The notes beneath the pieces are model-generated. The model was given only the letters and a program-made list of their open reading frames with translations, did not search any database and was not told the origin of the DNA. DNA of 57,863 nucleotides. Source: Tubiluchus corallicola. Taxonomy: Eukaryota; Animalia; Priapulida. Of the stretch, positions 1-57,863 are shown piece by piece. The stretch's first letter is position 1, and each line of letters opens with the position of its first letter. The position numbers and the translations under genes are program-made. The stretch spans positions 1 through 57,863 of the forward strand of contig JAQGDQ010001166.1 in the NCBI GenBank assembly GCA_030141605.1, given 5' to 3'.

Positions 1-972
1 CATTAAACAGTTACATGGTTAATGATACGATAAGACAGGTTTCCTATATACATACTTGCACAATAGCACTACAGAAGTAATTATGCACTCTTTCTTTCAA
101 GTACTTCGTACAGTTATTTATACAGAGCAAATAGTTATTTTACGTACTTCGGAAATGCGCAATTTAAAACTGCATGTCAGCGCGGTCGGCTTTGGTACAC
201 CAGTAAAATTGCATGTGTGCCCGGAGCCTATGACTCTATTCACACCACACCCGGAGTACTTAGGAGGAACCGGACCATGATTCTGATTTCGACCGCTTCT
301 CTTCAGCTGTTTAACTGTCTGAAGTTTAAAGTTAACACAATTCTCAATTTAACTTTATCAATTCAGCTCAGTTCAAATCCGCTTAACTTGACTTTAAATG
401 TCAATTCTCAACTGAGCTCAGTTCATCTTTCCCCCAGGCTGAAGTTGCCAAACTCTCTGTGCAACACTTCATTTATTACTGAGCAAGTTTTGATTTGAGG
501 CAACGTAAGTGATGCCTACTTATACTGCTTCACATGCAATGGTTATTTTGCAGTTCTGAAAATTGGTTTTTAGCAAAGCTTCATCCACAAATATTTTTCT
601 GCTTTTCTGAACTAAACAGCTATGTGTGAAGACATCCTTGTAACGCTATGTTCAAATGCCCCTGTGTACAAAGCGGTTTTGGGGGTGGGGGCGGGGAGGG
701 GGTTAATTTGTGTGAACTTAAGCACGGATTACAGGCAGTAGGCAAAAAATTGACCGCACAGCGCAGCAAGCATTAGTAAGCAGACAGTCAGACGGTCGTG
801 CTGCCGGATACGTAATCACGCAGGCAAGTGATGAGGTACTGTGTAAGATGAATAAAGAAGCAAAGAAGGTACGCCAGTGTGGTTTGGTTAGATACAGATG
901 GACAGATGGACAATCACTGATGAATGTTAATCATCAAAGTCAATCACTTAAAAAAAGTTTTAAGTGACTTAA

Positions 973-1571
973 AGTAAAACCTGACCCAATCTTAAACTGT
1001 AGGTCTAAACAATCTACTCTTTAAAATATTGAAAGGAAACATACTATTTTTTTCAAAACTTACGTGAAAGAATTATAACCACACGAACACAATTTCACGT
1101 TCGCACCACTAGTTCTTCGCTGTTACATGCATTTTGCCATTCGCTAGTTACACGGACACTAGTGCCTGCATTTCGGAAAAAATCGGTGTTGTGCCTCTCA
1201 GTTCAGATGTGTTAGTTTGTGGCGAACTGCACACGTTCGGCAGCTCATGCATGAACGCAGCGGTAAATTTAAAATTTGAATTTTTATCTTTAAAACTTGC
1301 CTAGTTTTAGTACAACACACTAAATATCTTGCAGTAGCACTGTACTTCAGTTTTCGCTTTCGCAAACACATGCAACATGATTGTGCAATATCTTTGCTGT
1401 TAAAAATTATGTTAGTTTGTGATGTCATCAATAGGTGGGCTCGCCCGCCGTTAATTAGTATTTTAATCTATTATTTACGTATCAGAAACGCTTTTGCAGT
1501 GTTAATTGTGTTAAAATGTATATTTTATCGGACTTGAAAATGTGGCATATGAAAAATCATGCAGTTTTCCT
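973..1571 (+). mobile_element. Non-autonomous DNA transposon with TTAA TSD and AG...CT termini (Kolobok-like), copy 1
   Basis: TTAA at 969-972 and 1572-1575. Termini AGTAAAAC.../...GTTTTCCT. Homologous copies in reverse orientation at 38845-39388 and 43483-44080. The superfamily is inferred from the TSD and termini only. Confidence 0.75.
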
Positions 1572-1711
1572 TTAATTCGAAATTTTCATATAAGCATATT
1601 GTCTGTTCTCAAGAGGGTTGAATATTTCGGTCAGCAGCTGTACACTACTATTGTTGCGCTTGAATCAGCAGTAATCAGACTAATTGACAGGTCGATGTAA
1701 TTGATGCTTTG

Positions 1712-2236
1712 ATATATAAAATGATGCAATTTTTGGTCTTAAAATGCACATCGAGTTGCACACAGGTAATATATAAAATGATGCAATTTTTGGTCCTAAA
1801 ATGCACATCGACTTGTACACAGGTAATATATAAAATGATGCAATTTTTGGTCTTAAAATGCACATCGAGTTGCACACAGGTAATATATAAAATGATGCAA
1901 TTTTTGGTCCTAAAATGCACATCGACTTGTACACAGGTAATATATAAAATGATGCAATTTTTGGTCTTAAAATGCACATCGACTTGTACACAGGTAATAT
2001 ATAAAATGATGCAATTTTTGGTCTTAAAATGCACATCGACTTGTACACAGGTAATATATAAAATGATGCAATTTTTGGTCTTAAAATGCACATCGACTTG
2101 TACACAGGTAATATATAAAATGATGCAATTTTTGGTCTTAAAATGCACATCGACTTGTACACAGGTAATATATAAAATGATGCAATTTTTGGTCTTAAAA
2201 TGCACATCGACTTGTACATAAGATCGACTTGTACAC
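1712..2236. repeat. 57-bp minisatellite, about 9 copies
   Basis: Unit ATATAAAATGATGCAATTTTTGGTCTTAAAATGCACATCGACTTGTACACAGGTAAT. It explains the 19-aa periodic ORFs in three frames. Confidence 0.95.
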
Positions 2237-2471
2237 ACGTATATACGGCAAGCAAAAAAATCTCAGAGGATATCAACAACGCAGTCTCTCCACTCAAATA
2301 CAGATTCAGCTTGATCGATAATAATGTTTCACTTTGAAAACAGCAAATTTGCCAATTATGGTTAATATAACATCATTGCGACACTGACTTGACTCGTTAA
2401 CGAACGCACTGACACCATTAACTATAATTTTCCCTTGATGTTGGGGATGCATTTGCCAATTAATGAAAACA

Positions 2472-3210
2472 TATAAAGATCCCTAATTATATTAGCAACC
2501 GCGGTGTACGTGCCGCATTCACACATGAACATAATGAAGCCAAATGCATTAATTTACCTGGATACTCTAACAAGAATATACCTGTAAGGTCGTATACGAT
2601 GAGTAATCAGTATTTCTTGATATTATAAAACAAATTTCTGTCAAATTTCGATTCATCGTTTTGTTGGATAGATTTCTGCTGATATAACTATGACATAATA
2701 TTGTTGCGGGCACGCTTAGTCAGGGTTGGCTTTGCGCATGCGCGTCATTTGCTATAAAAATCAGTGAGCACGTAGTTTTCTACGTCTCTGTCGTGGTTGT
2801 CACGTCCACCATATGTGCTGCTCTTTCCAGTGCCTAGCAGTGATTGTCATTTTGGTAGGTACGGCATAGTTTGAACGTAATTAATTATCTTTTGTCTTTC
2901 TCTCTTGTGCACTCCTTCCTGGTAGGATGCAAAGCGGTCACGCGAAGTCTGACTGCTCAGCTGTCTTCGCGTCCCTCGACCCCCTGGTGGCTCCCAGGAG
3001 AGGGCTCCGCAACAATATATAGGTCCCTAATTATATTAGCAACCGCTGTTTACGTGCCGCGCTCGTACATTAACATAATGAAGCCAAATGCATTAATTAA
3101 CCTGGATAATTTAAAAAGAATATACCTGTAAGCTCATATACGATGAGTAGTCATTATTTCTCGCATATTGTTAAAGAAATTTCGTTTTATCTTTTTGTTT
3201 GATAGATTCT
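2472..3210. repeat. Diverged ~190-bp direct repeat pair (about 2472-2675 and 3018-3210) around a more GC-rich spacer
   Basis: TCCCTAATTATATTAGCAACCGC...GAAGCCAAATGCATTAAT...AGAATATACCTGTAAG occurs twice. Confidence 0.75.
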
Positions 3211-3254
3211 TCGCGCGGTAAAGGTAGCAGCGATGTACAAATTTTATTTTTTTA

Positions 3255-4290
3255 TGTGGATTAACTAAATAGTAACATAACTGATTAGTCACTCCACTGT
3301 GGATTAACTAAATAGTAACATAACTGATTAGTCATTCCACTGTGGTTTAACTAAATAGTAACATAACTGATTAGTCACTCCACTGTGAATTAACTAAATA
3401 GTAACATAACTGATTAGTCATTCCACTGTGGTTTAACTAAATAGTAACATAACTGATTAGTCACTCCACTGTGGATTAACTAAATAGTAACATAACTGAT
3501 TAGTCACTCCACTGTGGATTAACTAAATAGTAACATAACTGATTAGTCATTCCACTGTGGTTTAACTAAATAGTAACATAACTGATTAGTCACTCCACTG
3601 TGAATTAGCTAAATAGTAACATAACTGATTAGTCATTCCACTGTGGATTAACTACATAGTAACATAACTGATTAGTCACTCCACTGTGGATTAACTAAAT
3701 AGTAACATAACTGATTAGTCACTCCACTGTGAATTAGCTAAATAGTAACATAACTGATTAGTCACTCCATTGTGGATTAACTAAATAGTAACATAACTGA
3801 TTAGTCACCCCACTGTGGATTAACTAAATAGTAACATAACTGATTAGTCACTCCACTGTGGATTAACTAAATAGTAACATAACTGATTAGTCATTCCACT
3901 GTGGTTTAACTAAATAGTAACATAACTGATTAGTCACTCCACTGTGAATTAGCTAAATAGTAACATAACTGATTAGTCATTCCACTGTGGATTAACTAAA
4001 TAGTAACATAACTGATTAGTCATTCCACTGTGGATTAACTAAATAGTGACATAACTGATTAGTCACTCCACTATGGATTAACTAAATAGTAACATAACTG
4101 ATTAGTCACTCCACTGTGGATTAACTAAATAGTAACATAACTGATTAGTCACTCCACTGTGGATTAACTAAATAGTAACATAACTGATTAGTCACTCCAC
4201 TGTGGATTAACTAAATAGTAACATAACTGATTAGTCACTCCACTGTGGATTAACTAAATAGTAACATAACTGATTAGTCACTCCACTGTG
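3255..4290. repeat. 43-bp minisatellite, about 24 copies, quasi-palindromic monomer
   Basis: Unit TGTGGATTAACTAAATAGTAACATAACTGATTAGTCACTCCAC. Period 43 (3255 to 3298). Confidence 0.95.
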
Positions 4291-4675
4291 TAAGTGCATT
4301 ATGTAAAACTGTGTTTACGATACCGAAATCTTTATGAACAAACTGTACACGTGGTATCTCCAATTCCGTAATAATTACTAGGTAATTTCACACCTTATTG
4401 TCCAATAGATTTATCTGATTAAGAAATTCAACTGAGTAAAATGTAACAAAAGACGTGATTTCAATAATTTCCATACAAAAACTTTCGATCCTGTATCACA
4501 GGTCATTATCAGCTGTCTTTAAACCAGATTACAAAATGCAAAATACGACATTAAAACAATTTTTGTAAATTCATATTTGCTTAGAAACTATCATAGTACC
4601 TCATCACATATTTTTCCAACAAATGCTTATGGGAAATAATATAAGTTAAAATAACTCACTACCTTTTCGACTAAT

Positions 4676-4736
<61 letters not shown>
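4676..4736. repeat. (TA)n microsatellite
   Basis: Seen directly in the sequence. Confidence 0.95.
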
Positions 4737-4737
<1 letters not shown>

Positions 4738-5139
4738 TAATTCCTTATTTGTCATTAAAATGGTTCACTCATTATAATGAAATTGAGTAAGCCTCAGCGT
4801 AATGTTAAAATAACAACACTGTTCAAGACAAATCCGTCCAGTGCTGACTAAAAAAAACTAAAGTGCAAAACTAAGGCCTAATTATATACAATAAATGAAC
4901 ATATTTACAAACACCATATTAAAATATTTTTACAAAACAATATTACAAAAGTACATTAAATTTTACATGACATATTTTACACAATATACATTTGACATGA
5001 CACAATCAACATAACACGTATTACATTACATAATTTTTTTAAAAAAATTCATCTTTAATCGTTTTATGGAGTCAGGGGCGGGGGTAGATGGAAGCTGAGT
5101 CTGTGTTATTAGTATCAGATGCACAATGTGGAAGTTGAA

Positions 5140-5460
5140 ACCTGTTATATTGATATTCTTATAATTTCTTTTTAAAGTGGTGGAGAGATTCTATTTGTTT
5201 TATTTCACTGGGTAGTAAGTTCCATAAATGTATGGGCTGCATTGATATATAGTTATTTCCAAATTTATTATTTACTGTAATTTGCTTTAAATTGTATGTT
5301 CTAGTGTTCATTGTGGTATCAGGAATAAATGCTAAGGGATTGTTTATAAATGGAATGCTCAGTTTATTGATATATTTATAAAGAAATATCAGTGTTTTGT
5401 AATCTCGATAGGCTTTGTAAGTTCAAAAATTACTTTTAACTAGTTAAGATCATCTTTAAG
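5140..5460 (-). mobile_element. Degenerate LINE (L2/Crack-type) ORF2 3' fragment, host of a nested insertion
   Basis: The minus strand reads ...LIFLYKYINKL...NTRTYNLKQ...NKFGNN...HLWNLLPSEIKQIESLHHFKKKL, typical of post-RT C-termini of CR1/L2-group LINEs. Confidence 0.65.
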
Positions 5461-5474
5461 TAAATTCTAATTTA

Positions 5475-5926
5475 GTTAGTTTAGTTTAAACATAATTTAG
5501 GATCCTCACCACAACAGACTTTATACACTATTTACAAGAACATTTACAGTAAGAATTGACTATAACTACACAAGCTGAGAAGTTTTACTACAAGAATACA
5601 TTAGACATTAGTAGAAAATGACGGTTAGAAAATATTAATGTACGATTATTTAAGACTGATGCATTTCATATCAGATAGAAACTACTGAAAGCGTTTAGTA
5701 CGTAATATAAAGTCATGTATGCATTGGAATATTTTACAGTTAGCAACATAGTTAAATTCATCTTTTCCGAATAATAACAACTTCAACAGATCATTATTTC
5801 CTAAGGCAGCTATATTAAGGTTTTCGGGCAGAAGTATTTCATTTAATTTATCAAACATAACAACCCTAGTTTGTTGATACAATGGGCAGTGCAACAAAAA
5901 GTGTTCAACAGACTCAATTCTAGTTT
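5475..5926 (-). mobile_element. 5'-truncated LINE (CR1/L2 group) with 14-bp TSD
   Basis: Encodes ESVEHFLLHCPLY...LLLFG...IHDFILRTKRF (ORF2 C-terminus). Has an (AAACT)n-like tail near 5475-5490. TAAATTCTAATTTA is duplicated at 5461-5474 and 5927-5940. Confidence 0.8.
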
Positions 5927-6045
5927 TAAATTCTAATTTAAAACTTCTCCGTTTTAAAATGTGTTAAACCACACACTAAAATGAAAGGCATTAATATAAT
6001 AGTCTGCGGTTTTGTATCCAAAGTTTTACAGTCAAGTTTATTTAA

Positions 6046-6749
6046 AGGAAGACAGGATGATTTTTCATATGCTACCCCATTTGCAAGTCCGATTATTTTA
6101 ATACAACTACTACTACAAAAGCGCTTTTGATAATTAAATAATAGATTAAAATCTTAATTAACGACGGGCGAGCACAACTATTGACGACATCACAAACTAG
6201 CATAATTTTCAAGAGCAAAAATATTCTATGAGCGTGTTGCACGTGTTTACGGAAGGGAAAATTGAAATACAGTGCTACCGTAAGATATTTAGTGCGCTGT
6301 GCTAAAATTAAGCAAGCTTTAAAAAATCATATTTCAAATTTACCGTTGTGCTCACGCATGAGTAGAACGTGTGCAGATAAACGTGTGATAAACCGTAACG
6401 TCGGTAGAAAAGAATAAATCGGTTCCCACTTCCCAATGAACAGTGAATCACTAATTAGTTTTTAAAGTAATGCATTAGCACTGCATTAATGAATTAGTTT
6501 CTCTCAAGAAACATTGTTTATTTTAAGAATGTATTGTTTTCTTTAACAGTTCCAATGGTATGTATTTGCCATGTAAAACCTATACATTAGTTTGTGATGT
6601 CATCACTAGTTGGGTTAGCCCACCGTTAATTAAGTTTTTAATCTATTATTTAATTATCAGGAACGTTTTTGCAGTATTAATTGTGTTAAAATGTATCCTT
6701 TTATCGGACTTGAAAATGGGATAGTATATGAAAAATCATCCTGTCTCCT
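6046..6749. mobile_element. Kolobok-like MITE carrying the same end in inverted orientation at both termini
   Basis: TTAA at 6042-6045 and 6750-6753. AGGAAGACAGGATGATTTTTCATAT... versus ...ATATGAAAAATCATCCTGTCTCCT. The ~160-bp inverted arms are homologous to 1410-1571. Confidence 0.75.
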
Positions 6750-6782
6750 TTAAGTGCTTAAATAATACCCTCTGAACGTTAA

Positions 6783-7237
6783 CCCTTTCATACCCGTTGT
6801 ATCCTATGGGATACGAGAATATTTTCTGCCTTTAAAATTAATAAAATTTTAAAACTGACAGTTATTTGATCTGTTAATAGTTATTTTGATTTAAGCCAAT
6901 AACAATAGTCTAAAAATAGCGATAAAATGGCGAACCAGAAAATCTACATAGCATAAAAAACTGTGCAAGGTACAGTACTTTAGAGACGACTTTGTACAGA
7001 TCAGCATTGCATGCATACTAAATGTCTTAAATACTTTAAAAAATTATCAGCAGTTGCAAAATGAAGCATATTTTATGCTTCCATTGAATCCCAATGTATC
7101 CCGTGGGATACAGGCTATATTTAGCACGCGGGCACAGGTAGAAAAAATAATTATGTGTAAACAAGATGGACATACTGAACAAAAGTACCAAGCCAAACAT
7201 TTTTTTCTTATTAAAAAATAATTTGGGGCTGAAAGGG
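6783..7237. mobile_element. piggyBac-like MITE
   Basis: TTAA|CCCTTTCA...TGAAAGGG|TTAA (TSDs at 6779-6782 and 7238-7241). The internal palindrome GTATCCNNTGGGATAC occurs twice (~6799, ~7096). Confidence 0.8.
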
Positions 7238-7282
7238 TTAATGTGCACAAATCCTTCATATTGTTTTTTATATTGTTTACAG

Positions 7283-7971
7283 GTATTTCAGTCTGCGCTA
7301 GTATCTTTACCTTGACGATGATGGCGTTTGATCGCTATCTAGCCATCCGGCACCCGCTTACCGTCCGGAAGATATTGGGGAAACGTACCATTCTTCGTAT
7401 CATCATCATCATCTGGATCATCGCCCTGGTGTTTACGTCACCCATTCTCGTCGTCCAGGAAGTTACCGTACATGAAATACATCCAAACTTCAAGATGCAG
7501 TTTTGCTACGAAATGTGGGACGTTAAATACAGGCGAGCATACAGTCTGTTCTTGACGATATGCGTTTATTTGATACCAGGGAGCGCTGTAGTTGCCGCTT
7601 ACGTGCTCATGAGCTGCACGCTTTACCGCATGGAGGTGATACATCGGGAGAGTGTGGACCCCTTTGTGGACAGACTGGTGTTGCAGAGACGGAAGCTGGC
7701 GCGTGTGCTCATAGTACTTTCTGTGATGTTTGCTGTTTGTTGGCTGCCTTATCACATCATCCAATTGTCATTAGAATTTGGGTGTGACGTATACAATGAA
7801 CAACTCCAAAAGTACAGTGCAGCATTGCCGTTTGCATTGTTCATTGCTCATGCCAATAGTGCCATCAACCCGGTGCTGTACTGCACGCTAAATGCAACAT
7901 TCCGACAGTCAGTGGCAAAACAGTTCCATTGTGCCAGAACAGAGGCTCCAAACTCAGATGTAACGCAAAAG
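7283..7971 (+). CDS. Class A (rhodopsin-like) neuropeptide GPCR, internal exon encoding TM3-TM7 and helix 8 (orexin/allatotropin-SIFamide/QRFP-like group)
   Basis: Has DRY (FDRYLAIRHPL), the TM4 Trp, ECL2 Cys (FCYEMW), CWLPY and NSAINPVLY. Acceptor tgtttacag|G (phase 1) at 7282/7283 and donor AAG|gttagt (phase 0) at 7971/7972. The TM1-2 exon(s) were not found in the window. Confidence 0.92.
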
Positions 7972-9062
7972 GTTAGTTATATTCTGCACAACTACTAAAC
8001 ATTTACATAGATACACAAAGAATAACAGTGTCTACATTGCATAACTATAATATAGACACGTAAATAGGATACACGGATACACGTAAGGATACACGGAGTA
8101 TACAGAGCTATTTAGATGCACAGAGGATGCATTGAGGATAACAGTGTACACAACTATTTAAACACGCATGTGTTAACAGTGCACACACTTGTGATACAAA
8201 GGACCTATTAAACATGAACCTACCATGTTCTTTTTTAAACCTTTTCCTACGTAAATTTTGTAACCTTTTCTTTTGTAACACCCTGTACATTTCAGGAAAA
8301 CTGTGCTGAGGCACTTTCGGGGTTTATCTATACGTTTAGTGTAGCTAGGCTTGTATAATAGCTAAGGTCTACGTAAAATGCGTAAACAGACTTTAACAAA
8401 GTGTAAAATGAACATAGCTCGTGTTGAAAATAACGTTTCCTTGACATTTTATAAACTACCTAGACATTGTGTGGAATGCACAAAATGACTTATCAATTAC
8501 TAAATTAATCAAGAAGTTTAACTAAGCTGGTAAGTTCATTGTTTTATTGACAACGGATGCAACAAGAGCATTTCTGAACCACTTTCCATGCCTTCAGAAA
8601 AGGGTGGAACAACGAATGGGAGTCTTTAACAGCAAAGATTTGAACCCAAGAGTGAATCTCATGGTTTATGAAGTTGTCGTCATCATAGCCTTGCTCTGAA
8701 CCGCGAAACGTGGATTTTCCGTTATCCTGGTATCAAAAAGCTTGAACAATTTCGTCGCAAAATCTTCCCTTCATCATGAACATCAAATACAACTAATCTT
8801 TTTTGGTCACAAAATGTCGTAATAATGCAGGAGACGTCCTCATCAAATTCTCTTCACGTAAATCGCAACAGACAAAAGACCGTCATGGCGCCATCTTTGT
8901 TGTTACAAGATATCTCTAGCATGTTACAAAGACCAACTGAAACCCACTCTCAACATATTTCACCAATAATTCTTACTTGAGTAATAATGCTACGAATAAT
9001 TATTACGTTTATACTTCTAGCCGTCATGAAGACTGTGTGTATCACCCAGGTGAAGGGAACAC

Positions 9063-12000
9063 AGCCTGTCAGGGTCAGGTAGAAACAAGAGACTAGCCTG
9101 TCAGTGTCAGGTAGAGACAAGAGACTAGCCTGTCAGTGTCTGGTAGAGACAAGAGACTAGCCTGTCAGTGTCAGGTAGAGACAAGTCTCTAGCCTGTCAG
9201 TGTCAGGTAGAGACAAGAGACTAGCCTGTCAGTGTCTGGTAGAGACAAGAGACTAGCCTGTCAGTGTCAGGTAGAGACAAGGAACTAGCCTGTCAGTGTC
9301 AGGTAGAGACAAGAGACTAGCCTGTCAGTATCAGGTAGAGACAAGAGACTAGCCTGTCAGTGTCAGGTAGAGACAAGGAACTAGCCTGTCAGTGTCAGGT
9401 AGAGACAAGGAACTAGCCTGTCAGTGTCAGGTAGAGACAAGAGACTAGCCTGTCAGGGTCAGGTAGAGACAAGAGACTAGCCTGGCAGTGTCAGGTAGAG
9501 ACAAGAGACTAGCCTGTCAGTGTCAGGTAGAGACAAGAGACTAGCCTGTCAGTGTCTGGTAGAGACAAGAGACTAGCCTGTCAGTGTCAGGTAGAGACAA
9601 GGAACTAGCCTGTCAGTGTCAGGTAGAGACAAGAGACTAGCCTGTCAGTGTCAGGTAGAGACAAGAGACTAGCCTGTCAGGGTCAGGTAGAGACAAGAGA
9701 CTAGCCTGGCAGTGTCAGGTAGAGACAAGAGACTAGCCTGTCAGTGTCAGGTAGAGACAAGAGACTAGCCTGTCAGGGTCAGGTAGAAACAAGGAACTAG
9801 CCTGTCAGTGTCGGGTAGAGACAAGAGACTAGCCTGTCAGTGTCAGGTAGAGACAAGGAACTAGCCTGTCAGTATCAGGTAGAGACAAGGAACTAGCCTG
9901 TCAGTGTCAGGTAGAGACAAGGAACTAGCCTGTCAGTGTCAGGTAGAGACAAGGAACTAGCCTGTCAGTGTCAGGTAGAGACAAGGAACTAGCCTGTCAG
10001 TGTCAGGTAGAGACAAGAGATTAGCCTGGCAGTGTCGGGTAGAGACAAGGAACTAGCCTGTCAGTGTCAGGTAGAGACAAGAGACTAGCCTGTCAGTGTC
10101 AGATAGAGACAAGAGACTAGCCTGGCAGTGTCGGGTAGAGACAAGAGATTAGCCTGTCAGTGTCAGGTAGAGACAAGAGACTAGCCTGTCAGTGTCAGGT
10201 AGAGACAAGAGACTAGCCTGTCAGTGTCAGGTAGAGACAAGAGACTAGCTTGTCAGTGTCAGGTAGAGACAAGAGACTAGCCTGTCAGTGTCAGGTAGAG
10301 ACAAGAGACTAGCCTGGCAGTGTCGGGTAGAGACAAGGAACTTGCCTGTCAGTGTCAGGTAGAGACAAGAGACTAGCCTGGCAGTGTCAGGTAGAGACAA
10401 GAGACTAGCCTGTCAGTGTCAGGTAGAGACAAGGAACTAGCCTGTCAGTGTCAGGTAGAGACAAGGAACTAGCCTGTCAGTGTCAGATAGAGACAAGAGA
10501 CTAGCCTGGCAGTGTCGGGTAGAGACAAGAGATTAGCCTGTCAGTGTCAGGTAGAGACAAGAGATTAGCCTGTCAGTGTCAGGTAGAGACAAGAGATTAT
10601 CCTGGCAGTGTCAGGTAGAGACAAGAGACTAGCCTGTCAGTGTCAGGTAGAGACAAGGAACTAGCCTGTCAGTGTCAGGTAGAGACAAGGAACTAGCCTG
10701 TCAGTGTCAGATAGAGACAAGAGACTAGCCTGGCAGTGTCGGGTAGAGACAAGAGATTAGCCTGTCAGTGTCAGGTAGAGACAAGAGATTAGCCTGTCAG
10801 TGTCAGGTAGAGACAAGAGATTATCCTGTCAGTGTCAGGTAGAGACAAGAGACAAGCCTGTCAGTGTCAGGTAGAGACAAGAGACAAGCCTGTCAGTGTC
10901 AGGTAGAGACAAGAGACTAGCCTGTCAGTGTCAGGTAGAGACAAGAGACTAGCCTGTCAGTGTCAGGTAGAGACAAGGAACTAGCTTGTCAGTGTCAGGT
11001 AGAGACAAGGAACTAGCTTGTCAGTGTCAGGTAGAGACAAGGAACTAGCCTGTCAGTGTCAGGTAGAGACAAGAGACTAACCTGTCAGTGTCAGGTAGAG
11101 ACAAGAGATTAGCCTGTCAGTGTCAGGTAGAGACAAGAGACTAGCCTGTCAGTGTCAGGTAGAGACAAGGAACTAGCCTGTCAGTGTCGGGTAGAGACAA
11201 GAGACTAGCCTGTCAGTGTCAGGTAGAGACAAGAGATTAGCCTGTCAGTGTCAGGTAGAGACAAGAGACTAGCCTGTCAGTGTCAGGTAGAGACAAGAGA
11301 CTAGCCTGTCAGTGTCTGGTAGAGACAAGAGACTAGCCTGTCAGTGTCAGGTAGAGACAAGAGACTAGCCTGTCAGTGTCTGGTAGAGACAAGAGACTAG
11401 CCTGTCAGTGTCAGGTAGAGACAAGAGACTAGCCTGTCAGTGTCAGGTAGAGACAAGAGACTAGCCTGTCAGTGTCAGGTAGAGACAAGGAACTAGCCTG
11501 TCAGTGTCAGGTAGAGACAAGGAACTAGCCTGTCAGTGTCAGGTAGAGACAAGAGACTAGCCTGTCAGTGTCAGGTAGAGACAAGGAACTAGCCTGTCAG
11601 TGTCAGGTAGAGACAAGGAACTAGCCTGTCAGTGTCAGGTAGAGACAAGGAACTAGCCTGTCAGTATCAGGTAGAGACAAGAGACTAGCCTGTCAGTGTC
11701 TGGTAGAGACAAGAGACTAGCCTGTCAGTATCAGGTAGAGACAAGGAACTAGCCTGGCAGTGTCAGGTAGAGACAAGAGACTAGCCTGTCAGTGTCAGGT
11801 AGAGACAAGGAACTAGCCTGTCAGTGTCAGGTAGAGACAAGGAACTAGCCTGTCAGTGTCAGGTAGAGACAAGAGACTAGCCTGTCAGTGTCAGGTAGAG
11901 ACAAGAGACTAGCCTGTCAGTGTCAGGTAGAGACAAGAGACTAGCCTGTCAGTGTCAGGTAGAGACAAGAGACTAGCCTGTCAGTGTCTGGTAGAGACAA

Positions 12001-12560
12001 GAGACTAGCCTGTCAGTATCAGGTAGAGACAAGGAACTAGCCTGTCAGTGTCAGGTAGAGACAAGGAACTAGCCTGGCAGTGTCAGGTAGAGACAAGAGA
12101 CAAGCCTGTCAGTGTCTGGTAGAGACAAGGAACTAGCTTGTCAGTGTCAGGTAGAGACAAGGAACTAGCCTGTCAGTATCGGGTAGAGACAAGGAACTAG
12201 CCTGTCAGTGTCAGGTAGAGACAAGGAACTAGCCTGGCAGTGTCAGGTAGAGACAAGAGACTAGCCTGTCAGTGTCAGGTAGAGACAAGAGACAAGCCTG
12301 TCAGTGTCTGGTAGAGACAAGGAACTAGCTTGTCAGTGTCAGGTAGAGACAAGGAACTAGCCTGTCAGTGTCAGGTAGAGACAAGGAACTAGCCTGTCAG
12401 TATCAGGTAGAGACAAGAGACTAGCCTGTCAGTGTCAGGTAGAGACAAGGAACTAGCCTGGCAGTGTCTGGTAGAGACAAGAGACTAGCCTGTCAGTATC
12501 AGATAGAGACAAGGAACTAGCCTGTCAGTGTCAGGTAGAGACAAGGAACTAGCCTGTCAG
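9063..12560. repeat. 32-bp satellite, about 109 copies, inside the GPCR intron
   Basis: Unit AGCCTGTCAGTGTCAGGTAGAGACAAGAGACT with a ...CAAGGAACT variant. Period 32 (9063 to 9095). Confidence 0.97.
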
Positions 12561-13449
12561 ACAAAGAGAAAGAAAAACGGATCCATCCACAATGGAACCG
12601 TCAAGTCAACAATCCTGAATCGAAGTCAGAACATTCAGAAGCCAAGCCCAGCAACATTCCAAGCTTTTCATTAAAGTTTGGCATCGGACCATTCACAACA
12701 ATGGAACCCAGCATTTCGAAATTGCAAAAAGAGAAAAAAAGTCGCAACGATGGCAAAATCGAGATTCGCTAAACTCAGCTGCACTCACAAAAATCTCGCA
12801 AGCCGTCTCTGTTATGCAAGAATAATTATTGGTCTCCTGAATGACCAACGTGACCACCACAAAAGAGAAACAACGTTGGAAAATTTAAATTCTCGGACAC
12901 AAGAAAAGGTCAATTTGCCACACACATTTGTACGTACGCTGAAACACGATATATTCCAAAGTCACAAATGCTCCTTCCTCACCAAATAAAACTAGCATTA
13001 TATACAATGCTTAGAAAAATTGTGCCAGAACACTTGACCATTTGTTCTAGTTTTACTATACCTAAAATTAATTCAGCATTCTATAAAATGCCTAGGAAAA
13101 GTACATCAATTACCAAAGGATTACAAAATGTTGTATTATATATGCCTAGGAATGGTGTGGAAGAAATGATTTTAGATACTTTTCTAGTTTGTTTTTGGTA
13201 CTCCATAAAATTCCACAGGATTCACACTTTGCGTGTACCATATGCACCGTTGTCCTGTATAGAATAATGCAATGTTAGCAATGTTGATTCAAGCATTAAC
13301 TCGTGTGTACCCACGGCCATACGTCATCGCCGTATATTGTCACCTCATTCCCCTCCAACTAATTCAAAGTATGATTCTGGTACCCATAATTACTAAACAT
13401 TTAGGTAACTAAACATTGTGGATAAAAGGACACAACTGTTTTGAAGAAA

Positions 13450-13578
13450 GTGTGGCAAATTAAAATTGCTTCTGTTTTCTGTCAGACAAGCTACTGTCCT
13501 GTCTGTACCTGACACTGACAGACTGTGTTCGCTTTTACCTGAACGATACGCATAGTGTTCATGACGATTAGAAGTATG
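13450..13578 (-). repeat. Inverted dispersed copy of the sequence flanking the 32-bp satellite, containing only about one monomer
   Basis: The reverse complement ATACTTCTAATCGTCATGAACACTATGCGTATCGTTCAGGTAAAAGCGAACACAGTCTGTCAGTGTCAGGTACAGACAGG... aligns to 9011-9095. Confidence 0.8.
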
Positions 13579-13654
13579 ACGATTAAAAGCAATAATGATC
13601 CAAATATAATTATTCACATTTTGATGAATTTCTTTATTATGTACTGCAGGTAGG

Positions 13655-13810
13655 CCTTAGAGGCCACAGCTATAAGTTGTATGAAAATTATTGTAGTTTG
13701 AATATAATTCAATTTTCTTTTCGAAAAGAGTTGTGAAATTTGGAACTGCAACAAGAAATGGTAGATGCGAACTCTGTAAAAGTATTTGATTCAAAACTAA
13801 AAAATTAAGT
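13655..13810 (+). mobile_element. CR1-type LINE 3' end fragment
   Basis: Degenerate LRGHSYKL...SLNI...IWN...EMVDANSVKVFDSKL motif string. Confidence 0.6.
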
Positions 13811-13914
13811 ATAATGAACTATTGCAAATTTAGTCACAACTGATAATTTTGAGGTGCTTTTAGCGTTGGTGTTAATCTATTAATTTATCTATTAAATATC
13901 TGTTAATTTATAAT

Positions 13915-14112
13915 TATATATTTATATATCATATACATATATATATATATATATGTATATATATAATATTAGTTCTAATATATAAGATCTGTTATGTATT
14001 ATACATGTATGTATATATATATAGATAGATAGATAGATACAATAAATAAATAAATAAATATATATATAATATATATTATATATATAATATATAATATATA
14101 TTATATATTATA

Positions 14113-14173
<61 letters not shown>

Positions 14174-14331
14174 TTGTTTTTTGTTGTTTGTTTTCATGTA
14201 TGTATTGTATATGGATGGATGGATGGATGGATGGATGGATGGATGGATGGATAGACAGACAGACAGACAGATATAGATATAGATATAGATATAGATACAG
14301 ATACAGATACAGATACAGATACAGATATAAG

Positions 14332-14396
<65 letters not shown>

Positions 14397-14415
14397 GATA
14401 TAGATACAGATACAG

Positions 14416-14476
<61 letters not shown>

Positions 14477-14670
14477 TACAGATACAGATACAGATACAGA
14501 TACAGATACAGATACAGATACAGATACAGATACAGATACAGATACAGATACAGATACAGATACAGATACAGATACAGATACAGATACAGATACAGATACA
14601 GATATAAGATATAGATATAGATATAGATATAGATATAGATATAGATATAGATATAGATATAGATATAGAC
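13915..14670. repeat. Compound microsatellite: (TA)n, (GGAT)n, (GATACA)n, (CATATA)n, (GATATA)n
   Basis: Seen directly in the sequence. Confidence 0.95.
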
Positions 14671-15559
14671 TATAATTACGATTTTATTTTTGTGCAGTTT
14701 TTTCTGTAATTGTATTTTTGTGTTGAAGGAATAAACACAAATACAATTACGAATTATTAATATCAAGTAAATAGAATTTTAATCATCTATTTACTAACAC
14801 GCGAAACATAACACTGAAATCTCGAAGGCGTGATATAAACCTTGTGAACGATAATGGTGGGAGACATACACGTGAAGCTGACATTATCCTGTTTATTGCT
14901 ATCTGCGCCCTACGAACAAACATGTAATTATTTTCACGGAAATGAACACACTTTTTAGCTAGTTTTCTTATCCTTCCATTATCGTCAGCAATTCGTGTGT
15001 GAATACGAGGAAAAGTGCAGGTGAAAAACATGGAAATTAAAGATTTCATAAAATTCACGCTGAGCTTCTCTCGCTCACTGTGACTGCATCAATTTTCGGT
15101 GACGTCTGCGAAATGTTCAAGAAAAATTTACACAGCGCGAGTTGCCGATACGACAAAATTAATGGCTGATTTCCTTAGCAGTCTGATAAATTAACGGAAA
15201 TAAAATCTTGAAAATCTTTTACTGTTATTACTGTTACTAATGACTAGATATTTCAGAGTCGAGTTTTGCATTAAGATTTTAGAGGAACTAACCCATCGCA
15301 ATGACGTTATGACCCCCATTATGACCGTACCATACCATCACATCAAAAACTATAAATGGTACAGATACAGTATAGGATGAAGTTGAACGTACCAATGTTT
15401 TGGTATCCATAGATTAGTTGCCTCAATGTCTCGTTCTTTTCTTCATTCCTTCCCACTTTTCTTTCTTTATTTCTTTATTATTTTCTTTCCTTCCTTCCTT
15501 TGTTTCTTTTTTCCTTCCCTTCATACCGTCATTCTTTACTGCTTTCATTATTTATTTTC

Positions 15560-15920
15560 TCTCTTTCTCCCGACCCCCCCCTCCCTCCATCTCTCTCTCT
15601 CCCTCCGTCTCTCTCTCTCTCTCTCTTGCTCTCTCTCTCTCTCTGTTTCTCTTTCTCTCTGTGTGTCTCTCTTTCTCCCTCCCTCTCTCTCTCTCCCCCT
15701 CTCCCTCCATCTCTCTCTCTTTGTCTCTCTCTCTCCCGCTCTCCCTCCATCTCTCTCTTTGTCTCTCTCTCTCCCGCTCTCCCTCCATCTCTCTCTCTGT
15801 CTCTCTCTCTCCCTCTCTCTCTCTCGCTCTCTCCCTCGCGCTCTCTCTGTTTCTCTTTCTCTCTCTCTTTCTCTTTCCCTCTTTCCTTCTCTCCCCTCTC
15901 GTCTCTTTCTCTCACTCACT
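15560..15920. repeat. (CT)n-rich low-complexity tract
   Basis: Seen directly in the sequence. Confidence 0.92.
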
Positions 15921-16696
15921 CTATTTCCGTCTTTGCTCAGTTTTACTTTGAGATTCAATCCTCCTGACGAATCTAAATGAAACACTTATATGGCAAGCTG
16001 AAAGCGCAACCACAATTTAATATTCGTTCATCAATCCATTAGCGCAGAGCGTCTCATATCATATGCGTGTATAGTGAACAGCCATATACAATCGTAAACT
16101 GTTTAATATTACAAAGGAAGACTAGCAACATCATCTATACCTTTGTGAAGAAGGCAGCTGCTGGCGGTATTCTCTTATTGAATTAAACTGATACATATCA
16201 TATTCCTGCTAACCCCCCCCCCTGGACTGAAGTTCGCCATTGATGACGACAGAGGTAGCTTCACGTGACACAATGCTGAAGAAATATAGTGGTTTGACCG
16301 GAATATGATTCAGGATGACAACGGTGGTTTGATCCAAGTCAATTTGAGGAGCGTGTCAAACCATCATAGGAGGCAGCGCACAACGCCAGAAAGATTTGAT
16401 GCAGTAACTATGACCGAAAGAAGTCTCGTGCTAAATGATGCATTCTGTTTATCAAAAGTAATTTACGAATTATGGAGGGGGTCATTTTTACCCCCCCCCC
16501 CCACGGTTACCAAAATCGGTTGTAAAAAATCGTGACGCTATAAGGGTTAAAAGCAGTATGGCTAAAAATATATAGTATTCCAAACCGCAATTATAATCCT
16601 AAAAAATCTCTAGTCCATCTAAAAATTTATTATTGATATTTAAATTAAAAGCGCTGATTTAAATTAAAACTACTCATTTAGACATTCTTGTTTCAG

Positions 16697-17050
16697 ATAT
16701 CAAGACTTTCAAAGACGCCTGTCAGACTAAGTGTTCTCTTTGGAAGACCTAGTTCACGTGACAACAAATCTACCAATTGTAAAAGCTCCCGTTCTCATTT
16801 AAGGAAAGCATTTCTAGACAACCGCTCAAAATCACTTCCGCTATCACCTTCAGGAACGTCGGGCGCTTTCAACGTGAAAAAGGCCAAAAGTCACAGTTTC
16901 GATCAACCCGTGGAACTAACTTCATTGACAAAAGTCAAAAGTGATACAGACCTAGATCCTCGATTATCCGGCATTATTAAAGCGGCTTTAGATATACCTA
17001 CCACAATCAGCGAAGAAAAATCCGGTTTTTCTTATCACGACTGTGACTGA
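16697..17050 (+). CDS. Probable terminal exon of the GPCR (Ser/Thr/Lys-rich cytoplasmic tail, 117 aa)
   Basis: Acceptor ttcttgtttcag|ATA in phase 0 matches the phase-0 donor at 7971. The frame is open and non-repetitive (ISRLSKTP...YHDCD*). The link to the GPCR is inferred. Confidence 0.7.
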   Translation: MSRLSKTPVRLSVLFGRPSSRDNKSTNCKSSRSHLRKAFLDNRSKSLPLSPSGTSGAFNVKKAKSHSFDQPVELTSLTKVKSDTDLDPRLSGIIKAALDIPTTISEEKSGFSYHDCD

Positions 17051-17733
17051 CATCCGTGTGAAACTGATTCTATTAGTAAAGGATTTGACACGAGCTGTGG
17101 GCAAGGAAATAGGTGGAGAGAGCTGTTACTGAATTAAAGTTTGCCTACAATTATTAAGCCTGTCAGCTTTTACAATTAAAGAATCAAACAACACAATCAT
17201 TAACAAGTCACCAGGAATTATATTATAATAACTATACTAGCGGGTACAATCACAGAATCAAATAACATAATTATTATCAATACTAAAATACCACTATACT
17301 AAAACACAGCGGAGCAATTAGCCTGACTAACCCACAGGTCTAAATGTTCAAGGTAGACCTGTCATACACAGCTTAAATACAGAAAACTAGAACAATACGT
17401 ACAGTAAGATTAGAGGGAAATACAAAGCCTACTATTGCTGTAGTTCTTATCAGAGTTTCGTCTAATTCGACTAAAAGAATTGTCCAAGGTTTTACATCAT
17501 CTGTACCAATTTTCAAGCATTTTGCTTTATTTGTTAGAAAAACCTAGAAAAAGGAAAGTGTATAGTGACGTAAACACCTTGTATTTCGCTGTTTTCATTT
17601 TTTACGATACGGTCATAACTGCTAGTGCAACTTATTCACAAACCTTTTGTTGTAAATCTAAAGACGTTTTCTGTTTTGCTCTGCAGATTTTTATATGAGT
17701 ACTGTGTTGACTGTTTTTCTAGGCATTGGCTGG

Positions 17734-18043
<310 letters not shown>

Positions 18044-18926
18044 TTGGCTGTAATAAGATAAGAATATTTTGAGGCTTTCGACCAAGTGGCAACTGTAAAA
18101 TGCAGCCAAAGAGATTAATTGTAGTAAAAATCGGTTATATTATCGCTAGTCGCAAGTGAGCCTGTAATATGATGCATGGTTTTACCATACCTGAGACTGT
18201 TTAACGATTTCCCAATAAATGGGGCGCTTACTAATTGAATTTTTGTGTTACTTAGCCATTGCTTGAACGGTTTGTGACAATAAGGTTGTCGATAATATTT
18301 GTAATTTTACAATGTATGTTACAACATATTAGTCCAATAAATATTACTTTCGTATTGGAACTCGAAGGCGTGATTTAATAGCAGAGAGAAATTGGTTTAT
18401 TTTAGGTTATTCAGTGGGCAGTTTTTAAGTTATGCGTTGCTGACTTTGGCTAGTGTTTAGGAGGGTGATGGGTGGAAATCCTGGAGCGAAAACAAAGAAT
18501 ATGTTCAATTGCCAATCAACTGGATGACGTTCATCTAATCAAAACAAAACGGAAGTAGGACTGTAAAAACCTGTTTAAGAACGACGTCCATTTTTTGCTA
18601 CGACATATCATTTTTCATATATTAATTTCATTCAGGGATACAGGATTAGCTGCTAAATTTCAGGGCATTTCCTGGAATTACATGAACGTGTACAAACACG
18701 CGGCAAAGAGGCACCTTTTTTACCATAGATGTGCAAGGTCTATAGCAGAAACAGAAGTTTGAAATGCATTTACACGGCGTGCTACGTTTTATTTTTACAC
18801 TGGGGAGTGTGAACTATTTCTATAAATTTTTCTGTCACTAAAACTAACTTCCTGTAATAAACGTAAAACTGTAATCTTTGTAATAAAATTAAAAAAAATA
18901 ATGATGTCAGAACAAGTATATATATA

Positions 18927-19386
18927 CCGTATTTTCCCGTGTATAAGAGACCCTTGTGTATAAGAGACCCCTTCAATTTTTAGGCAAAAATTCTGGAAAA
19001 AAGTTTTTTGGTAATGAATAACTTTATTCATCATAGAAATCATTAAATTCCTCATCACTCTCATCAAAAATATCAACTGGAGTCAGACCTTCAGCAATTC
19101 CAGCCAGTTCATCATCAGAGGAGTCACTCTGCTCAAAAATGGCATTGTCCTCTGTGCCGTCCATGGCATTGGAGATGCCACACTTCTTGAAAGATTTAAT
19201 AATGACCTCTGGCTTTACACCATTCCATGCCTTGAGGCACTTGTAGAGCACTTATTTCTTTAAAATCATTAGTGTCACAATTTATGCATCTTATTGAAAA
19301 GACTTACTCCCATGTATAAGAGACCCCCTATTTTTAAAGTGAAAATTCTGAGCAAAAAAGGGTCTCTTATACACGGGAAAATACGG
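18927..19386 (-). mobile_element. Internally deleted pogo/Tigger (Tc1-mariner superfamily) element retaining the transposase C-terminus
   Basis: Perfect 27-bp TIR CCGTATTTTCCCGTGTATAAGAGACCC and TA TSD. 19024-19251(-) encodes AWNGVKPEVIIKSFKKCGISNAMDGTEDNAIF plus an acidic tail, typical of pogo transposases. Confidence 0.9.
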
Positions 19387-20272
19387 TATATATGTGTGTG
19401 TGTAATTTCATAACATTTAATATCTAGTTTTTCTAAAATGCTATTATAAAACTCAGATGTTTTATAATACGTTCTACCCATAATACATGTAATAATAGAT
19501 TTAGCAGCATAAGCTTTCATTAAAATACACTGTCGAGCACTCGCTGAAAGCTAGTGGCGCCATCAATTGGCAAACAAGGAACTAAACGTACACTAATATC
19601 TCAATACCCATGAAAGAAGAAAACTAAAAGAGTTAATCGCCTTTCATCAAACAGGAGCATGTAGATTTTTGCAGATTTTTGTGAAACTGGGTCTAGGTTA
19701 AAAAGTTTGCATTTATATTATATTGCCAACTTGATTTTAAAAAGAATAATTTTTCTGTGATTGTCAATAATCATGTCCAACAAAATTTTCTAAAATTATA
19801 TACATTCTGTGCTCCAAGTACTGCAATACCCCGTTTAATATGAACGTAAAAGAGAGAAAAACAAAATTTTAAATTTATGTTATGCTGTATTTGTGAGCTG
19901 TGCGTGTTTGTGAGCTGTGCGTGTTTGTAAGCTGTGCGTGTTTGTGAGCGTACGTGCGTGTGTGCGTGTTTGTGAGCTGATAACAAAGCTACCTGTAGGC
20001 CTAGTATGATTTTATTTTGCAAGGAGACCTGGATCAGTGCATACCTGCTGCTCTTTTCACTGCACAAACAACAGAGCTGCTGTGCTGTAAACCTGTAAGA
20101 TGTATACCCTAGGAATCTAGGTATTTAAATCTTCTTATGGCTAAACCCTAAAAGCTCAGTCAGAAAGAAGTAATCTTCATGTCGTCGTGAACACATTAAA
20201 TGTGGGTTTTTAGATACTATCATTTTTAATTAGGAATCATAACTTTTCTCGCTGATGTGTCTCATTTTCCTG

Positions 20273-21224
20273 CATATCGCCGCTTAATAGACTCACGGTT
20301 AATAGACTCAATCACTTAATTGACTCAAAAATGTCTGGAACGGGCCGATTCTATTCAAATATAGATAAAAGTATCGGTAATTGACTCAAATAACTTCGCT
20401 TAATTGACTCAATATTTTTCCTTCCCTTACTTAGAATAAGATATTTGTATGTGCCCAAAGAGCCTTTCCTACTTTTATGTCATCTTTACTTCCCTTTTGT
20501 GCTCTATGTACGCAGAAACAATCATGTTAAGTACCGTTTTGTTTGTAAGCAGGTACGTTTATCATGCGCTAATACGCTAGCGTAGCAGTTTTGCTAATCT
20601 GTTACCAGCTCACCCACTGCAATTAACCTCGTTACCCAAAGAATTTCTGGAAGTTAAACTTGCCTAGCGGTTTCCTTTTGATGCTCTAGTTGCAAACCAC
20701 GCTTTCAGGCTTAATGAATTAACAGTCAAAGATGCAAGTACAGTCTAGTCAGCCAGTATTCCTTACAAGACTAAACTTCGTACAGCAAATAAGAGCAATG
20801 TAAGTGAGTAGACGATTCAGAACTGTTTTAGTCGCACAACAACAGATTTTCTACGTTTTTACAATCACGAGACTTTGTGGGCCAACTTCTTCGCGAGAAA
20901 ATGAAGCAGCCAACTCTGAAGGGTTTTTTTTATTTTTGCAAATAAACAGACTTGTGTGATGTAGAACCGTACACTTTTTAATTTATTGCTAATTCACTTA
21001 TACAAATTAATATTTTAAAATATTTTTTCTAATTTTTAACTACACGAAGTAATTTAGGCATTACTTCGTTTCTAAAATTGATTAAAAGCCTTTGCAGTGC
21101 AATGTAAGCTGATGACTCACACTTCTATACCTGTAATGCTACTACAGCCATCGGTTAATAGGTTCAGTCTGTTAATTGGGTCAAAACACGGTCCCAAGGT
21201 GAGTCTAATAAGCGGCGACTACTG
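20273..21224. mobile_element. Tigger/pogo-like non-autonomous element
   Basis: Imperfect TIR ..TCGCCGCTTAATAGACTCAC / GTGAGTCTAATAAGCGGCGACTACTG, with repeated subterminal TTAAT(A/T)GACTCA motifs. Confidence 0.65.
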
Positions 21225-21834
21225 TGTTTCGCAATCCATTGAAAACCTGAAACTTTCGTCTCTAAATTTAAGGCCTGATGATTCGTCGCAAACGTGAGTC
21301 AGTGATACGCAAAAGTTCGAATGACAGCTTTGCGTGATACCCATGAAATTTAACTTTTTTTCCTGCTTCTTTATGATTTACCTTATCACAGTCTGAGAGT
21401 CTCCATTTCTTCTCACGTGACCGCTGCTTTTGCTTCAGAGCTTCGTTACTTTTCATCGGCAAAATGTGATAGTCTAGATACAGTATTGTCGCAAGCGATG
21501 CAAACTTGTAATCAGGTCACAGTACAAAGATTTCGGTGATTGAAAGGTAGAATAAATGATGGATGATGCAATCAGGAGTTGCGTGTTTAATTTTATACAA
21601 TGTAACCAAAGTTAAATTGACATAAGTCGTTAAATGCGACATGTACACTCATACGAGATGCGTGTTGTAATAATAATAATAATAAATCGACCAGTAATCA
21701 AAAAATCAATAATCTTTAGCGTCATATGTAGTAAGTTTATTGATGAACAACACAGTATACAATACAATGTACATAAAAATCACGCATTCCACAAAAACGT
21801 CCCAACACTTGGCCATAATCCTCACATTAAATGT

Positions 21835-22030
21835 ATCCCAATAATTCACTGCCTCATTTTCACGAAGAATTTTAAACAAACACGCACTAATAACAAATAT
21901 GGCAACAATTCTATCACTAAACAAGGAGTTCAACTTTGGAATACCCTGCCATCAAATTTAACACAAATCAAGTCTTTCGACGAATTCAAATCAAAATTAA
22001 AAATACATACATTAAATCGTTTTGAAAACC
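21835..22030 (+). mobile_element. LINE (L2/Crack-type) ORF2 3' fragment
   Basis: Reads RTNNKYGNNSITKQGVQLWNTLPSNLTQIKSFDEFKSKLK. Confidence 0.7.
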
Positions 22031-22469
22031 CTACATACGTTAATGATAATATATTCATTCGCAAATTTTATTTACCCACGCCCATTTTAAATTATATGTA
22101 TATATTGTATATAGTCTATTATAATTTCCGTGTAATACTATAATGTATATTTTGTTTTAAATTTTTGGCACAGTAGTTTTTAGTTTGCACTGGACGCATT
22201 TGCCTTTAACAGTTGTGTGAATTTTATTCTCATGCTGCGATGTTCTTTTATGCTTTTATAGTTATGAATATCGATTTTTTATGGCAAATAGAGATTATTT
22301 TATATATATTATATATATATAAATATATATATATATATAATTAAGTGAATACTTAAGTAAAATCAACAAATCGGGCAGAACCGGGTATATCTGTAGAGAC
22401 ATGAATACAGTACCAAAAGAAAGCATTTATAAGTGACCGTATAAATTCTCTAACCAATTTGTACCAATT

Positions 22470-22900
22470 ATCACCCCTAATAATCTTGATACACCAATTT
22501 ACGCAAGTGTTACTCTTTACCAAGTTTCTGATCACCTTCCTATATTTGCTGTAACACAATCTGCTCACCTTTATAAACAACAATGCAGAACACCATTAGA
22601 TCCACAAGAAAGATTAACTGTCAGTTATTCAGATACAAGTGACGATGACTAGCTTAATGAATTTGCAGAACAGTTTTGCAAACAATGAACATCCATGCCC
22701 TGTTAAATTCTTTAAAAATCGAAAAAAACAAAATTTTAGTAAACTATGGATAACTACTGATATATGACAATTGATTAAAATGCACACTTCACACACTATG
22801 TAATTCACTATATAGAAAACATCAATACAATAACTATTCAAAAAAACTAAACCGCATCAAAGAACAATCCAAGAAAAATTACTACAATAAACCATATTTA
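22470..22900 (+). mobile_element. Degenerate LINE ORF2 fragment (end of APE endonuclease plus linker)
   Basis: About 22512-22553 translates as TLYQVSDHLPIFAV (the SDH motif). The downstream sequence is frameshifted. Confidence 0.55.
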
Positions 22901-23532
22901 CTATAAGTTAATATAATTATTATGAAAACGGATAATAATTATTATAATTCCGGATTGTTTCATCAGTGACGCGTCCTTCTTAAACTTATTGGTCATTTTA
23001 GTTCATATCCATATTAATAACATAATATAATAATAGTACCGTTATTTATTATTCATTTAGTTTAAAACCAGTATCACATTACAGGGGTTTGCAAATTACA
23101 GGGGGCTGCATAACCAGATTAATTAATTAGCTATTTTGCTGACATTTAGTTAGTATTACTCGTACAATTTTGCTTTATTAATTTTACCTCTTTTTATTAA
23201 ACCTGTTGTTAAACCTCTGCTAATTGTTTTGTCTCTCGCGTTATACATTTATGTTATCTCTCTAAAGTTGTTTCTCAAGTGCACGACTTAGTGATAAAAC
23301 TGCAAAAACCGCCTCGTAGTTGATAAAATCACTTCAAAGTCTTAGCTAATTTCGTGAATTTTTTGCACGAATATTTAGGTAAGTTGCAGAAATTTGAATT
23401 AGTTTAAGCGAGACGCGGCTTTAGGAAAGCCACGTTGCGCGTACGAAAAGTAACACGGTCCATCGTCACGTGAAATTTTCAAGTGAAAGGTGGCAACTAC
23501 CCTGCCCGAAAATTTTTGTATACTGATAGTAT

Positions 23533-23923
23533 TGTCACGAAGGTAGATTATGACCAACCCCCTAATGTTAGTAATGGGTATGGTCGAGAAGCCCAGTAAT
23601 GCAAATGTACCTGTATAAAACAGAATGCATGCCGTAATTTGACGATTCCAACCTGGCCTTTCTGTCTGTAAAGGTGAATGCTGTAGGTTTGATAATTTTT
23701 ATACAAAAGTCTGTTCACATGTCATGGAGCTAATGGTTGTGCATTAAAGTTTATTTTACATTCGTATTCTTTTTACTTTTCTCGTCTGCTGTAAAGTATT
23801 TCATAACTTGTATGCCGCTCTATACATCCTGAGACGGATTGGCGCTGGAACCCGAAGCCGTTACACTGGTGTCAGAAGTGGGATCCGAAATTACCGTCCG
23901 GAATGGAACCCGGATCCGTTACA
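23533..23923 (+). mobile_element. Gypsy-type LTR with primer-binding site; internally deleted element
   Basis: LTR TGTCAC...GTTACA (23533-23865), then PBS TGGTGTCAGAAGTGGGAT (23867-23884), then a second LTR end GGAACCCGGATCCGTTACA ending at 23923. The flanks are GTAT/ATAT (near 4-bp TSD). Confidence 0.7.
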
Positions 23924-24419
23924 ATATTTTGAATTCATCTTAGAACTTCAAACAAAATTCAACATTGACAGAATCGTAATGACATGTGTAAAACATTTCA
24001 ATTCAGTTTGATGAAGATTTTGGCACTACGCGCTTAGATTTCAAGTGTCTTTTGATTTTTGCCTGTATAACACTGAGATAATACTTGCTGCAAATATGTA
24101 TTAACTTTTGGTTTACGCATATTTTACTAATAATTTCTTTCTTATATTTTTCTAGGTTTAAGTGATAATAGTAAAATAAACCCAACGTGCTAAGTGAGTT
24201 GTTCTTTCCTTATATAAGTTTCGACAGAAGACGTTTAGCAACCACTGTAGCAAATTTCAAGAATAACTTAAAGATTTTACTGTCAGGAATTTAGATTTAC
24301 GAGAAATCCTCAAGCAGCCGATAAATACAGTAAAAATGATATTAATAATTTGTATATTAGCAATTTGGAAATATAAGTGTCGCAACAGATATCTGCAGTT
24401 TGTATCCAGAATATTCCAG

Positions 24420-24800
24420 TTCCAGGAGGTAACAAGAAATCTGAGATTTTAGCCTGCACCTTTCTATCACTTCAAGGCATTTTTAATGACTTCCTGTACA
24501 ATATTGTTTATGCAGATAATAATATGTGCCAGTGTTTAGAAGAGAGGCAGAATCCTCATCATTTGTTACTGGAATGTAAATTCGTAAATCGTATTAAAAG
24601 AGAAAATTTTGTAATCGTCTTACAGCATCAGGATGTTAATTATATGTTATATATTGTTTATGCAGATAATAATATGTGCCAGTGTTAAAAAGGGAGGCAG
24701 AATTCACATCATTTGCTATTTGAATGTAAATTCGTAAATCGTATTAAAAGAGAAAATTTTGTAAGCGTCTTACAGCATCAGGATGTTAATTATATATTAT
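24420..24800 (+). mobile_element. LINE 3' fragment with Cys/His knuckle, tandemly duplicated (~150 bp); another copy at 40165-40330
   Basis: Reads GIFNDFLYNIVYADNNMCQCLEERQNPHHLLLEC. The sequence repeats at about 24500-24645 and 24650-24795. Confidence 0.65.
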
Positions 24801-25795
24801 ACATTGTTAGGACTTGCCCGGAGCAATGTAGCTGCTGCACCCCTCTCTCCTTGGGCCTGTGTTTGGACATATGCAGGTCCTGACATGTAAATAAGTTGAC
24901 TTTTGCAGCACACTCCAGGCCAGGGAAGCAATATACCGGTGTCATCAGGACTCGGATTTCTCAAAGTGAAAAATGACAGATCCCGCAGCAGTAATAATTG
25001 TTTTTCCACATTTTTTCGAAGCGCAAACCATGTCATGACCTTGGTATGTTCATCAGCTTTTATTTGCGTCTCGAGTTTTAGGTATTTTTCTTTTTACTGT
25101 TTCAGGGACCTGACTAAACATTGAAACTTCGCCTTATTGCAGTCATCGCCTTAAACTCGTGATAAGTAATTTGTAGAATTCAGAGAACTCTGTTATGATT
25201 TGTAGTCTATAAGTATATTCACATCTATCAAGTAATAGTAAACCAAAAACTTTGATAACTTTGTGAAGGTACAAAGATTTACAAACTACCTTTTAGAATT
25301 AGCTCAAAGGCCTATCCGGTGAAAATAGGGTAAACTCGTTTCAACAACTAGACAATCAGAAATAATTACTTCATTTTAAACTAGGCCTGCTTAAATAAAA
25401 ATATTGTTGATTTTCATAAGATTGATTTAGGACCTGATGTAATTTCTAAAATGAAGTTGTTATTTCAAAAATTTAAAAAAATCATTAACCAGATTTCGCA
25501 TAGGAACATGAAGAATATGAGTACCCTAAAGGCTATTTCCTCTTGCGCCGAGACACACACTTAATGTTCCCGCCAAACTGAAGCCATTTCCACTTATTCA
25601 TATTTGATGCGCGTCATAACTAAACATCTGTGAACATTTGTAGAAAAATCTCTTGTTAGATAAGATCGTGTGTGAATCTTAAACATCCTCAAAATGACTG
25701 TGCAAAGCCATTTATGATGTGAGATAATTCGAACAAAAGGCAGAGAAAATTGTGATAACAGAGTGGAGCAGTTTTCGGGATATATGTTTATGGCT

Positions 25796-26040
25796 TCGTC
25801 ATCATCATCATCGTCATCGTCATCATCGCCATCACTATCACCTTCATCATTGTCGTCGCCGTCATCATCATCACCATCATCATCGTCATCGTTATCGTCA
25901 TCATTGCTATCACCATCGTCATCGTCATTGTCGTCGCCGTCTTTATTATTATCATCATGATCATCATTATTGTCGTCTTCATCCTCGTCCTTATTGCGTT
26001 GTCGTCGTCGTCATCACAGTTGCCGTCATCAGCGTCGTCT
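25796..26040. repeat. Degenerate (CAT/CGT)n trinucleotide tract
   Basis: Seen directly. It produces the poly-His, poly-Ser and Met/Thr ORFs. Confidence 0.85.
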
Positions 26041-27114
26041 GTCAACGTCACTGCATCAGCAAAATTAAAACATCATAATCATTAATGCTACTCTCATTGC
26101 TGTTGTCGTCAACGATCGTCACTTCACTCTGACATCCATTCGATGAAAATTTTTTGCGTCGCATGTGTTTGTAATCGCACAGGGTACTAAACTGGTCCAA
26201 GGACAAGATGTCATGGTTGTTGAGATTTGTGCTGTCACATAATTATGTGATTTGTCTCTGGAGTTAGAATAGCATAGCTGCAAGCTGATCAGCAGCGTAC
26301 GGTGCAATTCATTGCTAAAAAACGGTTTCGTGACACAAACACAAGCAGGTAAGACCGTAATTCACATATTAACATTACTACATAACTGTTAATCTTTATA
26401 ATTATAGAAATATAATTTCATGTACATTAATTATGAAATATTCACCAAATGATTTATTGATAGATATTTCTATATATCGACCAGCTAACCAATTCAGTTT
26501 TGCGCAGTAAATCATTTCGTGAACCCATCTAACTATTTCAAGATTTTTTGGAAGGGTAACAGTACAACAATTAAATAGTTGCTATTATATATATTAAACA
26601 ATGTTTATTGAATTACTTATTTACATGAGAAGAGTTGAGAGAGGTGATTTATTAACGAAGACAAATTATATCAATGTAAGTTCTTTTTCTACGTTCTTTT
26701 AAGTACATAAAAAGTACTATAGAATAATAAACACAGCATAGTTAAAAAATCACAATTAAAAATACTTCTACAAGACAAATAAAATGAATATTTACACAAG
26801 GAACAGAAAATTAGTAAGCGAAATATGTAAAAAAGGGCTAGTGAGTGTGTATTTCCAATAGGCGAATATATTCCAAGTTAAACTGATACACCAGTATTAT
26901 GAATAAAACTCATTTGATTCATCATTGAATCAAATGATCATTCATTGATCATTTAAAACTCGTATGATTTCATTGCTTGAATTTAAAACTCGCTGACGAA
27001 GGCTAAACGTATTTTTACGTAAAATGACTTTAAAATGATTACAGCCAATTTCGGCGCATATTCTAGATGCTGTGGTAAACAAAAAACTTCGACAATGCAA
27101 AATAGTAAGCCGCT

Positions 27115-27505
27115 TGTGAAAGTTGTAACTGTATATTTTAGGTGCTGCCATCTATTGATTAGTCACTTTAACATTTTACTAGTTAAATTCACCCCGAGTA
27201 CAATTGTTCGGTCCAGTGAATATGCAAACTCACTGGATCTCCCCTATTTTTACTGTATGGGATATGTGAAGCCAAGTTTGTGCATAATTCTCTACCTATA
27301 TAAACTGGCTAGATTTCACTTCTAGCCACTGTCTAATTCTTCGTGATCAGTGCAGGACACTCTGGTCCTCAGTGTAGTTTAACAGTCATGTTACATATAT
27401 CTATGTAGTGTAATAAAAGTATTTCAGTTTTTATGCAAACATGTAGTATAGTGTTTAGTTGTTTTCTACAAGTGTTCAGTTCAACTTCATAAACTAACTT
27501 TCACA
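27115..27505 (+). mobile_element. Solo LTR (BEL/Pao-like, 5-bp TSD), copy 1
   Basis: TGTGAAAGTT...AACTTTCACA with internal TATATAAA and AATAAA. Flanks CCGCT/CCGTT. Confidence 0.7.
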
Positions 27506-27739
27506 CCGTTATTTCGCAATAGCACCAACATTAAAAGTGATCCAGAGGTGACCTAGGGTTCTGTGTTTGGCAACTCTTTTATCATTCTTTTATCATCCAT
27601 CATGCATGTGAATAACTCTTTTATCATTCTTTTATCATCTATCATGCATGTGAATAATTCGCTGAGCAGTTCCTTCAACCAATCGGATAATTTACCAAGC
27701 TCTGTGATCAGAGTTAAACAGGTAATAATTATTGACCTG

Positions 27740-28189
27740 TGTGGAAATTGTAACTGTATATTTTTAGGTGCTGCCATCTATGAACTAATCCTTTTACATT
27801 TTACTAGCGAAACTCACCCCTGGTATAATTGTACGGTCCAGTGAATGCATATTCACTGCATCTCTCCCTATTTTACAGTGATGGTTTTTGTGAAGCCAAG
27901 TTTGCATAATCACCTATACCTGTATATCACCTATACCTATATATACTGACTGGATTTACTTTCTAGTCACTGTCTCACTCTCAATGCAGTGCAGCAGTCG
28001 TGCTATTCATAGTACTCACTGTCTCACTCTCAGTACAGTGCAGTGCAGCAGTCGTGCTATTCATGTTACTGTCTAACTCTCAGTGTTCAGTCTAATAAAC
28101 GCTTTTCAGTTTTGTGCAAATATCTAGTATAGTTGTTTATTCTTTTTCTACAAAGTGATTCATCTACAACCTCAAAAATGACTTTCACA
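27740..28189 (+). mobile_element. Solo LTR of the same family, copy 2
   Basis: TGTGGAAATTG...ACTTTCACA, homologous to copy 1. Flanks ACCTG/ATCTG. Its 3' part is duplicated again at about 28208-28287. Confidence 0.7.
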
Positions 28190-28499
28190 ATCTGGTTGTT
28201 TGTTAAGGTTTTGTGCAAATATCTAGTATAGTTGTTTATTCTTTTTCTACAAAGTGATTCATCTACAACCTCAAAAGTGACTTCACCAAAAGTTCATCAG
28301 AATCGCCGAGAGAATTTTAGTGTGCCGGAGTTAGACAGGTACTTCATGGGTCACGGGGCAATGTACCGGTTGAATGCCTTGGGCCTGCAGTTCACACCTC
28401 ACACTTAGTAACTCACAAAAAGGCTAATGAATTTTATTATAGGCTAATGAATTTTATTATTTTAGATTAAGTTTAAATTTTGAAGAACTCTCTGAGAGA

Positions 28500-28541
28500 A
28501 TGGAATACAAAATATATTTCGCGCTGTTCTTGCTGCAACTC
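28500..28541 (+). CDS. Leader coding exon (first 14 aa of a signal peptide, MEYKIYFALFLLQL) of the small secreted peptide locus
   Basis: AGAATGG start context and a perfect phase-0 donor CTC|gtaagt at 28541/28542. A candidate upstream acceptor ctaatgaattttattattttag ends at 28465. Confidence 0.78.
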
Positions 28542-28834
28542 GTAAGTACAATTCCATTGGTATATTTCTATTTTTTTATTTTAGTGCATTACAGTATTAT
28601 GATTTTTGTAAAAATCAAAATGCTCTTTCCCTGCAATTTTTTTGTTTTCAAATGGAAAACCAAACAAAGCCATTGGTATTATTTTTTTAACCGAGTTCCA
28701 AAAATGATATCACAGCATTTTCAAAAATATTAACATTTACTGAATTTATTCTCGAAATTGGCTCCTTTCTGGTACTTTGCAATTGAGACTTGTTCCCATC
28801 ATAGCTCAGGGTCACTGCATATGCTTGGAAACCG

Positions 28835-28890
28835 AAATTAAGCAACACTGAGCCTGGTTTGTAAACCGACGAGCAACTACCAAGGAAACT
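28835..28890 (+). pseudogene. Degenerate 5S rRNA-like or SINE3 remnant (a similar trace lies at ~31668-31700)
   Basis: GAAATTAAGCAACACTGAGCCTGGTTTGTA resembles the 5S box A/intermediate element region. It is highly diverged. Confidence 0.35.
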
Positions 28891-29202
28891 ATGTCTGGAA
28901 AGTTAAATTTGCAACACGAATATTTATTTCGTCGAGCAAGAATGGGTTTTTAAACGTGGCTAAGACACTTCTGTTGGTTCAGTATCTCATTACTTGCACT
29001 CAAGGTAGGTAGAACTGACTTGGTCCAAGTCAAAACTAAAACTTGTGGGGTCATGAATGGGTCTTGTTCACTTTCGGAATGTTTTTCTACGTATGTATGA
29101 TTGATATTAGCACAAATTGTCCTTTTTTAAAAAATTGTTTAGGTGATTAAAATTTCGACAAATTTATGACGTAATTAGTAGAGCCAATGACGTTCCTTCT
29201 AG

Positions 29203-29292
29203 CTTTTTGTTGTTGCACAGGCAGGGTTTTCATGGGACGACTGTTTTCTCGATTTAGATCGTCGAATTTATGAAACTGAGAAAGAAGTATGA
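29203..29292 (+). CDS. Peptide terminal exon A: LFVVAQA-GFSWDDCFLDLDRRIYETEKEV* (Tyr tail deleted)
   Basis: Acceptor aatgacgttccttctag| in phase 0. Homologous to copies C-G, but a deletion removes the YYEEPYYY tail and the original stop. Confidence 0.65.
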   Translation, partial: LFVVAQAGFSWDDCFLDLDRRIYETEKEV

Positions 29293-29748
29293 TTAAATGG
29301 GAGTGAATCAACATTAATAATTTTTATGACAATTTTAAATCAACCTGGATTATAATTTGGAATGTCTTGTTGATTTTTGTAAAATTTATAAATATCCTTC
29401 AATTATATTTTTGTGTGCACATTAAGCAAATTTTGTCAAGCAAACATTAAGTACAATGACGTTCCAGTTAATGAAGTATTAGGGATGAATTTGAATACGT
29501 AAATCTAATTTAGATGAACATGATTAATTTTTTACATTATAAACATAGAAGAATGGCTTTCTGTATATTAAATGATGATCAAACTTTCAAATTTCTGTAC
29601 CATCGTTGTCATTGTCTGGTCAATATATTGCTGCAACTACTGTACCACTGACATAATCCACAATAGGTAGGACACAAGAATGAGTTTCTTCAAAATTTTC
29701 ATCATCTTTTCGTTTTACTGATCGCCACATCTTGCACACTTTGACATA

Positions 29749-30196
29749 CAGTGGGGGATTTAAGGGTGGCTCCTCAGTGGGGGATTTAAGGGTGGGCCTT
29801 AAATAGTAGCAGTTACAGCACACCAAGTGAATATTTTCTCTGGATTATAAGCTTTAGAACGTTTAGTGGTAGCTTTTATCGAGCAAAAAGTTCCGCATTA
29901 ATGATTTCAGTGTAAAAACGTTTGTGCCCTTTAAGTGATAATTGAAGTTTTTGGCAAAGATGTCGTTGTGCGCAATTATATGCTGTACCAGCGTGTATAC
30001 TAGTATACTGGTGTGTAATTAAGAGTCAAAAGTTTGAGGTGACATAATGAGTTTTAAACTATTGAATTTGCTTGAGGAAATAATAAGAAAAATGGTCTAA
30101 AATGCAGTAAAGTGTATTGCTAGCCGGGGTTCCCCAGACTCCCTAGCTGCTTTTTCATTGGGCCCACCCTTTTTCTAAGGCCTGTATCCGCCGCTG
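29749..30196. mobile_element. MITE (hAT-like termini)
   Basis: CAGTGGGGGATTTA... / ...TATCCGCCGCTG imperfect TIR, with ACATA directly repeated on both flanks. Confidence 0.6.
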
Positions 30197-30309
30197 ACAT
30201 ATGTATGTAGAATTGGAAGATAAAGTATGATTGGTATGTATACGTACCATACAAGCAAGTAAGTCATCTACATCGCCATATTCACGGACTTCTGAGAAAT
30301 TATATGCGG

Positions 30310-30830
30310 TATTAGTTGGCAAACTTCTGTCTCGGAAGACAATGTAGTGTGCGCCAAGAGAGTCAGTTATTGATCACATTGATGGAGCTGCAGTGTCGAC
30401 TGCAGATCCTTGAAGGTCTCCAGGGCGCACACCTGGGCAAGGTGTACGGAGATCCTGAGTTGCCCAGACCGCAGGAACCCCCTCTCTTCCTCCCTGGTGT
30501 AGTCCACAGGAAAGTGGAGCGATACGTTTGGCACCAGGTTGACTGCAGGAGCTGCCGGAGTCAGTGAGCATGCTGCACTGGTCCGCCTTCGGGGCTCCAC
30601 TCCTGATTTGGAAGGTTTACTGCTCTGCACATTGTCGTTGGGTCACTTGACCTCCTTTGACCTCCTTCGCCTTCTAGCCGTTGGCTGCTTTGTGCAGCTC
30701 CTCTGCCTAGTGTCGAGATACAATGTGGGATATGCGGTATTACACGTTTTGTTAGCCAAATTACCCACAACCACGTTTCAGATGGCCCTTGCCGTCGTAG
30801 ATAGTTTGCTTTCCCAACTGTTCTAAATTA
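30310..30830 (-). mobile_element. Probable RTE-type LINE 3' fragment (GC-rich, frameshifted)
   Basis: The minus strand has SWE.., a basic ARRRRR stretch, a decayed Cys/His finger region, and the terminal CATTGTCTTCCGAGACAGAAG..GCCAAC reminiscent of RTE 3' ends. Recognised from memory of the family, not by a search. Confidence 0.5.
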
Positions 30831-31971
30831 AGACATTTGTAGTGAACTACTTAAATAATCCTATTCAAGTTGAGATTGTGATGTCAATGATAAGTTGCAT
30901 CTTAAAGATGTGAATCATAGAAATATATACAGACATCAATTTGTTACGTAATAATAATAGCAATCAAAACCTTATTATGAAGCAAACCTGGATGTTCCCC
31001 TCAGCCACCTATTGTGTAGCAGATGGGAATCTAAAAGGCTTATTTTTGCATTGACTAGTACAGAAAGAAAAAATATATTAAAAAAAGTATATCTTAGAAG
31101 CTGCGAATGACATAACCTAAGTTATGCATTTTGAACGTTAGCAACAACCTGGATGACTAATGCACAGGCAAATAATTTTTCTGCCACATTGTACACACAG
31201 AACAGAAATTATTTAAGCTATCATAAATTTTATCTCGATATATGCATTCAAAATGTATTCACGTTCAAGTGCTACCTAAACTTGCTCCTTAGTGACTAGT
31301 TTACCACTCCAGTTTTATCCCCGAATGTATACTGAGTTATACAAAAAACATTTTAAACGATGAGCATAGTTCATGTGACTTATGGTCACAGGGTCCTGCA
31401 TTGTCTAACGATCATGATATTCTAAGTGTTATCTCAATGTTCTTGGTTCAAATCCAGCCGCAATCCCGATTTTTTAATCATCGCTACATCAGGCACTGTG
31501 TAGAACTAATTCAATTATGATAGTTAAAACACTACCCTAAAATATGAAAACTATAAAAAATCTACTTAGATTTAAAAATTCTTATTGACATCTGTTAGTA
31601 CAATGCTCCAATTTCCAGCACTAATTAAACTGAAACTTATACTTTTCACTAGATGGGTGATGCGAGTTAAGTTAAGGAACCTGAGCCTAGTTAGTAAGCT
31701 TGACCATCAGACAAGCATTTCTGGGCAGTTTCGGCTGCTATATAGCCTCTAACTATTTATCTCAATGAGGGAGATAAATCTGAATGTTTGGCATCTCATC
31801 TTATTATTGATGCAAATCAAATTAGGAATGTTGTCATTCACTAATCAATAAACATTAGGTTTTTAATAGAGTATTACTAGTAAATTACTTATAAACTATA
31901 ATCACACAAAATTTAGCAACCACACTTCTAAGAAAAACATTTGTATAGCTAATGGCTCTTCCTTTTCTTTT

Positions 31972-32073
31972 ATGTATTTCTTCTTGCTGCTCATCCGCCA
32001 TTATTTTCCCCCTTCTGATCGCGAAGTTTATAGAACTGACTTTTCCGATAGATTCTATTATTATGAATATTAA
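31972..32073 (+). pseudogene. Peptide terminal exon B, degenerate (..HYFPPSDREVYRTDFSDRFYYYEY*)
   Basis: Same upstream context (ttgtatagctaatgg..). The acceptor position reads TAT rather than TAG, and VFLLAA is out of frame with the peptide. Confidence 0.6.
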
Positions 32074-32423
32074 AAGGGGCTAGTACCTTTGTCCTTGACA
32101 TCTTATACACGAGCATGACAGTTTTCCCACCAATCCATTCTTGAAAATAAGGGATGAAAACTTTTCCAAACGAATTAAGTTAACTGCTCTTGCTCGTTTT
32201 AAAATTGTTCTTTTTCCAATCATCTTGTACACAAACTTGCACGTGCCCAAACTCGCCAGCATTTAGGCTCCTGCACCTCAAAAGGTTCAGTCTTGGCTCA
32301 GCACCTTATACAGTCGCCCATACAGATTTACGCATTTTGATTTTAAACCTAAATAAAGTTTAGTTACTTAAAATCATGACATTTTTATGAAATAATTAGT
32401 ATAGCGAATGACTCTTCTTGTAG

Positions 32424-32534
32424 GTTTTTCTTCTTGCTCAAGCCGGGTTTCCATATATTGACTACTTTCCGGATTTTGATCGTCGAGTTTATGAAACTGA
32501 TTATTATGAAGAACCATATTACTACGTTATATAA
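32424..32534 (+). CDS. Peptide terminal exon C: VFLLAQA-GFPYIDYFPDFDRRVYETDYYEEPYYYVI*
   Basis: Acceptor gaatgactcttcttgtag| in phase 0, TAA stop, AATAAA at ~32696 and ~32758. Confidence 0.8.
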   Translation, partial: VFLLAQAGFPYIDYFPDFDRRVYETDYYEEPYYYVI

Positions 32535-33991
32535 ACAAGTCTGGAGAAAGAAGGATGATTAAATGGCAACAAATCAATATTAATGATTTTATGTCAATTT
32601 TAATTCACCTTAACTGTTTCACTAAGTTTTTCTAACTTTTTTAAACGTATATGAATGTATGCTAATTAATTACTAATCATACATTTGGGTACACAAATAA
32701 ACAAGTACGGTCAAGCAAATTTTAAATATAATAGGTGTCTTGTAAGTTTGAACTATGAATAAAATTGATGTCTAATTTGGATGAACAATGAATGATTTCT
32801 TTTACATTATAAATATATGCTTTTAGTAAGTTGGACTGGCTTTACCTTTTTTCTGATTAATCTTCGTTCATTAATATTTGCTGGTGAACAAACGTTCACC
32901 ATGTTGTATCATCAATGTTGTTGTCTGTATCATCATTGCTGTCACTTCGTCCATGACGTCATCAACAATATTTACCCAACAGGTTGATAAAAGACACCAA
33001 TAAATTACATTTTTTGAAGTTTTTTGTCATCTTTAAGTTTCAGTAATCTAGACGTCTAACACACTTTTCAATGTTAAATAGAATTCGTTTATTTTACATT
33101 GTATACATACAATAGATGTAACTAAATCATCAACAATGCAATAATTACAAATAAGAAGTAATATATGCTATTACAAGTTTCAGCACTTTAAACACAGGCA
33201 AGAATGCCGTTTCAGTGAATATAATTAGTTTTTAATCTCGCAAAATACAGATTTAAAAATGGTTTTACGTATATAGGTTGAATTAGCATTCTCATTGTCA
33301 TTGCAATACTTAACTTAACCATCACTGCTGAAGTCACCCTCTGTCACCACATAGGTTTATTAAAAGGCACGAGTAATCATGCTCTCCAAAATATAGCTCC
33401 CATGGTCAAGTGAAAGACAAACAACTTTGATGTAATATGCTAGAGTTTCATTCCAAGTCTGAGAAAAAAATTGTAGCATTTGAACTTAGTCGATCAGAAA
33501 GGAGAACAAAGTGTTGGTGCTACATCATGTGTCAATGGCTTTGTTCACAATAGTGGGCTCAGAAAAAATAGATTCAACAGCAGATTAGAGTAGGTTTGGG
33601 AACAATCTGTTCTGGAGAAAAAGGCGACAAAAACATTGGCTTTTGATTTTTTGTTCATCAGCATCACACTTTCTCGCTCAGTCAGTTCTGGGGTATAAAG
33701 AATGGGAATTGCCCCAAATAGGATAATATTACTACAGTTGCTTGTGTTAAACTTTTCAATATTCATTCGTTTTATGCCCAAATTTGCATGTGTCCATATG
33801 TCCAGTATTTAGGCTCGGGCGCCCCACAAATTTTAGTCTTAGCCCTTACACACTCATGCACTGGATTTGTGGGTTTTGGTTTTAAAAGTAACTAATGCTT
33901 AGCTACTTAAGATGATATTTATATATATATATATATATATATTATGATATTTTTGTGAAATAATTAGTATAGTGAATGACTCTTCTTCTAG

Positions 33992-34102
33992 GTTCTTCTT
34001 GTTGCTCAAGCCGGGTATCCATTTGTTGAGTACTTTCCGGATTTTGATCGTCGAGTTTATGAAACTGTTTATTATGAAGAACCGTATTACTATATTATAT
34101 AA
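33992..34102 (+). CDS. Peptide terminal exon D: VLLVAQA-GYPFVEYFPDFDRRVYETVYYEEPYYYII*
   Basis: Acceptor gaatgactcttcttctag|, TAA stop, downstream AATAAA at ~34261 and ~34323. Confidence 0.8.
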   Translation, partial: VLLVAQAGYPFVEYFPDFDRRVYETVYYEEPYYYII

Positions 34103-35550
34103 ATAAGTCTGGCGAAAGAAGGATAATTAAATGGGAACGAATCCATATTAATGATTTTATGTCAATTTTAATTCATCTTAACTGTTTTATTATTTTTCTA
34201 ACTTTTTTAAACGTGTATGAATGTATCTAATTAATTATTAATCATACATTTGGGTACACAAATAAACAAGTACGGTCAAGCAAATTTTAAATATAATAGG
34301 TGTCTTGTAAGTTTGAACTATGAATAAAATTGATGTCTAATTTGGATGAACAATGAATGATTTTTTTACATTATAAATATATGCCTTTAGAAAGTTGGAC
34401 TGGCTTTACCTTTTTTTCTGATTAATCATCGTTCATCAATATTTGCTGGTGAACAAACGTTCACCATGTTGTATCATCAATGTTGTTGTCTGTGTCATCA
34501 TTGCTGTCACTTCGTCCATGACGTCATCAACAATATTTACCCAACAGGTTGATAAAAGACACCAATAAATTACATTTTTTCAAGTTTTTTGTCATCTTTA
34601 AGTTTCAGTAATCTAGACGTCTAACACACTTTTCAATGTTAAATAGAATTCGTTTATTTTACATTGTATACATACAATAGATGTAACTAAATCATCAACA
34701 ATGCAATAATTACAAATAAGAAGTAATATATGCTATTACAAGTTTCAGCACTTTAAACACAGGCAAGAATGCCGTTTCAGTGAATATAATTAGTTTTTAA
34801 TCTCGCAAAATACAGATTTAAAAATGGTTTTACGTATATAGGTTGAATTAGCATTCTCATTGTCATTGCAATACTTAACTTAACCATCACTGCTGAAGTC
34901 ACCCTCTGTCACCACATAGGTTTATTAAAAGGCACGAGTAATCATGCTCTCCAAAATATAGCTCCCATGGTCAAGTGAAAGACAAACAACTTTGATGTAA
35001 TATGCTAGAGTTTCATCCCAAGTCTGAGAAAAAAATTGTAGCATTTGAACTTAGTCGATCAGAAAGGAGAACAAAGTGTTGGTGCTACATCATGTGTCAA
35101 TGGCTTTGTTCACAATAGTGGGCTCAGAAAAAATAGATTCAACAGCAGATTAGAGTAGGTTTGGGAACAATCTGTTCTGGAGAAAAAGGCGACAAAAACA
35201 TTGGCTTTTGATTTTTTGTTCATCAGCATCACACTTTCTCGCTCAGTCAGTTCTGGGGTATAAAGAATGGGAATTGCCCCAAATAGGATAATATTACTAC
35301 AGTTGCTTGTGTCAAACTTTTCAGTATTCATTCGTTTTATGTCCAAATTTGCATGTGTCCAAATGTGCCAGTATTTAGGCTCTGGCCCCCACAAATTTTA
35401 GTCTTAGCCCTTACACAATCATGCACTGGATTTATGGGTTTTGGTTTTAAAAGTAACTAATGCTTAGCTACTTAAGATGATATTTATATATATATATATA
35501 TTATGATATTTTTGTGAAATAATTAGTATAGTGAATGACTCTTCTTCTAG

Positions 35551-35661
35551 GTTCTTCTTGTTGCTCAAGCCGGGTATCCATTTGTTGACTACTTTCCGGA
35601 TTTTGATCGTCGAGTTTATGAAACTGTTTATTATGAAGAACCGTATTACTATATTATATAA
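35551..35661 (+). CDS. Peptide terminal exon E: VLLVAQA-GYPFVDYFPDFDRRVYETVYYEEPYYYII*
   Basis: Same structure as exon D. AATAAA at ~35819 and ~35881. Confidence 0.8.
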   Translation, partial: VLLVAQAGYPFVDYFPDFDRRVYETVYYEEPYYYII

Positions 35662-36683
35662 ATAAGTCTGGCGAAAGAAGGATAATTAAATGGGAACGAA
35701 TCCATATTAATGATTTTATGTCAATTTTAATTCATCTTAACTGTTTTATTATTTTTCTAACTTTTTTAAACGTGTATGAATGTATCTAATTAATTATTAA
35801 TCATACATTTGGGTACACAATAAACAGGTACGGTCAAGCAAATTTTAATTACAATAGGTGTCTTGTAAATTTGAACTATGAATAAAATTGATGTGTAAAT
35901 CTAATTTAGATGAGTGATGAATGATTTTTTACATTATGAATATATGCTTTTAGTAAGTTGGACTGGCTTTACCTTATTCAGGTTCAATGTCATTGTTCAA
36001 CATTTTGGATCTTCGTTGTCATTGTTTTTAACATAGGTTATGGCACCATCACCTCTGTTACAGATCGGTGTTTTAACAACATCAGGAATTATGTTCTTGA
36101 AAATGTAGCTCCCTGGGTCAACTGGTAGCAACTTGAGTTTAAAATGCCAGAGCTTCATTTCAAGTCTCGAAAAAATTTGTAGAGTTTCAACTTAGTTTGA
36201 GCAGAAAGGAGGAGAATGATAGAAACTGTTGGTGCTACATCATGTGTCAATGACTCTGTTCATAAGTATCAGTTTAGAAAAAACAGATTCAACAGCAGAT
36301 TAGGGTAGATTTGGGAACAAATTTGTTCTAGAGAAAAAGGGGCAGGAACATTGGCCCTTGACAAGTCGTACATGGGCATCACACTTTCTCTCAGTCATCT
36401 CTGGAGAATAAAAGATGGGAAGTGTCTTCAAAGTGATTAATATATCAGTTCTTGCTCGTGTCATAAATGTTTGTTTCCAACAATTTTTTGACCAAATTTG
36501 ATTGTGTTCAAACATCGGACTAGTTAAGCCCTTGCACCCCACAAGTTTTAGTCTTGGCTCAGCCCCTTATACAATAATGTATTAGATTTGTTTATTTTGG
36601 CTTTAAAACTAACCAAGGTTTAACTAATTAAAATCACCACATTATTATGGAATAATTTGTATAGCTAATGACTCTTCTTCTAG

Positions 36684-36797
36684 GTTTTCCTTCTTGCTCA
36701 AGCCGGGTTTCCATTTACTGGCTACTTTCGAGATTTTGATCGTCGAGTTTATGAAACTGATTATTATGAAGAACCATATTATTACTATATTATATAA
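36684..36797 (+). CDS. Peptide terminal exon F: VFLLAQA-GFPFTGYFRDFDRRVYETDYYEEPYYYYII*
   Basis: Acceptor ctaatgactcttcttctag|. Has an in-frame one-codon (Tyr) insertion relative to C-E. Confidence 0.8.
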   Translation, partial: VFLLAQAGFPFTGYFRDFDRRVYETDYYEEPYYYYII

Positions 36798-38506
36798 GTA
36801 AGTCTATTGAAATAAGCACGATTAAATGGCAATAAATCAATATAAACGATTTTATGTCAATTTTAATTTGCCTTAACTGTTTTACTGATTACTTTTCACA
36901 TTTCTAAATGTATATTAATGTATGCTAATTAATTACTAATTATGCTTTTGAGTACACATTAAACAGATATGGTCAAGCAAACATTAATTGCAATAGACAT
37001 CATGTAAATGAGACATTCTAATCTCGTGTCTGTCTAATTCGCCTTAGATTCTTTTATTGATTTTTTCCACTTTTTTAATTGTGCATTAAGATGAAAGAAT
37101 TATGTTTTTCGGAACACAGTAATCAAACATTGTCAAACAAAAATTAATTACATCAGGTCTCCTGTAAATGTGAATTCTGAATAAAGTAAATATTTAACTC
37201 TAATTTAGTTGAATGTGATTGATTTTTACATTAGAACTATATGTCTCTAGACAGTTAGATGGCTGTACCTTTTTCTCTCATTCGTCATCAATCAAAAATA
37301 TTTATTAGTGATCAAACCTCCAAAATGTTGTGTCCCCGTATTCACCGTGTTTGTCATTATTGCTGTCACTGCTGAATACTAACGTTGTGCACTATTAACG
37401 CAGGTTAATAAAAAAACTTTAAGAATTATAATTCTCACAATTTTTATCGTCTTTCTCTTTCAATAACCTATACGTCTTGCACTTTTACATAATTATTTAT
37501 ACAGAATTTGACGATGTATACATTCAGCAATAGCAGATAAGAAGTTATATGTGCTCTTAGACGTTTCAATCCCCTAAACACAGACCACAACGCTGCTTAG
37601 ATGAAGATAATTCGTTAAAAATAACATTTCATATTGCAAATATGAGATCATATTTTATGACCTCATAAAATATAGATTTAAGAAAATGGCTTTACATATA
37701 TAGATTGGTATATGTTTCTGTACCATCGTTTTCATTGTCTTTATCACTGTTGCCTTTGTCATCACTACTGAAGTATCGTATATTATCACGTAGGTAGATT
37801 AAAAACACGATTAATTATATTCTTCAAAAATATAACTCCCGTGATCAAATGGTAGAAGAATGGCTACAAGATAATTTATACAAATAGTAATAAAGCAAAA
37901 TAACAATTGTAAAAAGGATTAATGAACCTAGTATTTCTGATAAAATATATGCGCTGTACAATTTCTGTCAAATCAAGATGTAACAATGTAATCTAGAATT
38001 GATTGCAGCTGTAGTGTGTTTAAAAAATGAAGATCATTGCAATTCTAGGCATTCGATACAGTCTCTAGCCATATTAACAATTACCTGTTGGTTTCCTTTC
38101 AAAGCCTTTTCTTCACTGATCTCCTTACCAAAGTATTATATCTATATACTAACTGATAATTACTACAGCTCAACGTATAACATATATGTCGTAAATTAAA
38201 ATGCATTGCTGATTTAACAGTAAACAGAGCTTGTTGTGTCACAAACTTAACAATAGTGTTAATACTTTGTTTACAAAAACGCTTGGCAAACTGTTGACTT
38301 GGATGGATAACATTGGCAATATAAGGTAATATATTAGTGTACTCTCGATATGGGAGGCAGCATAACTTACGCACGGCAATATTCCAGGAAATATCGATAA
38401 AGTTTCAATGACAATTATCACGGTTATACAGTCGCCTATTAGATTGGCTACTTAAAATCAGACATTTTTATGAAATAATTTGTATCGCGAATGACTTTTC
38501 TTCTAG

Positions 38507-38617
38507 GGTTTTCTTGTTGCTCAAGCCGGGTATCTGTGGACGCAGTACTTTCCGGATTTTGATCGTGGAATTTATGAAGCTGATTTTGACGAACACCCAT
38601 ACTACTATATTATATAA
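38507..38617 (+). CDS. Peptide terminal exon G: GFLVAQA-GYLWTQYFPDFDRGIYEADFDEHPYYYII*
   Basis: Acceptor gaatgacttttcttctag|. Frame and length are preserved despite many substitutions. AATAAA at ~38839. Confidence 0.8.
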   Translation, partial: GFLVAQAGYLWTQYFPDFDRGIYEADFDEHPYYYII

Positions 38618-38844
38618 ACGTACCTCCGAAAAAAACATGATTAAAAGCAACAAATTAATATTAATGATTTATGTGTCAATTTTAATTTACCTTATACTGT
38701 TGTATTGATTTTCTTTAACTTTTCATTCCTATACAACTATGTTAAGGTGCCTTAATTATGTTTACTGTACACATTAACTAAACATTGTCAAGTAAACACA
38801 TATTACAATGCGTCGTGATTTTTAAAATGTGATTTATGAATAAA

Positions 38845-39388
38845 AGGAAAACTCTGCGATTTTTCATATACTATCCCATTGTCCAGTATTGTGTAAAGAA
38901 GTATACATTTTGACACAATTAATACTGCAAGAGCTATATACTGCTGATAATTAAATAATAGATTAAAATCTTAATTAACAGCAGGCGAGCCCAACTATTG
39001 ATGACATCACAAATTAACATAACTTTCAACATCAAAATCATTCCACGAGCGTGTTGCACGTGTATGTGTGTTGTACTAAAACTAGGCAACTTTTAAGATA
39101 AAAATTCAAATTTCAAATTTACCGCTGTGCTCACGCGTAAGCTGTCGAACGTGTGCAGTTTGTCACAAACTAACACATGTGAACTGAGAGATGTAGCACA
39201 AGTGTTTTGAACAGTGCATTTCCGAATTGGGAAAATATGTAACAGTGAAGAACTAGTGGCGCGAGCGCAAAAATGTGTTTGTGTGGTAATAAATCTTTTA
39301 CGTAAGGAGTTCTTTAAAAAATAGTGTTTTCTTTCAATATTTTAAAGGTTACTTTGACCTACAGATTAACATTGAGCCCAGTTTTGCT
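38845..39388 (-). mobile_element. Kolobok-like non-autonomous element, copy
   Basis: Reverse-complement homolog of 973-1571. Flanks TAAA / TTAA. Confidence 0.75.
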
Positions 39389-39535
39389 TTAAACACGGAT
39401 ATCATTGTTTTTACATGTTCATTACAGACCAAGATTTACCTGATGCTCCATGTGTACATTGTTTTCTTCGACTTTTATCGAGGATTTCATTGATGAAAGT
39501 GGAGTTGACATTTGAATATTATTATAATAAGTTTA

Positions 39536-40038
39536 TATAGGTTTTACATGTCAAATGTAGACCTGCGTTAACTCGAATGTAGACTTAGGCAGTTCAAATG
39601 TGTCTTGGTAACTCGAATGTAGACTTAGGTAGTTCAAATGTGTTAACAATGTTTTTCAACAAATCTTGAGCGGTTTTGGTAAATCAAATGTAGACACATG
39701 TCAAGTCAAATGTGATATTGGTATCTCAAATATGGACAGGTGGTAAAGCTTAAGGATGTTAAATTTAATCTTCTTTAATTTCAATTTAATAATTGCTCCT
39801 AAGTTAAAATAACAACGTTATAGGCCTACTAATAGATGCACTATCTTTGGTTTATCTTTTTCTAATTTGCACTTAAATAACTTAATTACCGATTTATTCA
39901 AAGTAATGCATCTACATTTGACTTACCTAAGTCACATTTGAGTTACCAAAACACATTCGAAATTCCTATATCTACATTTGACTTGCCTGAGTCACATTTG
40001 AACTTTCCTGTGTCTACATTTGACGTGTAAAACCTATA
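39536..40038. mobile_element. MITE with ~27-bp TIR and repeated subterminal TCAAATGTAGAC motifs
   Basis: TATAGGTTTTACATGTCAAATGTAGAC / GTCTACATTTGACGTGTAAAACCTATA. The motif repeats in direct orientation on the left arm and inverted on the right arm. Confidence 0.8.
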
Positions 40039-40658
40039 GTACTATTCAAGATGCGTAACGGTTAGCACACGTATGCATAGAACATTTATCGTTGTAGATA
40101 TTGTACAGTCTGTTCTAATGTAATTTCACTGTGCAATACGTAGGCTTTCTTACGGTTTCTTTCAGGTAATAATATGCAGGTAAGAATATGTGCCAGTGTT
40201 TAAAAGGGGAGCAGAATCCACATCATTTGCTATTTGAAGGTAAATTCGTAAATCGTATTAAAAGAGAAAATTTTGTAAGCATCTTACAGCATTAGGATGT
40301 TAATTATTTATTAACTTGTCGCAACAATTAATGTTTTCTAAGATAATTTTCTTTGCTCATTAACCTAACGGGATTAAATAATTTGGGTAATTAACATCAA
40401 TGTTAGTTAAGCAGATAATGATAATACAATGCTGTATAGATACTGTAACTTATTCAAAATGACACGTAAATACTGTTAACTATACATACCTGCAAATAGA
40501 GGGCGCATGTATATATATTTCTGCATGTATGGTTATACCATATAAAATTCAAGGCAGTTATTAGTTCTACAGCATTTAGAAATCCTATAGAAGTATATCA
40601 ATATTATTAATTAATTTCGCTGGCATGGGCTTAATATATATATATATATTTAACATGA

Positions 40659-40709
<51 letters not shown>

Positions 40710-41095
40710 GTTCGAGGCAACAGCTCCAACGACGGCACCATTTGTGGCGATCTATATGTCAAACAAAAGGTCTCGATCTAGTGTCGTGCCATTGAGGTTT
40801 ATTTTTCGAATCGGGTCCACCGGAAGAGACGGGGGGAAAAAACCTCCAAAAATGGCCATTTTTTGGCCGTTTTTTGCAAAAACTGCAAAACTTATGCCTT
40901 TTATTTCTGGAGAACGGGAACGGGCCGATGGAGGTGCTGGTTATGGATAGATAGCCCGTTCATATAAATACTAATATACACCACTGCAGAGTAATGAAAA
41001 ACAACTATTTCACTAGAACAAAAATGGAAAAATCTTGAGTAAAATGATTAACCTGGAAACATCTAAGTTAAAACGCATTTCTCTTTTCCGGTTCT

Positions 41096-41152
41096 CTAAG
41101 ATAGATTAAACTGCAGCACTAGGAACAAGTAGGTGAAGCATAAGCCAAGTAA
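41096..41152 (-). CDS. Gustatory-receptor-like gene, terminal exon 4 (LLGLCFTYLFLVLQFNLS*)
   Basis: Contains the TYhhhhhQF TM7 signature of the GR/GRL (7tm_7) family. Acceptor ttatgtttttgtttcag| in phase 0, TAG stop at 41098-41096. Confidence 0.85.
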   Translation of the reverse strand, partial: LLGLCFTYLFLVLQFNLS

Positions 41153-42571
41153 CTGAAACAAAAACATAAGTACGTGAAGCATAAACCAAGTAACTGAAAC
41201 AAAAACATAAGTACGTGAAGCATAAACCAAGTAACTCAAACAAAAACATAAGTATGTGAAGCATAAACCAAGTAACTGAAACAAAAACATAAGTACGTGA
41301 AGCAAAAACCAAGTAACTGAAACAAAAACATAAGTACGTGAAGCATAAACCAAGTAACTAAAACAAAAACATAAGTACGTGAAGCATAAACCAAGTAACT
41401 GAAACAAAAACATAAGTACGTGAAGCATAAACCAAGTAACTGAAACAAAAACATAAGTACGTGAAGCATAAACCAAGTAACTGAAACAAAAACATAATTA
41501 CGTGAAGCATAAACCAAGTAACTGAAACAAAAACATAAGTACGTGAAGCAAAAACCAAGTAACTGAAACAAAAACATAAGTACGTGAAGCATAAACCAAG
41601 TAACTGAAACAAAAACATAAGTACGTGAAGCATAAACCAAGTAACTGAAACAAAAACATAAGTACGTGAAGCAAAAACCAAGTAACTGAAACAAAAACAT
41701 AATTACGTGAAGCATAAACCAAGTAACTCAAACAAAAACATAAGTACGTGTAGCAAAAACCAAGTAACTGAAACAAAAGCATAAGTACGTGAAGCATAAA
41801 CCAAGTAACTCAAACAAAAACATAAGTACGTGAAGCAAAAACCAAGTAACTGAAACAAAAACATAAGTACGTGAAGCATAAACCAAGTAACTCAAAGAAA
41901 AACATAAGTACGTGAAGCATAAACCAAGTAACTCAAAGAAAAACATAAGTACGTGAAGCATAAACCAAGTAACTCAAACAAAAACATAAGTACGTGAAGC
42001 ATAAACCAAGTAACTGAAACAAAAACATAAGTACGTGAAGCAAAAACCAAGTAACTGAAACAAAAACATAAGTACGTGAAGCATAAACCAAGTAACTCAA
42101 ACAAAAACATAAGTACGTGAAGCAAAAACCAAGTAACTCAAACAAAAACATAAGTACGTGAAGCATAAACCAAGTAACTCAAACAAAAACATAAGTACGT
42201 GTAGCATAAACCAAGTAACTGAAACGAAAAACATAAGTACGTGAAGCATAAACCAAGTAACTGAAACGAAAAACATAAGTACGTGAAGCATAAACCAAGC
42301 AACTGAAACGAAAAACATAAGTACGTGAAGCATAAACCAAGTAACTGAAACGAAAAACATAAGAACGTGAAGCATAAACCAAGTAACTGAAACAAAAAAC
42401 ACAAGTACGTGAAGCATAAACCAAGTAACTGAAACAAAAAACATAAGTACGTGAAGCATAAACCAAGTAACTGAAACAAAAACATAAGTACGTGAAGCAT
42501 AAACCAAGTAACTGAAACAAAAAACATAAGTACGTGAAGCATAAACCAAGTAACTGAAACAAAAACATAAG
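41128..42571. repeat. 41/42-bp tandem array (about 35 copies) made of the GRL intron-3 acceptor plus the first codons of exon 4
   Basis: Minus-strand unit TTATGTTTTTGTTTCAG|TTACTTGGTTTATGCTTCACGTAC. Some copies have GAG instead of CAG. Confidence 0.95.
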
Positions 42572-42683
42572 CATGACTGGGAAAGATGCACTCCATAAAA
42601 TGTAAATATTATAATATGCCTTTAAAACACTAAAAAATCATTTTAAATGTACATTTCTGAGGCTTTAACTGGCCCAGTAACTG

Positions 42684-42830
42684 AGCTGTGTAGCGTAGAT
42701 CAATTGTAACGTGTTCGATTATCACACGTGAGGACGTGGGTTCAACTCTCGACCGAGTCATACCAAAGACTTGACAAATGGTACCGTTGGTTCTTCGGAC
42801 GAATGAATAATGAGCACGCGGATGAATAAT
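42684..42830 (+). mobile_element. tRNA-derived SINE remnant
   Basis: A-box-like TAGCGTAGATC, B-box GGTTCAACTC, then the core CCGAGTCATACCAAAGACTTGACAAATGGTACC, similar to widespread invertebrate SINE cores. Confidence 0.6.
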
Positions 42831-43076
42831 AATCCGGACCACCTTAGAAATAAGTATAGAGTTACGTAAGGTGTTATCCTTGGACAATTATTACAAAAAT
42901 GAATGCGAAGCCATGCGTTAATTTGGTTCCTGAATTTTAAATTAATTAACCAAGTTTTCGTGAAAGCAATTTGTCCACCCCCCACCCCCCCTCATAAGAC
43001 TTTTATCCATGGAGTTTCCACGTGAATCGAACCCAGGCAAGTTAAAAACTGTATTAGTCTAGGCTAAAATACTTAC

Positions 43077-43166
43077 GGTTAAAATGATTTCTTTTGTTAT
43101 AACGAACATGTCCAAGAAGGTAAAGCCGATGTCCGGTCCACTCAGTTTGGCCAAAAATAGATTAAG
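43077..43166 (-). CDS. Gustatory-receptor-like gene, exon 3 (LNLFLAKLSGPDIGFTFLDMFVITKEIILT)
   Basis: tttttgcgcag| ... ACC|gtaagt. 90 bp, phase 0-0. Has the classic GR IC3/TM7a motif (GFT...F.I.K...LT). Confidence 0.88.
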
Positions 43167-43354
43167 CTGCGCAAAAATTTGTAGAATTAATTTGTAGTAT
43201 ACGAGTAAAAATGCTGAAAAAGTCCAGTTTTGTGAAAAGTACAGTGTAGTTAAATAAACACATTTATTGTTCTAAACATAAACAATATCGACTGCAGTAA
43301 GGTGTCTGAAACATTGCAATATCTAGTTGCTAAATGAATGACAGTCTGTCTTAC

Positions 43355-43453
43355 CTGTAAAACATAACTATTAGGTAACTCATTCGATGTTTTTTCGCCA
43401 GTAAAACTTTGCAAGGTTCTTGCATCAAACATATCATCAAGTAGTTCATGAGC
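43355..43453 (-). CDS. Gustatory-receptor-like gene, exon 2 (AHELLDDMFDARTLQSFTGEKTSNELPNSYVLQ)
   Basis: ttttttgtag| ... CAG|gtaaga. 99 bp, phase 0-0. Continues AARVNST-AH. Confidence 0.85.
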
Positions 43454-43482
43454 CTACAAAAAAAACACATACCACTGTTTAA

Positions 43483-44080
43483 AGAAAGACAGGATGATTT
43501 TTTATATAGTACCCCACTCTCAAGCCCGATAAAAAGTACACATTTTAACACAGTTAATATTGCAAAAGCGTTTCTGTCCATTCGATAATAGATTAAAACT
43601 TAATTAACCGCGGGCGAGCCCAACTGTTGATGACATCACAAATTAACATAATTTTCAACAGAAAAAATATTCCACCAGCGTGTTTGCGAAAGCGAAAATT
43701 GAAATACAGTCCTAGTTTAGGAGATTCGGTTTGGTTAAAACTAAGCAAGTTTTAAGATAAAAATTCAAATTTCAAATTTACCGCTGTGCTCACGCATGAG
43801 CTGTCAAACTTGTGTAGTTCGTCACAAACTAACACATCTGAACTAAGAGGTACAGCACCTGTTTTTGTCCAATGCGTTTCCGAAATGCAGGCGCTAGTAT
43901 AGTAGCGAATGGCGAAATGCATGTAACAGCGAAGTGCTAGTGGCGCGAACGTGAAATTGGGTTGATGTGGTAATAATTCTTTTACGTAAGTCATTTTGAA
44001 AAAAAAGTGATATGGTTCCTTTCAATATTTTAAAGAATAGGTTGTTTTACCTACAGTTTAAGATTGGGTCCAGTTTTACT
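43483..44080 (-). mobile_element. Kolobok-like non-autonomous element, full-length copy in GRL intron 1
   Basis: TTAA at 43479-43482 and 44081-44084. Reverse complement of the 973-1571 family. Confidence 0.78.
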
Positions 44081-44856
44081 TTAACCATTCATAGCTGTTT
44101 CACATATCGCAGAATTCAACGACTCATAACCACCTGAACTTCCTTCTAAAATCTGACTCTCCATCTCACTCGGCTCAACTAATACAAGCAAGATTCGACT
44201 AGGTCAACCACAGCATTGTGACAATATGCACGTTATTACAAAGCTTATTTTACTGGTAATAAAGTCACAGCAAAAAAGTCATAGAAGCAAGACACGGTTT
44301 TGGCTAAGAAAAAGACACAGGAAAAAAGCACACCCACTCTGTCCTCATTCAACTCGTGCAATCAGACCACACTATAGCCAAACAAACCAAATCACTAGCC
44401 ATACCAGACCTCAGAAGCCCGGCTAGGTCTCGCCTGGACGCAGACCCACATCTGGAACAGAGAGAAACTAACGACTGACTGACTGACTAATGTAACCTGC
44501 ATCTCTATATATATGAAAGGCAATTTATAATGGGATTAACATTACTTTACATCAAAGTACGTCGTAGCACTCCTATAGAGGGCACTTTACTTAGAATCGG
44601 AAGTGTTTAAGACGTCATAACATCGGTTATAATGGGGGTTGAAACATCGGGCTTCTGAAAAATAGGGCGTACCAATTCTGTCAGCAGGAACCAATAGTTT
44701 CATTCGCTTCGTACGATCAGACCTCACCATAGCCATTCACGACTCTAGCCACACCAGACTTCAGACAGACCAGGCCCCAGCTGGGCCCAGATTCTTATAT
44801 AAAACAGAAAAAAATTCCCTTTCGACGTAACTTCCCCGACATTATCACTATTTTTA

Positions 44857-45090
44857 CATATCATATCATATCATATCATATCATATCATATCATATCATA
44901 TCATATCATATCATATCATATCATATCATATCATATCATATCATATCATATCATATCATATCATATCATATCATATCATATCATATCATATCATATCATA
45001 TCTTATCATAGCATATCATACCATATCATATCACATCACATCACATCACATCACATCACATCACATCACATCACATCACATCACATCATA
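44857..45090. repeat. (CATAT)n/(CACAT)n pentanucleotide microsatellite between 31-bp direct repeats
   Basis: TAACTTCCCCGACATTATCACTATTTTTACA occurs at 44828-44858 and 45175-45205. Confidence 0.92.
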
Positions 45091-45222
45091 TTATAAAAGC
45101 AATGTTGATAAAATTAGAAGTTTTTTTAAAAATATAACAAAAGTCTACAGTTATCACTAAAAATTTTAAAACATTAACTTCCCCGACATTATCACTATTT
45201 TTACACATCACAGGCAACTTAC

Positions 45223-46284
45223 CGTGGAGTTAACTCGTGCTGCAGCAAGGGACAGTGTCAGAAATACAAGAGACCCCAAAGAGAAGACCCACACAGCGTC
45301 AATACACTCGGTAAATGTCAGGTCTTTGTTCCCTAAATAACGAAGCAGCTTGTAGACGTTGAAAACAACCGCTGGCATATTGGCGATGTAGTGGACAAAG
45401 ATGATCTTGCTGAGATCTCTGTCCAAAAAGGACACGCATCGACAAAGTGATAGGTGATCTTTCCTGTGTCTTTCCAAGTGGTACGTATGCGGCGAGATTT
45501 CTGCTGTTTTCATGCTTTTTGATACTTTTGCGAATAAAGATCTCATTACGTAGCTTACCGTTGTGAAAAACATAACGTTAAGAAACGCAACCGATGCTTC
45601 GAAAAAAGCAACGACAGCCCAGAAATAAGGTAAGGCGCTAACGAAAGCGTGATTCTGTTTCTGAAGTAGCAGGTCGTCCACACTTCTGTTTTCAGATGCA
45701 GAGTGCATAGTAGCAAGGAAATTGTTCGCTTTGAATAGTTCCATTGTACCGCTTCCCAAAATTGCAAAACAGCCCAGGAAAATGTGCAATTTGGCATGCT
45801 TCGAGAAGCTTTCTTCCTCTTTCTTGTTGAAGTTGCAAACGTGGTTTGGGTCGCCTTGCACGTTTTCGCGCCAAAATTTTAAAAACTGCTTCACTCCAGG
45901 CAGGGGATTAAAGAACAAGATGGCTGCCAACGTTACGGCTTGAATGCTTAATATGGTGTAGACTACAGAAGCAGTAATGCTTTCATATTTTTGATTATTT
46001 TCAAAAAAGAAAACCAAGTATGCGACTTTACACAAAAACATCGCCAACACGAACGAATTGTACACCTTCATACATCGTCTAGCGTGAACAGAATAGCCAC
46101 TTGTTTGCTCTGACAATATGTCAAGATCTGCCAAGATCCCTACCAGATGCAAAGCCCAAAAATATGGCTTCAGCACCTTATGCATCGAACCTACTTCATC
46201 TCGCTTTGCCTTTTCATGCGTTTTGGTGCTTTCCATTCCACTAACTTGAATAGCTTGCACTTTCGGTATCACAACCTTACTCAT
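45223..46284 (-). CDS. Gustatory-receptor-like (GRL/7tm_7) chemoreceptor, exon 1; the spliced product is ~435 aa
   Basis: Multi-TM ORF (LKPYFWALHLVGI; RKDHLSLCRCVSFLDRDLS; SLAAARVNST) with donor ACG|gtaagt at 45223/45222. The three phase-0 introns near the C-terminus match the known ancestral GR/GRL architecture. Confidence 0.9.
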
Positions 46285-46911
46285 GTTTTACGGATCACAT
46301 CTATATGCAATGACTCTCCCGCTGGGTAGTTTCTCAGACAAGACCAGCCTATTAAACGACCTGCACGTATTTAGATGACAGTTCATCTAGTTGTCCTTGT
46401 ACATTAACTCATATATCCATCATACTTTGGCAAACTTGTCCATTAATTCATAGTTTACCGTGTAATCAGTAATAGTGGCGCGATTTTTGTTAGTAGTCAT
46501 GCAACAATGTTATCGCTACATTATTTGTTGTTTGTACAGAAAACACAGAATAACTGAATGTGCTAATAACAATCAAAGTCGCTTTCATCAGTATGATTCC
46601 TGCCATCACGCACAGCATGCTTAACTATTTATCCATAAATGTTATGTCCGCCCGTTGAGTAAAACTAGTGCAATTTATTTTGCTACTAAATTTATGGATG
46701 AACACAGGTATTGTTGTTTATTAAAATTTTGTTTTCCAAACGTTTCATCCACTCACAGCTATGAAAATTTTTCAATCTCTCTAAAATTAATATTAAAATA
46801 TCGATATTATTATAATAATTGTAGAATAAGTTCTGTAACATATACAATTTTTTTCTGATGTTTCGTTTCTTTACAATTGTTTGTCTCTTGTATGCAATAA
46901 ATATATTGTAT

Positions 46912-47517
<606 letters not shown>

Positions 47518-47883
47518 AAATAACATAATACCATTTCTCATTGTGTTTATACAAAGTAGAGTATGATGTCGCTAGAATCCTCTGTGGTCACATTTTTCTA
47601 TATTGTTTATGTTGCACGACTTTTTGTTGAGATTCATCAAACACAAGTTTTGTATTTCAGGTCTTACCTCATGGGTTTTTGTCGATCAAAAAATATAAGT
47701 CTATACTGAAGCGAATCAAAAGTTGAGATACAATCAACACTTAGGCCTACGTATACATCTACCATGAATGAATTTACACGACCTAAAGTCTAGAGAAGCT
47801 TATATCGGGAAGTTCGCGTACCGATAAATGTTTTATGTGCATGTATTATTTCTTGTTGTAGCATTAATGTTGTTGTTTACGGC

Positions 47884-48940
47884 AGTTGTTTCTGCAGCTG
47901 TCGTTGTTTCTGTTTCTTTTGCTGTCGCTGATGTAGACAGCATCGTCTGTCGTGATCAGTCATCAGTTGTTTCTGTAGCTGTCGTTGTTGCTGTTACTTT
48001 TGTTGTCGCTGATGTAGACAGCATCGTCTGTCGTGATGAGTCATCAGTTGTTTCTGTAGCTGTCGTTGCTGCTGTTACTTTTGTTGTCGCTGACGTAGAC
48101 AGCATCATCTGTCGTGATCAGTCATCAGTTGTTTCTGTAGCTGTCGTTGTTGCTGTTACTTTTGTTGTCGCTGATGTAGACAGCATCGTCTGTCGTGATC
48201 AGTCATCAGTTGTTTCTGTAGCTGTCGTTGTTGCTGTTACTTTTGTTGTCGCTGATGTACCCAGCATCGTCTGTCGTGATGAGTCATCAGTTGTTTCTGT
48301 AGCTGTCGTTGCTGCTGTTACTTTTGCTGTCGCTGATGTAGACAGCATTGTCTGTCGTGATGAGTCATCAGTTGTTTCTGTAGCTGTCGTTGTTGCTGTT
48401 ACTTTTGCTGTCGCTGATGTAGCCAGCATCGTCTGTCGTGATCAGTCATCAGTTGTTTCTGTAGCTGTCGTTGTTGCTGTTACTTTTGCTGTCGCTGATG
48501 TAGCCAGCATCGTCTGTCGTGATCAGTCATCAGTTGTTTCTGTAGCTGTCGTTGTTTCTGTTACTTTTGTTGTCGTTGATGTAGCCGGCATCGTCTGTCG
48601 TGATCAGTCATCAGTTGTTTCTGTAGCTGTCGTTGTTACTGTTACTTTTGCTGTCGCTGATGTAGCCAGCATCGTCTGTCGTGATGAGTCATTAGTAGTT
48701 TCTGTAGCTGTCGTTGTTGCTGTTACTTTTGTTGTCGCTGATGTAGCCAGCATCGTCTGTCGTGATGAGTCATCAGTAGTTTCTGTAGCTGTCGTTGCTG
48801 CTGTTTCTTTTGCTGTCGCTGATGTAGCCAGCATCGTCTGTCGTGATCAGTCATCAGTTGTTTCTGTAGCTGTCGTTGTTGCTGTTACTTTTGCTGTCGC
48901 TGATGTAGCCAGCATCGTTTGTCGTGATCAGTCATCAATT
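47884..48940. repeat. 81-bp tandem repeat, 13 copies; mucin-like Thr-rich on the minus strand, open Val-rich frame on the plus strand
   Basis: Period 81 (47927 to 48008). The minus frame reads SRQTMLATSATAKVTATTTATETTDD(S/stop), with TGA in 8 of 13 units. Confidence 0.92.
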
Positions 48941-49577
48941 TGTTGAACTAGTTGGATAATTTTACGGGATGTTTGTTCCACTTTTCACGGTCATTCTTAA
49001 TTACACTTCGCCTCTTAATTATCATCAGCTGCTAATTGCGTTAATAACTCAAATTGTCTCAACAACCACGCTGTAACTGTTGCAGCTCATAGGCGTACGA
49101 GGCTAGAGAACTTGGTGGATGGGGTGGGGGTGGGGGTGGTTTGTTGGCACAGCTTACCCAGAGTAAATGAAAAGTAGTTGTGAAAAGCGCTCATCATCAC
49201 AATCTGAGGCAGCGTGAATGTATTTTAGCACCACGAGCTGATTATTTTTGTTGCTTCAAAATTGTTTATAGTTCATATCAAACACGTATTAATAGTTCTT
49301 ATGTCATAAGACTTATTAATATAAGCGAATAAAACTTATACTCTTTAAACTTAATGATTATTATACATTGTTCAAGTTAGACACATCACAGAAGAATCTT
49401 TATCCTTTCGTTAGAGCTCCCATAGATATTGCCTAGTTGTGAATTTCTAGTTGCACTTATAGTTTAGCTTGCAACAGACGTATTTGCCCAGAACAGTGTA
49501 TGTTTTTATATGAACTAACACTGATTGTCTGTCTTTTATTATGATGGTCAATGTTTTTAAAAAGGCAAAATAAGTAT

Positions 49578-49950
<373 letters not shown>

Positions 49951-50377
49951 TCTGGCTTACTTTGTCTTAATTAGAGGGCAGCGGCTGCTGGTCAGTACCT
50001 GCTAGCTCGTCCAAGAACTTGGTCAGACCTAACTGACCTCTTTAGCCTGTCCTTATATGCACATGCCATTACAATGATTAATAAATAGCATTTATGTCGA
50101 GTTACAAAAGATGAGAAGCTAATGTTTATGCATATTTACTCAACTCACATTGCGATCACAGTTGTCATGAGGGGATTATTCAGCTCATTACGGTAGCGTA
50201 ATTACTTTAAAGTCGACTCGAGTGGCCCAGATAAGTTGCGTATTTATTAAAAGTGAAAGCCGCCATTGAAACAAAAGAGTCAGTGTTACTCGTGCCGTAT
50301 TGCTACAGTAATTAGCGTGCTGTTCAACGTGTGCGTTTAGTAATGATGAAACTGTGTCAAGATATCGTAATTACTCG

Positions 50378-50384
50378 TATAAAA
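50378..50384 (+). promoter_or_regulatory. Candidate TATA box for the Tyr-rich protein gene, with a possible short non-coding exon ending at 50458
   Basis: TATAAAA, then a donor-like ACG|gtaaaa at 50458/50459 and an acceptor ttttgctcag| at 51418 before the ATG. Confidence 0.35.
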
Positions 50385-50756
50385 CCAGCTTTATTTTTTG
50401 GCAGGTATAGAGACAGAAAGTAGACAATACTGACCGCTTCGTGCTCTTTTCAGTGACGGTAAAAAAAACGTAGAACAGAAAATGTTAGTGCGTGTGTTTG
50501 TGGTGATTCTTGATATTGGCTTTGTGCTGTGTTATTAGCAGAAAAATACGTGGCTTGTGACTCGGCTATTCGGTGCTTTCAAATTTTGATAACGCACGAA
50601 AACATGTCTAATAACTCTAATTAAAAAAAATTTGTTTGACAAATAACAAAATTATATAATAATATTAGAAATAAAATAAATGTTTTTTTATTTTGCCGAT
50701 ATATAGTGTTGATAATTTTCAAACTTATATGTCATCTCATGAAGAAACATTGAGAA

Positions 50757-51292
50757 TTTTTACAAACGTAAAGTCAAAGTTTATGTCTTTTTACAAACGT
50801 AAAGTCAAATTTTATGTCTTTTTACAAACGCAAAGTCAAAGTTTATGTCTTTTTACAAACGTAAAGTCAAATTTTATGTCTTTTTACAAACGCAAAGTCA
50901 AAGTTTATGTCTTTTTACAAACGCAAAGTCAAACTTTGTCTTTTTACAAGCGCAAAGTCAAACTTCATGTCTTTTTACAAACGCAAAGTCAAAGTTTATG
51001 TCTTTTTACAAACGCAAAGTCAAACTTTATGTCTTTTTACAAACGTAAAGTCAAATTTTATGTCTTTTTACAAACGCAAAGTCAAACTTTGTCTTTTTAC
51101 AAACGCAAAGTCAAACTTTATATCTTTTTACAAACGCAAAGTCAAACTTTATGTCTTTTTACAAACGTAAAGTCAAATTTTATGTCTTTTTACAAACGCA
51201 AAGTCAAAGTTTATGTCTTTTTACAAACGCAAAGTCAAACTTTATGTCTTTTTACAAACGCAAAGTCAAACTTTATGTCTTTTTACAAACGT
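50757..51292. repeat. 31-bp (some 29-bp) minisatellite, about 17 copies
   Basis: Unit TTTACAAACG(C/T)AAAGTCAAA(G/T/C)TTTATGTCTT. Confidence 0.95.
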
Positions 51293-51453
51293 CTTTTTCT
51301 TCTTCATTATTTACACTTTGAGTAAAAAGATAAAAACATTTTCCAATTCGCAAACATCCATCACATGTGTATTTCTTAATATTTCTAGACATTTCTCATT
51401 GCTATTATTTTTGCTCAGATCATAGAGGACCTCAACACAGAACTACTGTAAAA

Positions 51454-52910
51454 ATGAGAGTAATCGTCGTGATACTTGTGATAGTGGTTTCAGTGACGAG
51501 TCGTGAGTATACGCCGAGACAAACCTTCGCTGTTTATGGTACGTCCGTTTACGAAGAGCCGCCATACGAAGAAGCCCCCGTAAAGCCTGGCTTCTACATG
51601 GACGTGCTACCCAACTCTGCAACTTACGATCAACCATCTAGTAACGTGTACGACATACCACAAAGCTACACCAGTTACTCAAAAACTGGTTATCAAGATC
51701 CTCCAAAACCTCAAGGGTCCCTCCCGTCTTATGAACAAGTGCAAAATTACGAAGGACCGCAAACGTCTTATGATCTACAACCTTCTTATGAACAAAGTCA
51801 AGATTACGAAGGACCGCAAACATCTTATGATCTACAACCTTCTTATGAACAAAGTCAAAATTACGAACAGCCGCAAACGTCTTATGATCTACAACCTTCT
51901 TATGAACAAAGTCAAAATTACGAACAGCCGCAAACGTCTTATGATCTACAACCTTCTTACGGACAAAGTCAAAATTACGAACAGCCGCAAACGTCTTATG
52001 ATCTACAACCTTCTTACGGACAAAGTCAAAACTACGGTGATCGACAAACTTCTTACGGGACAGAGTTATCTTACGAGCAACCTCAACATCGGTCGATTTC
52101 CCACACTTATAAAGAACCTAGTTATGAGCCGCAGCAAGAATCTTATGGGATAAATCCCGTCTACAAACAACCCCAGGGTTATCACGAACAACAAAAATCT
52201 TACGTGCTACAAGGCACTTCTTATGAACAGCCCAGAAGACGTCAAGTAAATGTTTACGATAGCAGACCTTATGAGCAAAATTCTGTTCTACAAGATACAA
52301 GTTACGAAGTTGAGCTTGGCTATCAACCAGAAAGACAGACTTACTCAGATTATGACGATAATGCTGTTGATACGTACCAAGTCAAGTACTCAAAATCAAA
52401 ATCACCTTATACAAGGCCGAATTATTCTTATATCAAACCGAAAACTACAACGTACAGCTCTCAAATACATGCGCAAATTCCCCAAGACCTCAAGGCACAA
52501 CAGGCAACGTACTCAATAAAACCAAAGTATCCCCAACGAATTAACTCTGCTGCCAAACCACACTATAACAGTAACAAAGACAAATTTACGTATCCGTTAA
52601 CGCAATCCATTTCCGTCGCCGAAAAAGCAAAATATCCTTTAGCTCAGCAGCGCTCCTCCCCCTCCTCCTCCTCCTCCTCCTCCTCCTCGGGTGGTCACCA
52701 GCTGCCAGAAAAGTATACCAAAACACCGGAATACTTTACAACCACCAGCTATGGACCGATCAGAGTAGGAACCCTCGCCGGAAAAGGACAGAGAAGCAAC
52801 GGTAACAGCTTTCAGCGAAGTGGAAAAGCGAAGGGAAGTCTTTATGCTGTGGACACGGCCACGGCAGCGGAAACGGCTGCAAAACGGAGAGGATATGAAT
52901 ACTATTACAG
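51454..52910 (+). CDS. Secreted Tyr/Gln/Pro/Ser-rich repetitive protein, main coding exon
   Basis: Signal peptide MRVIVVILVIVVSVTS. About 5-6 copies of the 19-aa unit LQPSYEQSQNYEQPQTSYD. Long stop-free frame with donor AG|gtaaga (phase 2) at 52910/52911. Confidence 0.85.
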
Positions 52911-53169
52911 GTAAGATTTAATCATGGGTTGAACTCGCGCCAAACAGCAGTTTTCATGGCCTTATTTTCTGCACTACTACCTATAGGAAACCAACCAACT
53001 AATGATAAAGAACAGCAGAATGTGTAATTGAAGGTTTCACAGTTAATGATATTAATGACATCTTCTACTAGCTACTAACAACATAATGAATGTACCAATG
53101 TAAATAGCACTGCTTACCCTATTATATTACATGTAATGCAATCATTGTGTGAATAAGGATGATATGTAG

Positions 53170-53440
<271 letters not shown>

Positions 53441-53804
53441 GTGTAAATAACGCTTATCTTAATATCTAGTACTGACGTTATTCGCAGCTTTGAGTCTAAT
53501 AACGGACTCGAATACGATTCATATTTATTTCTCGATAATAAAAGTGTCATGGCGCCCTTCATTAAGATCTTTGTTGATTCAGACTTTTGATAACAAGAAG
53601 TGAAAAAAATTAAAAAATACATTAGGTAAGAAATGTTACAATGATTAAAATATAAAAAATACGTTTACATCTACCTAATTTTTACAATCATGTCAAATAT
53701 ATTACCTGATTACGTACATTTTCTGTTATACTAAAATATTTAATAATTTCGTTTTCGGCAAAAGTAAGCAATTCCATTCTATTATGCTAACATTGGAAAA
53801 GCAC

Positions 53805-54045
<241 letters not shown>

Positions 54046-54596
54046 ATTTTATTTCAGACATTTGCAGTCCACAGAAAAATAAAAATAATCTACAATTAAA
54101 AACATAGAGTTAGTTTACAGAAACATAGTAAGCTTATTTGCAAGGAAGGGTTAGTTAGAATGAGTAAATAAAATTCTTTGCAACGACTTAAAAATGTTCG
54201 ATCTAAACATTGCATCAGTATTGTACAGCAAGTTATTAATAACAGTAGCCTACTTCTGAGAGTAAAAGCAGCTTTCCTACGTATGCATGAAAAACTTGGA
54301 ACGTTGTAGCTAACATACAGCGACTAGGAAGATTAGAGAGTCCTCTAATGGCATTATTATAAGTAATAAGCATTCAATGTTTCCTTTATCGTGATTAAAC
54401 CAGAAACTATTGCAATAGAATTGTGAACAAAATCGTAGAAAAAGTCTTCTCCTTCACATCAGCAGAACAGTTTTTGAACCTCTTAATAATACAATTGGCT
54501 CTCTGCACGTAATAAACCACGTTGGTGTTTTAATAATTAAATGTCAGTAAATACCAGTCTGTAATTACAGGTTTATTCGATTGATTTATTTTGAAT

Positions 54597-54768
54597 TTGT
54601 TTTTATTTATTTATTTCAATCGACTGAGGACACAATTAACATGACTGGTATTATAGAAAACAAAGTTTTACTAACTGTTAACGAATTTTTAAAATACAAT
54701 TTTTACGAGATTTGAACTCGTAACCATGTGATCTGCAGACCAAGACCTTACTCGTTGCGCTACCAAAA
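54597..54768 (-). mobile_element. tRNA-derived SINE or tRNA pseudogene remnant
   Basis: The minus strand TGGTAGCGCAACGAGTAAGG...CTGCAGA...GAGTTCAAATCTCG has A/B boxes, and there is a (TAAA)n tail near 54600-54617. Confidence 0.5.
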
Positions 54769-55599
54769 CAAATGACGTCATCAGTTAGCAAAAAGCCTTA
54801 CCAATGTGAGCACAAATAGAACTTCACCTCAGAGATGTCGCCACATGAATAAAATTTCAAAATACGTAGCAACCAATACTAAGCAACTGTAATGCACCAC
54901 AAACAGTTCGGGAAATGTGAGTTTATATGTATATCGTGTCCAAGAGATGTCGCCACGTGAATAAAGTTTCAAATGCATGTAGAAAACAATGATAAACAAC
55001 TCTAACGTACCACAAACTGTTAGCGGGAAGTAAGTTTATATATAAATAAGTTTTCGGTTTTGTAATAAGCGGGGATAGCATCTCTGATAGAATAACTGGT
55101 CATACCACAGGGCTCTTGGTAGACACCTCCATCGGATGGAACTGTAGAGTACGCACAATACTAAGTACGATAGCCGATAGACGGTAGATATTGTATGATT
55201 AGTTATATGGCTGTACAGTATACCATAAAAATGCTGTATGGAGTAGCGAGCTCCGAGAAGCTTGTGGTATGACCCATCTGAAGGGACGAGTCCTTTTTTG
55301 CAAAATTAAAATTTTAGAAATTGGCACGAAGTTCTTTAGAAGAGAATAATATTACTAAGTTTTACTGCACTAAAAATCTGTGTAAAATCTCTTCAGCCTT
55401 ATCAAACCGTTCATAATCGACAATTAGCCTATAGCTACGCAAGATCGATAATTATTAATTAGCACATTACTGCCAACGTAAGTCCTGTATGCAAAAAGGC
55501 AGTATGTAGGTGGTATAAAATTTCAAAATGAATTTTTTAAGTTTGATGTAAGATGAGGGTTTTCGTGTGCTTTTGGGATTATCAATTTTATTTTAGCTT

Positions 55600-55623
55600 T
55601 GAGAGAGAGAGAGAGAGGGGGGG

Positions 55624-55702
<79 letters not shown>

Positions 55703-55859
55703 GGGAGAGAGAGAGGGGGGAGAAAGGGGAGAGAAAGAGATATAGATATATATATATATATATATATGTTAGATAGAGAGTGGGTATATGTTGTTTTTTT
55801 TTTTTTGTTTTTTTGTTTTTTTTATATATATATATATGTGAAGTGTATATGTATGTGTA

Positions 55860-55891
<32 letters not shown>

Positions 55892-55972
55892 GATATATAT
55901 ATGATGTGTATATATGAGAAGATATATATATATATATATATATAAAAGTTTGTATATATATATATATATATG
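55600..55972. repeat. (GA)n plus (TA)n compound microsatellite
   Basis: Seen directly in the sequence. Confidence 0.93.
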
Positions 55973-56120
55973 TTTTTATGATGTACAAAGACTACATAAA
56001 CAAGAGGTAAAGACTGTAGTGAAAGCATGGGAAAACGTAGAACAAAAGGGTGAAAATGTGGATGCGTGAATAAAAGGGACAATAAAACAAAAAAATCACA
56101 TTTTTGCATTGCTGTTTCAG

Positions 56121-56223
56121 GGATGGTCACGAGTACTACATGCCTAGGACATTATACAACTACGATATTGTCCAACCCATCATAGGATACGTCAACGATT
56201 ACAGCAGTTCCAAGACATATTAA
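56121..56223 (+). CDS. Terminal exon of the Tyr-rich secreted protein (R-DGHEYYMPRTLYNYDIVQPIIGYVNDYSSSKTY*)
   Basis: Acceptor ttgctgtttcag|G in phase 2 matches the donor at 52910. Tyr-rich like the upstream exon. Total CDS is 1560 nt (519 aa plus stop). AATAAA at ~56469 and ~56544. Confidence 0.82.
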
Positions 56224-57863
56224 ACGAACCGCAACTTGATTAAATTAAGCCTACTAACAACCGTAAGTGCAAAAGTTGCCATTGTGATATCCATGCGCAT
56301 TGACGGAGCAGACGGAACAATGTGAATTGAACGCTAGAAGGCACATATTTTAGTGATGATTATTGCTGACACACATTCAACACTGGCTGACCAATTGTAT
56401 GCGCAGTGACAAAATGTTTGTGCACCAATTTTGACAAAGTTGAGTATTATAGCTGATTTTAACAAACAAATAAACATGCGCTTACAACAGCTTTCAGGCA
56501 CTCAATTGAAATAATGTTTTAAAGCACAAGAAAGCACTTCATTAATAAAGCTTAAAAATAATGTTGAAATATTGTATCACTTACATGCTGTCTCATTGCA
56601 TGCAGAGCTTGCGTTGACAGTGACGCTGTATAATACTTGTAAATTTAAACTACCGCGATGACCGTTAGTCGCAGCCATTTTAAGGGTAAGTCGTTTGAAA
56701 CAAGTAGAAATAACATTGCATAAAGTTTGAAAAAATAACCAGATCATTCGTACTCTTCGCTCACTAAGAAAACGTTTAAAATACTCTATATCGTTCATGA
56801 CATCAATAATGTTTTTTTTTTTTTGGTTGACCACGTGGTGCAGAGTGGGATGGCGATGCAGTGCCATTCTACAGAGACGCGAATTTTTAAATTATTACGT
56901 CTTTCCTTTTCTAATCACATAAGTCTTTCAAAGAGGTAAGCATAATGCAAAGTAATATAACTTTGTGCGGGAATTTTTTGGGAACATACCTTTGAATAGA
57001 TTTTTCTTCTCCTGTAAAAATTTAGGCCTGCGTTGTGCGTCGGTGACGTCACGTAATGGCGCAATCGGAACAGTATTGCGGGAAATTCTAAATGAAAGGA
57101 AACAGGAATTTCTTTTAACGCGAGTAGGGTATACTCTTAAAATTGATATATGCTAATAACCTTCTTTAAGCGATTTTTATGAAAGCTTCTTTAAGGATCC
57201 CATTTCCTCCTTTTAAAAACGCAAGGGGTTGAAAAGTTACTGCAAATTTGCCCGCTTTCGGTTGGCTTGAGTTGAGGGTTAGTTTATTGAAGCTCTGCTT
57301 GTGCTTCAGTATTAGAGGCTAGTCTTTGTATTACTTTGTAATGTCGTATATTCTTATACTAACCAAAGTACATTACACCACTGTAGTTAATACTTTGCTG
57401 AGATCAACTGTAAGAGATTTTAATGTGTGCATGAACATTACAAACAGGTAGATCTGCAATAAGTGAACTTGTGAAGAGTTTTATTGGTCTGTACATTAGC
57501 TTACACCAGATCAATTATAGGTTTGCCGATGACGTCACCTGTGTTATTGACACTTTTACGTTATATCATGTATATATGTCACTGGCGAAATAAAAAAAAG
57601 GATTTATGTAAGTAAAAAAAACTTGTGAAATGTAAAAAACCTTTTGGCAACTACCTTAGATAAAAACTGCTTGGCAAAAAATACGAGATCATTTGGGACT
57701 TGCCAAACTTTGGGCAGTTTGACAACATAAGGAGATAAATTTATACAAAAGTACACATTTTATGCAAATAATACTGTACAAAGTGCAGCAGTGGTAAGGA
57801 ATCGTAGTAGGAAATGTCTCACATCAGGTCTTGCTGTTTAATCTATGGAAACTATGATGTCAA

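Follow-up and report, generated by a model that had tools for sequence, protein, structure and literature searches.

The locus described here raises the question of whether a single small gene could make a family of secreted peptides by joining one signal-peptide exon to any of several last exons, and, if it does, how the last exon would be chosen. It lies in the priapulid Tubiluchus corallicola (assembly GCA_030141605.1, contig JAQGDQ010001166.1), and all 57,863 nucleotides of the stretch analysed are called the window. An earlier note, made from the letters of the sequence, had proposed six intact copies and one degenerate copy of the last exon. Profile searches at the protein and the DNA level recover seven paralogous exons in the window and no more; all lie on the forward strand, where that note had placed them: A and C to G are intact, and B has decayed.

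29203 to 29292, forward strand: last exon A, mature part of 22 residues; ATTAAA at 29292
31920 to 32071, forward strand: decayed copy B, without the AG, with frameshifts and with its 3' flank missing
32424 to 32534, forward strand: last exon C, mature part of 29 residues; ATTAAA at 32558
33992 to 34102, forward strand: last exon D, mature part of 29 residues, one base and one residue away from E; ATTAAA at 34126
35551 to 35661, forward strand: last exon E, mature part of 29 residues; ATTAAA at 35685
36684 to 36797, forward strand: last exon F, mature part of 30 residues, one extra codon; ATTAAA at 36821
38507 to 38617, forward strand: last exon G, the most distal, mature part of 29 residues, without Arg-Arg and with no selector detected; ATTAAA at 38640

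Each intact copy begins at a phase-0 AG acceptor (29203, 32424, 33992, 35551, 36684 and 38507), opens with four residues followed by AQAG, and has an in-frame stop codon just 5' of the exon (6/6), all as first described. The polyadenylation signal needs correction. AATAAA had been reported downstream of most exons, and it does occur within 700 nt of five of the six, though its position is not homologous from copy to copy; what never varies is ATTAAA, found in all six intact copies 0 nt (A) or 23-24 nt (C to G) past the stop codon. An acceptor, a stop codon and an own poly(A) signal occur together in six of the seven paralogous copies, and each intact copy is predicted to end a transcript at its own signal. 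Splice sites were scored with a heuristic frequency matrix, in which the acceptors of C to G rank 5-9 among 634 AG dinucleotides and that of A is the weakest of the set. Relative to C, exon A also has a 45-nt gap that removes the tyrosine-rich tail, and a candidate in-frame acceptor lies within it at 29221. A donor-like GTAAGT lies 3' of the stop codon of F; because it is missing from C, D, E and G, the exons are treated as terminal. Copy B is nearer to F and C than to A. Beyond B being nearer to C-G than to A, no duplication order is claimed, since tree support ranges from 30 to 94 and the topology varies from segment to segment.

Upstream of the array, three further features are needed.

27115 to 27730, forward strand: upstream copy 1, a putative promoter or non-coding first exon, with a TATA-like sequence at 27297 and a donor at 27722
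27740 to 28345, forward strand: upstream copy 2, a putative promoter or non-coding first exon, with a TATA-like sequence at 27938 and a donor at 28339
28466 to 28541, forward strand: shared leader exon, 34 nt of UTR and then 14 codons; phase-0 donor at 28542

The leader exon is single. Its ATG is at 28500, 28500-28541 is coding, and GTAAGT follows directly. The 14 codons resemble the n-region of a signal peptide together with the greater part of its h-region (mean hydropathy 2.2 over residues 5-14), and the donor, which ranks 15-17 among 764 GT dinucleotides with the heuristic matrix, is in phase with all of the last exons, as for one common upstream coding exon. The same heuristic finds six leader-like ATG..GT segments in the whole window. 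This exon had been taken as the start exon; its coordinates, ATG, donor and phase hold, but not its status as the first exon, for it has an acceptor of its own at 28466, accompanied by a branch-like CTAAT, and another donor lies upstream at 28339. The two upstream copies are a tandem duplicate with 76% identity and with the donor in register in both, and we infer their use as promoter or first exon from these features. A leader-like tblastn match at 16583-16542 on the reverse strand has neither ATG nor donor and was rejected.

Judged from the DNA, this is probably one gene in which the leader is spliced to one last exon per transcript and at least two of the last exons are used. The one run that an expression search returned had a share of 0.00; its 28 contigs fall in 5 of 30 bins, none of them over the exons, and speak neither for nor against their use. 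Transcription would start from the duplicated upstream promoter or promoters, and each choice of a single last exon would give a different small secreted peptide. With cleavage placed after Ala-Gln-Ala, the constant exon would leave nothing in the mature product. Exons A (nearest, with the weakest acceptor) and G (last, without a selector) would be the defaults, and C to F would be picked when an element in the intron after the leader pairs with a selector before the exon, looping out the intervening exons. The candidate elements are as follows.

29028 to 29051, forward strand: candidate docking site, 24 nt within the intron that follows the leader, 152 nt 5' of exon A
32275 to 32298, forward strand: candidate selector before C, 18 Watson-Crick and 2 G-U pairs of 24; -18.6 kcal/mol
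33821 to 33844, forward strand: candidate selector before D, 18 Watson-Crick and 2 G-U pairs of 24; -22.7 kcal/mol
35386 to 35409, forward strand: candidate selector before E, 18 Watson-Crick and 1 G-U pair of 24; -22.0 kcal/mol
36536 to 36559, forward strand: candidate selector before F, 22 Watson-Crick and 1 G-U pair of 24, 17 of them consecutive; -35.7 kcal/mol

Among all 24-mers in the window, the four best complements of the docking element are those before F, D, C and E, and the element is the best long-range inverted repeat of the locus that is not a microsatellite. The strength of the F match is reached by none of 153 real segments and none of 400 resampled introns; the summed match to C, E and F is reached by 0/153 and 1/400, respectively. 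The complementarity exceeds chance strongly for F and moderately for C, D and E; 4% of 327 background tiles reach -20, which the C duplex (-18.6) does not. No selector was detected before G (11/24 ungapped; p 0.51), and Rfam gave no matches in 26500-40500. A first pairing test, in which one intron tile was required to pair with C, E, F and G, was not significant, being equalled by four of 25 nulls; a tile at 28826 that pairs with exon starts was matched by 4/25 nulls and rejected. Selector positions are invariant at 16/24, compared with 136/270 in the surrounding intron (p 0.09).

Whether the predicted pairing is functional is finely balanced, and we stop just short of expecting it. There is a substantial chance that the exons are indeed alternative but that the complementary element is a neutral relic, left by a small inverted copy or a dispersed-repeat fragment, with the choice made by splice-site and poly(A) competition alone; this alternative bears on the switch and leaves the exon architecture as it is. 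A short palindrome at about 29015-29031 overlaps the 5' end of the docking element, and such a palindromic junction suggests an inverted duplication. The selectors of C to F are not independent because they are homologous by descent; of nine changes in the C, D and E selectors relative to F, seven disrupt pairs and two keep pairing; G has no selector; and, according to PMC6191721, scanning can suffice for 3' clusters. A relic accounts less readily for the alignment of the element to F at 30/34 bases (p 0.004) and not to its own neighbouring arm (p 0.37), for an intron around it without forward homology to the regions upstream of C, E and F (six tests, p 0.17-0.77), or for a position and orientation that are those of known docking sites.

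A bolder form of the switch reading, which we hold to be rather doubtful, is a Dscam-like library: a lone signal-peptide exon and an exon-only array, with the docking site choosing the cassette by competing pairing. Every cassette would then hold an entire mature peptide whose N-terminal segment changes fast, one cassette would enter each transcript, and the RNA pairing would span up to 7.5 kb. The docking site would be recent, having arisen by inverted duplication of a cassette's own intron, and unequal crossing-over would duplicate cassette and selector together.

The number of copies depends in part on D, whose unit is a chimera: it follows E as far as about 34250 and C from 34260 onward. 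Aligned with each other, the C-D and D-E intervals show 10 differences in 1022 columns, a level inside ordinary invertebrate heterozygosity. The switch at about 34260 and this level of difference are what would be left if the assembly had wrongly joined two haplotypes where the 3' flanks of E and C resemble each other, in which case there would be five real copies. We think this somewhat unlikely; a recent unequal crossover yields an identical chimera and is frequent in such arrays. The array had also been called still expanding. D and E do differ by one residue, but that claim depends on D, and D may itself come from wrongly joined haplotypes.

Conservation peaks at the acceptor, the exon and ATTAAA. 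Over the final 45 bases of the intron, C, E, F and G differ at 4-7/45 positions, compared with 24-33% in the upstream introns, and 24 of the last 30 bases are invariant. Exons C, E and F diverge by 7-10%, their pooled flanks by 20-28%. Greater conservation of exon than of flank, which the earlier note had proposed to check, is found for C-F (p 3e-7), E-F (p 3e-4) and C-E (p 1e-3, Fisher), but not for C-G, F-G or four pairs with A (p 0.18-0.59); the G and A exons are no better conserved than the 3' flanks in six of seven pairs.

At the level of codons the picture is mixed. C to G had been said to keep frame with a whole-codon indel and conservative substitutions. The first part stands: there is one exon indel, of 3 nt, and the E-G pair alone is aligned with two 4-nt gaps. 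The second does not: variable columns are spread 9/9/9 across first, second and third codon positions, and dN/dS between pairs is about 1 (0.54-2.05, defined in 9/10 pairs). Frame +1 is likewise open across the exon in C to G. Compared with A, the other copies give dN/dS of 0.49-0.58 in frame 0 and 0.82-1.43 in frame +1, and in AQAG, A and C differ by 3 synonymous changes in 3.3 sites and 0 non-synonymous changes in 8.7. Codon-level purifying selection is visible only against A, not within C to G, and a ratio of about 0.5 against A is equally expected from one constrained and one neutral branch. Codons 17-25 have no synonymous changes in 4/4 pairs, their synonymous sites being conserved like the non-synonymous ones, which fits gene conversion as well as a splicing constraint. 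In a neutral simulation of four independent lineages, with conversion between copies ignored, the AG, frame, cleavage residues and ATTAAA were all kept in 0/20000 runs at flank rates, 19/20000 at exon rates and 172/20000 without indels. These patterns speak for selection that maintains the splice acceptors, the frame and the poly(A) signals, and the candidate docking-site and selector pairing strengthens that case.

An unlikely alternative is a gene with a single working last exon, be it A or a member of C to G, in which the other copies are partial, silent duplications that gene conversion and unequal crossing-over have kept similar. Exchange between units does happen, since D is recombinant and the 3' flanks of C and E are 91% identical; a dN/dS of about 1 without codon-position bias in C to G, synonymous sites as conserved as the others, and an exon A with the weakest acceptor and no tyrosine-rich tail would all suit silent copies. 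Such copies would not be expected to keep acceptor, exon and ATTAAA while the upstream introns diverge. The exon of G is about 20% from C and F, yet it retains all of its signals, whereas B, with AG, frame and flank all gone, illustrates the state of a sibling free of constraint, and a docking-type complement would be purposeless in silent copies.

The duplicated unit comprises the exon, its 3' flank and, on the 5' side, about 65-73 nt of intron that can be aligned. A leader homologue is absent from 7/7 intervals tested (p 0.12-0.71), in agreement with the earlier scan by eye, and among 89 ATG..GT phase-0 candidates in 28600-38506, none of the 13 that are hydrophobic has a donor score of at least 0 with the heuristic matrix. 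An ordinary tandem gene family, with a promoter and leader exon in every unit, is therefore very improbable: TATATAAA at the stop codon of C to G, a promoter region that weakly resembles the C-D and D-E intervals (p 0.05 and 0.03), an intron 2 that weakly resembles the DNA 5' of B (p 0.005; these three signals came from 21 tests), and an ATG segment about 290 nt 5' of D and E that ends Leu-Leu-Gln-Leu-Leu would be in its favour, but the units have no start exon, the D and E segments score near -6 as donors and their counterparts before C and F are either closed or different, the inter-exon intervals come from 3' flank, and the gap from B to C is only about 350 nt.

The predicted peptides are small, acidic, cysteine-free and mostly tyrosine-rich (6-8 Tyr in 29-30 residues). 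A dibasic Arg-Arg is present in five of the six copies and lost in G; an amidation glycine before a basic site and similarity to known neuropeptide families were both sought in the peptides, with no instance. No homologues were found among 1.84 billion representatives, nor Pfam families for the three of six exons scanned, nor exact DNA matches. Of 113 pattern matches, none was confirmed in metagenome contigs; the best value in the Atlas was 0.80, under the 0.9 level of a lead; and four PDB matches (E 0.38-1.7) were taken as chance. The most likely role, which we hold only tentatively, is that of blocks that build or cross-link a secreted extracellular material (cuticle, tube, glue or egg coat), with the first 6-8 mature residues as the varied part. 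Alternatives are a prohormone cleaved at Arg-Arg and a sulfotyrosine effector.

A constant front with a variable last exon is already known for secreted peptides. The neuroparsin gene of Locusta migratoria gives five mRNAs, each with the common first coding exons and one specific exon, according to PMC4237046; there, two common coding exons enter a cysteine-rich hormone and reads back every exon. In Tubiluchus, by comparison, the common exon holds 14 signal-peptide residues, the variable exon holds a whole cysteine-free peptide, and the junctions are predicted from the DNA; no sequence relation to neuroparsin was found in the array peptides. The 3' variable regions of Drosophila PGRP-LC, CG42235 and Pip, as described in PMC6191721, likewise have one upstream docking site reverse-complementary to selectors before tandem cassettes and duplicated with them, and the last PGRP-LC cassette is not activated by pairing, as G here would not be. 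Those elements are conserved in 12 species and were shown by compensatory mutation, whereas the Tubiluchus element comes from one genome and its cassettes are single exons encoding a whole peptide. Serpin 1 of Pteromalus puparum (PMC10620052) also varies a secreted product by alternative 3' exons, with many isoforms per gene, but varies only the reactive-centre region on a large constant protein. In Silurana tropicalis, cpf-St4/cpf-St5 combine a signal-bearing front with a terminal exon that is a paralogue, within a tandem cluster; this skin peptide cluster (PMC3731216) is made up of complete genes, among which a single cross-gene splice occurs, and not of one leader with an exon-only array. 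Word searches of open-access main text returned no description of one signal exon with an array of whole-peptide last exons.

What is distinctive is the whole mature peptide in the variable exon, the orphan peptides and the candidate RNA switch. The design being known already, the locus would add no new principle; the gain would lie in an unusually clear extreme of that design and in a new peptide family. If the reading is right, one small locus yields a family of orphan secreted peptides that gene finders overlook, because none of the exons exceeds 37 codons and none is readable unspliced. The docking element has the look of a selector region copied in inverse orientation, and the locus could then serve as a compact, minigene-sized model for the origin of docking-site and selector switches and would show an exon array growing along with its control elements.

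The neighbouring genes alone were compared by the word-index protein search, whose 40-residue minimum the peptides fall below. Two of them gave no matches; the third, a GPCR at 7222-7998, has best matches of 32-40%, in molluscs and insects. One neighbouring gene is tyrosine-rich.

An array of alternative terminal exons behind a single signal-peptide exon, the observation made in the earlier note, is confirmed with corrections; the reading placed on it, one gene producing secreted peptide variants by choice of last exon, is partly supported by the sequence. The six intact exons lie where they were first placed, each in phase 0 right after a TAG that forms an in-frame stop immediately upstream, and each starts with four mostly hydrophobic residues followed by AQAG. 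Searching the window with profiles made from them yields seven copies and no more, the decayed copy B included. The elements of the locus are:

27115-27730 and 27740-28345 (+), tandem copies of the region upstream of the leader
28466-28541 (+), leader exon, coding from the ATG at 28500
29028-29051 (+), candidate docking element in the intron before A
29203 (+), start of exon A
31920-32065 (+), decayed copy B
32424 (+), start of exon C
33992 (+), start of exon D
35551 (+), start of exon E
36536-36559 (+), candidate selector before F
36684 (+), start of exon F
38507 (+), start of exon G

The leader coding segment (28500-28541) runs up to GTAAGT, a donor ranking 15-17 of 764 GT in 26000-38700 on a heuristic matrix; the acceptors of C-G rank 5-9 and that of A 64 among 634 AG. 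By the -3/-1 rule for signal-peptide cleavage, the 14 leader and 7 exon residues would form a predicted signal peptide cut after Ala-Gln-Ala. The leader is an internal exon, with its own acceptor at 28466, a CTAAT branch-like site and an upstream donor at 28339. Both upstream copies contain a TATA-like box and retain their donors in register. The duplicated stretch, 27115-28345, is a putative promoter and non-coding first exon in tandem, and the gene may use alternative starts too. ATTAAA occurs at a homologous position in all six intact copies. Within exon A there is a strong in-frame acceptor at 29221 (heuristic score 5.2 versus 1.4 for A's own), use of which would remove six signal-peptide residues. 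The Ile-stop ends of C-G (32528, 34096, 35655, 36791 and 38611) read TATATAA, which is TATA-box-like, and no leader was found downstream of them.

The claim that the duplicated units lack leaders of their own held up: in 7/7 intervals, similarity to the leader is at the level of resampled DNA (p 0.12-0.71). The array contains 89 ATG..GT phase-0 segments, 13 of them hydrophobic, and the donor scores of these 13 all fall below 0. Forward homology of A's intron with the units ends 65-73 nt 5' of the acceptor, and the intervals between exons align to the 3' flank of A; the duplicated unit is acceptor, exon and 3' flank. Four of 14 other homology tests gave p 0.005-0.05, which is weak given 21 tests; they compared intron 2 with the DNA preceding B and following G, and the promoter with the C-D and D-E intervals. 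Between the 3' flank of A and B, 29750-31900 has little homology with other units and is possibly an inserted element; its GC-richer part (~30350-30830) contains two short ORFs with no Pfam match.

Selection on the copies has evidence on both sides. Counted for it are the retained acceptors, the sole exon indel (one whole codon, keeping frame), ATTAAA in 6/6 copies, the decay of B and a simulation in which four lineages evolved neutrally and independently: all signals were kept in 0/20000 runs at flank rates and 19/20000 at exon rates. Copy B, which is closer to F and C than to A, has lost its AG and 3' flank; aligned with the intact copies one by one, it shows 42-47 differences in 140-161 columns and 6-9 gaps. 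Counted against selection are the variable columns within C-G, spread 9/9/9 over codon positions with dN/dS ~1, frame +1, which is open in C-G as well, and the flank-level conservation of the G and A exons. Of the proposal that C-G keep frame with conservative substitutions, the whole-codon indel sustains the first part and the codon-position pattern speaks against the second. Exons are more conserved than flanks in C-F (8/111 versus 165/592 differences, p 3e-7), E-F (11/111 versus 210/879, p 3e-4) and C-E (9/111 versus 120/605, p 1e-3), but not above 3' flanks in 6/7 pairs with G or A.

Selection is also favoured by the last 45 intron bases, with 4-7 differences among C, E, F and G, and by AQAG, which differs between A and C by three synonymous and zero non-synonymous changes. 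Against A, dN/dS is 0.49-0.58, and constraint on a single branch could account for this. Synonymous sites in codons 17-25 show zero changes, which suggests conversion or RNA-level constraint. Variable columns concentrate where the mature peptide begins (11/27 in 18 nt, permutation p 0.04). Copy D resembles E up to about 34250 and C from 34260, and the long C-D and D-E intervals have 10 differences in 1022 columns; D either arose lately by unequal crossover or is a mis-join of two haplotypes.

An initial test asked whether any one intron tile pairs close to C, E, F and G alike; it fell short of significance (4/25 nulls) but revealed a single duplex of great strength. The candidate docking element is reverse-complementary to the site before F at 22/24 positions plus one G-U (blastn E 0.004) and to homologous sites before C, D and E at 18/24; these are its four best complements among all window 24-mers. 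The F match is equalled by 0/153 real segments and 0/400 resampled introns (allowing for best-tile choice), and the summed C, E and F match by 0/153 and 1/400. TA microsatellites aside, no long-range inverted repeat of the locus ranks above it. The duplex with F has an energy of -35.7, and those with D, E and C have -22.7, -22.0 and -18.6, against a background of -13.9 +/- 3.0, minimum -21.9 (327 tiles); wider windows give -19.4 for G and -15.1 for B. The docking element shows no match to the arm next to it (p 0.37), and the remaining A intron has no forward homology to regions upstream of C, E and F (6 tests, p 0.17-0.77). The four candidate selectors share descent; 7/9 changes relative to F disrupt pairs, and selector invariance reaches only p 0.09. 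No selector was found for G, nor a second species for the pairing. The predicted layout matches the arrangement described for PGRP-LC and CG42235, where pairing does not activate the final cassette (PMC6191721).

We consider it probable that this is one transcription unit, in which the leader donor would join one acceptor and the ATTAAA of the chosen exon would terminate the message. A (nearest, with the weakest acceptor) and G (last) would be default exons; if the docking element pairs with a selector, the intervening exons would be looped out, favouring C, D, E and most of all F. That this pairing is functional is close to an even call. A constant front with a variable last exon is already known: Locusta neuroparsin has five mRNAs with two coding exons in common and one specific exon added to each (PMC4237046), in Pteromalus serpin 1 the 3' exons vary (PMC10620052; also PMC12758981), and a frog skin-peptide gene takes its terminal exon from a neighbouring gene (PMC3731216). 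Word searches of open-access text turned up no example where a shared exon supplies just part of the signal peptide while every last exon encodes the complete product.

All mature peptides have an acidic composition (Asp+Glu 6-7), and those of C-G are rich in aromatics (10-12 of 29-30 residues, Tyr 6-8). Arg-Arg occurs in 5/6, the only Cys is one in A, and no relatives were found. Tyr-rich secreted peptides are common as cross-linked or adhesive matrix components. We tentatively favour a structural or adhesive role; a processed signalling peptide is unlikely, and a sulfotyrosine-type effector somewhat more so. On the same strand, 13 kb downstream, 51454-52914 (+) encodes 486 aa with a hydrophobic N-terminus, 12.6% Tyr and Gln/Ser/Pro-rich repeats, with an acceptor 35 nt 5' of its ATG (34 nt in the array leader exon); no homologue was found. 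The start of its mature part agrees with D at 11/21 residues, ungapped (BLASTP E 0.039). This weak likeness extends over C-F (shuffle p 0.005-0.03 for C, D and E, 0.01-0.08 for F) and is absent for A and G, and the peptide profile scores E 5.6. The Atlas neighbours of this ORF, leads only, are arthropod low-complexity and cuticle-type proteins (0.75-0.82).

The window is animal DNA rich in AT and in repeats. The ORF at 7222-7998 (+) is rhodopsin-family and peptide-receptor-like; its best matches are molluscan and insect receptors (32-40% identity) with QRFP-, orexin- or NPFF-like names. An intronless ORF at 45208-46287 (-) is gustatory-receptor-like (PF06151, E 2e-7), with no match in a protein search. 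Together these two receptor ORFs point to an invertebrate. At 47828-48946 (+), a 372-aa ORF with an ATG start consists of Val/Ala/Ser-rich repeats with an 81-bp unit and has one Pfam match below cut-off; the + strand is open, whereas stops interrupt the - strand; it is either a coding repeat or a minisatellite. A long tandem satellite occupies 8935-12500 (32-bp unit, >100 units, ~93% identity), and a dispersed repeat of ~600 bp, 71-72% identical, occurs at 969-1578, 43496-44087 and 38838-39395, the last shortly after exon G.
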